Assembly (NCBI GenBank): GCA_030753015.1
Contig: JASMDC010000029.1
Location: forward strand, 7,002-44,251
Direction: 5' to 3'
DNA from: Candidatus Undinarchaeales archaeon
Lineage (GTDB): Archaea > SpSt-1190 > JASMDC01
Length of the DNA: 37,250 bases
Shown here: positions 1 through 37,250 of the stretch, one piece after another
Layout of the letters: each line of letters starts with the position of its first letter
Numbering within the stretch: position 1 is the first letter of the stretch
Made by a program: the position numbers and the translations under genes
The notes under the pieces: model-generated
What the model was told of the DNA's origin: nothing
The model's database searches: none
What the model saw: the letters and a program-made list of their open reading frames with translations, nothing else

Positions 1-1524
1 TACTGGTTCCTCCGGGGGAAGGTCGTGAGCATCCCATCGGTCGAAGCAATGGAGGGTATGCTCTCCTACCGCATCGCCGAGCTCATCGCCAAGGACCTCG
101 AGGAGTCCCGGGAGGACGCTCTGTGGATGGGATTCCCCGAGGTGAGCGTCCGTCTATACGACACGGGCTTGCTCGTGAAGGCCTCGATCGACGCCAAGGG
201 GAGCGAGGACGGCGAGCGGGGTCAGCTCACGAGCGAGCAGGAGGTGCCCCTGCACCTCAAGCCGCTCCGGGACCTTGCGGAGCGCTACGTACGAAACTAT
301 ACCGTCGAGCGCACCATCGAGGCGTCCCTGCTGAACGCCCTCATCCAGGACCCACGCATACCCGCGCCGCCCGGCATGGTCACCAAGAACCTGGGTTGCT
401 CGGAGCAGGAAGCGCTGGCCTACAAGCGCGATATGATCGCACCCATGCGCGAGAACGCAAGAATGGCCGTGGCCCTTGAGCTTCGGCGGTTGGCGGAGAG
501 CGACCTGGTCACGAGGGAAACAGAGTGGTCTATCGAGGCCGACGAACGTGGCCTTGAGTTCTCTCTTCTGGCCAACGAGGGCGTGCAGGCGGAGGGGCAT
601 GACTGGGAGAGCACAAACGTCGTGTACCACGTCCCGGCCCGTATGCCACACTCCGCTCTGGCCGAGGAGGGGATGTGCTCTTCTTATTACACGGTCGCCT
701 ACACCGCGCGGTTCCCGGTTGAGGTCACTATCACCGACCTCTCCAAACCCGGGATGCTGAAGGGCGTGGAGGGCTCGACCGCTACCCGCCCCCTGACGTT
801 CAAGATAATGCTCGGGATACTGGTGGAGCACAACGAACCCGACGCAGTCGACCTCAACATCACCCTGGACGAGAACGTCACCGACCTCTGCACAGGTGCG
901 TGCTCCCTGCGGGTCATCGTGGAGAACTCCAATGCAGGGCACATCTCCTTGGACACGTGCTCGTACGAGTACAGGGGCGAGGTTTTCAGTGCTCCGAACG
1001 TCCCGTGCGGTGTCCACTCCCTGGTCGTGGAGTCAGGGGAGCCCATCGGCCTTGCACGGTATGCCAAGCAGGTGAACATCGTGGGCAATTACACCGAGCA
1101 GATCGCGTTCACGGAACGGAGCACGGTGCTCGGCAAGGTGGTCGTGCGCGAGCGGGTCTACTGCACATCCTCGGGTACGGTGCGAGAGCTGGGTGACCGC
1201 CCCGCGGGGTTCGTCGATGGTGAGCCGCCCATGTACATCAAGGTGGTCATCCGCTCACTGGAAGGTGACGACCTGGAGACGCGATCCACCATAGCTGACG
1301 AGGACGGACGGTTCCTCCTCTCCGGCCTCGATCCGGGGAAGTACCTCGTCCTCGCCCGGAGTTCCCTCGACCTCACCAACATCCCCTCCTACAAGGTCCA
1401 GCCCGCCGCCTTCATCCAGGACGTCATGCCAGGACGGAACGAGATCGAGATAGTGCTCGAACCGCTCCTCATGGAGCTCGTCGATGACACCTATGTGGCT
1501 GTCAGCTCGCGCAAGGAATGCTGA
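1..1524 (+). CDS. Family A pilin-like surface protein, copy A1 (5'-truncated by window edge)
   Basis: Frame 1 is open from base 1 (YWFLRGKVVSIPSVEAM), matching PYLFYRGKIVNVPSVEVM in A2 and PYWFYRGNIVNIPSVEVM in A3. It shares PLxLKxLRDLAERYV, ANEG, DLCxGACS, VYCT, PGxYLVxA and a terminal Cys (SRKEC*). Confidence 0.9.
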   Translation, partial: YWFLRGKVVSIPSVEAMEGMLSYRIAELIAKDLEESREDALWMGFPEVSVRLYDTGLLVKASIDAKGSEDGERGQLTSEQEVPLHLKPLRDLAERYVRNYTVERTIEASLLNALIQDPRIPAPPGMVTKNLGCSEQEALAYKRDMIAPMRENARMAVALELRRLAESDLVTRETEWSIEADERGLEFSLLANEGVQAEGHDWESTNVVYHVPARMPHSALAEEGMCSSYYTVAYTARFPVEVTITDLSKPGMLKGVEGSTATRPLTFKIMLGILVEHNEPDAVDLNITLDENVTDLCTGACSLRVIVENSNAGHISLDTCSYEYRGEVFSAPNVPCGVHSLVVESGEPIGLARYAKQVNIVGNYTEQIAFTERSTVLGKVVVRERVYCTSSGTVRELGDRPAGFVDGEPPMYIKVVIRSLEGDDLETRSTIADEDGRFLLSGLDPGKYLVLARSSLDLTNIPSYKVQPAAFIQDVMPGRNEIEIVLEPLLMELVDDTYVAVSSRKEC

Positions 1525-1684
1525 CCCCCCGGAGGACGCCCACCCAGCGATACGTTGAACGGAATGATATTCTTCAGAGTTAGGTCAAAATAAGGACAAA
1601 TAGGCCGCAAGAACGTGTGTGGAACAACAGGCAACAATCGGCACAGGGTGGGTACCACGCCCAACGATTCGATGACAGGACCGC

Positions 1685-1717
1685 AACAACGCCCTAACAA
1701 CGCATATATATAGTTGC
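1685..1717 (+). promoter_or_regulatory. Putative TATA box (ATATATATA, 1704-1712) with adjacent AACAACGC direct repeats, upstream of the B1-A2-C1-C2-C3 run
   Basis: The strongest TATA-like run in the 1525-1761 spacer, about 50 bp before the ATG at 1762. AACAACGC occurs at 1685 and 1696. Confidence 0.5.
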
Positions 1718-1761
1718 AGCCTACAAGTATGAGTGAGCTTATGCTCTAGAGTGGTCCCCTG

Positions 1762-4488
1762 ATGGGAAAGGTACGGTTGTTCACGGTTCTGATTGCAGTA
1801 TGTCTTGCGTTCCTGCCCTTAGCGGTAGGAGCAGCGAGTGCAGGTATCGAGGAGGTGGCCGACGTCTCGACATTAGCCCTGATACGTGGTAAGGTGACAT
1901 TTCATATGCCATCGGGCGCCGCCCCGCCACGTGATACCCTCGATGCAGTTTGTCGTCGGCTCACTGACGCGGTCTCTTGCATCCCGAGCGTCGTCGACTC
2001 GCCCGCGGGCTCTGATGTGAGCTTCAACGTCGACCTCCCTCATGATTTATCCATCATCTCCGCCGAGGGAGAGGGTCCGTCGCGTCTCGTTCTCCTCTCC
2101 AAGCTCCGTCCGGTCCAGTTCGCTCTCGGTGCCGGGTTCGGTGACATGACACGGGCCCTGAGCATCCGCTACCCGACCCATACCACTGTCGTGGAAGAGG
2201 TCAGGGACACCGAGATCACTGCGACCATCCCACTGGACATATCCGCTGCACGGGACCTCCCCCTCGCGGATCCAGGCCCCGTTTCCGTGGGCGAGGTGTT
2301 CAGCGTGCCAGCACCTGGGGGCGATATGTGCATCTTCGCCATCCTCGAGGGCTCGAGCGTCGCCGAGTCGCGCCTCGCGCCCGGCTGTCGCGATGCCGTG
2401 CTCTCCACCGCCGGGCTGAGCGCTGGTAGCTCGTACAAGCTTCTCGTCGTGTCTGTGGACGTCGGTGGCATCCGTGCCACTACCAAGGACCTGTTCCTCG
2501 AGAGCGTGGACAATCCGCTGGCCATGACGCTAGACCGTGACACAGTGGTCATGGGCGACCCCTTCACCATCGAGCTCGGCCTCACGTCAGAGTCGTGCAC
2601 GGTCACCCTCACAGATCCGTCAGGGGTCGTGGCCGACCGGCTAGAGCTCAGCGACTGCGACCGGATTCCCGTTGGGACCTCCTCCGGGCTGGCCCCCGGG
2701 AGGTATATAGTCAGGGTGGAGGCAAAGACCGGTGGCAAGGTCAGCACCGCAGCGCGAACCATCGAGGTACGCTCCGGCGGGATGGACGCCACTTCCATGA
2801 AGGTCGAGAAGCGTTCCTATCTTCCGGGCGAGACGGCGAGCATCCACGTGGACACCCCCGGCGACTACTGCTACACAGGCGTGTACAACATGGACAACAT
2901 CAAGGTCGGCGAGGACGCTTCCTTCGGGTGTGGTTCGTACGAGATGAAGCTCGACGAGGCCCTGCCTGCCGGCAAGTACCTCATAAAGACCGAGGTGTTC
3001 GACCGGGGCACACTCAAGGCCGTCGCCTCCACGTCCATCGAGGTCGAGGCGTGGGAGCCCCGCATGCGGACCACACAGGCCGAACTGTGCACACACGGGT
3101 TCATTGCTGTTGACGATCATAGGATCCAGTGCATCTCCGAGAGCGATACGTGTATACCCTCGTCCATCTCGGCTCCCTTCTGCGTGTGCTTTATCGAGGG
3201 CGATGCTCGGTCCGTGTGCGAGTACGGCGATTCCTGCACGTCCCAAGGATGCAAGCCACCAGTGGTCGCGAGCCCGTTCACAATCGTCCACGAGCTGAGC
3301 GGTCGATGTCTCGCGAGGCGTGGCGCCGATACGCTCACCTGTCTGGAGATCGGCGAGATCTGCGGCGACGAGTGTGTATGCCTCTCCGGCGACGGTTCGC
3401 CCATCTCCGCCTGCACGGACGGTCAGGCGTGCCAACCCGAGGGCTGCCGGACCGCCAACCTGGAGTTCAAGGTAGAGTCCCGTTCCGCCGACCATGTCCG
3501 GACCGACATCCTCCGGGGAGGCCTAACCGTGACCTGGGAGGGCACCGTCGACTTCGAGGGGCGTCGCCTCGAGACAGGTCCGCTCGCAGGGAAGGCGTTC
3601 ATCGGGCAGCTGGAGGCCGAGGCGTTCGATGCCTCGTTCGACAGGAATAAATGGGCCGTGAAGGCCGTGTTCAAGGGCGAGCTGGGGCCCGGTGTCCACG
3701 AGCTCTACCTCATGACCGAGCACGGTGGCTACACCCACGTGATCCGCAGGCCGTTCGAGGTCTGGTACCCGGTCGATGCGGGCGACCTCGAGGTCTCTCT
3801 AGAGCGCGTGACACCGCGCCAACTCTCCAGCAAGGAGATGGAGACGGGCACGACCATCGAGCTGGGAGCGCGCATCCGCGACGCCCGGGGGACCGATCTC
3901 GTCTACCTCCCCCAGGACGCATTCACGCTCAAGGCCGGCGGCGTGACCGCCGACTCCGTGGGCGCCGAGTACAGCCCGGTGTCGGGCATCTGGACCATCG
4001 TGGGCGACCTGTACGGGCGCTCGACGGGAGAGGACTCCGTCTCCCTCACCGCGGACTACCTGGGACGCCGGGGTTCGATAAAGGATACAATCTCAGTAGT
4101 GGAACGTATCCCGCTTGCGGTCCGCATCCTCAAGGTGGACCCGGGCACTCGTGACAAACCGCTCTTCTACATGCTCACCACCCTCGGCTTCGACCTGGAC
4201 GTCTTCCTCCACATCCGGGGCGCAGACCGCGTGGACAAGGAGAGCTTTGACATCCGTATGGGCGGCCATCGGGTCAAACCCGAGGACATCTCCTATATCG
4301 TCAGTTCGCTGGAGGGGACGCGCGTGCACATCACACGCGTGCGCCTCTGCCCGCCGGAGAAGCCCAATACGCTCGTCCCCTTGGTGGTGGGCGTGACCGT
4401 CGGTGGCAAGGCAGCCCAGGACACCACCACTGTCCTCATCAAGCGTAATCCGGGTAACTGGGACAACGTCGCGGAGGCGAGGTGCTGA
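1762..4488 (+). CDS. Family B secreted Cys-rich multi-Ig-like protein, copy B1 (908 aa)
   Basis: Sec-type signal peptide (MGKVRLFTVLIAVCLAFLPLAVGAASA). Repeated beta modules (LDRDTVVMGDPF, VEKRSYLPGETA) and a duplicated Cys-rich module. Collinear with 31042..33846 (IRYPTHTTV, CLARxGxxTxxC, VWYPV, DPG). Confidence 0.88.
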   Translation: MGKVRLFTVLIAVCLAFLPLAVGAASAGIEEVADVSTLALIRGKVTFHMPSGAAPPRDTLDAVCRRLTDAVSCIPSVVDSPAGSDVSFNVDLPHDLSIISAEGEGPSRLVLLSKLRPVQFALGAGFGDMTRALSIRYPTHTTVVEEVRDTEITATIPLDISAARDLPLADPGPVSVGEVFSVPAPGGDMCIFAILEGSSVAESRLAPGCRDAVLSTAGLSAGSSYKLLVVSVDVGGIRATTKDLFLESVDNPLAMTLDRDTVVMGDPFTIELGLTSESCTVTLTDPSGVVADRLELSDCDRIPVGTSSGLAPGRYIVRVEAKTGGKVSTAARTIEVRSGGMDATSMKVEKRSYLPGETASIHVDTPGDYCYTGVYNMDNIKVGEDASFGCGSYEMKLDEALPAGKYLIKTEVFDRGTLKAVASTSIEVEAWEPRMRTTQAELCTHGFIAVDDHRIQCISESDTCIPSSISAPFCVCFIEGDARSVCEYGDSCTSQGCKPPVVASPFTIVHELSGRCLARRGADTLTCLEIGEICGDECVCLSGDGSPISACTDGQACQPEGCRTANLEFKVESRSADHVRTDILRGGLTVTWEGTVDFEGRRLETGPLAGKAFIGQLEAEAFDASFDRNKWAVKAVFKGELGPGVHELYLMTEHGGYTHVIRRPFEVWYPVDAGDLEVSLERVTPRQLSSKEMETGTTIELGARIRDARGTDLVYLPQDAFTLKAGGVTADSVGAEYSPVSGIWTIVGDLYGRSTGEDSVSLTADYLGRRGSIKDTISVVERIPLAVRILKVDPGTRDKPLFYMLTTLGFDLDVFLHIRGADRVDKESFDIRMGGHRVKPEDISYIVSSLEGTRVHITRVRLCPPEKPNTLVPLVVGVTVGGKAAQDTTTVLIKRNPGNWDNVAEARC

Positions 4489-6290
4489 TGGCGTGTCGAC
4501 AGCGAGGCCAGTTGTCGATGATGGCGCTCATGGCCATCTCTCTGGTGATCATCGTTATCGTCGGGGGCTATCTCTATCAGGGCCGTACCGAGCGCGAGAT
4601 CAGGGTGGGACGTATCGCCTCCGAGTCGACCCGCGAGCTCCTCATCAAGCTCGAGCAGCAGGTGGACTCCTTCCTCACCGATTCCATGTACGAGACGGCG
4701 TACGAGATGGCAACACACGGAGGTTTCATCGCCGAGAACGTGCCCGAGCCGAACCATTACGGCGTGCCGTACCTGTTCTATCGCGGAAAGATCGTCAACG
4801 TACCGTCGGTGGAGGTCATGGAACAGATGTACGCCGATGAGGTTAAGCGGCGCTTGGAGACCAAGATCGCCGAGGTCCGACGCGAACTGGAGGGGCGGGT
4901 CATGCTCGCCGTTCCCGAGGTACAGATCACGATCATCGACGATGCCATCATGGCCAAGATGGAGCTGCCCGTCGAGGTGCAGGGCGAGGCCCAGGCCCGC
5001 TCGCGCATCCCTGTCTCCACAACGGTACCCCTGCGTATCAAGCGCCTGCGGGACATGGCCGAGCGGTACGTCCACGACTATGCCACCGTGCGCCGCATGG
5101 AGACGAGCATCCTCCATGGCATCACCAACGACGACCGTATCTCCAATCCTCCCGGCGGTGTCACCCGGACCATCCCCTGCGAGGGGAAGACCATCTTCCG
5201 TACCAAGAAGGAACTGGTCACGCCCTTCAGGGAGAACACACAGCTCTCAGTGTCCTTGGAGCTCAAGCGCGTGCGCGAGAACAAGGATCTGACCGCCGAC
5301 CATATCGAGTGGGACGTGGACCTCAATCCCCGCGAGATCGATTTTAGCTTCCTCGCGAACGAGGATGAGGGGGACTTCAAGAGCACGGACGTCATCTACT
5401 TCGTTCCCATCCCCTTCGCCATGTTCGACCTGCGCGACGGGCTGTGCTTCTCAAAGTACTTCGTCCACTATGACGTCAATTTCCCCGTGCGCTACACCAT
5501 CCGTGACATCATGCCCACGGCCCAGGTCATCGGGAGCGAGACCAAGCTCGAAGTGCGCCCCCTGGAGTTCCAGTTCTACATGATGCCGCTGCTCGAGGGC
5601 GAGGACGCTTTCGCCGTCGATCCGACCGTCAAGGCGTCCCAGACGATGGACGACATGTGTCAGGGCTCCTGCTCGATCGACCTCACCATCACCAACTCCG
5701 ACGCGGGGACCGTGTGGCTCGACTCCTGCAAGTACCGCTACTCCGGTGGCCGCATCTCCCGAGAGGGGGTAGTGTGCAAGCTGCATACCATGGTAATAGA
5801 GCCAGATGCCCAGTTCAACCTTGCCAAGCATGTGGCCCAGGTGAACATCGTCGGCGCCTACCGCGAGATGATCACGCTCAAACCCTTCGCCACCATTTCT
5901 GGCACCATCGGCGAGAACCAGCGGGTGTACTGCACACGGACGCGCTCGGTGCTGGAGCGGGGTACAGAGCCGCTGGGCTCGATGGAGGGAGGTGCCGGCG
6001 GGTCCGTCGAGGTCATCTTCCAGCCCCTCTCCCCGCGCATCGAGCGCAGGCGTGCCGTGGCGGACGAGAAAGGGGAGTACCTGCTCTCCTTCATCGTCCC
6101 AGGCCGCTACCTCGTCATGGCCTTCCCCTCGCGCGACGATTCGGGGATGCCCTATGGTACGGTGGAATCGAAGGGGATGATCTATGAAGTAAAGGAGGGA
6201 AAGAACACACTCGACATTACACTGGAGCCGTTGGGCGTCCAGAAAGTGGGAAACGACTACGTGCGAGTATCGGCAACGGAGGACTGTTAA
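4488..6290 (+). CDS. Family A pilin-like surface protein, copy A2 (600 aa), with class III signal peptide
   Basis: The ATG at 4488 overlaps the B1 stop (TGATG) and follows GGAGGCGAGGTG. The N-terminus MACRQRG/QLSMMALMAISLVIIVIVGGYLY fits the archaeal class III (prepilin peptidase) pattern. C-terminal beta-sandwich (ADEKGEYLLSFIVPGRYLVMA); ends EDC*. Confidence 0.88.
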   Translation: MACRQRGQLSMMALMAISLVIIVIVGGYLYQGRTEREIRVGRIASESTRELLIKLEQQVDSFLTDSMYETAYEMATHGGFIAENVPEPNHYGVPYLFYRGKIVNVPSVEVMEQMYADEVKRRLETKIAEVRRELEGRVMLAVPEVQITIIDDAIMAKMELPVEVQGEAQARSRIPVSTTVPLRIKRLRDMAERYVHDYATVRRMETSILHGITNDDRISNPPGGVTRTIPCEGKTIFRTKKELVTPFRENTQLSVSLELKRVRENKDLTADHIEWDVDLNPREIDFSFLANEDEGDFKSTDVIYFVPIPFAMFDLRDGLCFSKYFVHYDVNFPVRYTIRDIMPTAQVIGSETKLEVRPLEFQFYMMPLLEGEDAFAVDPTVKASQTMDDMCQGSCSIDLTITNSDAGTVWLDSCKYRYSGGRISREGVVCKLHTMVIEPDAQFNLAKHVAQVNIVGAYREMITLKPFATISGTIGENQRVYCTRTRSVLERGTEPLGSMEGGAGGSVEVIFQPLSPRIERRRAVADEKGEYLLSFIVPGRYLVMAFPSRDDSGMPYGTVESKGMIYEVKEGKNTLDITLEPLGVQKVGNDYVRVSATEDC

Positions 6291-6291
6291 C

Positions 6292-9200
6292 ATGGTACGG
6301 GATACCGTCCTTGCCGTCATCCTCGCCGCCGCTCTTATGACGGTGACGGGCCTGGGGGCCACACAATGTATCAACAAGGAGTATGCGCCGCCGTGCGAGG
6401 GCATCGATTGCGATGCTCCCGGCTGGAGGCTGCCTACCGTCGGGTTCGACGATGACGGCGCCACCACCATCTCGACCGGTACCGTGACCGCGAACGTCGG
6501 GCCGGACCAGGTGATGCGCGGACTTGTCATCGATGGCGGGGAGGTGAAGGTGGACATCGGTCAGGAGGGGGTCGACCACGTCATGCTCGTCACCGATACA
6601 GGGAACCGCATCAAGGTGGCCCGGGACGGTAGCGTGGACATAGAGGACGGCTCCTACACTCTCACCGACGGTACGCCCATCCAGGTCATCGGCGGCCGTA
6701 TGCGGCTCACCGAGCCACAGGTATTCTCGTCGGGGAACGTGGACGTCACCATCGACAATGAGGGAGTCGAATGGATCACCATGAGGACCGACGAGGGCAA
6801 TCAGATCACCGTGATGGCTGACGGTGATACAACCTTCGACGACGGTAACTATCGGCTCCTGGATGGCACCGAGGTGCGTATCGAGGGAGGATCGGTCCAG
6901 CTCCCCTCCTCCATGGAGTACGGCAGCGAGGACGGGACTGTCTCGGTCTCGGTGGGTAACAACGGCCTGGACGGATTCGTCATCATCCCCCCGAGCGGCG
7001 GGAGCATCCGCATCGACGACGACGGTGACCTCAGGGCCGATGACGGCGTGTACACGATCGACGGCCGGACGGTCCGTTCCGTGGACGGTAGACTGCCCTC
7101 GGGCACCATCTCGCTCGGTCCCGGCGCATCATTCGACCTCGACTATGACGTGGCTGACCGGTTCTCCGGTCGGTTCGACGGTCCGGCAGGTGCCATCACG
7201 TTCCAGGACGGGAGACCTTCAGGTCGCCTTGACCTCAGGCGCGATGGACGGGAGTTCACATTGGACCTTGACAGGGGCGACGGCGCCTTTAACTTCGCTG
7301 GTCCCGATGGGGACGCGGCCACATCCTTCGACCGCCGTGGTGTCGTGGGCGCGACCATTGACATGGGCGGAGGTGCACAGATCACCATGGGTCAGGGTCC
7401 TTTCGGTGGGAACATGGCCATCGACATGAACCTCGATGGACAGCACATCACATTCGATCCCCAGCACGGTCCAAGCGGCAAGATCGCGGCGAACAAGGAC
7501 GGGGCAAACTACGCCATCAACCTCGACCAGGGCGCCGGCCATGTGAGTCTTGCGGATGGTACGTTCGACATGTCCTTCGATCCCCAGCGGGGCATGATCG
7601 ACGGCTCCATCCGTGTGAACGAGAACGGTGTCAACGCCGATATCGACCTTACCGGCGCAGGTCCCCGCGGTCGCATCGACTTCGGGGACGGCGGAGGTAT
7701 CACTTTCGGCCCCAACGGCTTCGACGGGGGATTCTCCACCGGCGACGGCGATAACAAGATCGACTTCGACTTCGGACCCGGGGGCATCGGTGTCAAGGGG
7801 ATGGCAGACGGGAACAAGTTCGACTTCGGTCTCGGCCCCAACGGCTTCGACGGGGGCATGAACCTCGGAGGGGACAAGGGCGGAGGCGGGAAAGGGTTCG
7901 ACATCGGCCAGCTCGGCAAGGTGCTCGGCTCCTTCCCCATGCAGGGCGGCGGACGTGCGTCCTTCACGCCCCAGGGGACCGCGCTCCAGTACGGCCCCTC
8001 CACGGTGAAGCTGGACAACGGTGCCATCTCCACCGAGACGACGAAGCCCGAGACGGGCGCCGGCCAGGATGCAGGCCAGGAGGATAGCGGTGAGAAGGGC
8101 ATGAACGTCTGCACGCCCAGGCTGCTCTCCCGACCCCAGACCGCTGGCGGAGGAGGCCCGCCCATGGACCCCTCGCTCACCGACTGCGATCCCAAGCGGA
8201 CCGCCGTGAACCAGCGGGAGCACGTCGACAAGCTCGTCAACGACTTCAACCGCGCCAATGAGTACTACTCCACCATGCTCGCGAATCTCGAGACCATTCG
8301 GAAGGGATTCGAGCAGTGGTGCCAGAACTGCCAGAAGGCCACACAGGAGTTCATACAGAAGCGGTACATGCCCTGCGGCGGGAAGCTCGCTATGAATCCC
8401 ACTCCGGCCAAGGTAGCCGCCGATCCTACCTTCGGCCCCGAGATCTGCGGCGAGTCGGTGAAGACACTGTGCGCGCCCGACAACAAGGAGACAGCGGAAT
8501 GCACTGCCAACACCAAACCCTTGGACAACGCCAAGGCCTGCCCCCTGTGTCTGACGGTGAACTGCGTGTTCGGGGACAAGTGCGAGATCGGCTTCCCGAA
8601 CAACAAGGGCGCCGGGAAGGAGCAGCAGCCGAAGGAGGACGAGGCTGGCTCCGGTGGCGAGAAGGGCAGCGAGGAGGACGAGAAGGCCAAATCGGAGGCA
8701 TGCGGTGCCCAGAGCGGTGAGCAGCCTCCTAGCGGACAGCAGCCCCCTGGCGGTGCCCAGCCCCCCGGTGGTCAGCAGCCTCCGGGTGGTCAGCAGCCCC
8801 CTGGCGGTAAACAGCCCGGCGGTGGCGGTCTGCCCTTCGACCCGAGCGGCATGTTCAAGCCCAAAGAGGACGAGAAGGATGAGCCCGAACCGACTCCCCA
8901 GCCTACACCCGAACCTGAGACCGATGAGCCCCTGGACGAGGTCCCACCCGAGGAGGCACCTCTCGAGGGACAGTCGGAGAACACAGAGTCGTCGTGCACC
9001 TGCGAGGGTACCTACGAGCCGGTGTGCGGTACCGACGGACGCACCTACATCAACCGGTGCATCGCCGGATGCTTCAAGGTGGAGGTGGCCCATGACGCCG
9101 CCTGTGACGAGTGGTGTGAGACCGATGCGGACTGCATCCCCGAGCGCTGCTGTGCTACCGAGACCAAGTGCGTGTGCGTCAACAACCGATGCCAGCGCGG

Positions 9201-12200
9201 CTTCAGGGCCGAGATGGCACCCCTTACAACCATGGCCCGCTCATTGTCACTAGGGGCCGGGTTCGGCGGATTCCTGCCTGCATCGGACGCCTCATGGGGA
9301 GAGCTTGTGAGGAGGCCCGCTCGAGGCGGGCTCAAGGGCGCTGACGCGGGCGGCGATGCTTCAAAGTGCCTCAAGCAGGAGGAGCAGAAGAACGCCTGCA
9401 ACAGCAACGGCCAAGAGGACAGCTTCAAGGAGAAGGTCAAGGAGCAGGGGAAGAACTCCGAGGACCTTGGCGTCAAGGGGTGCCAGACCAAGGGCGCCGG
9501 GCCAGTGTGCGATCAGGCGGACGACTGCACGAAGTGCGACGATTGTACCAAATGCGCCAAGGACGGGTACAAGAAATGCAAGCAGAAGGTAAATCCAGTC
9601 GAGGCGCCGAAGGGCGACGTTAAGGAGAAGGGCGCGTGCCCGAAGCACATCTGCTGCGGTCCCGGGTTCAACTGCCAGGACAGGAACAAGGTCACTCGTA
9701 CTAGATGCGGGACGAGGACGAAAAGGAAGGACCGGATCACCTGCCAGCTCGAGACGCATACATGCTCCTTCGTCACCCAGGCCACCCTGATCACCAAGAT
9801 GACGCAGAACTCCCTTCCCTCACCCGGCGGCGTGCAGGAATGCGCACAGAACGTGGCCGACCTCAAGGACGTGTGCACCGTTGAAGGCTCGGAGGCCCTC
9901 GGCGGGAACACTCTCGATCCCTGCGCCGTGAGCATGCAGCTGGGGATGATCATCGGCCAGCTCCAGGACCTGGTGACCCGCATGAGCGCGGCCTCGAACC
10001 AGCTCAAGAGCGTGTCATCCCGGCTCGGCGCTGAGCACTCCAAGGGCTTCTCGGACCGGAAGAACCAGGACATCAAGGGGAACATCGACGAGGTCGGTCG
10101 CGTGCTCGGTGGCGCGCAGGCCGACGTGACGTTCCAGAACCGCCTGGCCAACTTCGTGCGGCTCTTCCAGGACCAGAAGTTCAGGTCCGACATCACCGCG
10201 AACGCCAACTTCGCAGCCCCCAAGTTCACTATCGAACCGAAGGCGGAAGGGAGCCCGGCCGAGGGCATCTGGAAGGGTTACTGCAAGGATTACGAGCTGT
10301 GCGGCGCGTGCCAGGACCAGGACACGCCCGCCGGCTGCCTCGCTCCGACCTCGAGGTCGAGCTTCAATCGCATCAACGACGACTACCGCGGCCGGTGCGA
10401 CGCTCCCGAGTCCAAGGGCGCGGTCACGGAGCGCTCCTTCGACATCTGGCAGAACACCGCTGCCATCGACAACTTCGCCGGTATCAATCCCGAGGACGAC
10501 CTGTTCATCGACACGGCCGACTGCTACGGTTACGACGCGCTGCCCAAGGCCGAGCAGCAGCAGCCGCAGAACGATACGCAGGAGGAAAAGCCTCAGGAGG
10601 ATAAACCGAAGGAAGAGGAGAAGCCTGAGGAGGAGAAGCCTGAGGAAGAGGAGGTCCCCGAGGAGGAGGAACCGCTGGAGGAGGAGCCTCCCGAGGAAGA
10701 GGAGGAGTCGCATCCTGCCTGTACCGCTGCCTGTCGGACCTGTTTCAGTATCGACCGCTCCCACTGCCATGCACATCTGGGGATATGTGTGTGCGAGGCG
10801 GGAGGGAGATGGATGCTCACCTCACAGGCCTGCGAACCGGAGGTCATACCGGACGCCGAGGAGCTCTCCTGCTGTGAGAACCTGTTCGGCGTCGGGGCCG
10901 AGAGCTCGAACGTGGCGTCGGACGAACAGTGCGCTGGTCCGACCATCAAGGGGGTCACTGTGGACCGATGTGCCGATGGTGGCGGCCTGTGCTGCAAGTA
11001 CCGCTTCCAGGAGCTTCCCATCAAGAAGCACTGCGGGGAACTGGAACCCGAAGATATCGATGACTGCGACGACATGTGCCTGGCCATCTTCGACCGGGAT
11101 ACGGCCGACTGGTGCACTGAACGCTGTCCTGCCATCGAGCTGTCCTGCGAGCAAGAATGCCTGCGCCAGGGTACTGACCTCGCATGCCTCGAGGGGTGCG
11201 ATCCTCACTCCGCCCACTGCATGCGCATCTGCCTCGACGCCCACCCCGACAAGGACGAGTCGTGCATACGAGCGTGCAAGGCCGCAGCACCTGAAGGCGA
11301 GGTGACGGCCGAGCTTACCAGGCCTGGTACCAAGGGAGTTGCCGGTCAGGTGTTCGCGGACGGCGACGAGGTGGAGGTCGGTGGTGTTGTGAACAATACT
11401 GGAAAGGTGCCTCTCTTTGGTACCGGCCGCCTGTCCATTGTCACCCTGAGCGACTGCGCGTGCCAGGGCGAGGGCTGTGCCTGTGAGGAGAAGGTCACCC
11501 TCCTCAAGGAGTTCCCGGTCCACCTGGAACCGGGCGAGGGTCTGGATATACCCACGATGACGACCGCGCTCGAGGGCGCTGGCTCATCCGTGCAGACCTT
11601 GGTCGAGGTCGTGGACGACGAGGGCAACGTCCTATTCTCACAACGAAGCCCCATTGCCCATATCGTGGACGCGGGGGCTATCACGGTGCGGGACGCCTAC
11701 TTCGTGGGTCCCGGCGGGAGGACCGAGGAAGCGTACCCTGGCACCGACCTCTCGGGTGCCGTGACCCTCGAGTCCGTCGCCTATCCCGTGATGGTGGAGC
11801 TTTCGCTGATGAAGAGTGGCGCGATCCTCGATGGGTCTTCGGCCACCTATACGCTCACCGGTCCCACTGGTGAGAATCCCCTTACCTCCGGTGCGTTCAC
11901 GCCGACCGACGATGACGTCGGAGCGGTCATCCGCATCCGCGTCACGGTGCGGGACGCGGGTGGTGCGATACTCCTCGAACGCACCCTCGAGGAGCAGGGC
12001 ATGGACGCGGAGGTGTGCGGGAGCGAGATGACCGAGTGGTGTCTCACCCAGTTGGGTAAGGTGCGTCCGAGCTATCCGGCGGCCTATGCCGAGGTACGCA
12101 AGCTTAAGCTCGTGGTCAAGGACGCCGCCTTCATGAACTTCGACGGGCGGCGCATCGACACCGTGTACGGCTCGGCCGACATCGTGGCGGTCGTGTGGCT

Positions 12201-12639
12201 GCGGAACCTGCTCACGGTCCCCTTTTCCGGCAACATCGTGGTGAGGGCGGTGAAGGAGGATGGCACGACCACTGCTTCCCAGGAGGTCTGGGCCACGGAT
12301 GAGCGTATGCTGGACCGGGGTGACGAGTCGACGGTCCAGATGGAGGCCTTCGGCGTGGAGCCGCCGACGGTGTACGGCCTGTGGGTCACGGCCACCGACG
12401 ACACGGGGAGGGTATGGATCGATGAGGTCGTTAACATCGAGACGTTCCCCCACGCCCGTCTGACCGTGGCGTCACGTGATCCCTCGGGGGCCGGATCGTC
12501 CATCGACACGGTCATCGGGATAGGCTCGTGCCAGCTCAGGGTGACCTGTGAGGGCTGCTCGTCGCTGTGCGAGTTGCACGTGAACCCGCAGACATGCGCG
12601 CTCGAACCGTACAATTGTGATTGTGACTGTATATTCTAG
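6292..12639 (+). CDS. Family C giant secreted Cys-rich protein with Kazal-type domain, copy C1 (2115 aa)
   Basis: Signal peptide followed by [11 protein letters not shown]. Asp/Gly-rich beta repeats, a conserved helical core, the Kazal motif [26 protein letters not shown], CxxxC repeats and an Ig-like C-terminal region ending CDCDCIF*. Starts 1 nt after the A2 stop. Confidence 0.9.
   Translation: [2115 protein letters not shown]
8720..8830 (+). repeat. Coding tandem repeat, about 18-bp unit (QQPPGG)n, in the C1 linker
   Basis: Translates as [37 protein letters not shown]. Confidence 0.85.
10555..10710 (+). repeat. Glu/Pro/Lys low-complexity linker (EEKP)n in C1
   Basis: [63 protein letters not shown] is repeated. 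Confidence 0.8.
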
Positions 12640-12665
12640 GGGGTATTTATTTGGTGGGAGCTGTC

Positions 12666-15600
12666 ATGAGGCGGCGGAGGTGGTCAAGCGTAGCAGTGCT
12701 CGGCTACGCCGTGGGCCTCATCCTTCTCCTCGTACCGGCCCTCGGGCTGACGCAGTGCATCAACCGCGATTACGGCCCGCCATGCCAGGGCCTCGAGTGC
12801 TCCCCGGACCGTGCGGGAGAGCCGCCGAACGTCCACCTCGACCTCGACGGGACAACTACCATCTCGGACGGCGTGGTCACTACGACGGTCGGGCCCGACC
12901 GCACGGTGCGCGGGTTCGTTATCGATGGGGGCGACGTCCGCGTGGACGTGGACCACGATGGCGTGGAAACCGTCATACTGGCGACCGAGAGCGGCCATCG
13001 CATCCGTGTCCAGCGTGACGGGACCGTCAATATAGAGGACGGTTCCTACATGCTCACAGACGGCACCGCCATCCGCGTCGCAAACGGGCGTATGTCGCTC
13101 CTCGATCCCCAGACCTTCACCTCGAGGGATATGAGCGTCACAATCGGCAACAAGGGCATGGAGAAAGTCACGGTAGTGACCGATGAGGACAGAATGATCG
13201 ATGTCTCGCCGCATGGCGAGACCACTTTCGAGGACGGCACCTACCGGTTCATGGACGGCACCGAGGTGCTCATGGAAGGCGGATCCCCCCAGCTCCCCGT
13301 CGACATGGTGTTCACGACCGATGACGGTTCGATCACCCTCTCAATCGGGAACAACGGGCTAGGTGATGTACTGCTGTCGACTCCGGAGGGCGGAGAGGTG
13401 CGTATCGGCCCGGCCGGCGAACTCCAGGCCGCTGAGGGCAGCTACACGCTGGACGGTGACCGGCGCTGGACGCTCGGGGGCACCCTCCCAGAGGGCACGC
13501 TCTCCCTCGGTGACAAGGCATCGATGGAGATAGAGTACGACGTGGCCGACCACTTCGCCGGACGTGTTGAGACCCCCGCGGGCTCTCTGTCCTTCCAAGA
13601 TGGGAGGCCCACCGGTCGGCTCCAGCTCAGGCGCGAGAGCAAGGAGTACATCATGGAACTTGAGGAGGGCGACGGCACGCTCGCCTTCTCGAGCGACGAG
13701 GACCAGTTCTTCACGGACTTCGACCGACGCGGGATCATCGGGGGGACCATGGACATGGGCAAAGATACCCACCTTCGCATGGAGCGGGGACCGTTGGGGA
13801 GGACCACCGTGCTCTCTCTGGACATCGGCGACCAGCAGCTCACCTTCGATGCCACGCAGGGACCGAGCGGCGCCCTGGCCGTCAACAAGGACGGTAACTC
13901 GTATGCGCTCGACCTCTCCGACGGTATCGGCAGCGTCCAGCTCGCTGACGGGGCGTTCGACATGTCCTTCGATCCGAGCGGACTGGCCGACGCGTCCATC
14001 CAGATAAAGGACGATGTCACGTTAGACCTGGACCTTGACCGCGGTACCGGTACGTTCGATGCGGGCATCGGCTACAAGGGTGGCGACGTCCGGTTCAGTC
14101 CCGACAAGGGATTCTCCGGGAGCTTCTCCTTCGGAGAGGGGGACGGGAAGGTCGATGTGAACATGGGGAACGGTGGCATCGGCGTCTCTGGCGGAGGCGG
14201 CGGGGGCGGGGGCGGCCAGGGTTTCGACCTCGGGTTCGATCCCACCAAGGGATTCACGGGGGGTATGGGCTTCCCCGGCGGGAACGGGGACCTGCAGTTC
14301 GGTGCCGACGGCCTCACCGGCAATGTCAACACGCCCTTTGGTACGGCTAAGTTCGGCCCCCAGGGCATTGATATGGGGTACGGCGGAGTGTTCAACATGA
14401 ACGTCGCGCCCGACGGCGCCATGACACCCAGCCTGTCGACAGCGGCCGATGGGGCCGGTGAGTCGGCGACGAGCGGTAAGGCGACGAACATCTGCACGCC
14501 CCGCCTGCTCAAGGAGACCACCGTCAGCGGTGGTGGTGGATCCCCGCTCGACCCATCCCTCACGGACTGCGACCTGGCCCAGACAGCGACCAACCTGCGC
14601 GAGCACGCCGATAACCTGATCAACGACTTCACCCGGGCGATCGAGTACTACTCCGCCCTGGTCACCAATCTCGAGACCATGAAGGGCGGGTTCGACCAGT
14701 GGTGTTCTAACTGCATGCAATCGGTCTCTGGGTTCATGGCCAAGGGGTATGTACCCTGCGGCGGTAAGCTCGCCCCACCGCTCACTCCCGCCTCGATCGC
14801 AGCGGATCCCGGCTTCCGACCGACAATCTGTGCCGCGGCGGCGATGGAGAAGTGCCCGCCCGGGGCAGCGCAGACTGCCCAGTGCACAGCATCGTCCATG
14901 CCCAATCCCCTGGCCAAAGCGTGCCCGCTCTGCCTGACGCTCAACTGCGTGTACGGGCATGAGTGCAAGATCGGTTTCCCCAATCCTGCCGCCGCAGGCT
15001 CGTCAGCCCAGGGGGAAGCGGGCGGTCCCGCGGCGGCCCAAGGCGCGGGCGCCAAGGCCGCGTGTGGTGCCCAGGGGGCAGCGGGAGCTGGAGGTCTGGG
15101 CGACGCGCTCGGCGGTGTGGGCGACGCATTGGGCCAGGCCAAGAGCATGATGGACAAGGCCAAGAGCCTCATGCCCAAGGGCGGGCAGCCAGGCGGTGGG
15201 CAACCGGGAGGAGGTCAGCCAGGGGACGATCAACCGGGTGGCGGGCAGCCAGGCGGGGGGCAACCGGGAGGTGGCGAACAGGAGCAGCCACAACAGCAGG
15301 ATACGGCCGATAATCCCAATCCGACGTGCTCCTGCAGTGCCGAGGAGGCACCCATCTGCGGTACCGACGGACGCACCTACTTCAACAGCTGTCTGGCAGG
15401 GTGCTTCGGGATAGAGGTGGCGCACGAGGGTGAGTGCGAGACATGGTGCACAACAGACGCTGACTGCGTCCCTGACCGCTGCTGCACGACCGACACCCGG
15501 TGCACGTGCGTCAACAATCGATGTCGCTCGGGCATGCACGCGAGCCTGGCGCCCCTGAGGACGACCGCTCGGGCTACGCCGATGATAGCAGGATTCAGCG

Positions 15601-18600
15601 GTCTCTACAGCTCCATCGCCGATGAGCGGCGGACGCTCCCGGAACGGCCTGCCACGGCCGAGCTCCAGGGCGCAGGCCAGTGCATCCCCTTCCAGGGCAA
15701 GATGTCCTGCAATAGCGCCGGGGCACCGGACTCGTACGACGTCCCCCCTCCCCCCATCGGCAGCAACATGAACGACCTCGGCGTCACTGGGTGCACAACA
15801 AAGGGTGCTCCGCAGATGTGCACGGTCCCGGACTGCATCAAGTGCCAGACCGACTGCCTGGGCAAATGCAAGGAGCCTGCCGGTTGCCCCACATGCAAGG
15901 CGCTCATCAAGGCGATCGAGGCGCCCAGACGCAATCCGCCCATCCCCGGCGCTTGCACCAACCACAATTGCTGCGGTCCCCCCTTCAACTGTCAGGACAT
16001 GAACAAGCAGGTCGGCTGCCCGCCGTGCAAGTTCTGCGGTGTGCCCCCGATCCCATGCATGTGGCTGGTAGCAGGTTGTGTCCCCGAGACCCACGACTGC
16101 GCGGACGTCACACAGGCCACCCTGGTCACCAAGATGAAGCAGAACTCCATCCCGTCACCGGGAGGCGTTCGGGAGTGCGAGCAGAACGTGGCCGACCTCA
16201 AGGACGTGTGCACTGTCGAGGGTTCCCCTGAACTGGCCTCTGGTATGCTCGATCCCTGCGCTGTAGGTATGCAGCTCGGGGTCGTTATCGGTGAGCTGCA
16301 TGACCTCATCCAGCGAATGAGCCAGACGGTCGCCACTCTCAGCCAGGTCTCCGGACGGCTCGGGTTCGAGCATTCCCAGGGCTTCTCCGACCGCAAGGCG
16401 GCCACCATCGAGTCCAGCATCCAGGAGATCAGCTCCGTGCTGGAGGGCGCGAGTGCCACCGTGGACTTCCAGGTGCGCCTGGCAAACTTCGTACGGCTCG
16501 CCCAGAACCCGGAGTTCAACAAGGACATCATGTCCGATGCCAGCTTCCAGGCACCCAAGTTCGACATCCTGCCCAAGGCGGAGGGCTCGCCCGCACAGGG
16601 TATCTGGAGCGGCTACTGCACAAACTACGACCTCTGCGCTGCGTGCACGGACAAACCGACGCCCGCAGGATGCCTGGGCCGCACGTCCAAGACGAGCTAC
16701 AAACCCAACGACCTCGACTACCGTGGCAGGTGCATGTCCAAACAGAGCACATCGTCCATTACCGAGCGCTCCTTCGACATCTGGCAGAACAAGGGATCCG
16801 TCGACAACCTCGCCTCCATCGACGCCGAGGAGGATCTGTTCATCGACATGATGGACTGCTACAAGTACGACGCCCTGCCCCAGATGGAGCAACCGCAGCC
16901 GCCTGGTGGTCCGCCCGGTGGTGGACAGCCCGAGGAGGAACAGCCAGAGGACGAGATGCCACCCCCGGAGGAGGAGCCCGATGCCGGATGCGTGTCAATC
17001 TGCAAGGGATGCTACGGTGTCGACCGCACCCACTGCCACACCCATCTGGGCGTCTGCGTCTGTGAGGCCGGGAAACGGTGGTTCCTCACGTCCCGGTCGT
17101 GCGAGCCCGGCCGCGGGGTCAGTGATGACGACCTCGCCTGTTGCGAGCGGTTCCTCTCCGTAGGTGCCGAGGTCCCTGAGACGCCCTCCGGCGAGGTTTG
17201 CTCGGGTCCGGTCATCCGCGGCGTGACCGTGGACCGTTGTATCGAGGGTACGGGTCTCTGCTGCAAGTACCGGTTCCAGGAGATCTCTTTGGCCGGTATC
17301 TGCGATGTTCCCGACGATGTGGACGATACCGGTGACACCGGAGTGGACCGCTCGTGCGACGTCACGTGCAAGGCCATCCTCGACCGGGACACGGCCGAGT
17401 GGTGCGCCCGTCGCTGTCCTCAGATAGAGCTGACCTGCGAACAGGAATGCCTGCGCCGGCCCTCGTACACAGAGTGCCTGACCGACTGCTCGCCCGCTGC
17501 TGCGGACTGCATGACATCGTGCATGGACGAACCTGGAAGTAATGAGAAGGACTGCGTGAGCACCTGCACCTTAGAATCGCCGACGGGTGCGGCCGAGGCC
17601 TTCGTGGGGCGCCCCGGCGGTCCGTCCATCGCAGGTCAGGTGTTCGCCTCGGGAGACAGCGTGCAGGTGGGCGGTGTGGTCAACAATACGGGCGACGTCC
17701 CATTGGAGGGCACGGGCCGTCTATCCCTGGTCACCCTGACCGATTGCACCTGTGATGGCTCGGGCTGCACGTGCAGTGAGGAGGTCAAGCTCCTCAAGGA
17801 GTTCCCAGTACGGCTGGGACCGGGAGAGGACCTCGAGATAGCCTCAGTGTCCACGGTCCTCGAGCAGGCCGACACATCGGTCCAGGTCCTCGTCGAGGTC
17901 GTGGACGAGGACGGGAAGGTCCTACTGTCCCGCCGCAGCACCATCTCGCACGTTGTGTCCCCCGGTGCGATCGCCGTGCGGGACGCCTACTTCGTCGACC
18001 AGGGAGGGAGGACCGACAAGACCTACCCGGGCACCTCCATCGCAGGCGCTGTGACCATCGAGTCCATCGTCCATCCCATCACGGTAGTGGTCTCTTTGGT
18101 GAAGGGCGAGCTCCCGGTGATCGGAACATCGACGGCCTACACGCTCACCGGACCGACCGGGGACAAACCGCTCCTCTCGGGCACCTACACGGCCCTCGAT
18201 GGGGATGTCGGCAAGCTCCTCCGAATTCACGTGGTCGTCCGCGATTCGGGCGGCGAGGTCCTCCTAGACCGGATCCTCGATGAGCAAGGTGTGGACACGA
18301 AGATGTGTGGGAGCGAGATGACCGGGTGGTGCCTCATCCAGCTGGGGAAGGTGAGACCGAGCTACTCATCTGCCTTCGCGGAGGTGCGCAGGTTGCAGCT
18401 CGAAGTGCGGGACGCCGCCTTCATGAACTTCGGCGGACGCCGCATAGATACCATGTACGGTTCGGCCGATATCGTCGCCATCGTATGGCTGCGGAACCCT
18501 CTCACCGTTCAGTTCTCGGGACAGGTCGTCGTACGGGTGGTGAAGGAGGATGGTACCACCACTGCCAAAAAGGAGGTCTGGATGACCGATGGACGAGTCC

Positions 18601-18929
18601 TTGACCGCGGCGACGAGGAGACCGTCCAAGTGGAGGCATTCAGCATCGAGCCGCCCACCGTCTACAGCCTGTGGGTGACCGCTCGGGACAACGATGGCAG
18701 GACGTGGCTCGACGACGTCGTGAACGTAGGGGCATTCCCCCACGCGCGGCTCGCTGCTGCGACACGGGATCCCTCGGCACCCGGGACGTCCATCGACACG
18801 GTGATCGGGATAGGCTCGTGCCAGCTGAGGGTGTCCTGTGAGGGCTGCTCGCCACTATGCGAGCTGCATGTGAACCCGCGGACGTGCGTTCTCAAGCCTT
18901 ATAACTGCGATTGTGACTGTATCTACTAG
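12666..18929 (+). CDS. Family C giant secreted Cys-rich protein with Kazal-type domain, copy C2 (about 2087 aa)
   Basis: I prefer the ATG at 12666, after GGTGGGAG, to the ORF-track TTG at 12651. Signal peptide [27 protein letters not shown], then [13 protein letters not shown]. Collinear with C1; ends CDCDCIY*. Confidence 0.9.
   Translation: [2087 protein letters not shown]
15180..15276 (+). repeat. Coding tandem repeat, 15-bp unit (GGQPG)n with a 60-bp higher-order duplication, in the C2 linker
   Basis: gcgggcagccaggcgg(t/g)gggcaaccgggagg occurs at both 15181 and 15241. Confidence 0.85.
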
Positions 18930-18939
18930 GGGATATCGG

Positions 18940-21900
18940 ATGGCGACCTATATGACAGGAGCGGTGTCGGGGATGCGGGCCATATCGGCCTGTCTTCTCG
19001 TGCTCGTCCTGTTCGCCCCGTCCGCCCTCGGTATCCGCCAATGCGTCAACCGCGAATACGCTCCACCATGCCAGGGCGTCGATTGCGCTCCGGTAGAGCT
19101 GGGAACACCGCCGGACCTTACCTGGAACGATGACGGGTCGACCGTCATCACTACCGCCGACGAGGTCATCACTGCCAATGTGGGGGCCGACCGGGTCATG
19201 CGCGGTCTCATCATAGATGGTGGCGATATCCGTGTCGACGTCGGCGAGGACGGCGTACTGTCCCTGGACCTTGTGACCACCGACGGCCTGCGCATCACGG
19301 TGGAGCGGGACGGGAGCGTGAACCTGGAGGACGGCACCTACACCCTCACCGACAACACCACCATACGCGTTGTCAACGGGAAGATGCACCTCACTGAACC
19401 CCAGGTGTTCACGTCCCGCAACGTCAACGTCACCATCGGCAACAAGGGTATCGAGCAGGTCATCGTGGTCACTGACGAAGGTCATTTGGTACGCATCGCT
19501 CCAGACGGCGAGGTGACGTTCGACCATGGCTCCTACTGGCTGATGGACGGCACTGAGGTCTCCATCGAGGGGCGGAACGTCATCCTTCCGGAATCAAAGA
19601 CCTACTCATCGTCCGATGGTCTCGTCACCGTCACCATAGGTAACAACGGGTTCGAGGAACTGGTGCTCACACCCGCTGGTGGTGGCGAGGTGCGGATCAA
19701 CGCCGACGGCGACCTCAGTGTGGTGACGGGCGACTATATCATGGACGACGTGCCCTACTACTCCCCGGGCGGGAAGCTCCCCGAGGGTGAGCTGTCACTG
19801 GGCCCCGAGGCGAGCTTGGAGATCGAGTACGATGTGGCCGACCGGTTCGCGGGCACATTGCGTACACCGGCAGGAACCCTGGTCTTCAAGGACGGACGCC
19901 CCTCGGGGCGTCTCGAGCTCGTCACCAAGGATCGGACGGAGACGCTCACCTTCGAGTCGGGGACGGCCCTCGTGCATGCCCTCGAGGACAGACTGGCGGC
20001 CATCCTGGAACAAGCGCTCCACGAGACCGCCGATGAGATGGCGCAGCACGGAGGGTACACCCCTGAAAACGTCCCCGATCAGAACCTCGACGGTGTCCCC
20101 GTCCTCTTCAACAAGGGAAAGGTCACCAACATCCCCTCTTCGATTGCGATGGAACAGATGCTCGCCCAGGGAGTGAAGCGACGTGTCGAGGACAGGCTGG
20201 TCGAAGTGCGGCGCCAGCTCAGCGGGAGGGCTGATGCCGGAACACCCGAGGTGGAGGTGAACCTCGATACCAACGAGATCACCGCCATGCTTGTGCTCCC
20301 CCTGAACATCGACAGCGACGCCGAGCTCCCTTCGAGCATCCCCATACGGACGTCCGTCCCGCTCAGGCTCAAGCTCCTACGCGACCGGCTGGCCACGTAT
20401 CTGAGGGAGTACGCCGAGGGACGCAATATGGAAACTACGCTCCTCTCCCACCTAATAGAGGACGAGCGTATACCCTCGCCACCGGGCGCGATCTCCAAGA
20501 GCGTCGAGTGCGACCGCGGTGAAATGCTCGCTACCATCGGGGACATTGCACGCCCCGTAGGCGAGAACATCCACATCTCGGTGAACGAGGAGCTCGTGCG
20601 CGTGGACCGAACGGCCGCGTTCACCACAGACTCCGTCGGATGGGAGATGGTGCCTGTGGACAAAGGGGCCCAGCTCTCCCTCCTGGCCAACGAGGGCGTC
20701 AAGGACTATGAGAGCCGGGTGGTCATCGCACTAGTGCCCACTCCCGGGCCGGTCAGTGACACTTGCGTCGGCCGGTACTCCATCCAATACGACATCAGCT
20801 TCTCGGTTAGCGCCAGTGTCAGCGACAACTCGCCCGCGTTCCAGGTCAGGCGCGGCGATCCCGCCCGGCCCGAGAAGCATCCGCTCACCCTCCGGTTCGT
20901 CATGGTACCGCTCCTCCAGGGAGAGAACGTCAATGCTCTCGATGAGGAGGTGACCGCGCCAGAGGAGGCGGATGACCTGTGCACAGGTGCGTGCTCGGTC
21001 CACCTTACCGTCCCGGACTCCGGCTCGGGCACGGTGTGGATCGGTCCATGCAGCTTCGAGTACACCGGCGGCCGCATCGACCTGGAAGAGGCACCATGCG
21101 GTGACCACGAGCTCATCGTCGAGCCCGACGAGTTCGAACTTGATCGTCACCGGGAGCGGGTCTCCGTGCGTGATGTGCACCGGGCCGAGGTGACCCTCCC
21201 GCCACGCGACGCCGGTCCGGAGCGGCCGAGCGCGGTCACAGTCGACCTTGAGCGGGGGGACGGCCTAATCTCGTTCACCACGGGCGTGGGCAGCTTCACT
21301 ACCACCTTCGATGCCCGGGGCGTCATCGGCGGGACCGTGAGCGTAGGCGGTGGCGCGAACGTCCAAGTTGGACGGGGTCCATTGGGTAGGAACCTCGCCC
21401 AAACCCTGAACGTCGGTGGTCAACAGCTGTCCTTCGATGTGCAGAACGGCATCAGTGGGGCCCTCGGAGTCACTAAAGGCGGCAACTCGTACACGCTCGA
21501 TGTCCTCAGCGGTGTCGGGGCTGTCCAGATGACCACCGGGCCCTTCGACATGGCGTTCAACACCGCCGGTCTCGCCGATGCCTCAATCCAAGTGGCCGAT
21601 GACGTCAGCCTCAACATGAACCTCATCCCCGCCACGGGCAACTTCGGTGTGGGTATCGGGTTCGAGGGGGCCAACATCAACTTCGATCCAATGGCCGGCT
21701 TCTCCGGCGGGTTCGGCTTCGATGTCGGTGGCGGTCAGTTCGGTGTCAATCTCGGTGCTGGCGGTCTCGGTATCAACGCCAACGTGGGTGGTGAGAACTT
21801 CAACGTCGGGTTCAACGACGGCGCGTTCACCGGGGGTATCGCCTTCGGCGGCGGCAACGGTGGTATCAACATCGATCTGGGCGGCGCCGTCACCGGCTCG

Positions 21901-24900
21901 TTCAACACGCCCTTCGGTACAGCGAACATGGGCCTCACCGGCGATGGTGTCACGCTCGGCTTCGGTACCTTCGACATGAACATAGGTCTGGACGGTGCCT
22001 TCACGAGCAACCTGGCCGAGGGGCTGCAGAACCTGGGCCAGAGCGTCGTCGACAGCGTAAAGGGCCTCGTCGATGACGCACTATCGGGCAAGCTCACCAA
22101 CATCTGCGAACCACGCCTCCTGAGCGAAACGCAGGTCAGTGGCGCAGGTGGACCGTTCCTCGACCCCATGCTCACCGACTGCGATCTCGAGCGCACGGCC
22201 GACAACCTTCACGAACATATCGACAACATCATCGTCGATTACGAGAACGCGATCGAGTATCACACGACACTGGTGGAGAACCTCGAGTCCATCAGAGGAG
22301 GGTTCGAGGAATGGTGCGGGAACTGTGAATCGTCCATCAGCGGTTTCATGGCCAAGGGCTACCTGCCCTGTGGCGGTAAGCTCTCCATGAAGCCGACACC
22401 CAGCAAGGTCGCCTCCGATTCCGGGTTCAAACCCGAGATATGCGCCATGTCTGTGATGGCCCTGTGCGCACCCCAGAACCCGCTCACCGCGTGGTGCACC
22501 GCGGCCTCGTTCCCGAGCCCGCTCGGACTGGCCTGCCCGCTCTGCCTCACCCTCGACTGCGTGTACGGTTCACAGTGCATGATCGGGTTCCCCAACCCGA
22601 AGGCTGCCGGCGCCGCTGCTACCGCTGCAGGGACGGCGGCCAAGGGTGCGGGCAAGGCTATGATCGGTGGCGTCGCCGGGGCCGCCTCGTGCGCGGCACA
22701 GAGCGCCATGGGAGGTGCGGGTGGCGAACCGCCCCTGCCACAGGAGGAGCCCCCGCTCGAAGAGATGATCCCGCGGGAGGATTACGAGGAGCTGACGCCA
22801 GAGGTGCTACAGCAGCTGAAGGACCAGCCGCGCAACGGTACCTGCGTATGCGACGGCTCCGGTGGCCAGGTATGCGGTACGGACGGTCGCACCTACATCA
22901 GCCGATGCGTCGCTGAGTGCCTCGATATCCGGGTCGCCCGGGACGGCGCCTGTGAGGAATATTGCACCTCGGACGCTGACTGCGTCCCTGACGCCTGCTG
23001 CGACACCGTGACGGCCTGCTCGTGCGTGGACAACCGCTGTGTCGGGCCCGAGGACTCGGCCCCGGACCCGTGGACACCGCCGACGACCACGACCACCGCG
23101 GCGGAGGATGCAGTTGACGAGTGGAACCCGTCCGAGATCACCGTGGACCCGGTGGAGGCAGGGGTCACCGTGAACGAGGGCAATGCAGGGATCCCTATGG
23201 AGGTCTGGGAAGAGGCCATCCCCGACATGGGCGGCGGAGGCGGAGGGGACGATGATGGCGGAGGAGGCGGAGACGGCCCCGGCGTCAGTGTCACCGTGAA
23301 CATACCCATTGGCGAGATCGGCAACCTCGGTCAGCTCGGCGGTGGGCTGGGGAAGCTCGGCGAGGGCCTCGGGAAGATCGGCGATGGGCTCAACGCCATC
23401 ACCAAGCCCGTCCAGGACCTTGCCCAAGGAGTACAGAACGCGGTCGATACAGTGACGAAGCCTATCACGGACGCCATGCAGGGTGTACAGAACACAATCG
23501 ACCAGGGCATCCAGAACATGGGCGATGCTATCACCGGCGGGACCGGGGACCTCTCGAGCATGACCGGCGAGGCGGGAGGGGAGGCCGGCGGCGAGGCGGG
23601 CCAGCAGGGCGATGAGGATCCGGGTGTCTGCCTGCCGTTCAAGGGGAAGATGGCCTGCAACAGCATGGGCGCTCCGGCCGTGTACGACGTACCGCCACCG
23701 CCCATCGGCGCGCCGGTCATGGACCTGGGCGTCAAGGGCTGCATCACCCAGGGCGCGCCCATCACTTGCACGATGCCCGACTGCATCGCTTGCGAGACGG
23801 AGTGCCTCCCCATGTGCGGGGACGAGATAGGGTGCCCGGTATGCACAGGGCTCATGGAGCTCACCGAGATACCCAAGCGCGTGCCGCCCATCCCCGGCGC
23901 TTGCACCAACAATCACTGCTGCGGTACGCCGTTCTCCTGCGTCGACTACAACATGCCCGACCTCTGCGAGATCCCTTGTGGCTGGTGCGGTCCGGTCCCC
24001 TGTATCTGGAAAGCCGCTACGTGCTTCCCAGAGTTGCACAACTGCGCCGATGTCACCCAGGCGACCCTGGTAACCAAGAAGAAGCTCAACTCCATCCCGT
24101 CGCCCGGCGGTGTCGCAGAGTGCTCACAGAACGTGGCCGACCTAAAGGACGTGTGCACCGTTGAAGGTTCCAAGGAGCTCAAGTCGGGGATCCTGGACCC
24201 GTGCGAGATCGGCGACAAGCTGGACGTGGTCATCGAGGAGCTGCACGACCTAATCGACCGCATGAGCCAGGCCGTCGAGGAGCTCTATGACGTGTCGGGC
24301 CAGCTGGACTACGAGCACTCGCAGGGCTTCACCGACCGGCGCTCGGCCACTATCAAGGAGACGATCAAGCGCATCACCGATATCCTGGAGGGCGCCAAGG
24401 GCGACAAGGACTTCCAGATACGTCTGGCAAACTTCGTACGGTTGTTCCAGAACGATGACTTCCGGGGCGACATCTCCGAGAACGAGCAGCTCACCGCTGC
24501 CATGTTCGGTATACTGCCCTACGCCGAGGGAGCGCCGGGTATGGCGATGTGGATGGGCTACTGCATGGACTTCCAGCTCTGCGGCGGGTGCTCTGGAGGG
24601 CCCGTCCAGGCTGGATGCCTCGGCCCCACGTCCATCGGGAGCTACCTGCCCAACATCCTCGACTTCAGGGGCCGGTGCATGTCGGTGCCCGCGGCCACCG
24701 TGGTCAACGAGCGCAGCTTCGACATGTGGGGCGACACGAGCGCTCTGGACAACTTCGCCAACATCGATGCCGAGGAGGACCTGTTCATCGACACCCTGAA
24801 GTGCTACAAATACGACTCCGAGAGCACCGGATGGGAGAACCGGACGAGCGGCCAGGGCATACCGTACGACGAGGGCATTGAAACACCCGGCGGGGAGGTA

Positions 24901-26835
24901 ACACCGCCGGAATGCGTCGCCGCCTGCAGCGAGTGCTACGGGATCGACCAAGCGCATTGCCACGCTCACCTCGGCCTCTGCGTGTGCGAGGCCGGCGATA
25001 GGGACATCCTCACGTCCCAGTCCTGCGAACCCAGCGCCCGCGTGAGCGAGGACATGCTGGGATGCTGCGAGCGTCTCCTGTCTGTGGGCGCCGAGAGCAT
25101 CGACAGCCCCGGCGGTGAGCTATGCACGGGACCTATCCTCAGGGGTATCACGGTCGACCTCTGCTCGGACGGTTCCGGCCTGTGCTGCAAGCACCGGTTC
25201 AACGAGGTCCCCCTCGAGGGCAACTGCGAGGCCGTGGAGGCGGCAGGGGTCGGGACGTGCGAGGACATGTGCATGGACGTCTTCGACCGGGAGACCGCCG
25301 ACTGGTGCGCCGAGCGGTGCCCGGCGATCGACATCTCCTGCGAGGCGGCTTGCCTCGGGACCGAGGTGGACACAGAGTGCCTGAGCGAGTGTGTCCCGCA
25401 GCGGCCCCTCTCGTGCATGCAGGACTGTATAGCTGGCCACGAGGGCCAGGAGGCCGACTGCGTCCGGGCGTGCAAGGCCGTCTCGCCGCGAGCGGAAGTG
25501 GACGGGTACGTTGGTCGTTCGAAGGCCCCCGACGTGCCGGGACAGGTGTTCACCGCGGGGGACGCGGTCGTCGCCGGCGCAGTAGTGAACAACACCGGCG
25601 AGGTCCCCCTCATCGGCACCGCCCGTCTCTCCCTGGTCACCCTATCGGACTGCTCGTGCTCTGGCAGTGACTGCGCCTGTGAAGAGGATGTGCAGCTGGT
25701 CAGAGAGATACCGGTACGTCTCGGTCCGGGCCGGTCCATGACGATCCCGGCGCTACCTGTGGACGTCGGCCGCGAGGACGTGTCGGTCCAGACGCTCGTC
25801 GAGATCCTGGACGAGAACGGGAACGTAATCGTTTCCCAACGCGGCCCCATCTCTCATGTGGTGTCGTCAGGCGCCGTGACCGTTCGGGACGCCTACTTCG
25901 TCACATCGGGCGGGAGGAGCACCGAGGTGTACCCCGGCGCCCCCATCCATGGTGCCGTGACCATCGAGTCGAAGGCCTACCCCGTGACCCTCGATATCTC
26001 GCTGGTCATAGGTAGCACAACCGCCGCCGATTCGGTGGCGACGTTCACGCTCGCAGGCCCCACTCTCGACCGCGCCGTCGCCAGCGACTCCTACACAGCA
26101 CAGGACGCTGACCTAGGCAAGGTGCTCCGCATCCACATCAAGGTGACCGATGTCGCCGGCGCCGTGCTCCTCGAAGAGACCCTCGCCGAGCAGGGCATGA
26201 CCACTGAGACCTGCACCGCCAAAATGACTGAGTACTGCCTATCCAACCTCGGGAATGTTAAGCCGAGCTATCCCCTCGCTCATGCCGAGGTGCGACCGTT
26301 GAGCCTCACGGTCCGGGACGCGGCCTTCATGAGCCTGGGTGCTCGGCCCATCGCCGCCATTTTCGGGAGGGCGGACGTGGTGGCCATCGCCTGGGTCCGG
26401 AACATGCTGTCCGTCCCCTTCGACGGACGCATCGAGGTCAAGGTCGTGCGGGAGGGCGGCGCCGCTATCGCCACCAAGGAGACCTGGGCTACCGGGGACA
26501 GGGTGCTCGAACGTGGTGACGAGGTCGCCGTCCAGGTCGAGGCCTTCGGTGTGGAACCGGGCAACGCCTACTCCCTGCACGTGTTCGCCGAGGACAACGG
26601 GGGCAGGGTCTGGCTGGACGAGGTGCTCACGGACACGGTCTTCCCCAATGCGTGTCTGAGCGTCGAGGCACGTGATCCGTCCGCACAGGGTGGCGATATC
26701 AACACCGTGATCACCATCGGCACCTGCCGGCTCAGGGTCGAGTGCACGGGGTGTTCGTCCCTGTGCGAGCTCCATGTCGATCCGTCCGACTGCTCGCTAC
26801 TGCCGAAGAACTGCGACTGCGAGTGTGTGTACTGA
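18940..26835 (+). CDS. Family C giant secreted Cys-rich protein, copy C3 (about 2631 aa), with an inserted family A ectodomain
   Basis: ATG at 18940 (alternatives 18952 and 18973). Signal peptide ...MRAISACLLVLVLFAPSALG, then IRQCVNREYAPPC. Collinear with C1/C2 apart from inserts at about 19940-21230 and 23050-23620; ends CDCECVY*. Confidence 0.9.
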   Translation: MATYMTGAVSGMRAISACLLVLVLFAPSALGIRQCVNREYAPPCQGVDCAPVELGTPPDLTWNDDGSTVITTADEVITANVGADRVMRGLIIDGGDIRVDVGEDGVLSLDLVTTDGLRITVERDGSVNLEDGTYTLTDNTTIRVVNGKMHLTEPQVFTSRNVNVTIGNKGIEQVIVVTDEGHLVRIAPDGEVTFDHGSYWLMDGTEVSIEGRNVILPESKTYSSSDGLVTVTIGNNGFEELVLTPAGGGEVRINADGDLSVVTGDYIMDDVPYYSPGGKLPEGELSLGPEASLEIEYDVADRFAGTLRTPAGTLVFKDGRPSGRLELVTKDRTETLTFESGTALVHALEDRLAAILEQALHETADEMAQHGGYTPENVPDQNLDGVPVLFNKGKVTNIPSSIAMEQMLAQGVKRRVEDRLVEVRRQLSGRADAGTPEVEVNLDTNEITAMLVLPLNIDSDAELPSSIPIRTSVPLRLKLLRDRLATYLREYAEGRNMETTLLSHLIEDERIPSPPGAISKSVECDRGEMLATIGDIARPVGENIHISVNEELVRVDRTAAFTTDSVGWEMVPVDKGAQLSLLANEGVKDYESRVVIALVPTPGPVSDTCVGRYSIQYDISFSVSASVSDNSPAFQVRRGDPARPEKHPLTLRFVMVPLLQGENVNALDEEVTAPEEADDLCTGACSVHLTVPDSGSGTVWIGPCSFEYTGGRIDLEEAPCGDHELIVEPDEFELDRHRERVSVRDVHRAEVTLPPRDAGPERPSAVTVDLERGDGLISFTTGVGSFTTTFDARGVIGGTVSVGGGANVQVGRGPLGRNLAQTLNVGGQQLSFDVQNGISGALGVTKGGNSYTLDVLSGVGAVQMTTGPFDMAFNTAGLADASIQVADDVSLNMNLIPATGNFGVGIGFEGANINFDPMAGFSGGFGFDVGGGQFGVNLGAGGLGINANVGGENFNVGFNDGAFTGGIAFGGGNGGINIDLGGAVTGSFNTPFGTANMGLTGDGVTLGFGTFDMNIGLDGAFTSNLAEGLQNLGQSVVDSVKGLVDDALSGKLTNICEPRLLSETQVSGAGGPFLDPMLTDCDLERTADNLHEHIDNIIVDYENAIEYHTTLVENLESIRGGFEEWCGNCESSISGFMAKGYLPCGGKLSMKPTPSKVASDSGFKPEICAMSVMALCAPQNPLTAWCTAASFPSPLGLACPLCLTLDCVYGSQCMIGFPNPKAAGAAATAAGTAAKGAGKAMIGGVAGAASCAAQSAMGGAGGEPPLPQEEPPLEEMIPREDYEELTPEVLQQLKDQPRNGTCVCDGSGGQVCGTDGRTYISRCVAECLDIRVARDGACEEYCTSDADCVPDACCDTVTACSCVDNRCVGPEDSAPDPWTPPTTTTTAAEDAVDEWNPSEITVDPVEAGVTVNEGNAGIPMEVWEEAIPDMGGGGGGDDDGGGGGDGPGVSVTVNIPIGEIGNLGQLGGGLGKLGEGLGKIGDGLNAITKPVQDLAQGVQNAVDTVTKPITDAMQGVQNTIDQGIQNMGDAITGGTGDLSSMTGEAGGEAGGEAGQQGDEDPGVCLPFKGKMACNSMGAPAVYDVPPPPIGAPVMDLGVKGCITQGAPITCTMPDCIACETECLPMCGDEIGCPVCTGLMELTEIPKRVPPIPGACTNNHCCGTPFSCVDYNMPDLCEIPCGWCGPVPCIWKAATCFPELHNCADVTQATLVTKKKLNSIPSPGGVAECSQNVADLKDVCTVEGSKELKSGILDPCEIGDKLDVVIEELHDLIDRMSQAVEELYDVSGQLDYEHSQGFTDRRSATIKETIKRITDILEGAKGDKDFQIRLANFVRLFQNDDFRGDISENEQLTAAMFGILPYAEGAPGMAMWMGYCMDFQLCGGCSGGPVQAGCLGPTSIGSYLPNILDFRGRCMSVPAATVVNERSFDMWGDTSALDNFANIDAEEDLFIDTLKCYKYDSESTGWENRTSGQGIPYDEGIETPGGEVTPPECVAACSECYGIDQAHCHAHLGLCVCEAGDRDILTSQSCEPSARVSEDMLGCCERLLSVGAESIDSPGGELCTGPILRGITVDLCSDGSGLCCKHRFNEVPLEGNCEAVEAAGVGTCEDMCMDVFDRETADWCAERCPAIDISCEAACLGTEVDTECLSECVPQRPLSCMQDCIAGHEGQEADCVRACKAVSPRAEVDGYVGRSKAPDVPGQVFTAGDAVVAGAVVNNTGEVPLIGTARLSLVTLSDCSCSGSDCACEEDVQLVREIPVRLGPGRSMTIPALPVDVGREDVSVQTLVEILDENGNVIVSQRGPISHVVSSGAVTVRDAYFVTSGGRSTEVYPGAPIHGAVTIESKAYPVTLDISLVIGSTTAADSVATFTLAGPTLDRAVASDSYTAQDADLGKVLRIHIKVTDVAGAVLLEETLAEQGMTTETCTAKMTEYCLSNLGNVKPSYPLAHAEVRPLSLTVRDAAFMSLGARPIAAIFGRADVVAIAWVRNMLSVPFDGRIEVKVVREGGAAIATKETWATGDRVLERGDEVAVQVEAFGVEPGNAYSLHVFAEDNGGRVWLDEVLTDTVFPNACLSVEARDPSAQGGDINTVITIGTCRLRVECTGCSSLCELHVDPSDCSLLPKNCDCECVY

Positions 26836-26852
26836 GCACGTATGCGTACTGC

Positions 26853-27506
26853 CTATTGCAGGTGTACCGTTACCTCGACCTCGTCCCCGTCATCGATCCC
26901 GAGGACTTCGCGGAGCCGGTCCGCGGCGATGATCTCGATCACGTCGGTGCGGTGCGTACGTTCGGGCATCACCACTGCGCACGGGATGTCGCGTAGGGAT
27001 GCGCGAAGGACACGGACCGCCCCGAACGAGCGTTCCTCGCCCGTGTACCCCGGGAGCATGTCACCCGCCCCGCCCGTTAGCCCGTCCACCCGGAACGGCT
27101 CGTTGGGAACTACGTTGAGAGTGCCCGGGTAGGGCGTGAACCCGACCAGAGTGGCCAGGCCCTCCCGGTAGCCCTTGCGAGAGAGGTAGTAAGCACCCTC
27201 CCCCATACCGGACGCGATCCGTCCTTTGATGACGACGGTCCCGGGCTTTCCTGTGATAATGCCCTCGAGCTCCTGCTGGAGGGCCTTCAGTCGACCACGG
27301 CCGGCCGTGGTGAGCCGGATCCGCTGTACCCTGCCGACCAACTCGCGCTTCACGAGGCCTCCCTGTTCCAGCTCGATGAGGTACCGGGAAGCGCTCTGCT
27401 GCGATCGTCCCAGGGCCTGGCCGAGCCGTCTGGAGGGCATCAAGACGAATCCCCGATATCCGCCCAATCGAGCGATTGCGATGATAGCGGCCAGTTCGAA
27501 TCCCAC
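26853..27506 (-). CDS. ribK: CTP-dependent riboflavin kinase with N-terminal winged HTH (RbkR-type)
   Basis: HTH segment LGRSQQSASRYLIELEQGGLV. Archaeal RibK motifs GRIASGMGEGAYY, GFTPYPGTLNV, SFGAV, PERTH and EIIA..LR..LGIDDGDEV. Confidence 0.93.
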   Translation of the reverse strand: MGFELAAIIAIARLGGYRGFVLMPSRRLGQALGRSQQSASRYLIELEQGGLVKRELVGRVQRIRLTTAGRGRLKALQQELEGIITGKPGTVVIKGRIASGMGEGAYYLSRKGYREGLATLVGFTPYPGTLNVVPNEPFRVDGLTGGAGDMLPGYTGEERSFGAVRVLRASLRDIPCAVVMPERTHRTDVIEIIAADRLREVLGIDDGDEVEVTVHLQ

Positions 27507-27529
27507 GTCACGCGGGGAGCGGGGAGAAT

Positions 27530-27537
27530 TTAATTAA
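27530..27537. promoter_or_regulatory. Palindromic TATA-like box (TTAATTAA) shared by divergent ribK and mtd
   Basis: The only AT-rich patch in a 53-bp divergent spacer, about 23-24 bp from each GTG start. Confidence 0.6.
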
Positions 27538-27559
27538 CTTTGCGGCGTTCATCCTGGAC

Positions 27560-28405
27560 GTGAACGCCATGGACCGGCTCAGGCTCCTCTTTCTCAAGAC
27601 AGGCAACATCGGGGCCTCCACCCTCATCGAGCACATCATCGATGAGCGGGCCACCCGCCAGGACATCGAGGTCCGGGTGGTCGGCAGCGGCTCGCGCCTC
27701 GATCCCGCCTCGGTGGTGTGGCCGACGGACATCGCCCTCAACGCCCGAGCGAACCTTGTGGTGTACGTCACCCCCAACGCCTCGCTCCCGGGTCCCATGG
27801 ACGTCATCAAGGCGATCCGGTCCGCGGACATCCCGCTCATAGTCATCAGTGACGGTCCTGCCGTCAAGGCGCGCGAGGCGTTCGAGGAGCTGGGTGCCGG
27901 GTACATCCTCCTACACGTCGATCCCATGATCGGTGCACGCTCGGACCTGCTCGACCCGACCGAGATGGTGCTCTTCAATGCTGACGTGCTCAAGGTGCTG
28001 GCCGCCTGCGGGGTCGTCCGAACGCTCGCGAGGGAGCTCGATGCCGTCATCGAACACCTCAAGGTCGGGGACGCCACCCTACCACGGACGGTCATCGACC
28101 ACCACCTCCCGATGACCCTGGACGAGTTCTCTAACCCCTATGCACGCGCTAAGGCCATCGCCGCCCTGGACATGGCCTCGCGGGTCGGGCGGCTTGACGT
28201 GGAGGGATGCTTCATGGAGAAGGAGCCTGCCCGCTACCTCCCGCTCATCGCGGGAGCACATGAGCTCATGCGCGGTGCGGCCCTCCTGGCCGACGAGATA
28301 CGGGAGCTGGAGAAGGCCGACGACGCTCTTTTACGCACCCCGCACCGGCGTGACGGTGTGGTGGCCAAGAAACGTCCCCTGGACGAGCGGCCGGTTTCCC
28401 CGTGA
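27560..28405 (+). CDS. mtd: F420-dependent methylene-tetrahydromethanopterin dehydrogenase
   Basis: Motifs KTGNIG, DERA..DIEVRVVGSG, PNASLPGP, DPMIGAR..LDPTEMVLFNADVLKVLA, FSNPYARAKA, DVEGCF, AHELMR and RTPH. Start is GTG 27560 or ATG 27569. Confidence 0.93.
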   Translation: MNAMDRLRLLFLKTGNIGASTLIEHIIDERATRQDIEVRVVGSGSRLDPASVVWPTDIALNARANLVVYVTPNASLPGPMDVIKAIRSADIPLIVISDGPAVKAREAFEELGAGYILLHVDPMIGARSDLLDPTEMVLFNADVLKVLAACGVVRTLARELDAVIEHLKVGDATLPRTVIDHHLPMTLDEFSNPYARAKAIAALDMASRVGRLDVEGCFMEKEPARYLPLIAGAHELMRGAALLADEIRELEKADDALLRTPHRRDGVVAKKRPLDERPVSP

Positions 28406-29271
28406 GGTCGGGCAACGTGGAGCTCTCCGAGGGCTTCGGACGGGTCATGGCCCGGGTGCTCGTTACAGCAAAGGACACGGGATGGGCCCGCCGCGCCGCG
28501 GAGGCTGCCTGCGGGTTCGGTACGTCCCTCATCATGTGCCCTGCCGAATGCGGGATTGACGGGGAGGTCGACGGTACTTATACACCCGATGGCAGGCCCG
28601 GGATCGTGTTCATGGTGGTCCAGCGCACCCTCCCTTTGCTGGAAGAGCAGCTCGTGTCCCGCATCTCGCAGTGCGTTCTGACGACCCCAACGGCTGCCTG
28701 CTTCAACGCTCAGGAAAGCGATGAGGTCCTGCCCGTCGGGAGCAAGGTCCAGTACTTCGGTGACAAGCTCTCTACCAAGGAGGAGCGTTTCGATCGTACC
28801 CTATGGCGCATCCCCCTCATGGGCGGTGACTTCCTTATCGAGGATACGTTCGGTGTCGTCCATGGCGAATCGTACAAGCTGTGGGTGATGGGGAGCGAGG
28901 TGGGCGCGCTCACCGCAGCCCGGGCCGCCGCCGAGACCGCATCGAAAGTGGAGGGCGTGTTCCTTCCTTTCCCGGGCGGGATCAGCGCAGCGGGATCCAA
29001 GGTTGGTTCGGTGCACTACTCGTTCCTCAAAGCCTCCACCAACCACCCGTACTGTCCGACGGTGCGAGACAGGATCGAAAGTCGGCTTCCCGAGGGGATC
29101 GAGGCAGTGTACGAGCTCGTGATCACCGGTCTAGACCGTCAGCGGGTCGAGGACGCAATGTACGGTGCCGTCGAGGCGGCGGCTGCGAACGGTGCGGCCC
29201 GCATCTCGGCAGGTACGTTCGCGAAGAAGGTGATCGCGCGGCGACCCGACCTGGCCGACCTGCTCAAGTGA
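28402..29271 (+). CDS. ftr: Formylmethanofuran--tetrahydromethanopterin N-formyltransferase
   Basis: Motifs GFGTSLIMCPAECGI, TPDGRPG, RISQCVLTTPT.ACFN, FPGG...GSKVGS..Y.FL.ASTNHPYCPT and VYELVI.G. A GTGA overlap couples it to the mtd stop. Confidence 0.92.
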   Translation: MRSGNVELSEGFGRVMARVLVTAKDTGWARRAAEAACGFGTSLIMCPAECGIDGEVDGTYTPDGRPGIVFMVVQRTLPLLEEQLVSRISQCVLTTPTAACFNAQESDEVLPVGSKVQYFGDKLSTKEERFDRTLWRIPLMGGDFLIEDTFGVVHGESYKLWVMGSEVGALTAARAAAETASKVEGVFLPFPGGISAAGSKVGSVHYSFLKASTNHPYCPTVRDRIESRLPEGIEAVYELVITGLDRQRVEDAMYGAVEAAAANGAARISAGTFAKKVIARRPDLADLLK

Positions 29272-29312
29272 AGATGTCGTACGTACTACTCGTATATACA
29301 ATCATAGAGGAA

Positions 29313-29343
29313 TCTTTATAATCCGGATTTAATACTAGTATTA
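29313..29343 (+). promoter_or_regulatory. TATA-like box (TTTATAA) followed by adjacent palindromes AATCCGGATT (29320-29329) and TAATACTAGTATTA (29330-29343)
   Basis: Read directly from the sequence, about 35-60 bp upstream of small ORF p1. Confidence 0.45.
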
Positions 29344-29377
29344 GTTAGAGAGAACGACTCATAAGTTGTGTGTGAGA

Positions 29378-29455
29378 ATGGTGACCCTCCCAAGCCTTGT
29401 CGTGGCTGTACTGACCGTGCTGTATGCTGTTCGAGGATACAGCGAGGTCGAGTAA
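29378..29455 (+). CDS. Small hydrophobic peptide p1 (25 aa): MVTLPSLVVAVLTVLYAVRGYSEVE
   Basis: Hand-translated, below the ORF-track cutoff. Paralogous to p2 and p3. Confidence 0.65.
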   Translation: MVTLPSLVVAVLTVLYAVRGYSEVE

Positions 29456-29671
29456 CGCGCTGAAGTGAATCCCCCCCCCAGTGGACGACCCCCGAGGTCC
29501 GATCCGACTATGTAGTGGTCGGAGCGATCGTCGCAGGGGACATCTATTTCTTCCATGAGAGGACCATGTAGTCTAGAAAATACTTATCGTCTATATTAAC
29601 AGTGTGAAACCTATAAGATCCTGGGAACGTATTGACTTATTGTAGCGATTACACCCCCCCAGGTGATCCAC

Positions 29672-29761
29672 ATGGTAACGATCCCCGTAGCGATAATGGC
29701 CGTTCTGACCGTGCTCTATGCGATCCTGGGGTTCCGCGAGGTCACGAACGATCTGTCCTAG
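29672..29761 (+). CDS. Small hydrophobic peptide p2 (29 aa): MVTIPVAIMAVLTVLYAILGFREVTNDLS
   Basis: Hand-translated. AGGTGAT Shine-Dalgarno-like site at 29661. Shares AVLTVLYA with p1 using several different synonymous codons. Confidence 0.7.
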   Translation: MVTIPVAIMAVLTVLYAILGFREVTNDLS

Positions 29762-29940
29762 CGAGAATCCCTGGTCAGCGGGCATGCTGCTCAGCTTGTT
29801 CTAATATCGATAATCCTGCCATCATCAGTAAAAAGAGCCGTAAATCGTCGTAGTTGTTATAGTACGATATATACGTCAGGATTATATCCTAGAAATGACT
29901 ATAATATTACTAGAGAGATATCAGTAGGGAGAAACCGCAC

Positions 29941-30048
29941 ATGGTGACACTACAGATAATCGCACTAGGGTTGGTCATCATCCTGTATGCGGCGCACGCC
30001 TATAGCGAGCTTAACCAGGACCAAAGGGTCCTGTCACACGACTTCTAA
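29941..30048 (+). CDS. Small hydrophobic peptide p3 (35 aa): MVTLQIIALGLVIILYAAHAYSELNQDQRVLSHDF
   Basis: Hand-translated. GGGAGA lies upstream. Same MVT-x11-LYA-x3-[YF]-x-E register as p1 and p2. Confidence 0.65.
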   Translation: MVTLQIIALGLVIILYAAHAYSELNQDQRVLSHDF

Positions 30049-30059
30049 GGTGAGACGCG

Positions 30060-30117
30060 TCAGGGGATATCCCGGGAAGGCCCAGGGACGAATACGAATG
30101 GAGAGGCATACCCCTGA
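30060..30117. terminator. Imperfect inverted repeat between convergent p3 and wHTH genes; possible terminator or RNA structure
   Basis: TCAGGGGATAT at 30060 pairs with ATACCCCTGA ending at 30117. Confidence 0.3.
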
Positions 30118-30121
30118 ATCC

Positions 30122-30985
30122 TCAGCGCTGGTCCAGCAGCCAACGGTTCATCCTTATCCGGTTGATCTTCCCCACCCTCTCCTTGATGACTACCTTCTTT
30201 CGCTCCAGACGCTGGAGCGCTCGCGAGAGCGGGTACTTGTCGAGGTTGAGACGTGAGCGGATGGTGGTCTGGAGGAGCTCGCCGTCCGACTTGAGCAGTT
30301 CCTGAACTATCGCCTTCTCCGTGTCGTCCAGGGTCTTGAGCACGTAGTCCAGTCCGCGCTTCGGTTCGACCTCTTCCTCCTCGGGCACCTCCTCCTCTTC
30401 GGGATTGCGGCTAATGGCCAAAATGTAAGCGGTCCACCCCAGGACGAAGACCAGGAACACGATAGGCAGGGCGAGCGCCATCTCGCCACCGATCCTATAG
30501 GATACTGTGATGATGCCCGAAGGATCGTCGAAGCTCACGATGCGTGCCTCGACGAGGTGCTGCGAGGGGATCGTGGAGTTGCGGGGGAGGAGATGGGCCC
30601 GCTCGGGTAGAGCGACCGAGTAAGTGATACCCTGTGTGAAGTGGGGGATGAAGGTGAGAGTGCTCGTCGTCCCATCGCTCTTCACGAGCCCGGAGGTATC
30701 GTACACGATGGTGACGGGCCCACCATAGGGATTGTGGACAGAAAGCCGTTTGGTCGCAGGTACGTAGTCGTACGGGAGCATCCCAGAACCGGTCCGTACC
30801 TCCAGTTTCGCAGGATCGTTGGAGAACCGCATGGAGAGGGTCGTGTTCGTAAGCATGTTGACCGTATAGGACACGTGGACCGATCCATCGGCGTTCACGT
30901 CGAGACGGCAGGAGTTGGGGAGCGCCTGACCAAGGGTGGCGAGGCAGAGCACCAGAGCGATAATGAGAATCAGGCTTCGGGCCAC
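30122..30985 (-). CDS. Membrane-anchored protein with extracellular beta domain and C-terminal winged-helix DNA-binding domain (COG2512-like), about 287 aa
   Basis: GTG at 30985 gives the signal peptide MARSLILIIALVLCLATLGQA. TM helix LALPIVFLVFVLGWTAYILAI, an acidic linker, then wHTH LDDTEKAIVQELLKSDGELLQTTIRSRLNLDKYPLSRALQRLERKKVVIKERVGKINRI. The ORF-track start at 31159 would overlap B2. Confidence 0.85.
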   Translation of the reverse strand: MARSLILIIALVLCLATLGQALPNSCRLDVNADGSVHVSYTVNMLTNTTLSMRFSNDPAKLEVRTGSGMLPYDYVPATKRLSVHNPYGGPVTIVYDTSGLVKSDGTTSTLTFIPHFTQGITYSVALPERAHLLPRNSTIPSQHLVEARIVSFDDPSGIITVSYRIGGEMALALPIVFLVFVLGWTAYILAISRNPEEEEVPEEEEVEPKRGLDYVLKTLDDTEKAIVQELLKSDGELLQTTIRSRLNLDKYPLSRALQRLERKKVVIKERVGKINRIRMNRWLLDQR

Positions 30986-31007
30986 GGAACGGGCTTTCCT
31001 AATCAAC

Positions 31008-31016
31008 TTATATAAA
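31008..31016. promoter_or_regulatory. Palindromic TATA box (TTATATAA) shared by the divergent wHTH gene and B2
   Basis: About 23 bp from GTG 30985 (-) and 27 bp from ATG 31042 (+), in a 56-bp spacer. Confidence 0.65.
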
Positions 31017-31041
31017 TCTTGTCGGGCGTTCGATTGTTCAC

Positions 31042-33846
31042 ATGGCATTTCATCGTCTGTTACGTACCATCTCAGCCATAGTCCTCGTCGCTCTGCTCCT
31101 GACACCGGGCAGCGCCATCGTCGCGGACGAGGTCGTGGAGGAGGTGGACATATCCACATTGAAGTACGCCCAGGTGGACATCACCTACGTCCTCCCGAGC
31201 CGCTACCTCGATACACTCGATGATCAGCTGCTCAACAGCAGGTGTTCCTTGCTCTCTTCGGTGACCGGATGCCGCGCTTCGATCTACGGTGGCGAGGAGA
31301 AGGTCGTGTTCAACATGCTCGAGCCTAGCCCCGAGATCGGAGTCCGTGACATCGAGATCCAGGAGGACCTCATCACCGTTGAGTTCTACTTCAAGTACCT
31401 GCCTAAACAGTATGTGCTCGCCCAGGGGCTGATGGTGCGTGAGCGGGGGATGAAGATCAGGTACCCCACCCACACCACCGTGCTCAACTACGTGCTGGAC
31501 ATGCCCCTCCTCTCGCAGTTCGCGATCTCCAGGCGGGCTGTCCCTTTCTCGGCCACGGTGGACAAGACGTCCTTCGTCATCGGCGAGACCATCCCTATCC
31601 CAAAGATCTCGGAGGGCATCTTCTGCGTCGCGGCCCTCCTTGACGGTGACACGGTCATCGTCCGCGATTACTCGAGTACCTGTTCACCCTTCGAGCTGGG
31701 GACCACTTCGTTCATCCCGGAGGGCAGCTACGACCTCTACCTCATCGCGCTCACCGGGAGCTCGACCAAGTACAACAGCGTCCGGATCGATCTTGAAGCG
31801 TCCGACATCCCGACCTACCTCGACCTGGACAAGGACCGGTGCAACCTCGGAGAGTCCTTCGTCGTGAAGGTCACTTCCTCCGAGGACCTCGACCGGTGCG
31901 AGGTGCGCTTAATCGATCCCTTCGGCAACGAGGTGGAGGAGCGCACGTCGTACGACTGCGAGAACATCATCCTCGGGACCTCGCCTGCGCTGGTGCCCGG
32001 TCGCTATCTGATCAAGGCCTATGCTTGGAAGGGCGAGGAGCGGGGTGCTGCCTCGATGAGCATCACTCTGGTGGGTCAGGGATACACATCCTCCGAGATA
32101 ACCACCGACAGTGACGTGTACAACGCTGGCGACAACATCGAGGTGTATGCCGATACCGAGGGTGACCTCTGCATCACCGAGCTCTTCGACTCGGAGTACA
32201 ACAAGGTGGGCGAGGCCACGTCCGTCGGATGCAGGCCCGTTGACATCGCCGCTGACGATAGCCTCGAAGCGGGCAACTACCTGCTCAAGACCACTGTGAA
32301 GAAGAACGGGCGAATCATCTCTGTGGCCCCAAAGGGCATCGAGATCAGGCCATGGTCGGAGCGACGCGGCACGGTCCAGTCGGACCTCTGCCAGCAGGGC
32401 AAGCTCTACATCCTCGGCGAGCGGTTCCCCTGCATCTCCTCCGGCGAGGTGTGCGTCCCCTCGTCCTCGTCCAAGCCGCTATGTCTCTGCTTTGACGACG
32501 GGGGCAACCCGAAGGACTTCTGCGACTACGGCCACACCTGCGGCCAGACCGGCTGCTCAGCAACGAAGGTGTTCAAGACCCCCTTCATCATCATCCGCGA
32601 CCAAGGTAAATGCCTGGCACGCAAGGGCGACCAGACGATATCCTGTATCGCGCTCGGTGAGATCTGTGCCGGCAACTGCGTATGCATCAACGAGAAGGAC
32701 CAGCCCCTCTCGTCCTGTGTAGGGGGCGACACCTGCACGTTCGAGGGATGCCGCCGCTCCACGATCGAGCTCGAGGTCACGAGCGTCACACCGGAGAGCG
32801 TGCGCTCGGACGAGCTCAGGACCGGTGCCCAAGTGACGTGGAAGGGACATCTCCATATGGACGACCAGCTCTTCTCTGGAAGCCGGTCGCAGCTGGAGTT
32901 CACCATGCGCCTGGGCACGATCACGCTCGAGGACGCTGTCATCGAGGCCGAGTACGTTTCCTCGGCGGAGGGTTGGAAGGTGACCGGTACCTTCTCGGGG
33001 GACCTCGATCCGGGTAGATTCGAGACCTTCCTCATGGTCAAGCGTGGCGAGGACATCCATATCATGCGTAAGCCCATCCAGGTGTGGTATCCGGTGGGAG
33101 AGAGCAACCTCAATATCGAGATGCGGGACATCAATCCCGAGAAGATGTCCTATCGCGAGCTCGGCTACGGTGGCGGTGTCGAGCTGACGGCCCGTGTCAC
33201 TGACCATACGGGCCGGGCGCTCACCGGCAAGGACCTGCCGCCCGATGCGTTCAACCTGACCCTTGAGGGTGCCAAGTCGCTCGGTGCGTTCTCGATATCC
33301 GAGCCCACGTTCGACCAGCAGCTCGGCCTGTGGGTCATCAAGGGCACGTTCATGACCAATGTCCGGATCACCGTCAGCAAGGTCTCGGTGATCGTCAACC
33401 ATCTTGGTCGCAACGGCAAATCCTCCTCCCCCTTCGAGCTTCTCGAGCACGTGCCCCTTGTGATCAGGATCAAGAGCACCGATCCCGGTAGCCAGAAACC
33501 GATCTTCCATCTCATGGCCATCACCGGGTTCGATATGGATGTGTACGTTTCCATCGATGGCTCTGTATCGCTCCAGGCCGAGAACTTCGATATCACTTTC
33601 GGGAACATCAAGATCAAGCCCGACTGCAGTACAGCCGAAGGCGATCCATGCATCGACTACCTCATGGACACCGAACAGGGTGTACGCATCCACCTCTCCA
33701 ATATCAAGCTCTGTCCGAACGAACCACCGCCCAACAGCTCCCGGGACCTCAAGATCAAGGTCAAGGAGCAAGGTCAGAAGGCCGAGGACAAGACTCAACT
33801 ACGCATCATCGAGAATCCGGGCAAGTACCAGGTGAGGTGTTCATGA
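31042..33846 (+). CDS. Family B secreted Cys-rich multi-Ig-like protein, copy B2 (934 aa)
   Basis: Signal peptide MAFHRLLRTISAIVLVALLLTPGSA. Three repeats VDKTSFVIGETI, LDKDRCNLGESF and TDSDVYNAGDNI, plus a duplicated Cys module. Paralog of B1; ends VRCS*. Confidence 0.9.
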   Translation: MAFHRLLRTISAIVLVALLLTPGSAIVADEVVEEVDISTLKYAQVDITYVLPSRYLDTLDDQLLNSRCSLLSSVTGCRASIYGGEEKVVFNMLEPSPEIGVRDIEIQEDLITVEFYFKYLPKQYVLAQGLMVRERGMKIRYPTHTTVLNYVLDMPLLSQFAISRRAVPFSATVDKTSFVIGETIPIPKISEGIFCVAALLDGDTVIVRDYSSTCSPFELGTTSFIPEGSYDLYLIALTGSSTKYNSVRIDLEASDIPTYLDLDKDRCNLGESFVVKVTSSEDLDRCEVRLIDPFGNEVEERTSYDCENIILGTSPALVPGRYLIKAYAWKGEERGAASMSITLVGQGYTSSEITTDSDVYNAGDNIEVYADTEGDLCITELFDSEYNKVGEATSVGCRPVDIAADDSLEAGNYLLKTTVKKNGRIISVAPKGIEIRPWSERRGTVQSDLCQQGKLYILGERFPCISSGEVCVPSSSSKPLCLCFDDGGNPKDFCDYGHTCGQTGCSATKVFKTPFIIIRDQGKCLARKGDQTISCIALGEICAGNCVCINEKDQPLSSCVGGDTCTFEGCRRSTIELEVTSVTPESVRSDELRTGAQVTWKGHLHMDDQLFSGSRSQLEFTMRLGTITLEDAVIEAEYVSSAEGWKVTGTFSGDLDPGRFETFLMVKRGEDIHIMRKPIQVWYPVGESNLNIEMRDINPEKMSYRELGYGGGVELTARVTDHTGRALTGKDLPPDAFNLTLEGAKSLGAFSISEPTFDQQLGLWVIKGTFMTNVRITVSKVSVIVNHLGRNGKSSSPFELLEHVPLVIRIKSTDPGSQKPIFHLMAITGFDMDVYVSIDGSVSLQAENFDITFGNIKIKPDCSTAEGDPCIDYLMDTEQGVRIHLSNIKLCPNEPPPNSSRDLKIKVKEQGQKAEDKTQLRIIENPGKYQVRCS

Positions 33847-35714
33847 TGGTCGGGCGCACGCGTGGTCAGATGGCCCTCATGGGGCTCGCGGCAGTAGCGT
33901 TCGTCGTCATCATGATCGTGTACATGATGAGCGGCGGCCAGCAAACGGAAACCGAGATCAGGATCAAGGATATCCAGTCCGCAGGCCTCAAGAGCGAGCT
34001 GGAGAAGGTGGAGACCATCGTCTCGGACATCTTCGAGGAGTCCATCCACTCCTCCGCGCTCGAGCTGGCACGCCACGGCGGGTACGCAAAGGGGAACATT
34101 CCACCCAGGAGCCTGGGCCAGACACCCTACTGGTTCTACCGGGGCAATATCGTCAACATCCCATCGGTGGAGGTCATGACCGGAATGATGAAGGAGCGGA
34201 TGGAGTGGCGCATCTCCAACGAGCTCAATGACCTGCGGAAGAACCTGAGGATGAACATGTTCCGCATCGGCCAACCATCGGTCACCGTCACACTTACCGA
34301 CGTCCAGATCAACGCCAATATGGAGCTACCGATCAATGTTGTCCAGGGTGAGAACAAGTTAAAGACCAAGATCGAGTTCACCCACACAGCGACCCTGCGC
34401 CTCAAGAAGCTTCGCGACCTTGCCGAGGAGTACGTCCGTGAATACGAGAACGCACGCTACATGGAGTCGCAGTGGGAGCACGGCGTGAACAACGATCCAC
34501 GTGTGCCCGAGACCATCGGTGCAGGGGCGGCCGAGACCGGTCCCTGCTCGCACTGCCAGGTCGTCAAGTTCACCAAGGCCGGGATGACCGAGGCGCTGAA
34601 AGAGCACGCTCAGCTCCATGCGTCCATGGAGCTCCAGCGTGCCCGGGGCCTGCCCTTCTTCAAGGAGGACGCTGCCGGCGCGGCCGTCAAGGACATCCAG
34701 CTCGACTTCAAGGTCAATCCCCAGCACCTGAATTTCGAGTTCACGGCCAACAGGGGCGAGGACTGCGAGAGCAACACCGAGGTAAAGCTCATCAACTGGG
34801 GGAATCCCGGTGCATTCCCTACAGGACAATGCCAGCACTCCTACATGGTCGACTACGACCTGCTGGAGTTCCCCGTGGAGATCATCATCCGGGACCTGCT
34901 CAAGATCGGCATGGCCATGACCACCGAGACCGTCGCATCAACGAGCGATCAGGAGGAAAGCGGGACCAAGAGCATAGTAAAGCCCCTGGAGTTCCGCATC
35001 GTGATGGATTCCTACCTCAAGACCGGCGATCCTCGGGCAGTGGACGGCTCGGTCACCGACCCGGAGACCGTCGACAACCTCTGCCAGGGAGCTTGCTCCA
35101 TAGACATCACGGCCACCAACGCCAACGAGGGCACCCTGTTCATCGACTCGTGCGAGTACGGGCCTGGTAAGCATTTCACCGAGTCCAACGTACCGTGCGG
35201 GATCCACACAATCACCTTCACAGCGATCGATCCTCCGGGCAAGGCCAAGTTCGTTAAACAGGACAACATCAAGGAGAACTACCAGCTCGACATCGAGGTC
35301 CAGGACTACGCCTCGGTGAAGGGTACCATCAACATGAAGAACAAGGTGTACTGCACCAAATCCAAGCGCGTGGAGGACAAGGGTCTTGAGACCCTGGCGT
35401 ACTACGAGGGTGATCCGCCGCGGACCATCAGGCTGTTCTTCTACCCGGTCAACCACCGGCTGGGGGAGATGGTGCACGCCGACATCGACAAGAACGGCAA
35501 CTACGAGGTGCCCGTGATCAATCCCGGGACCTATCTTGTGCTGGCCTTCCCAACCGAGGACGCCTCCAACCGCCCCACCCACAAGGTGCTGCCCAAGGGC
35601 CTTGTGATGGACATCCAGCCCGGCTCTAACGATCTGAGCATCGAGCTCGAGCCACTGCGCGTGGAGAAGGTGGGCGACAAGTTCGTCAACGTGGTCGGTA
35701 GCGAGGACTGCTAG
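33843..35714 (+). CDS. Family A pilin-like surface protein, copy A3 (about 623 aa), with class III signal peptide
   Basis: ATGATG at 33843 overlaps the B2 stop and follows GGTGAGGTG. N-terminus MMVGRTRG/QMALMGLAAVAFVVIMIVYMM. Shares HGGY, PYWFYRG, LCQGACSID, VYCT and PGTYLVLAFP; ends EDC*. Confidence 0.9.
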   Translation: MMVGRTRGQMALMGLAAVAFVVIMIVYMMSGGQQTETEIRIKDIQSAGLKSELEKVETIVSDIFEESIHSSALELARHGGYAKGNIPPRSLGQTPYWFYRGNIVNIPSVEVMTGMMKERMEWRISNELNDLRKNLRMNMFRIGQPSVTVTLTDVQINANMELPINVVQGENKLKTKIEFTHTATLRLKKLRDLAEEYVREYENARYMESQWEHGVNNDPRVPETIGAGAAETGPCSHCQVVKFTKAGMTEALKEHAQLHASMELQRARGLPFFKEDAAGAAVKDIQLDFKVNPQHLNFEFTANRGEDCESNTEVKLINWGNPGAFPTGQCQHSYMVDYDLLEFPVEIIIRDLLKIGMAMTTETVASTSDQEESGTKSIVKPLEFRIVMDSYLKTGDPRAVDGSVTDPETVDNLCQGACSIDITATNANEGTLFIDSCEYGPGKHFTESNVPCGIHTITFTAIDPPGKAKFVKQDNIKENYQLDIEVQDYASVKGTINMKNKVYCTKSKRVEDKGLETLAYYEGDPPRTIRLFFYPVNHRLGEMVHADIDKNGNYEVPVINPGTYLVLAFPTEDASNRPTHKVLPKGLVMDIQPGSNDLSIELEPLRVEKVGDKFVNVVGSEDC

Positions 35715-35819
35715 TCCCCGAGGACCGCTTCGGACGATCGCCCGCGAACCGGCCTGCACCACGAACAAGATCGTCAGCCTCCACCTGATGGCGATACGAA
35801 CGTGTTCACGGTATTTCCG

Positions 35820-37112
35820 CTAGCCGTCACCTGATAGCAGCCATATCCACAACGGTACGAACGAGATCCCTCCCTCTTTTCTTTCCAGGTTTCTCGTAAG
35901 GATGATCATATCTCTCGTTCTCTCGAAGCGCTCACTGAACTCCATGAGGGCGTTCACCTCGCGTTCGCTGACCGTGTCCGTGTACGTGACGTTAAGCGCC
36001 GACAGCGTCCGGTCCCTGTTCTTTATGATGAAATCGACCTCGCCCTTCCCCTTCCAATAGTAGACGTCCTTGTCCCTCCGTCTCAGCTCCACTAGTACCA
36101 GGTTCTCGGCCAGCTTGCCCTTGTCGCCCGAGAACCTGAAGGACACGGCGTTCCTCAAACCGTTGTCGATGCAGTACACCTTCGATGGAAGGGTCTTCTG
36201 CTCCTTGAAAGAATAGGAGAAATGGTCCAAGATGAAGAAGAGACGCGCCTCCTCGAAGCAGGAAAGGTACTTCTTTATCGTGTCGTACGAGAGGCCCATG
36301 CTTCCGCGCAGGCTTCTGAGAGAGATGGTGCCGGCGATGTTCGTCATGAGGAACAGTGCGAGGTCCCTGACCTTACGACTGCTCAGGTCGTGTCGTTCGA
36401 CTATGTCCTTGTACAGGATGTCGTCAAAGTACTGCGCAAGGAGCCTCATCTTGAACCGTTCGGGTTTAAAGTAGACCTCCGGGAACCCGCCCCGCTCCAT
36501 GTACCGCTCGAGCCGGTTCAGCAGCCGGTGTCTTGTCTCCTCTCCGATAGGACCTCTCCCTCCCTTCCCGACATCGGGCCGCTCGTTACCGAAATCGAGG
36601 AACTCCAGGTATGAGAGTAGGAACACCTCGAACGTGAGGTTCCTGCCCGTGAGGAGCGTGGCGTACTCCCGCTTCAGGAGGGACGAGGAGGAGCCAGAGA
36701 TGACGAACTTGTCCTTCGTCCTTCGGTCGTAACGCTTGCGGATCCAGGCCTCCCATCCCTCCCGACGATGGACCTCGTCGAGGAAGATGTACGCGTTATC
36801 GTCCGGATTGATGGCCTCCCTGTAGGCGGTGTACATCTCGTCGAGCCCGATCCCCGCCAGTGCTTTATCTTCCAAGTTGACGAAGAGGATCTGTTCGGGG
36901 CGGGCACCCCTGTTCAAGAGGTCACCTATCATCTGGTACATCAACGTGCTCTTTCCCGAACGCCTCGCTCCAGTAAGGACCGTTACTTCCCGAACGTCGA
37001 CAGAGGCGATAAGGTCCTCGTATGCCGACCTGTGGACGCCTTCGAGCTCTCCGATGAGGTCCCTTCGCTCCCACCAAGGATTCCAGTCACCCAGCGCCTC
37101 GATCAGCTCCAA
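35820..37112 (-). CDS. AAA+ superfamily ATPase (AAA_14 + DUF4143, COG1373-type)
   Basis: N-terminal WNPWW, Walker A GARRSGKST, Walker B YIFLDEV, ISGSSS, LTGR, GGFPE, KVYCIDNGL, ENLV and EVDFI. TTG start preceded by GGGGTGAT. Confidence 0.92.
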   Translation of the reverse strand: MELIEALGDWNPWWERRDLIGELEGVHRSAYEDLIASVDVREVTVLTGARRSGKSTLMYQMIGDLLNRGARPEQILFVNLEDKALAGIGLDEMYTAYREAINPDDNAYIFLDEVHRREGWEAWIRKRYDRRTKDKFVISGSSSSLLKREYATLLTGRNLTFEVFLLSYLEFLDFGNERPDVGKGGRGPIGEETRHRLLNRLERYMERGGFPEVYFKPERFKMRLLAQYFDDILYKDIVERHDLSSRKVRDLALFLMTNIAGTISLRSLRGSMGLSYDTIKKYLSCFEEARLFFILDHFSYSFKEQKTLPSKVYCIDNGLRNAVSFRFSGDKGKLAENLVLVELRRRDKDVYYWKGKGEVDFIIKNRDRTLSALNVTYTDTVSEREVNALMEFSERFERTRDMIILTRNLERKEGGISFVPLWIWLLSGDG

Positions 37113-37250
37113 AGTACATCACCCCTGTTACAATATAATGTAGCTTTTCAGTAATATATGTTACGTTTTAATGTGCTTTGTTGCATAACTAACCTTTTCT
37201 CGGCTCCAATCCCTTGTCCTCTTCGACAGTCAGGTCGACCACCCAGTTGA

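What the first reader, a model, noticed from the sequence alone, without database searches (positions are those of the whole stretch)
19940..21230. Family A pilin-like ectodomain inserted in frame inside giant C3 (Rosetta-stone fusion)
C1 reads GRLDLRRDGREFTLDLDRGDG and C2 reads GRLQLRRESKEYIMELEEGDG. In C3 about 430 aa separate GRLELVTKDRT from AVTVDLERGDG. The insert aligns with A2: ETADEMAQHGGYTPENVP vs ETAYEMATHGGFIAENVP, VPVLFNKGKVTNIPS vs VPYLFYRGKIVNVPS, IPIRTSVPLRLKLLRD vs IPVSTTVPLRIKRLRD, DERIPSPPG vs DDRISNPPG, and DDLCTGACS vs DDMCQGSCS. It lacks the class III signal, the TM helix and the last beta-sandwich. It is diverged yet intact, so it looks old and selected and not like an assembly chimera. 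This is the strongest evidence that A and C act together, and it may let C3 dock on the structure as a cap or tip.
Basis: seen in the sequence. Interest (0 to 1): 0.85.

Follow-up and report, generated by a model that had tools for sequence, protein, structure and literature searches.

The report
Pilin-like head domain inside giant protein
A 2,640-residue secreted archaeal surface protein carries, spliced into one of its loops, an intact copy of the outer part of a neighbouring pilin-like protein, which physically ties together two uncharacterised surface-protein families of an unusual marine archaeon.

Summary
C3 (window 18913-26835, 2,640 aa) has about 439 residues (aa 337-775, nt 19921-21237) where its paralogs C1 and C2 have 7. 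C3 aa 348-764 align to A2 aa 48-468 at 39% identity, E 9e-102.

The insert is the family A ectodomain. It lacks the class III-type signal, the hydrophobic helix and the last beta-sandwich.

It is not an assembly artefact:
- A second species of the genus (G001) has the same fusion in a syntenic 2,638-aa gene.
- Single contigs in runs from two studies span both junctions.

It looks functional:
- dN/dS is 0.24.
- 45 of 53 conserved family columns are kept.
- pLDDT is about 85-98 over the insert.

Family A has no Pfam or NCBIfam match. The genome holds 20 free copies, and 19 abut an Ig-chain protein B.

My reading is that a pilin head without its polymerising helix was grafted into a Sec-secreted giant. 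It probably tethers C3 to the A/B assembly. A-B binding has only weak in-silico support, 0.34 against a best control of 0.01. The "cap or tip" idea is untested. This is a new variant of known modular-pilin and domain-fusion themes, of moderate interest.

The parts
18913..26835 (+). C3: 2,640-aa Cys-rich giant with an N-terminal Sec-type signal; it hosts the insert
   Evidence: One open frame. Colinear with C1 and C2 on both sides of the insert. The G001 ortholog has 2,638 aa and is 88% identical.
18913..19920 (+). C3 aa 1-336: signal plus beta-strand-rich N-terminal domain, found only in C1-C3
   Evidence: 54-55% identical to C1 and C2. Only 3 ORFs in the genome match it. The model shows short regular strands at pLDDT about 50-80.
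19921..21237 (+). The insert: C3 aa 337-775, a family A ectodomain without the hydrophobic helix and without the last beta-sandwich
   Evidence: pLDDT about 85-98 over C3 aa 346-760, with the same order of helices and strands as A2.
19948..20046 (+). Retained outer part of the N-terminal helix (C3 aa 346-378), aligned to about A2 aa 46-78
   Evidence: Helix 306-338 of the fragment model equals C3 346-378. The A2 helix runs aa 7-78. Alignment.
21238..22122 (+). C3 aa 776-1070: Gly-rich beta region that resumes colinearity with C1 and C2
   Evidence: Alignment. Regular strands 734-851 of the fragment model.
24913..26835 (+). C3 C-terminal conserved region of about 640 aa, shared by 21 giants of the genome
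4482..6290 (+). A2: 602-aa free family A protein, closest to the insert by BLASTP identity
   Evidence: Model mean pLDDT 86.6.
1..1524 (+). A1: free family A protein, cut at the window start (X residues, presumably N bases, lie just upstream in the contig)
   Evidence: The full-length G001 ortholog has 616 aa.
33840..35714 (+). A3: free family A protein; the listed ORF starts at 33648, and the likely start is near the RGQ motif
1762..4488 (+). B1: 908-aa secreted Ig-chain protein; its stop overlaps the A2 start
   Evidence: Complex test with A2.
31042..33846 (+). B2: 934-aa B paralog directly upstream of A3
6292..12639 (+). C1: 2,115-aa paralog of C3 without the insert
   Evidence: Kazal_2 match at 24.2 bits against a cut-off of 22.8.
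12651..18929 (+). C2: 2,092-aa paralog of C3 without the insert

Best explanation
Shown:
- C3 is a Sec-secreted, Cys-rich giant.
- In a turn between its N-terminal beta domain and its Gly-rich beta region it acquired a complete, separately folding head of family A.
- Family A proteins are about 600 aa. They have a prepilin-type (class III-like) signal, a long N-terminal helix, an alpha/beta-plus-beta-sandwich head and a terminal beta-sandwich.
- The graft keeps the head and the outer third of the helix. It drops the membrane/polymerisation half of the helix and the terminal domain. It resembles the N-terminally truncated pilins that crystallographers make (recalled).
- The fusion predates the split of two species and is kept by purifying selection.

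Inferred:
- The head supplies in cis the binding surface that free A proteins use. Its most likely partner is B, whose gene abuts an A gene in 19 of 20 cases.
- C3 would thereby be tethered to the same A/B surface assembly without a separate A adaptor.
- My odds: real selected domain insertion about 0.9; docking to the A/B assembly about 0.35. The confidence given for this field is for the statement as a whole.
For: Homology and boundaries:
-.
- The insert ends at the A2 domain border, where strands 459-465 are followed by a new domain from aa 470.

Independent occurrence:
- The G001 ortholog is 82% identical over the 467-aa query (81% over C3 aa 335-775) inside a 2,651-aa open frame, in full synteny A1-B1-A2-C1-C2-C3.
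- Single contigs in runs X5 and X6 (two studies) cover 19600-21600 with 0 differences. In X11 two contigs each bridge one junction.

Constraint:
- dN/dS is 0.24 for the insert, against 0.09-0.16 for the rest of C3 and 0.10 for A2.
- All 14 invariant columns of the 19-row alignment are kept, 5 of them Cys.
- 45 of 53 columns at least 75% conserved in 17 free A proteins are kept.

Fold:
- pLDDT is about 85-98 across the insert, with low-confidence linkers on both sides.

Pilin-like nature of A:
- The [KR]GQ motif plus a hydrophobic stretch occurs in 15 of 19 own-genome copies.
- [KR][GA]Q plus a hydrophobic stretch occurs in 8 of 8 distant relatives examined.
- The A2 model has a helix at aa 7-78.
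- The genome has 4 Peptidase_A24 matches and 5 T2SSE matches over the curated cut-offs.
- In one locus a T2SSE ATPase and a polytopic membrane protein directly precede B and A.

Link between A, B and C:
- 19 of 20 free A genes abut a B gene. 8 of those loci have an abutting C-type giant.

A-B contact:
- Weak support. Scores 0.34, 0.08 and 0.34 against a best control of 0.01. Partner pLDDT at least 78. Agreement between runs at least 0% of contacts.
- In the tool's calibration the mark was reached by 58 of 80 solved complexes and 2 of 110 mismatches. At scores of 0.60 or under it was reached by 7 of those 80 and by both mismatches.
Against: - No A-C or insert-B contact was tested. Only the cognate A2-B1 pair was tested, with B cut to aa 349-908, and the tool rates such a pass as more often wrong than right unless the guess was likely beforehand.
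- The insert is the fastest-evolving part of C3 (81% identity and dN/dS 0.24).
- Its most variable stretches are aa 510-539 and 600-629, at 53% and 57% identity. The first includes a segment that is well conserved in free A proteins. This could mean a changed or lost partner.
- It sits on a long branch (1.18 changes per column) with no supported sister among the paralogs.
- Only 1 of 21 C-type giants has such a head, so the giants in general do not need one.
- No Pfam or NCBIfam pilin model matches A.
- No model coordinates were available, so whether the two ends of the head lie close together was not checked.
Confidence: 0.55

Rival explanations
1. Shuffled ligand-binding module. The A head is an adhesive or ligand-binding domain aimed at an external target such as another cell, a particle or a polymer. 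C3 simply gained one more such module. No A-C or C3-B contact is implied.
For: - Family A relatives are modular. P0097 (1,102 aa) carries the same N-terminal region plus a VWA domain, E 1.3e-17.
- The giants are mosaics: Kazal-like, Gly-rich and beta-sandwich parts.
- The insert evolves faster than its surroundings.
- Only 1 of 21 giants has it.
Against: - The tight A-B gene coupling in 19 of 20 cases and the weak A2-B1 pass point to an internal partner for the head.
- No ligand-binding family is recognisable in the head.
Confidence: 0.3
2. Integrated decoy. Pilus-like proteins are common virus receptors (recalled). A soluble copy of the head on a giant surface protein could soak up viruses or other binders that target free A.
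For: - About 20 diverged A/B cassettes in one genome look like a family under diversifying pressure.
- The insert evolves faster than free A2.
Against: - No virus or binder is known.
- dN/dS 0.24 indicates purifying selection, not diversifying selection.
- Nothing in these data bears on it directly.
Confidence: 0.07
3. Tolerated relic. An accidental recombination placed an A fragment in a permissive loop, and it is carried along without function.
For: - It is the least conserved segment of C3.
- It is a single occurrence.
Against: - 439 codons are open in two species at dS 0.48 with dN/dS 0.24.
- 45 of 53 conserved columns and all 5 invariant Cys are kept.
- The boundaries coincide with domain borders.
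- The fold is predicted with confidence.
Confidence: 0.03
4. Artefact: an assembly chimera, or separate genes misread as one.
For: - In run X9 two contigs end and begin at 19931 and 19933, about 10 nt from the 5' junction.
Against: - The same fusion is present in G001, a different species with a 605-kb contig.
- Single contigs in X5 and X6 span both junctions with 0 differences, and X11 bridges each junction. The tool warns that these runs may include the source sample.
- There is no stop codon, and no start or signal at the insert borders.
Confidence: 0.01

Closest known systems
Modular type IV pilins (Streptococcus sanguinis PilB with a vWA module, PilC with a lectin module); PMC8179133 and PMC9934059, seen only as search listings and abstract starts
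   Same: A pilin module and a large extra module share one polypeptide on a surface structure. Family A itself has this build: a pilin-like N-terminus plus large beta-rich domains. One relative adds a VWA domain.
   Different: In modular pilins the extra module is grafted onto a complete pilin, which still polymerises. Here the pilin head, without the polymerising helix, is grafted into a non-pilin, Sec-secreted giant.
Large minor pilins CofB and TcpB, and the non-pilin tip adhesin PilY1 (recalled; PMC13190605 seen only as a listing)
   Same: A large pilin-like protein, or a large non-pilin protein, that works with pilins at a filament and recruits secreted partners. This is the logic proposed here for A with B and C.
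   Different: No sequence or fold match to them was found. PDB fold matches are weak, with query TM 0.13-0.18. No filament has been shown for A.
SlaA/SlaB two-component S-layer of Sulfolobus (PDB 8qox_B was a Foldseek hit: E 2.1e-6, query TM 0.12, 209 columns)
   Same: A large secreted beta-rich protein and a smaller protein with a membrane helix, a stalk helix and beta-sandwich domains are encoded side by side. The smaller one anchors the larger one.
   Different: SlaB is anchored by a C-terminal helix (recalled). A has an N-terminal helix with a prepilin-type motif. The genome has about 20 diverged pairs. The fold match is weak.
Rosetta-stone (domain-fusion) inference of protein partnership (recalled; PMC529437 seen only as a listing)
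   Same: Two families are encoded separately next to each other and are fused in one protein.
   Different: This is a domain insertion into a loop of a paralog, not an end-to-end fusion of two whole proteins. Only one fusion is known, so partnership is suggested rather than shown.
Archaeal non-filament proteins with class III signals, such as the sugar-binding proteins of the Sulfolobus bindosome (recalled)
   Same: Large extracellular proteins carry a prepilin-type signal and are held at the membrane by the N-terminal helix.
   Different: No substrate-binding family is recognisable in A.

Membership tests
Family A (unnamed 600-aa family of this genus): is the insert a member? | Significant sequence similarity across the whole ectodomain | tested here: met
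   E 9e-102 to A2. Profile E 1.2e-157 over positions 33-464 of 597.
Family A: is the insert a member? | Family-invariant residues, including the Cys pattern | tested here: met
   The 14 invariant columns of the 19-row alignment include both insert rows. 45 of 53 columns at least 75% conserved in free A proteins are kept.
Family A: is the insert a member? | Same predicted fold | tested here: met
   Same order of helices and strands as the A2 model, with pLDDT about 85-98. No coordinates were available for a superposition.
Family A: is the insert a member? | N-terminal [KR]GQ motif with hydrophobic helix, and C-terminal beta-sandwich ending in Cys | tested here: not met
   Both are absent from the insert. 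It is a partial member: the head only.
Archaeal type IV pilin-like proteins (class III signal): is family A a member? | Short charged leader, [KR]-[GA] before the cleavage point, then about 20 hydrophobic residues | tested here: met
   [KR]GQ plus a hydrophobic stretch in 15 of 19 own-genome N-termini. One further copy has RAQ and 3 deviate or were not visible. 8 of 8 distant relatives have [KR][GA]Q. The motif definition is recalled.
Archaeal type IV pilin-like proteins: is family A a member? | Long N-terminal alpha-helix leading into a globular head | tested here: met
   Helix aa 7-78 in the A2 model, which has mean pLDDT 86.6.
Archaeal type IV pilin-like proteins: is family A a member? | Prepilin peptidase, assembly ATPase and platform protein in the genome or locus | tested here: inconclusive
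   4 Peptidase_A24 and 5 T2SSE matches over the cut-offs in the genome. Only 1 of 19 A/B loci has an adjacent T2SSE ATPase. The polytopic protein next to it matches no Pfam family.
Archaeal type IV pilin-like proteins: is family A a member? | Match to a curated pilin model | tested here: not met
   No Pfam or NCBIfam family for A2. A3 had no Pfam family either.
Archaeal type IV pilin-like proteins: is family A a member? | Cleavage by the peptidase and assembly into a filament | not testable with these tools
   Needs N-terminal sequencing or mass spectrometry, and microscopy.
Rosetta-stone fusion | The components occur as separate genes and also fused in one frame | tested here: met
   20 free A genes and 20 insert-free C-type giants, against the single fused C3. 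The same fusion is in G001.
Rosetta-stone fusion | The separate components physically interact | not tested
   No A-C pair was folded. Only A2 with B1 was tested, with weak support.

The most novel reading that the evidence does not exclude
A new way to load cargo onto a type IV filament-like or pilin-anchored surface assembly. The adhesin does not dock on minor pilins by non-covalent contacts. Instead, a giant Sec-secreted protein carries a built-in pilin head that lacks its polymerising helix. This head takes the place of a free A subunit next to B (or next to other A heads). The giant thereby becomes part of the assembly, which is one of about 20 exchangeable A/B(/C) surface cassettes in a 3.85-Mb relative of the tiny-genome Undinarchaeota.
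Probability: 0.2. Interest if true: 0.75.

Novelty: new variant of a known kind. Interest (0 to 1): 0.5.

Why it matters
Families A, B and C have no curated annotation, yet they fill a sizeable share of this genome. There are about 20 cassettes, and my crude ORF call gives 108 ORFs of 1,000 aa or more.

The fusion is the only covalent link between A and the giants. It therefore gives a concrete, testable handle on how these surface proteins are put together. The insert can be expressed alone as a soluble head, and its partner can then be sought.

The fusion also shows the reverse of the modular-pilin architecture: a head placed in a non-pilin protein. I found no report of this in the searches.

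The host lineage is itself notable. It is a marine archaeon of 3.6-3.9 Mb and 63% GC, placed in the same class as genomes of 0.6-1.2 Mb.

Tried and rejected
Searches for the same fusion elsewhere
- The search for homologous proteins with C3 aa 337-775, among proteins of 1,452-4,620 aa, found none. It did not recover C3 itself or its G001 ortholog, so the blank is uninformative.
- The insert alone with 'longer' lengths (770-2,195 aa) found none. This range excludes C3's own length.
- Two scans of metagenome contigs, with the junction-spanning alignment A7 and the C1-C3 alignment A2, gave 213 and 135 pattern matches. None was confirmed by tblastn.
- Among the best 150 hits of the representative-library profile search, the longest protein matching the head region was P0097 at 1,102 aa. 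The giants listed had their best stretch in profile positions about 485-581, the terminal beta-sandwich. C3 itself was not listed.

Fold comparison
- Foldseek against the PDB gave only weak multi-domain beta-sandwich matches for A2, with query TM 0.13-0.18.
- It gave nothing useful for the C3 fragment, with query TM under 0.1.
- The ESM Atlas pointed to unnamed 600-720-aa archaeal clusters for A2 (Aenigmatarchaeota, Nanobdellota and Woesearchaeota labels). It gave nothing above 0.76 for B1.

Expression
- No RNA holder was listed for the stretch.

Donor and polarity
- The A tree gives the insert no supported sister.
- The tree of the C-terminal domain leaves C1, C2, C3 and the C30 giant as a polytomy.
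- Insertion against loss therefore rests on parsimony alone.

Other
- The hami and Altiarchaeum literature search was a wrong guess about the organism and was dropped.
They may bear on whether family A loci were catalogued.
Full report
**1. What is in the window**

The plus strand carries the following genes:

| Gene | Window coordinates | Size |
|---|---|---|
| A1 | 1-1524 (cut at the window start) | - |
| B1 | 1762-4488 | 908 aa |
| A2 | 4482-6290 | 602 aa |
| C1 | 6292-12639 | 2,115 aa |
| C2 | 12651-18929 | 2,092 aa |
| C3 | 18913-26835 | 2,640 aa |
| B2 | 31042-33846 | 934 aa |
| A3 | about 33840-35714 | - |

- Between C3 and B2 lie housekeeping genes. These include an F420-dependent methylene-H4MPT dehydrogenase and a formylmethanofuran:H4MPT formyltransferase, both over their NCBIfam cut-offs.
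- G+C is 0.555-0.661 in 2-kb windows, and 0.63-0.66 over the C3 gene.

**2.

- Aligning the N-terminal thirds of C1, C2, C3 and their G001 orthologs shows colinearity up to GRL(D/Q/E)L and again from (T/I/V)(L/M/V)(D/E)L..GDG.
- Between these two points C1 and C2 have 7 residues (RRDGREF, RRESKEY). C3 has aa 337-775.
- C3 aa 348-764 align to A2 aa 48-468 with 166 of 422 identities and only 6 gaps, E 9e-102.
- A1 gives 35% identity, E 4e-50. A3 gives 29%, E 2e-40.

**3. It is one real gene**

- A search of 41 genomes (the window's own plus 40 relatives) found the family in 2: the window's genome G000 and one other species of the same genus, G001.
- G001 has the same gene order A1-B1-A2-C1-C2-C3. 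Its 2,638-aa C3 carries the same insert at the same place.
- Laying public contigs on 19600-21600 gave the following:
  - One contig in each of runs X5 and X6, from two studies, covers the whole stretch with no difference.
  - In X11 two contigs each bridge one junction.
  - In X9 two contigs meet at 19931/19933, next to the 5' junction. I note this but cannot explain it.
  - The tool warns that these near-identical runs may include the source sample. G001 is therefore the stronger independent witness.

**4. It is kept by selection and should fold**

Between G000 and G001:

| Region | aa identity | dN/dS | dS |
|---|---|---|---|
| Insert | 81% | 0.24 | 0.48 |
| Other five segments of C3 | - | 0.09-0.16 | - |
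| A2 | - | 0.10 | - |
| A3 | - | 0.18 | - |

- The 19-row family alignment has 14 invariant columns, 5 of them Cys. Both insert rows are among the 19 rows.
- Of 53 columns at least 75% conserved in 17 free A proteins, the insert keeps 45.
- An AlphaFold2 model of C3 aa 41-900 used a 27-row alignment in which C1 and C2 were supplied as separate N- and C-terminal pieces. An earlier alignment, A3, had misplaced them and was discarded.
- That model gives pLDDT about 85-98 over C3 aa 346-760, with the same succession of helices and strands as the A2 model.
- The stretches on either side (C3 about 299-348 and 766-796) are below pLDDT 50.
- The insert therefore looks like an autonomous domain on linkers. 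"In a beta-hairpin" is plausible from the alignment but the model does not resolve it.
- The insert ends exactly where the last beta-sandwich of A2 would begin.

**5. What family A is**

- A2, A3, B1, B2 and C3 match no Pfam family above the cut-off. A2, B1 and C3 match no NCBIfam model either. C1 has one Kazal_2 match.
- G000 holds 20 free A ORFs, 21 B ORFs and 21 giants that share the C-terminal region of about 640 aa.
- 19 of the 20 free A genes abut or overlap a B gene: 14 as B then A, and 5 as A then B. A1 lies 238 nt upstream of B1.
- 8 of these loci also have an abutting giant. Only C3 contains an A head.
- Free A N-termini read [KR]GQ followed by about 20 hydrophobic residues in 15 of 19 cases.
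- The A2 model has a helix at aa 7-78 followed by alpha/beta and beta-sandwich domains.
- A profile search of 1.84 billion representatives gave 38 hits at E up to 1e-30, mostly about 600 aa. It also gave weaker 600-1,100-aa hits over the N-terminal two thirds.
- All 8 of those weaker hits that I read begin with [KR][GA]Q plus a hydrophobic stretch. One of them adds a VWA domain.
- The ESM Atlas places similar unnamed clusters in DPANN-type archaea.
- The genome has 4 Peptidase_A24 and 5 T2SSE matches over the cut-offs.
- In one locus (contig C26) a T2SSE ATPase and a 726-aa polytopic membrane protein directly precede B and A. That membrane protein matches no family.
- Family A therefore looks like a large, modular protein family with a prepilin-type signal. 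Cleavage and filament formation are not shown.

**6. How the insert most likely works**

- The graft starts about 36 residues after the putative cleavage point. It keeps the outer part of the helix, which in known pilins packs on the head (recalled). It omits the hydrophobic part that holds pilins in the membrane and in the filament core (recalled).
- It therefore cannot polymerise the usual way, and it can act only through its head.
- A and B genes are coupled almost without exception, so I tested the A2 head (aa 41-470) against B1 aa 349-908. The verdict was weak support:
  - Scores were 0.34, 0.08 and 0.34, against a best control of 0.01.
  - Partner pLDDT was at least 78, and agreement between runs was at least 0% of contacts.
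  - In the tool's calibration the mark was reached by 58 of 80 solved complexes and by 2 of 110 mismatches.
  - At scores of 0.60 or under it was reached by only 7 of those 80 and by both mismatches.
  - My own alignments were used, so these counts hold only roughly.
- I read this as modest support for the head being a B-binding module. It is only indirect support for C3 binding B.
- The alternative, that the head is an outward-facing adhesive module shuffled into C3, remains nearly as likely.

**7. Age and origin**

- In the A tree the two insert orthologs form their own lineage. The stem is 1.18 changes per column, inside the main A clade, with no supported sister. A2 groups with the paralog on contig C30 at 100/99 support, and that group excludes the insert.
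- The C-terminal regions of C1, C2, C3 and the C30 giant form a polytomy.
- The insertion is therefore older than the G000/G001 split. It did not come from the present A2 lineage, unless fast change after insertion hides that origin. Insertion against loss is decided only by parsimony.

**8. The organism**

- The record title shown by the tool for G001 calls it a Candidatus Undinarchaeota archaeon MAG.
- The other 15 genomes of the class held here are 0.6-1.2 Mb, and none has family A.
- Passages of PMC7414124 give an average of 0.66 Mbp, and the table rows shown list about 38-42% G+C, for that phylum.
- G000 is 3.85 Mb, with the window at 0.555-0.661 G+C in 2-kb windows.
- PMC13705601 (abstract start and two passages read) says type IV filament systems are rare in DPANN archaea. 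I found no mention of this family there. Its supplements were not opened.

**9. Verdict**

- The insertion is real, old, intact and under selection.
- The pilin-like label is reasonable.
- The Rosetta-stone inference is plausible but unproven.
- The cap-or-tip idea is untested and runs into the missing polymerisation helix.

Noticed in passing
whole genome G000 and G001: The genome is 3.85 Mb (G001 about 3.6 Mb, largest contig 605 kb) and the window has about 63% G+C. It is placed in the same class as 15 genomes of 0.6-1.2 Mb. G001's record title says Candidatus Undinarchaeota, a phylum published as averaging 0.66 Mbp, with about 38-42% G+C in the table rows I saw.
   Followed up: partly
whole genome G000: My crude ORF call gives 108 ORFs of at least 1,000 aa, 30 of at least 2,000 aa, and a longest ORF of 8,347 aa, among 2,875 kept ORFs.
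   Followed up: no
window 27560-29271: F420-dependent methylene-H4MPT dehydrogenase (327 bits, cut-off 297) and formylmethanofuran:H4MPT formyltransferase (299 bits, cut-off 297) lie side by side. These are H4MPT C1-pathway genes in a DPANN-affiliated archaeon.
   Followed up: no
window 30122-31159 (-): A 345-aa protein has one membrane helix and a C-terminal winged-helix region (weak ArsR/Lrs14-type matches). It lies next to B2 on the opposite strand. Paralogs of 332-345 aa lie at 4 A/B loci. They may be cassette-specific regulators.
   Followed up: partly
L030 (G000:C26:53000-66000), 2566-7054: A T2SSE-family ATPase (767 aa) and a 726-aa polytopic membrane protein with no family match directly precede a B-A pair. 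This is the only A/B locus with an assembly ATPase next to it.
   Followed up: partly
window 6288-6290, 4486-4488, 12616-12639, and alignments A1 and A6: A and B proteins nearly all end in a Cys within the last one or two residues (for example ...EDC and ...ARC). The giants end in CDCDCIF or CDCECVY. C908 of B is at least 90% conserved. This could mean intermolecular disulfides or metal sites.
   Followed up: no
window 8989-9078 (C1 aa 900-929): There is a Kazal-type inhibitor-like domain in C1 (24.2 bits, cut-off 22.8). C2 and C3 have similar Cys patterns at the matching place.
   Followed up: no
window 19931-19933: In run X9 two public contigs end and begin here, about 10 nt from the 5' junction of the insert. 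Three other runs bridge it. The cause is unknown.
   Followed up: no
just upstream of window position 1 (G000:C39 about 6999-7001): The contig translation shows X residues (presumably N bases) inside A1, so A1 is interrupted there in this assembly. The G001 ortholog is whole at 616 aa.
   Followed up: partly
G000 contigs C22 and C26 (L017-L019): A divergent A subfamily of 690-790 aa has an extra middle segment and the reversed gene order, A then B.
   Followed up: no

What the first reader, a model, noticed from the sequence alone, without database searches (positions are those of the whole stretch)
29300..30120. Hidden array of three paralogous micro-proteins, each apparently its own transcription unit
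Three ORFs missed by the ORF track start at 29378, 29672 and 29941 (spacing 294 and 269 bp). They are MVTLPSLVVAVLTVLYAVRGYSEVE, MVTIPVAIMAVLTVLYAILGFREVTNDLS and MVTLQIIALGLVIILYAAHAYSELNQDQRVLSHDF. They align without gaps as MVT-x11-LYA-x3-[YF]-x-E: one TM helix plus a short polar tail. Conservation is at the protein level with synonymous changes, while the flanks are unrelated AT-rich, TATA-containing DNA. This layout resembles bacterial type I toxin arrays (Ldr, Ibs, Fst), which are not well documented in archaea. They could instead be small membrane regulators or signal peptides sensed by the adjacent membrane wHTH protein.
Basis: partly seen in the sequence, partly recalled or inferred. 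Interest (0 to 1): 0.78.

Follow-up and report, generated by a model that had tools for sequence, protein, structure and literature searches.

The report
Three tandem membrane micro-protein genes
Three tiny neighbouring genes in an uncultured marine archaeon each encode a 25-35-residue single-helix membrane protein; they are real and kept by selection, but they fit no known family and nothing yet shows that they are toxins.

Summary
Three same-strand ORFs (29378-29455, 29672-29761, 29941-30048; 25, 29 and 35 aa) lie in the 850-bp AT-rich gap between ftr and a convergent membrane wHTH gene. They align without gaps as M-[VIL]-T-x11-LYA-x3-[YF]-x-E.

They are the only such ORFs in the 3.85-Mb genome. 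A same-genus genome (about 83% nt identity) has the same three ORFs at the same place. There the frames stay open with no indels. Substitutions fall mostly on third codon positions (14/7/27). Pooled dN/dS is 0.23, close to the flanking genes (0.15 and 0.18). Paralogue flanks are unrelated. A hairpin inside ORF1 is not shared by the other two, so the conservation is at protein level, not RNA level.

Each unit has TATA-like boxes kept in the congener and an SD-like motif (perfect 9-mer before ORF2). Transcription itself is untested.

I found no relatives in Pfam, NCBIfam, PADLOC, PHROGs, PDB, 1.84 billion protein representatives, about 570 archaeal genomes, metagenome, viral, plasmid or phage collections.

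The type I toxin reading meets the generic criteria (small, one TM helix, tandem, polar tail). It lacks an antitoxin RNA, toxicity data and homology. I favour small membrane-protein modulators (about 0.5) over toxins (about 0.2).

The parts
29378..29455 (+). Micro-protein gene 1, 25 aa (MVTLPSLVVAVLTVLYAVRGYSEVE)
   Evidence: The congener orthologue is open, with dN/dS 0.12. The uncharged stretch covers residues 1-18, mean Kyte-Doolittle hydropathy 2.27.
29672..29761 (+). Micro-protein gene 2, 29 aa
   Evidence: The congener orthologue is open, with dN/dS 0.33. The uncharged stretch covers residues 1-21. The exact protein is an unnamed entry in public collections (P0001).
29941..30048 (+). Micro-protein gene 3, 35 aa, with the longest polar tail, ending LSHDF
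   Evidence: The congener orthologue is open, with dN/dS 0.26. In 6 natural variants the TM part is nearly invariant (one I/L change at residue 6) and the tail varies. AlphaFold2 gives one helix, residues 2-34, mean pLDDT 84.
29293..29299 (+). Unit 1 distal TATA-like box, TATATAC (inside the palindrome GTATATAC), 85 nt before the ATG
   Evidence: Identical in the congener. GTATATAC occurs 14 times in the genome, mostly in AT-rich promoter-like DNA.
29315..29321 (+). Unit 1 proximal TATA-like box, TTTATAA, about 62 nt before the ATG
   Evidence: TATATAA in the congener.
29592..29599 (+). Unit 2 distal TATA-like box, TATATTAA, 80 nt before the ATG
   Evidence: Lies inside a block conserved in the congener.
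29611..29617 (+). Unit 2 proximal TATA-like box, CTATAAG, about 60 nt before the ATG
   Evidence: ATATAA in the congener.
29868..29874 (+). Unit 3 distal TATA-like box, TATATAC, 73 nt before the ATG
   Evidence: The block TATAGTACGATATATACGT is identical in the congener.
29882..29888 (+). Unit 3 proximal TATA-like box, TTATATC, about 59 nt before the ATG
   Evidence: TTATAGC in the congener.
29661..29669 (+). Shine-Dalgarno sequence of gene 2, AGGTGATCC, 2 nt before the ATG
   Evidence: It is a perfect 9-nt complement of the congener's 16S rRNA 3' end...GGATCACCTCCT. GGTGAT is kept in the congener.
29927..29931 (+). SD-like GGGAG of gene 3, at -14 to -10
   Evidence: GGAGG at the same place in the congener.
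29372..29376 (+). Weak SD-like GTGAG of gene 1, at -6 to -2
   Evidence: The congener also has GAGGTG at -16 to -11. This is the weakest of the three.
29413..29449 (+). Hairpin inside gene 1 (16-nt arms, 81% complementary)
   Evidence: I1. Kept in the congener's gene 1, but broken in genes 2 and 3. The covariation term is +1.81, which is unfavourable.
29456..29470 (+). Conserved block just after the stop codon of gene 1
   Evidence: One mismatch to the congener in the aligned stretch.
29762..29803 (+). Conserved 3' block of gene 2, with a small hairpin followed by a T-rich stretch
   Evidence: One terminator-like site at 29780-29792 (1 found against 0.5 expected).
30049..30087 (+). Conserved 3' block of gene 3
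   Evidence: The 50-nt window 30035-30084 is 88% identical to the congener, against 64% in the next window.
30122..31048 (-). Neighbour, convergent: a 308-aa membrane protein with a C-terminal winged-helix domain
   Evidence: DUF7343 and MarR_2 hits, both below the Pfam cut-offs. 85% identical in the congener at the same place. dN/dS 0.18.
28402..29271 (+). Neighbour, upstream on the same strand: formylmethanofuran-H4MPT formyltransferase (ftr), preceded by mtd
   Evidence: Pfam FTR/FTR_C hits at E 2.5e-43 and 3.5e-39; MTD at 1.6e-97. dN/dS 0.15.

Best explanation
These are three real, separately promoted genes for paralogous single-pass membrane micro-proteins. They form an orphan family seen only in one genus of uncultured marine archaea.

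Shown: the frames are conserved and under purifying selection as proteins.

Inferred:
- Each mRNA starts at its own TATA-type promoter and carries a leader of roughly 30-55 nt with a Shine-Dalgarno motif.
- Each peptide inserts into the cytoplasmic membrane as one helix (residues about 2-21).
- Its invariant and near-invariant residues (T3, L15, Y16, A17, G/A20, Y/F21, E23) lie near the two ends of the helix.
- The peptides act by helix-helix binding to a larger membrane protein, or to each other, as bacterial small membrane-protein modulators do. They do not act by unspecific membrane damage.
- The three copies differ mainly in the length of the acidic or polar tail after E23 (2, 6 and 12 residues), and each is kept one-to-one in the congener. 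This points to three sub-specialised partners or conditions.

The partner is unknown. The adjacent membrane wHTH regulator is only one candidate.
For: Real genes:
- Against the congener there are 0 stops and 0 gap columns in 276 nt of ORF. The spacers have 14 gap columns in about 580 aligned columns and are 66-70% identical, against 79-84% for the ORFs.
- Substitutions by codon position are 14/7/27. My chi-square on these counts is 12.9, 2 d.f., p about 0.002.
- Pooled dN/dS is 0.23 at dS 0.53, the same neutral distance as ftr (dS 0.57, dN/dS 0.15) and the wHTH gene (0.46, 0.18).
- Of the six frames, only +0 is both stop-free and low in dN/dS.
- GC3 is 0.62-0.80, like the neighbouring genes, while the AT-rich spacers are 34-50% GC.
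- There is a perfect 9-nt SD before ORF2 and SD-like motifs before ORF1 and ORF3.

Protein, not RNA: the ORF1 hairpin is not shared by the other two and the covariation term is unfavourable. Paralogue flanks are not similar.

Membrane helix: each peptide has an uncharged stretch of 18-22 residues, mean hydropathy 1.8-2.3. ORF3 is predicted as a single helix, pLDDT 84.

Specific function rather than generic damage:
- Each paralogue has a 1:1 orthologue.
- Polar residues T3, Y16 and E23 are invariant in all 6 sequences.
- In 6 natural ORF3 variants the TM part is nearly invariant (one I/L change at residue 6) and the C-terminal LSHDF is kept.
- The locus is stable between two species, and was identical in the contig pieces of all 4 laid runs, which come from 4 studies.

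Promoters: the TATATA hexamer occurs only 392 times in 3.85 Mb, yet every unit has two TATA-like boxes kept in the congener. In 123 SD-led genes of this genome, TATA-like hexamers peak at -55 to -41, with a shoulder to -65.
Against: - No transcription or translation data exist for this organism.
- The comparative evidence rests on one other species and 48 substitutions.
- The antisense frame -1 also shows low dN/dS (0.25). This is the expected mirror effect, and that frame has 2 stops across the three ORFs.
- No partner is identified. 7 wHTH-homologue loci elsewhere lack small hydrophobic ORFs.
- Tandem duplication of small TM ORFs in one intergenic region is, in bacteria, a hallmark used to find type I toxins (PMC2887945). 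That favours the rival.
- The proximal boxes (-59 to -63) lie slightly upstream of the genome-wide peak.
- The SD of ORF1 is weak.
Confidence: 0.5

Rival explanations
1. A type I toxin-antitoxin-like array. Each peptide would be a membrane-damaging toxin whose mRNA is held in check by an antisense or overlapping small RNA. That RNA could, for instance, be driven leftwards from the next unit's AT-rich promoter region, or for ORF3 come from the convergent wHTH transcript.
For: - The array meets the screening criteria in Fozo et al. 2010 (PMC2887945, passages read): under 70 aa, one TM region, a short polar or aromatic C-terminus, tandem copies in one intergenic region, and set apart from the flanking genes (107 nt and 73 nt).
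- My own tandem small-TM-ORF screen of the whole genome returns this array as its only clean intergenic hit.
- The distribution is narrow.
- Each spacer holds two conserved TATA-like boxes about 20 bp apart, which could be a divergent pair.
- Unit 1 folds better than shuffles on both strands (z -2.5 and -2.7).
Against: - No antitoxin RNA is identified, and Rfam gives nothing.
- Units 2 and 3 fold no better than shuffles on either strand (z from -1.07 to +0.34).
- Tandem copies share no sequence outside the ORF, unlike Z3289/Z3290, where similarity extends beyond the coding region.
- There is no homology to any toxin family in Pfam, NCBIfam or PADLOC.
- The tails are net acidic in 5 of 6 peptides.
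- The paralogues are old (dS saturated) and each is kept 1:1 at a stable, syntenic locus.
- Fozo et al. state that these criteria give many false positives.
- A 2025 abstract (PMC12390103; search listing only) says type I systems are so far known only from three bacterial phyla.
Confidence: 0.2
2. The peptides are dedicated partners or inputs of the adjacent membrane-anchored wHTH regulator (30122-31048, minus strand). They would bind its TM helices and tune its activity.
For: - The adjacency and convergent layout are kept in the congener.
- The regulator has two hydrophobic segments flanking an outside domain, then a cytoplasmic winged helix (sequence; Pfam hints).
- This is a special case of the best explanation.
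Against: - The evidence is synteny in one congener only.
- 6 paralogous wHTH loci in this genome and 1 homologue locus in another archaeon have no small hydrophobic ORFs nearby.
- The wHTH Pfam hits are below the curated cut-offs.
Confidence: 0.12
3. The conserved elements are non-coding: small RNAs, or promoter or terminator structures. On this view the ORFs are incidental or are decayed fragments of a larger gene.
For: - ORF1 contains a good hairpin that is kept in the congener.
- Short conserved blocks follow each stop codon.
- ORF3 versus ORF1 or ORF2 is not significant by E-value alone.
Against: - The substitution pattern has third-position excess, with dN/dS 0.23 only in the stop-free frame.
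- There are no indels in the ORFs, although the spacers have them.
- The hairpin is broken in ORF2 and ORF3.
- Paralogue similarity is at amino-acid level, with saturated synonymous sites.
- Start and stop codons are kept in all 6 sequences.
- No longer protein anywhere resembles them, so they are not fragments.
Confidence: 0.05

Closest known systems
Tandem type I toxin loci of bacteria (ldr/rdl, ibs/sib, zor/orz, Z3289/Z3290), as defined and screened for in Fozo et al. 2010 (PMC2887945; passages read)
   Same: Very small ORFs, each with one TM helix and a short polar or aromatic tail. They are repeated in tandem in one intergenic region, set apart from the flanking genes, narrow in taxonomic range and easily missed by gene callers.
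   Different: No antitoxin RNA is seen or testable here, and there is no toxicity data or homology. The copies share no flanking or UTR sequence. The tails are acidic. The paralogues are anciently diverged and individually conserved. The host is an archaeon with TATA-type promoters.
Bacterial small membrane-protein modulators and accessory subunits, such as KdpF, CydX, AcrZ and MgtS. The class is as reviewed in PMC12648545 (two passages read); the individual names other than CydX are recalled.
   Same: 25-40-residue single-pass peptides with a few conserved polar or aromatic residues, under purifying selection. They act, or here are inferred to act, by binding a larger membrane protein.
   Different: Those are usually single genes inside or beside the operon of their partner. 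Here there are three separately promoted paralogues with no identifiable partner operon. There is no Pfam match and no KdpA in the genome.
Methanosarcina mazei sP24 (spRNA24 with asRNA94), a single-TM archaeal small protein paired with an antisense RNA (bioRxiv 10.1101/2025.10.28.685009; abstract and passages read)
   Same: An archaeal lineage-restricted micro-protein with one TM helix, encoded on its own small transcript. It shows that antisense control of such genes exists in archaea without the protein being a toxin: sP24 is reported to be protective under salt stress.
   Different: Not related in sequence as far as I could test; I made no direct comparison because the sP24 sequence was not fetched. 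sP24 is a single gene, not a tandem family. For the present locus no RNA data exist.

Membership tests
Type I toxin-antitoxin system | Small (under about 70 aa) hydrophobic peptide with one predicted TM region and a short polar or aromatic C-terminus | tested here: met
   25, 29 and 35 aa, with uncharged stretches of 18-22 residues and tails RGYSEVE, REVTNDLS and ELNQDQRVLSHDF. ORF3 is predicted as one helix.
Type I toxin-antitoxin system | An RNA antitoxin (cis-antisense or overlapping or divergent sRNA) that pairs with the toxin mRNA | not testable with these tools
   No RNA data were available. Rfam found nothing. Folding z-scores are exceptional only for unit 1. There is no inverted repeat linking a spacer to a 5' region beyond an 11-nt match.
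Type I toxin-antitoxin system | Growth arrest or membrane damage on overexpression, relieved by the RNA | not testable with these tools
   Needs an experiment.
Type I toxin-antitoxin system | Homology to a described toxin family (Ldr, Fst, Ibs, Hok, TisB, ShoB, Zor and others) | tested here: not met
   0 Pfam families at E up to 10 for all 3 peptides. NCBIfam gave only a CtaJ hit at E 0.18, far below its cut-off. PADLOC gave 0.
Type I toxin-antitoxin system | Tandem copies in one intergenic region. This is a frequent feature used for screening, not strictly a defining one. | tested here: met
   Three copies spaced 294 and 269 bp apart. Unlike Z3289/Z3290, similarity does not extend beyond the ORFs.
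KdpF (small subunit of the Kdp potassium-transporting ATPase) | Match to the KdpF profile, and a kdpABC operon in the genome | tested here: not met
   No Pfam hit. KdpA (PF03814) was not found in the genome, which is 98.9% complete, while the control genomes matched.
Genuine protein-coding gene | Frame kept open in relatives, purifying selection in that frame only, and a translation-start signal | tested here: met
   All 3 frames are open in the congener. dN/dS is 0.23, with no stops only in frame +0. Differences by codon position are 14/7/27. SD motifs are present. Only one comparison species is available.
Independent transcription units (archaeal TATA-type promoter for each gene) | A mapped transcription start and end for each gene | tested here: inconclusive
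   Every unit has two TATA-like boxes kept in the congener. Start sites are not mapped. Only one terminator-like site was found.

The most novel reading that the evidence does not exclude
This would be the first type I toxin-antitoxin-like array in an archaeon. It would consist of three anciently diverged membrane-toxin genes, each silenced by an antisense RNA fired from the bidirectional AT-rich promoter block of the next unit, or for the last copy from the convergent regulator transcript. That would carry RNA-antitoxin control of membrane peptides into the TATA/TBP world.
Probability: 0.18. Interest if true: 0.75.

Novelty: new member of a known kind. Interest (0 to 1): 0.38.

Why it matters
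Small membrane proteins are the least charted part of archaeal proteomes. This case is unusually clean: three unnamed genes of 25-35 codons whose coding status can be shown from sequence alone, in an uncultured marine archaeon found in many seawater metagenomes.

If they are modulators, they point to an unknown membrane partner, with three-fold tuning by tail length.

If they prove to be RNA-controlled toxins, they would extend type I toxin-antitoxin systems to archaea. A 2025 abstract (PMC12390103; search listing only) says such systems are so far reported only from a few bacterial phyla.

As it stands, this is a solid annotation gain and a testable candidate, not a new principle.

Tried and rejected
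Expression
- No RNA holder is listed among 23 public runs. The one RNA run listed holds next to none of the words.
- Contigs of 4 DNA runs were laid. The pieces were identical to the window, so they gave no extra variation and no information on expression.

Complex prediction
- It was then declared unavailable. Nothing was folded, so binding is untested.

Homologue searches with no result
- The scan of 1.84 billion representatives returned only the paralogues themselves, plus one spurious repeat protein.
- Genome contigs returned only the congener.
- Two metagenome scans and one viral scan gave 0. The tool warns that records near the window's own genome may be left out.
- tblastn of ORF2 against plasmids and phages gave 0.
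- The PDB profile search gave only a GPCR TM1 at E 0.24.
- ESM Atlas hits scored 0.79 or less, below its own noise level.
- PHROGs gave E 0.11 at best.
- The HMM run over the genomes hit only G000 and G001 as micro-ORFs. In one search, 9 other genomes had weak hits (E 0.002-0.5) in open frames of 71-682 aa.
- In some searches there was 1 marginal hit each, in frames of 189 and 512 aa.

Ideas considered and dropped
- KdpF analogue: no KdpA in the genome.
- MtrI/MtrR-type regulators of the H4MPT pathway, prompted by the mtd-ftr neighbours: MtrI is a 68-aa soluble zinc-ribbon protein (PMC12774963, passages read).
- Conserved RNA hairpin instead of protein: rejected.
- Antisense ORF 29359-29556 (65 aa; 96 aa in the congener): only the part overlapping ORF1 is alike.
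- A general micro-protein plus wHTH module: not seen at 7 other loci.
- A fourth or degenerate copy: none found.
- 16S rRNA is absent from this assembly, so the anti-SD was read from the congener.
Full report
**What is there**

Between the stop of ftr (29271, + strand; mtd lies just upstream; Pfam) and the stop of a convergent gene for a membrane protein with a C-terminal winged helix (30122-31048, - strand) lies an 850-bp gap. Its spacers drop to 34-50% GC, against about 60% for the genome.

On the + strand the gap holds three ATG-started ORFs: 29378-29455 (25 aa), 29672-29761 (29 aa) and 29941-30048 (35 aa). They align without gaps over 25 residues, with M1, V2, T3, L15, Y16, A17 and E23 invariant.

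**Is it more than chance**

- A loosened version of the motif, run over all six frames of the 3.85-Mb assembly (117 contigs), matches these three places and nothing else. The motif came from the three ORFs, so this shows rarity only.
- The non-circular test searched each peptide alone against 99,911 six-frame segments of the genome. ORF1 and ORF2 retrieve each other at E 1e-4 and 7e-5.
- ORF3's top non-self hit is ORF1, but at E 0.34-0.4. ORF3 is therefore a distant paralogue whose kinship rests on rank 1 of about 1e5, identical register and adjacency.
- My Fozo-style screen for neighbouring, similar, small hydrophobic ORFs over the whole genome returns this array. The higher-scoring pairs (on C89, C20, C7 and C29) I took to be frames inside repeated longer genes, which I did not check further.

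**Coding or not**

A same-genus genome (G001) carries the same three ORFs at the same place, between the same neighbours. The 3-kb region is 82.7% identical.

- The three ORFs show 0 stops and 0 gap columns and are 79-84% identical. The four spacers have 14 gap columns and are 66-70% identical.
- The 48 substitutions fall 14/7/27 on codon positions 1/2/3. My chi-square is 12.9, p about 0.002.
- dN/dS is 0.12, 0.33 and 0.26, pooled 0.23, at dS 0.53. That is the same neutral distance as ftr (dS 0.57, dN/dS 0.15) and the wHTH gene (0.46, 0.18).
- Among the six frames, only +0 combines low dN/dS with no stops. The mirror frame -1 has 0.25 but two stops, and the rest are 0.7-3.6.
- Between paralogues, synonymous sites are saturated while amino acids are kept.
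- The DNA flanks are no more alike than shuffles: 41-301 of 500 shuffles score as high.
- A 16-nt-arm hairpin inside ORF1 is kept in the congener's ORF1. It is broken in ORF2 and ORF3, and the alignment fold has an unfavourable covariation term of +1.81.
- The conservation is therefore on the peptides. GC3 of 0.62-0.80 fits the neighbours' codon usage.

Caveat: all of this rests on one comparison species.

**Translation and transcription signals**

- The congener's 16S rRNA ends ...GGATCACCTCCT. This assembly has no 16S.
- ORF2 is preceded by AGGTGATCC, a perfect 9-nt complement, 2 nt before the ATG.
- ORF3 has GGGAG at -14 to -10 (GGAGG in the congener).
- ORF1 has only GTGAG at -6 to -2. The congener adds GAGGTG at -16 to -11.
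- Each unit has a distal TATA-like box (TATATAC, TATATTAA, TATATAC at -85, -80, -73). These are identical or nearly so in the congener.
- Each also has a proximal box at an almost fixed distance (TTTATAA, CTATAAG, TTATATC at about -62, -60, -59), kept as TATA-like in the congener.
- The TATATA hexamer occurs only 392 times in the genome.
- GTATATAC occurs 14 times, mostly in AT-rich promoter-like DNA.
- In 123 SD-led long ORFs of this genome, TATA-like hexamers peak at -55 to -41, with a shoulder to -65. That set was chosen for AT-rich upstream DNA, so it is rough.

Separate promoters are therefore plausible. No start or end is mapped, and only one terminator-like site was found.

**The peptides**

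- Each has an uncharged stretch of 18-22 residues from the N-terminus (mean hydropathy 1.8-2.3), then a tail of 7, 8 and 13 residues. The tail is net acidic in 5 of 6 sequences.
- AlphaFold2 on the six natural ORF3 variants gives one helix, residues 2-34, mean pLDDT 84.
- Across the 6 sequences M1, T3, L15, Y16, A17 and E23 never change. Positions 10, 13, 20, 21 and 22 take two residues only.
- In 6 ORF3 variants from public collections the TM part is nearly invariant (one I/L change at residue 6), the middle of the tail varies, and LSHDF is kept.

**Distribution**

No family matches were found in:
- Pfam;
- NCBIfam;
- PADLOC;
- PHROGs;
- PDB;
- the ESM Atlas, above its noise level.

A profile search of 1.84 billion representatives finds only the paralogues themselves: P0001 is ORF2, P0002 is ORF3 and P0003 is the congener's ORF1. 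It also returns one spurious repeat protein.

These entries are unnamed but present in several public sources, so some gene callers do predict them.

Six-frame HMM searches found micro-ORF matches in 2 genomes only, G000 and G001. The searches covered:
- 41 relatives;
- the whole phylum as held, 17 genomes;
- three other archaeal phyla, with 2, 133 and 400 genomes.

The few other hits lie inside open frames of 71-682 aa.

A scan of one genome per species for a 10-residue motif found only the congener. Its public title reads 'Candidatus Undinarchaeota archaeon'.

Metagenome, viral, plasmid and phage scans gave nothing. Records close to this genome may be hidden by the tools.

The DNA itself occurs in seawater and marine metagenomes of 12 studies. 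The pieces laid from 4 runs were identical to the window.

**What it most likely does**

I take it as shown that these are selected protein-coding genes for single-helix hydrophobic peptides. The rest is inference.

The modulator reading is that they bind a larger membrane protein or each other, as bacterial small membrane proteins do. It fits:
- the invariant polar residues;
- the 1:1 retention of three old paralogues that differ chiefly in tail length;
- the stable syntenic locus.

The type I toxin reading fits the generic criteria of Fozo et al. 2010: under 70 aa, a TM region, a polar or aromatic C-terminus, tandem copies and distance from the neighbours (PMC2887945). In bacteria, tandem duplication is a fair pointer to toxins. 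Against it:
- No RNA partner is visible.
- Folding is unexceptional in 2 of 3 units.
- The copies share no UTR sequence.
- There is no homology to toxin families.
- The authors themselves warn of many false positives.

An archaeal precedent for a single-TM small protein with an antisense RNA, M. mazei sP24, is reported as protective under salt stress rather than toxic (bioRxiv 10.1101/2025.10.28.685009).

The idea that the peptides serve the adjacent wHTH membrane regulator has only conserved adjacency behind it. Seven other wHTH-homologue loci lack small hydrophobic ORFs. The complex prediction that could have tested it was unavailable.

My odds:
- modulator or accessory peptide: about 0.5, of which the wHTH partner is about 0.12;
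- type I-like toxin: about 0.2;
- non-coding or incidental: about 0.05;
- the remainder: roles not thought of.

**Novelty and verdict**

The family is new, in that it has no relatives anywhere I could search. The kind, tandem single-pass micro-proteins, is known. This scan has noted other archaeal micro-protein arrays of unknown function in unrelated genomes (leads only, not tested here).

Its toxin interpretation is neither supported beyond generic resemblance nor excluded.

Noticed in passing
window 6292-26835 (+): Three back-to-back giant ORFs (2115, 2092 and 2640 aa) have almost no recognisable domains. The only Pfam match is one Kazal_2 hit at E 3.7e-5.
   Followed up: partly
window 31042-35714 (+): Two long ORFs (934 and 688 aa) are divergent from the wHTH gene. 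The first has a signal-peptide-like N-terminus. Neither has a Pfam, PADLOC or PHROG match.
   Followed up: partly
whole genome G000 and congener G001: The genome is 3.85 Mb, 60% GC and 98.9% complete, and carries mtd and ftr. Yet the other 15 genomes held for its phylum are 0.6-1.2 Mb. The congener's public title says 'Candidatus Undinarchaeota archaeon'. The size and metabolism are odd for that label.
   Followed up: no
G000 contig C72, 10222 and 10358 (+): Two adjacent small hydrophobic ORFs (36 and 41 aa) are weakly similar to each other (local score 47). This may be another micro-protein pair.
   Followed up: no
window 29470-29480 and 29654-29660: There are homopolymer C runs (C9 after ORF1, C7 just before the SD of ORF2). 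Both are shorter and interrupted in the congener.
   Followed up: no
window 29447-29615, 29887-29907 and 30041-30065: Public-run contigs of four different runs break at similar places inside the array, for example at 29582-29615 in three runs. This may reflect low depth or strain-level variation at the promoter blocks.
   Followed up: no
window 35820-37112 (-): An AAA_14 / DUF4143 ATPase gene lies at the right end of the window.
   Followed up: no
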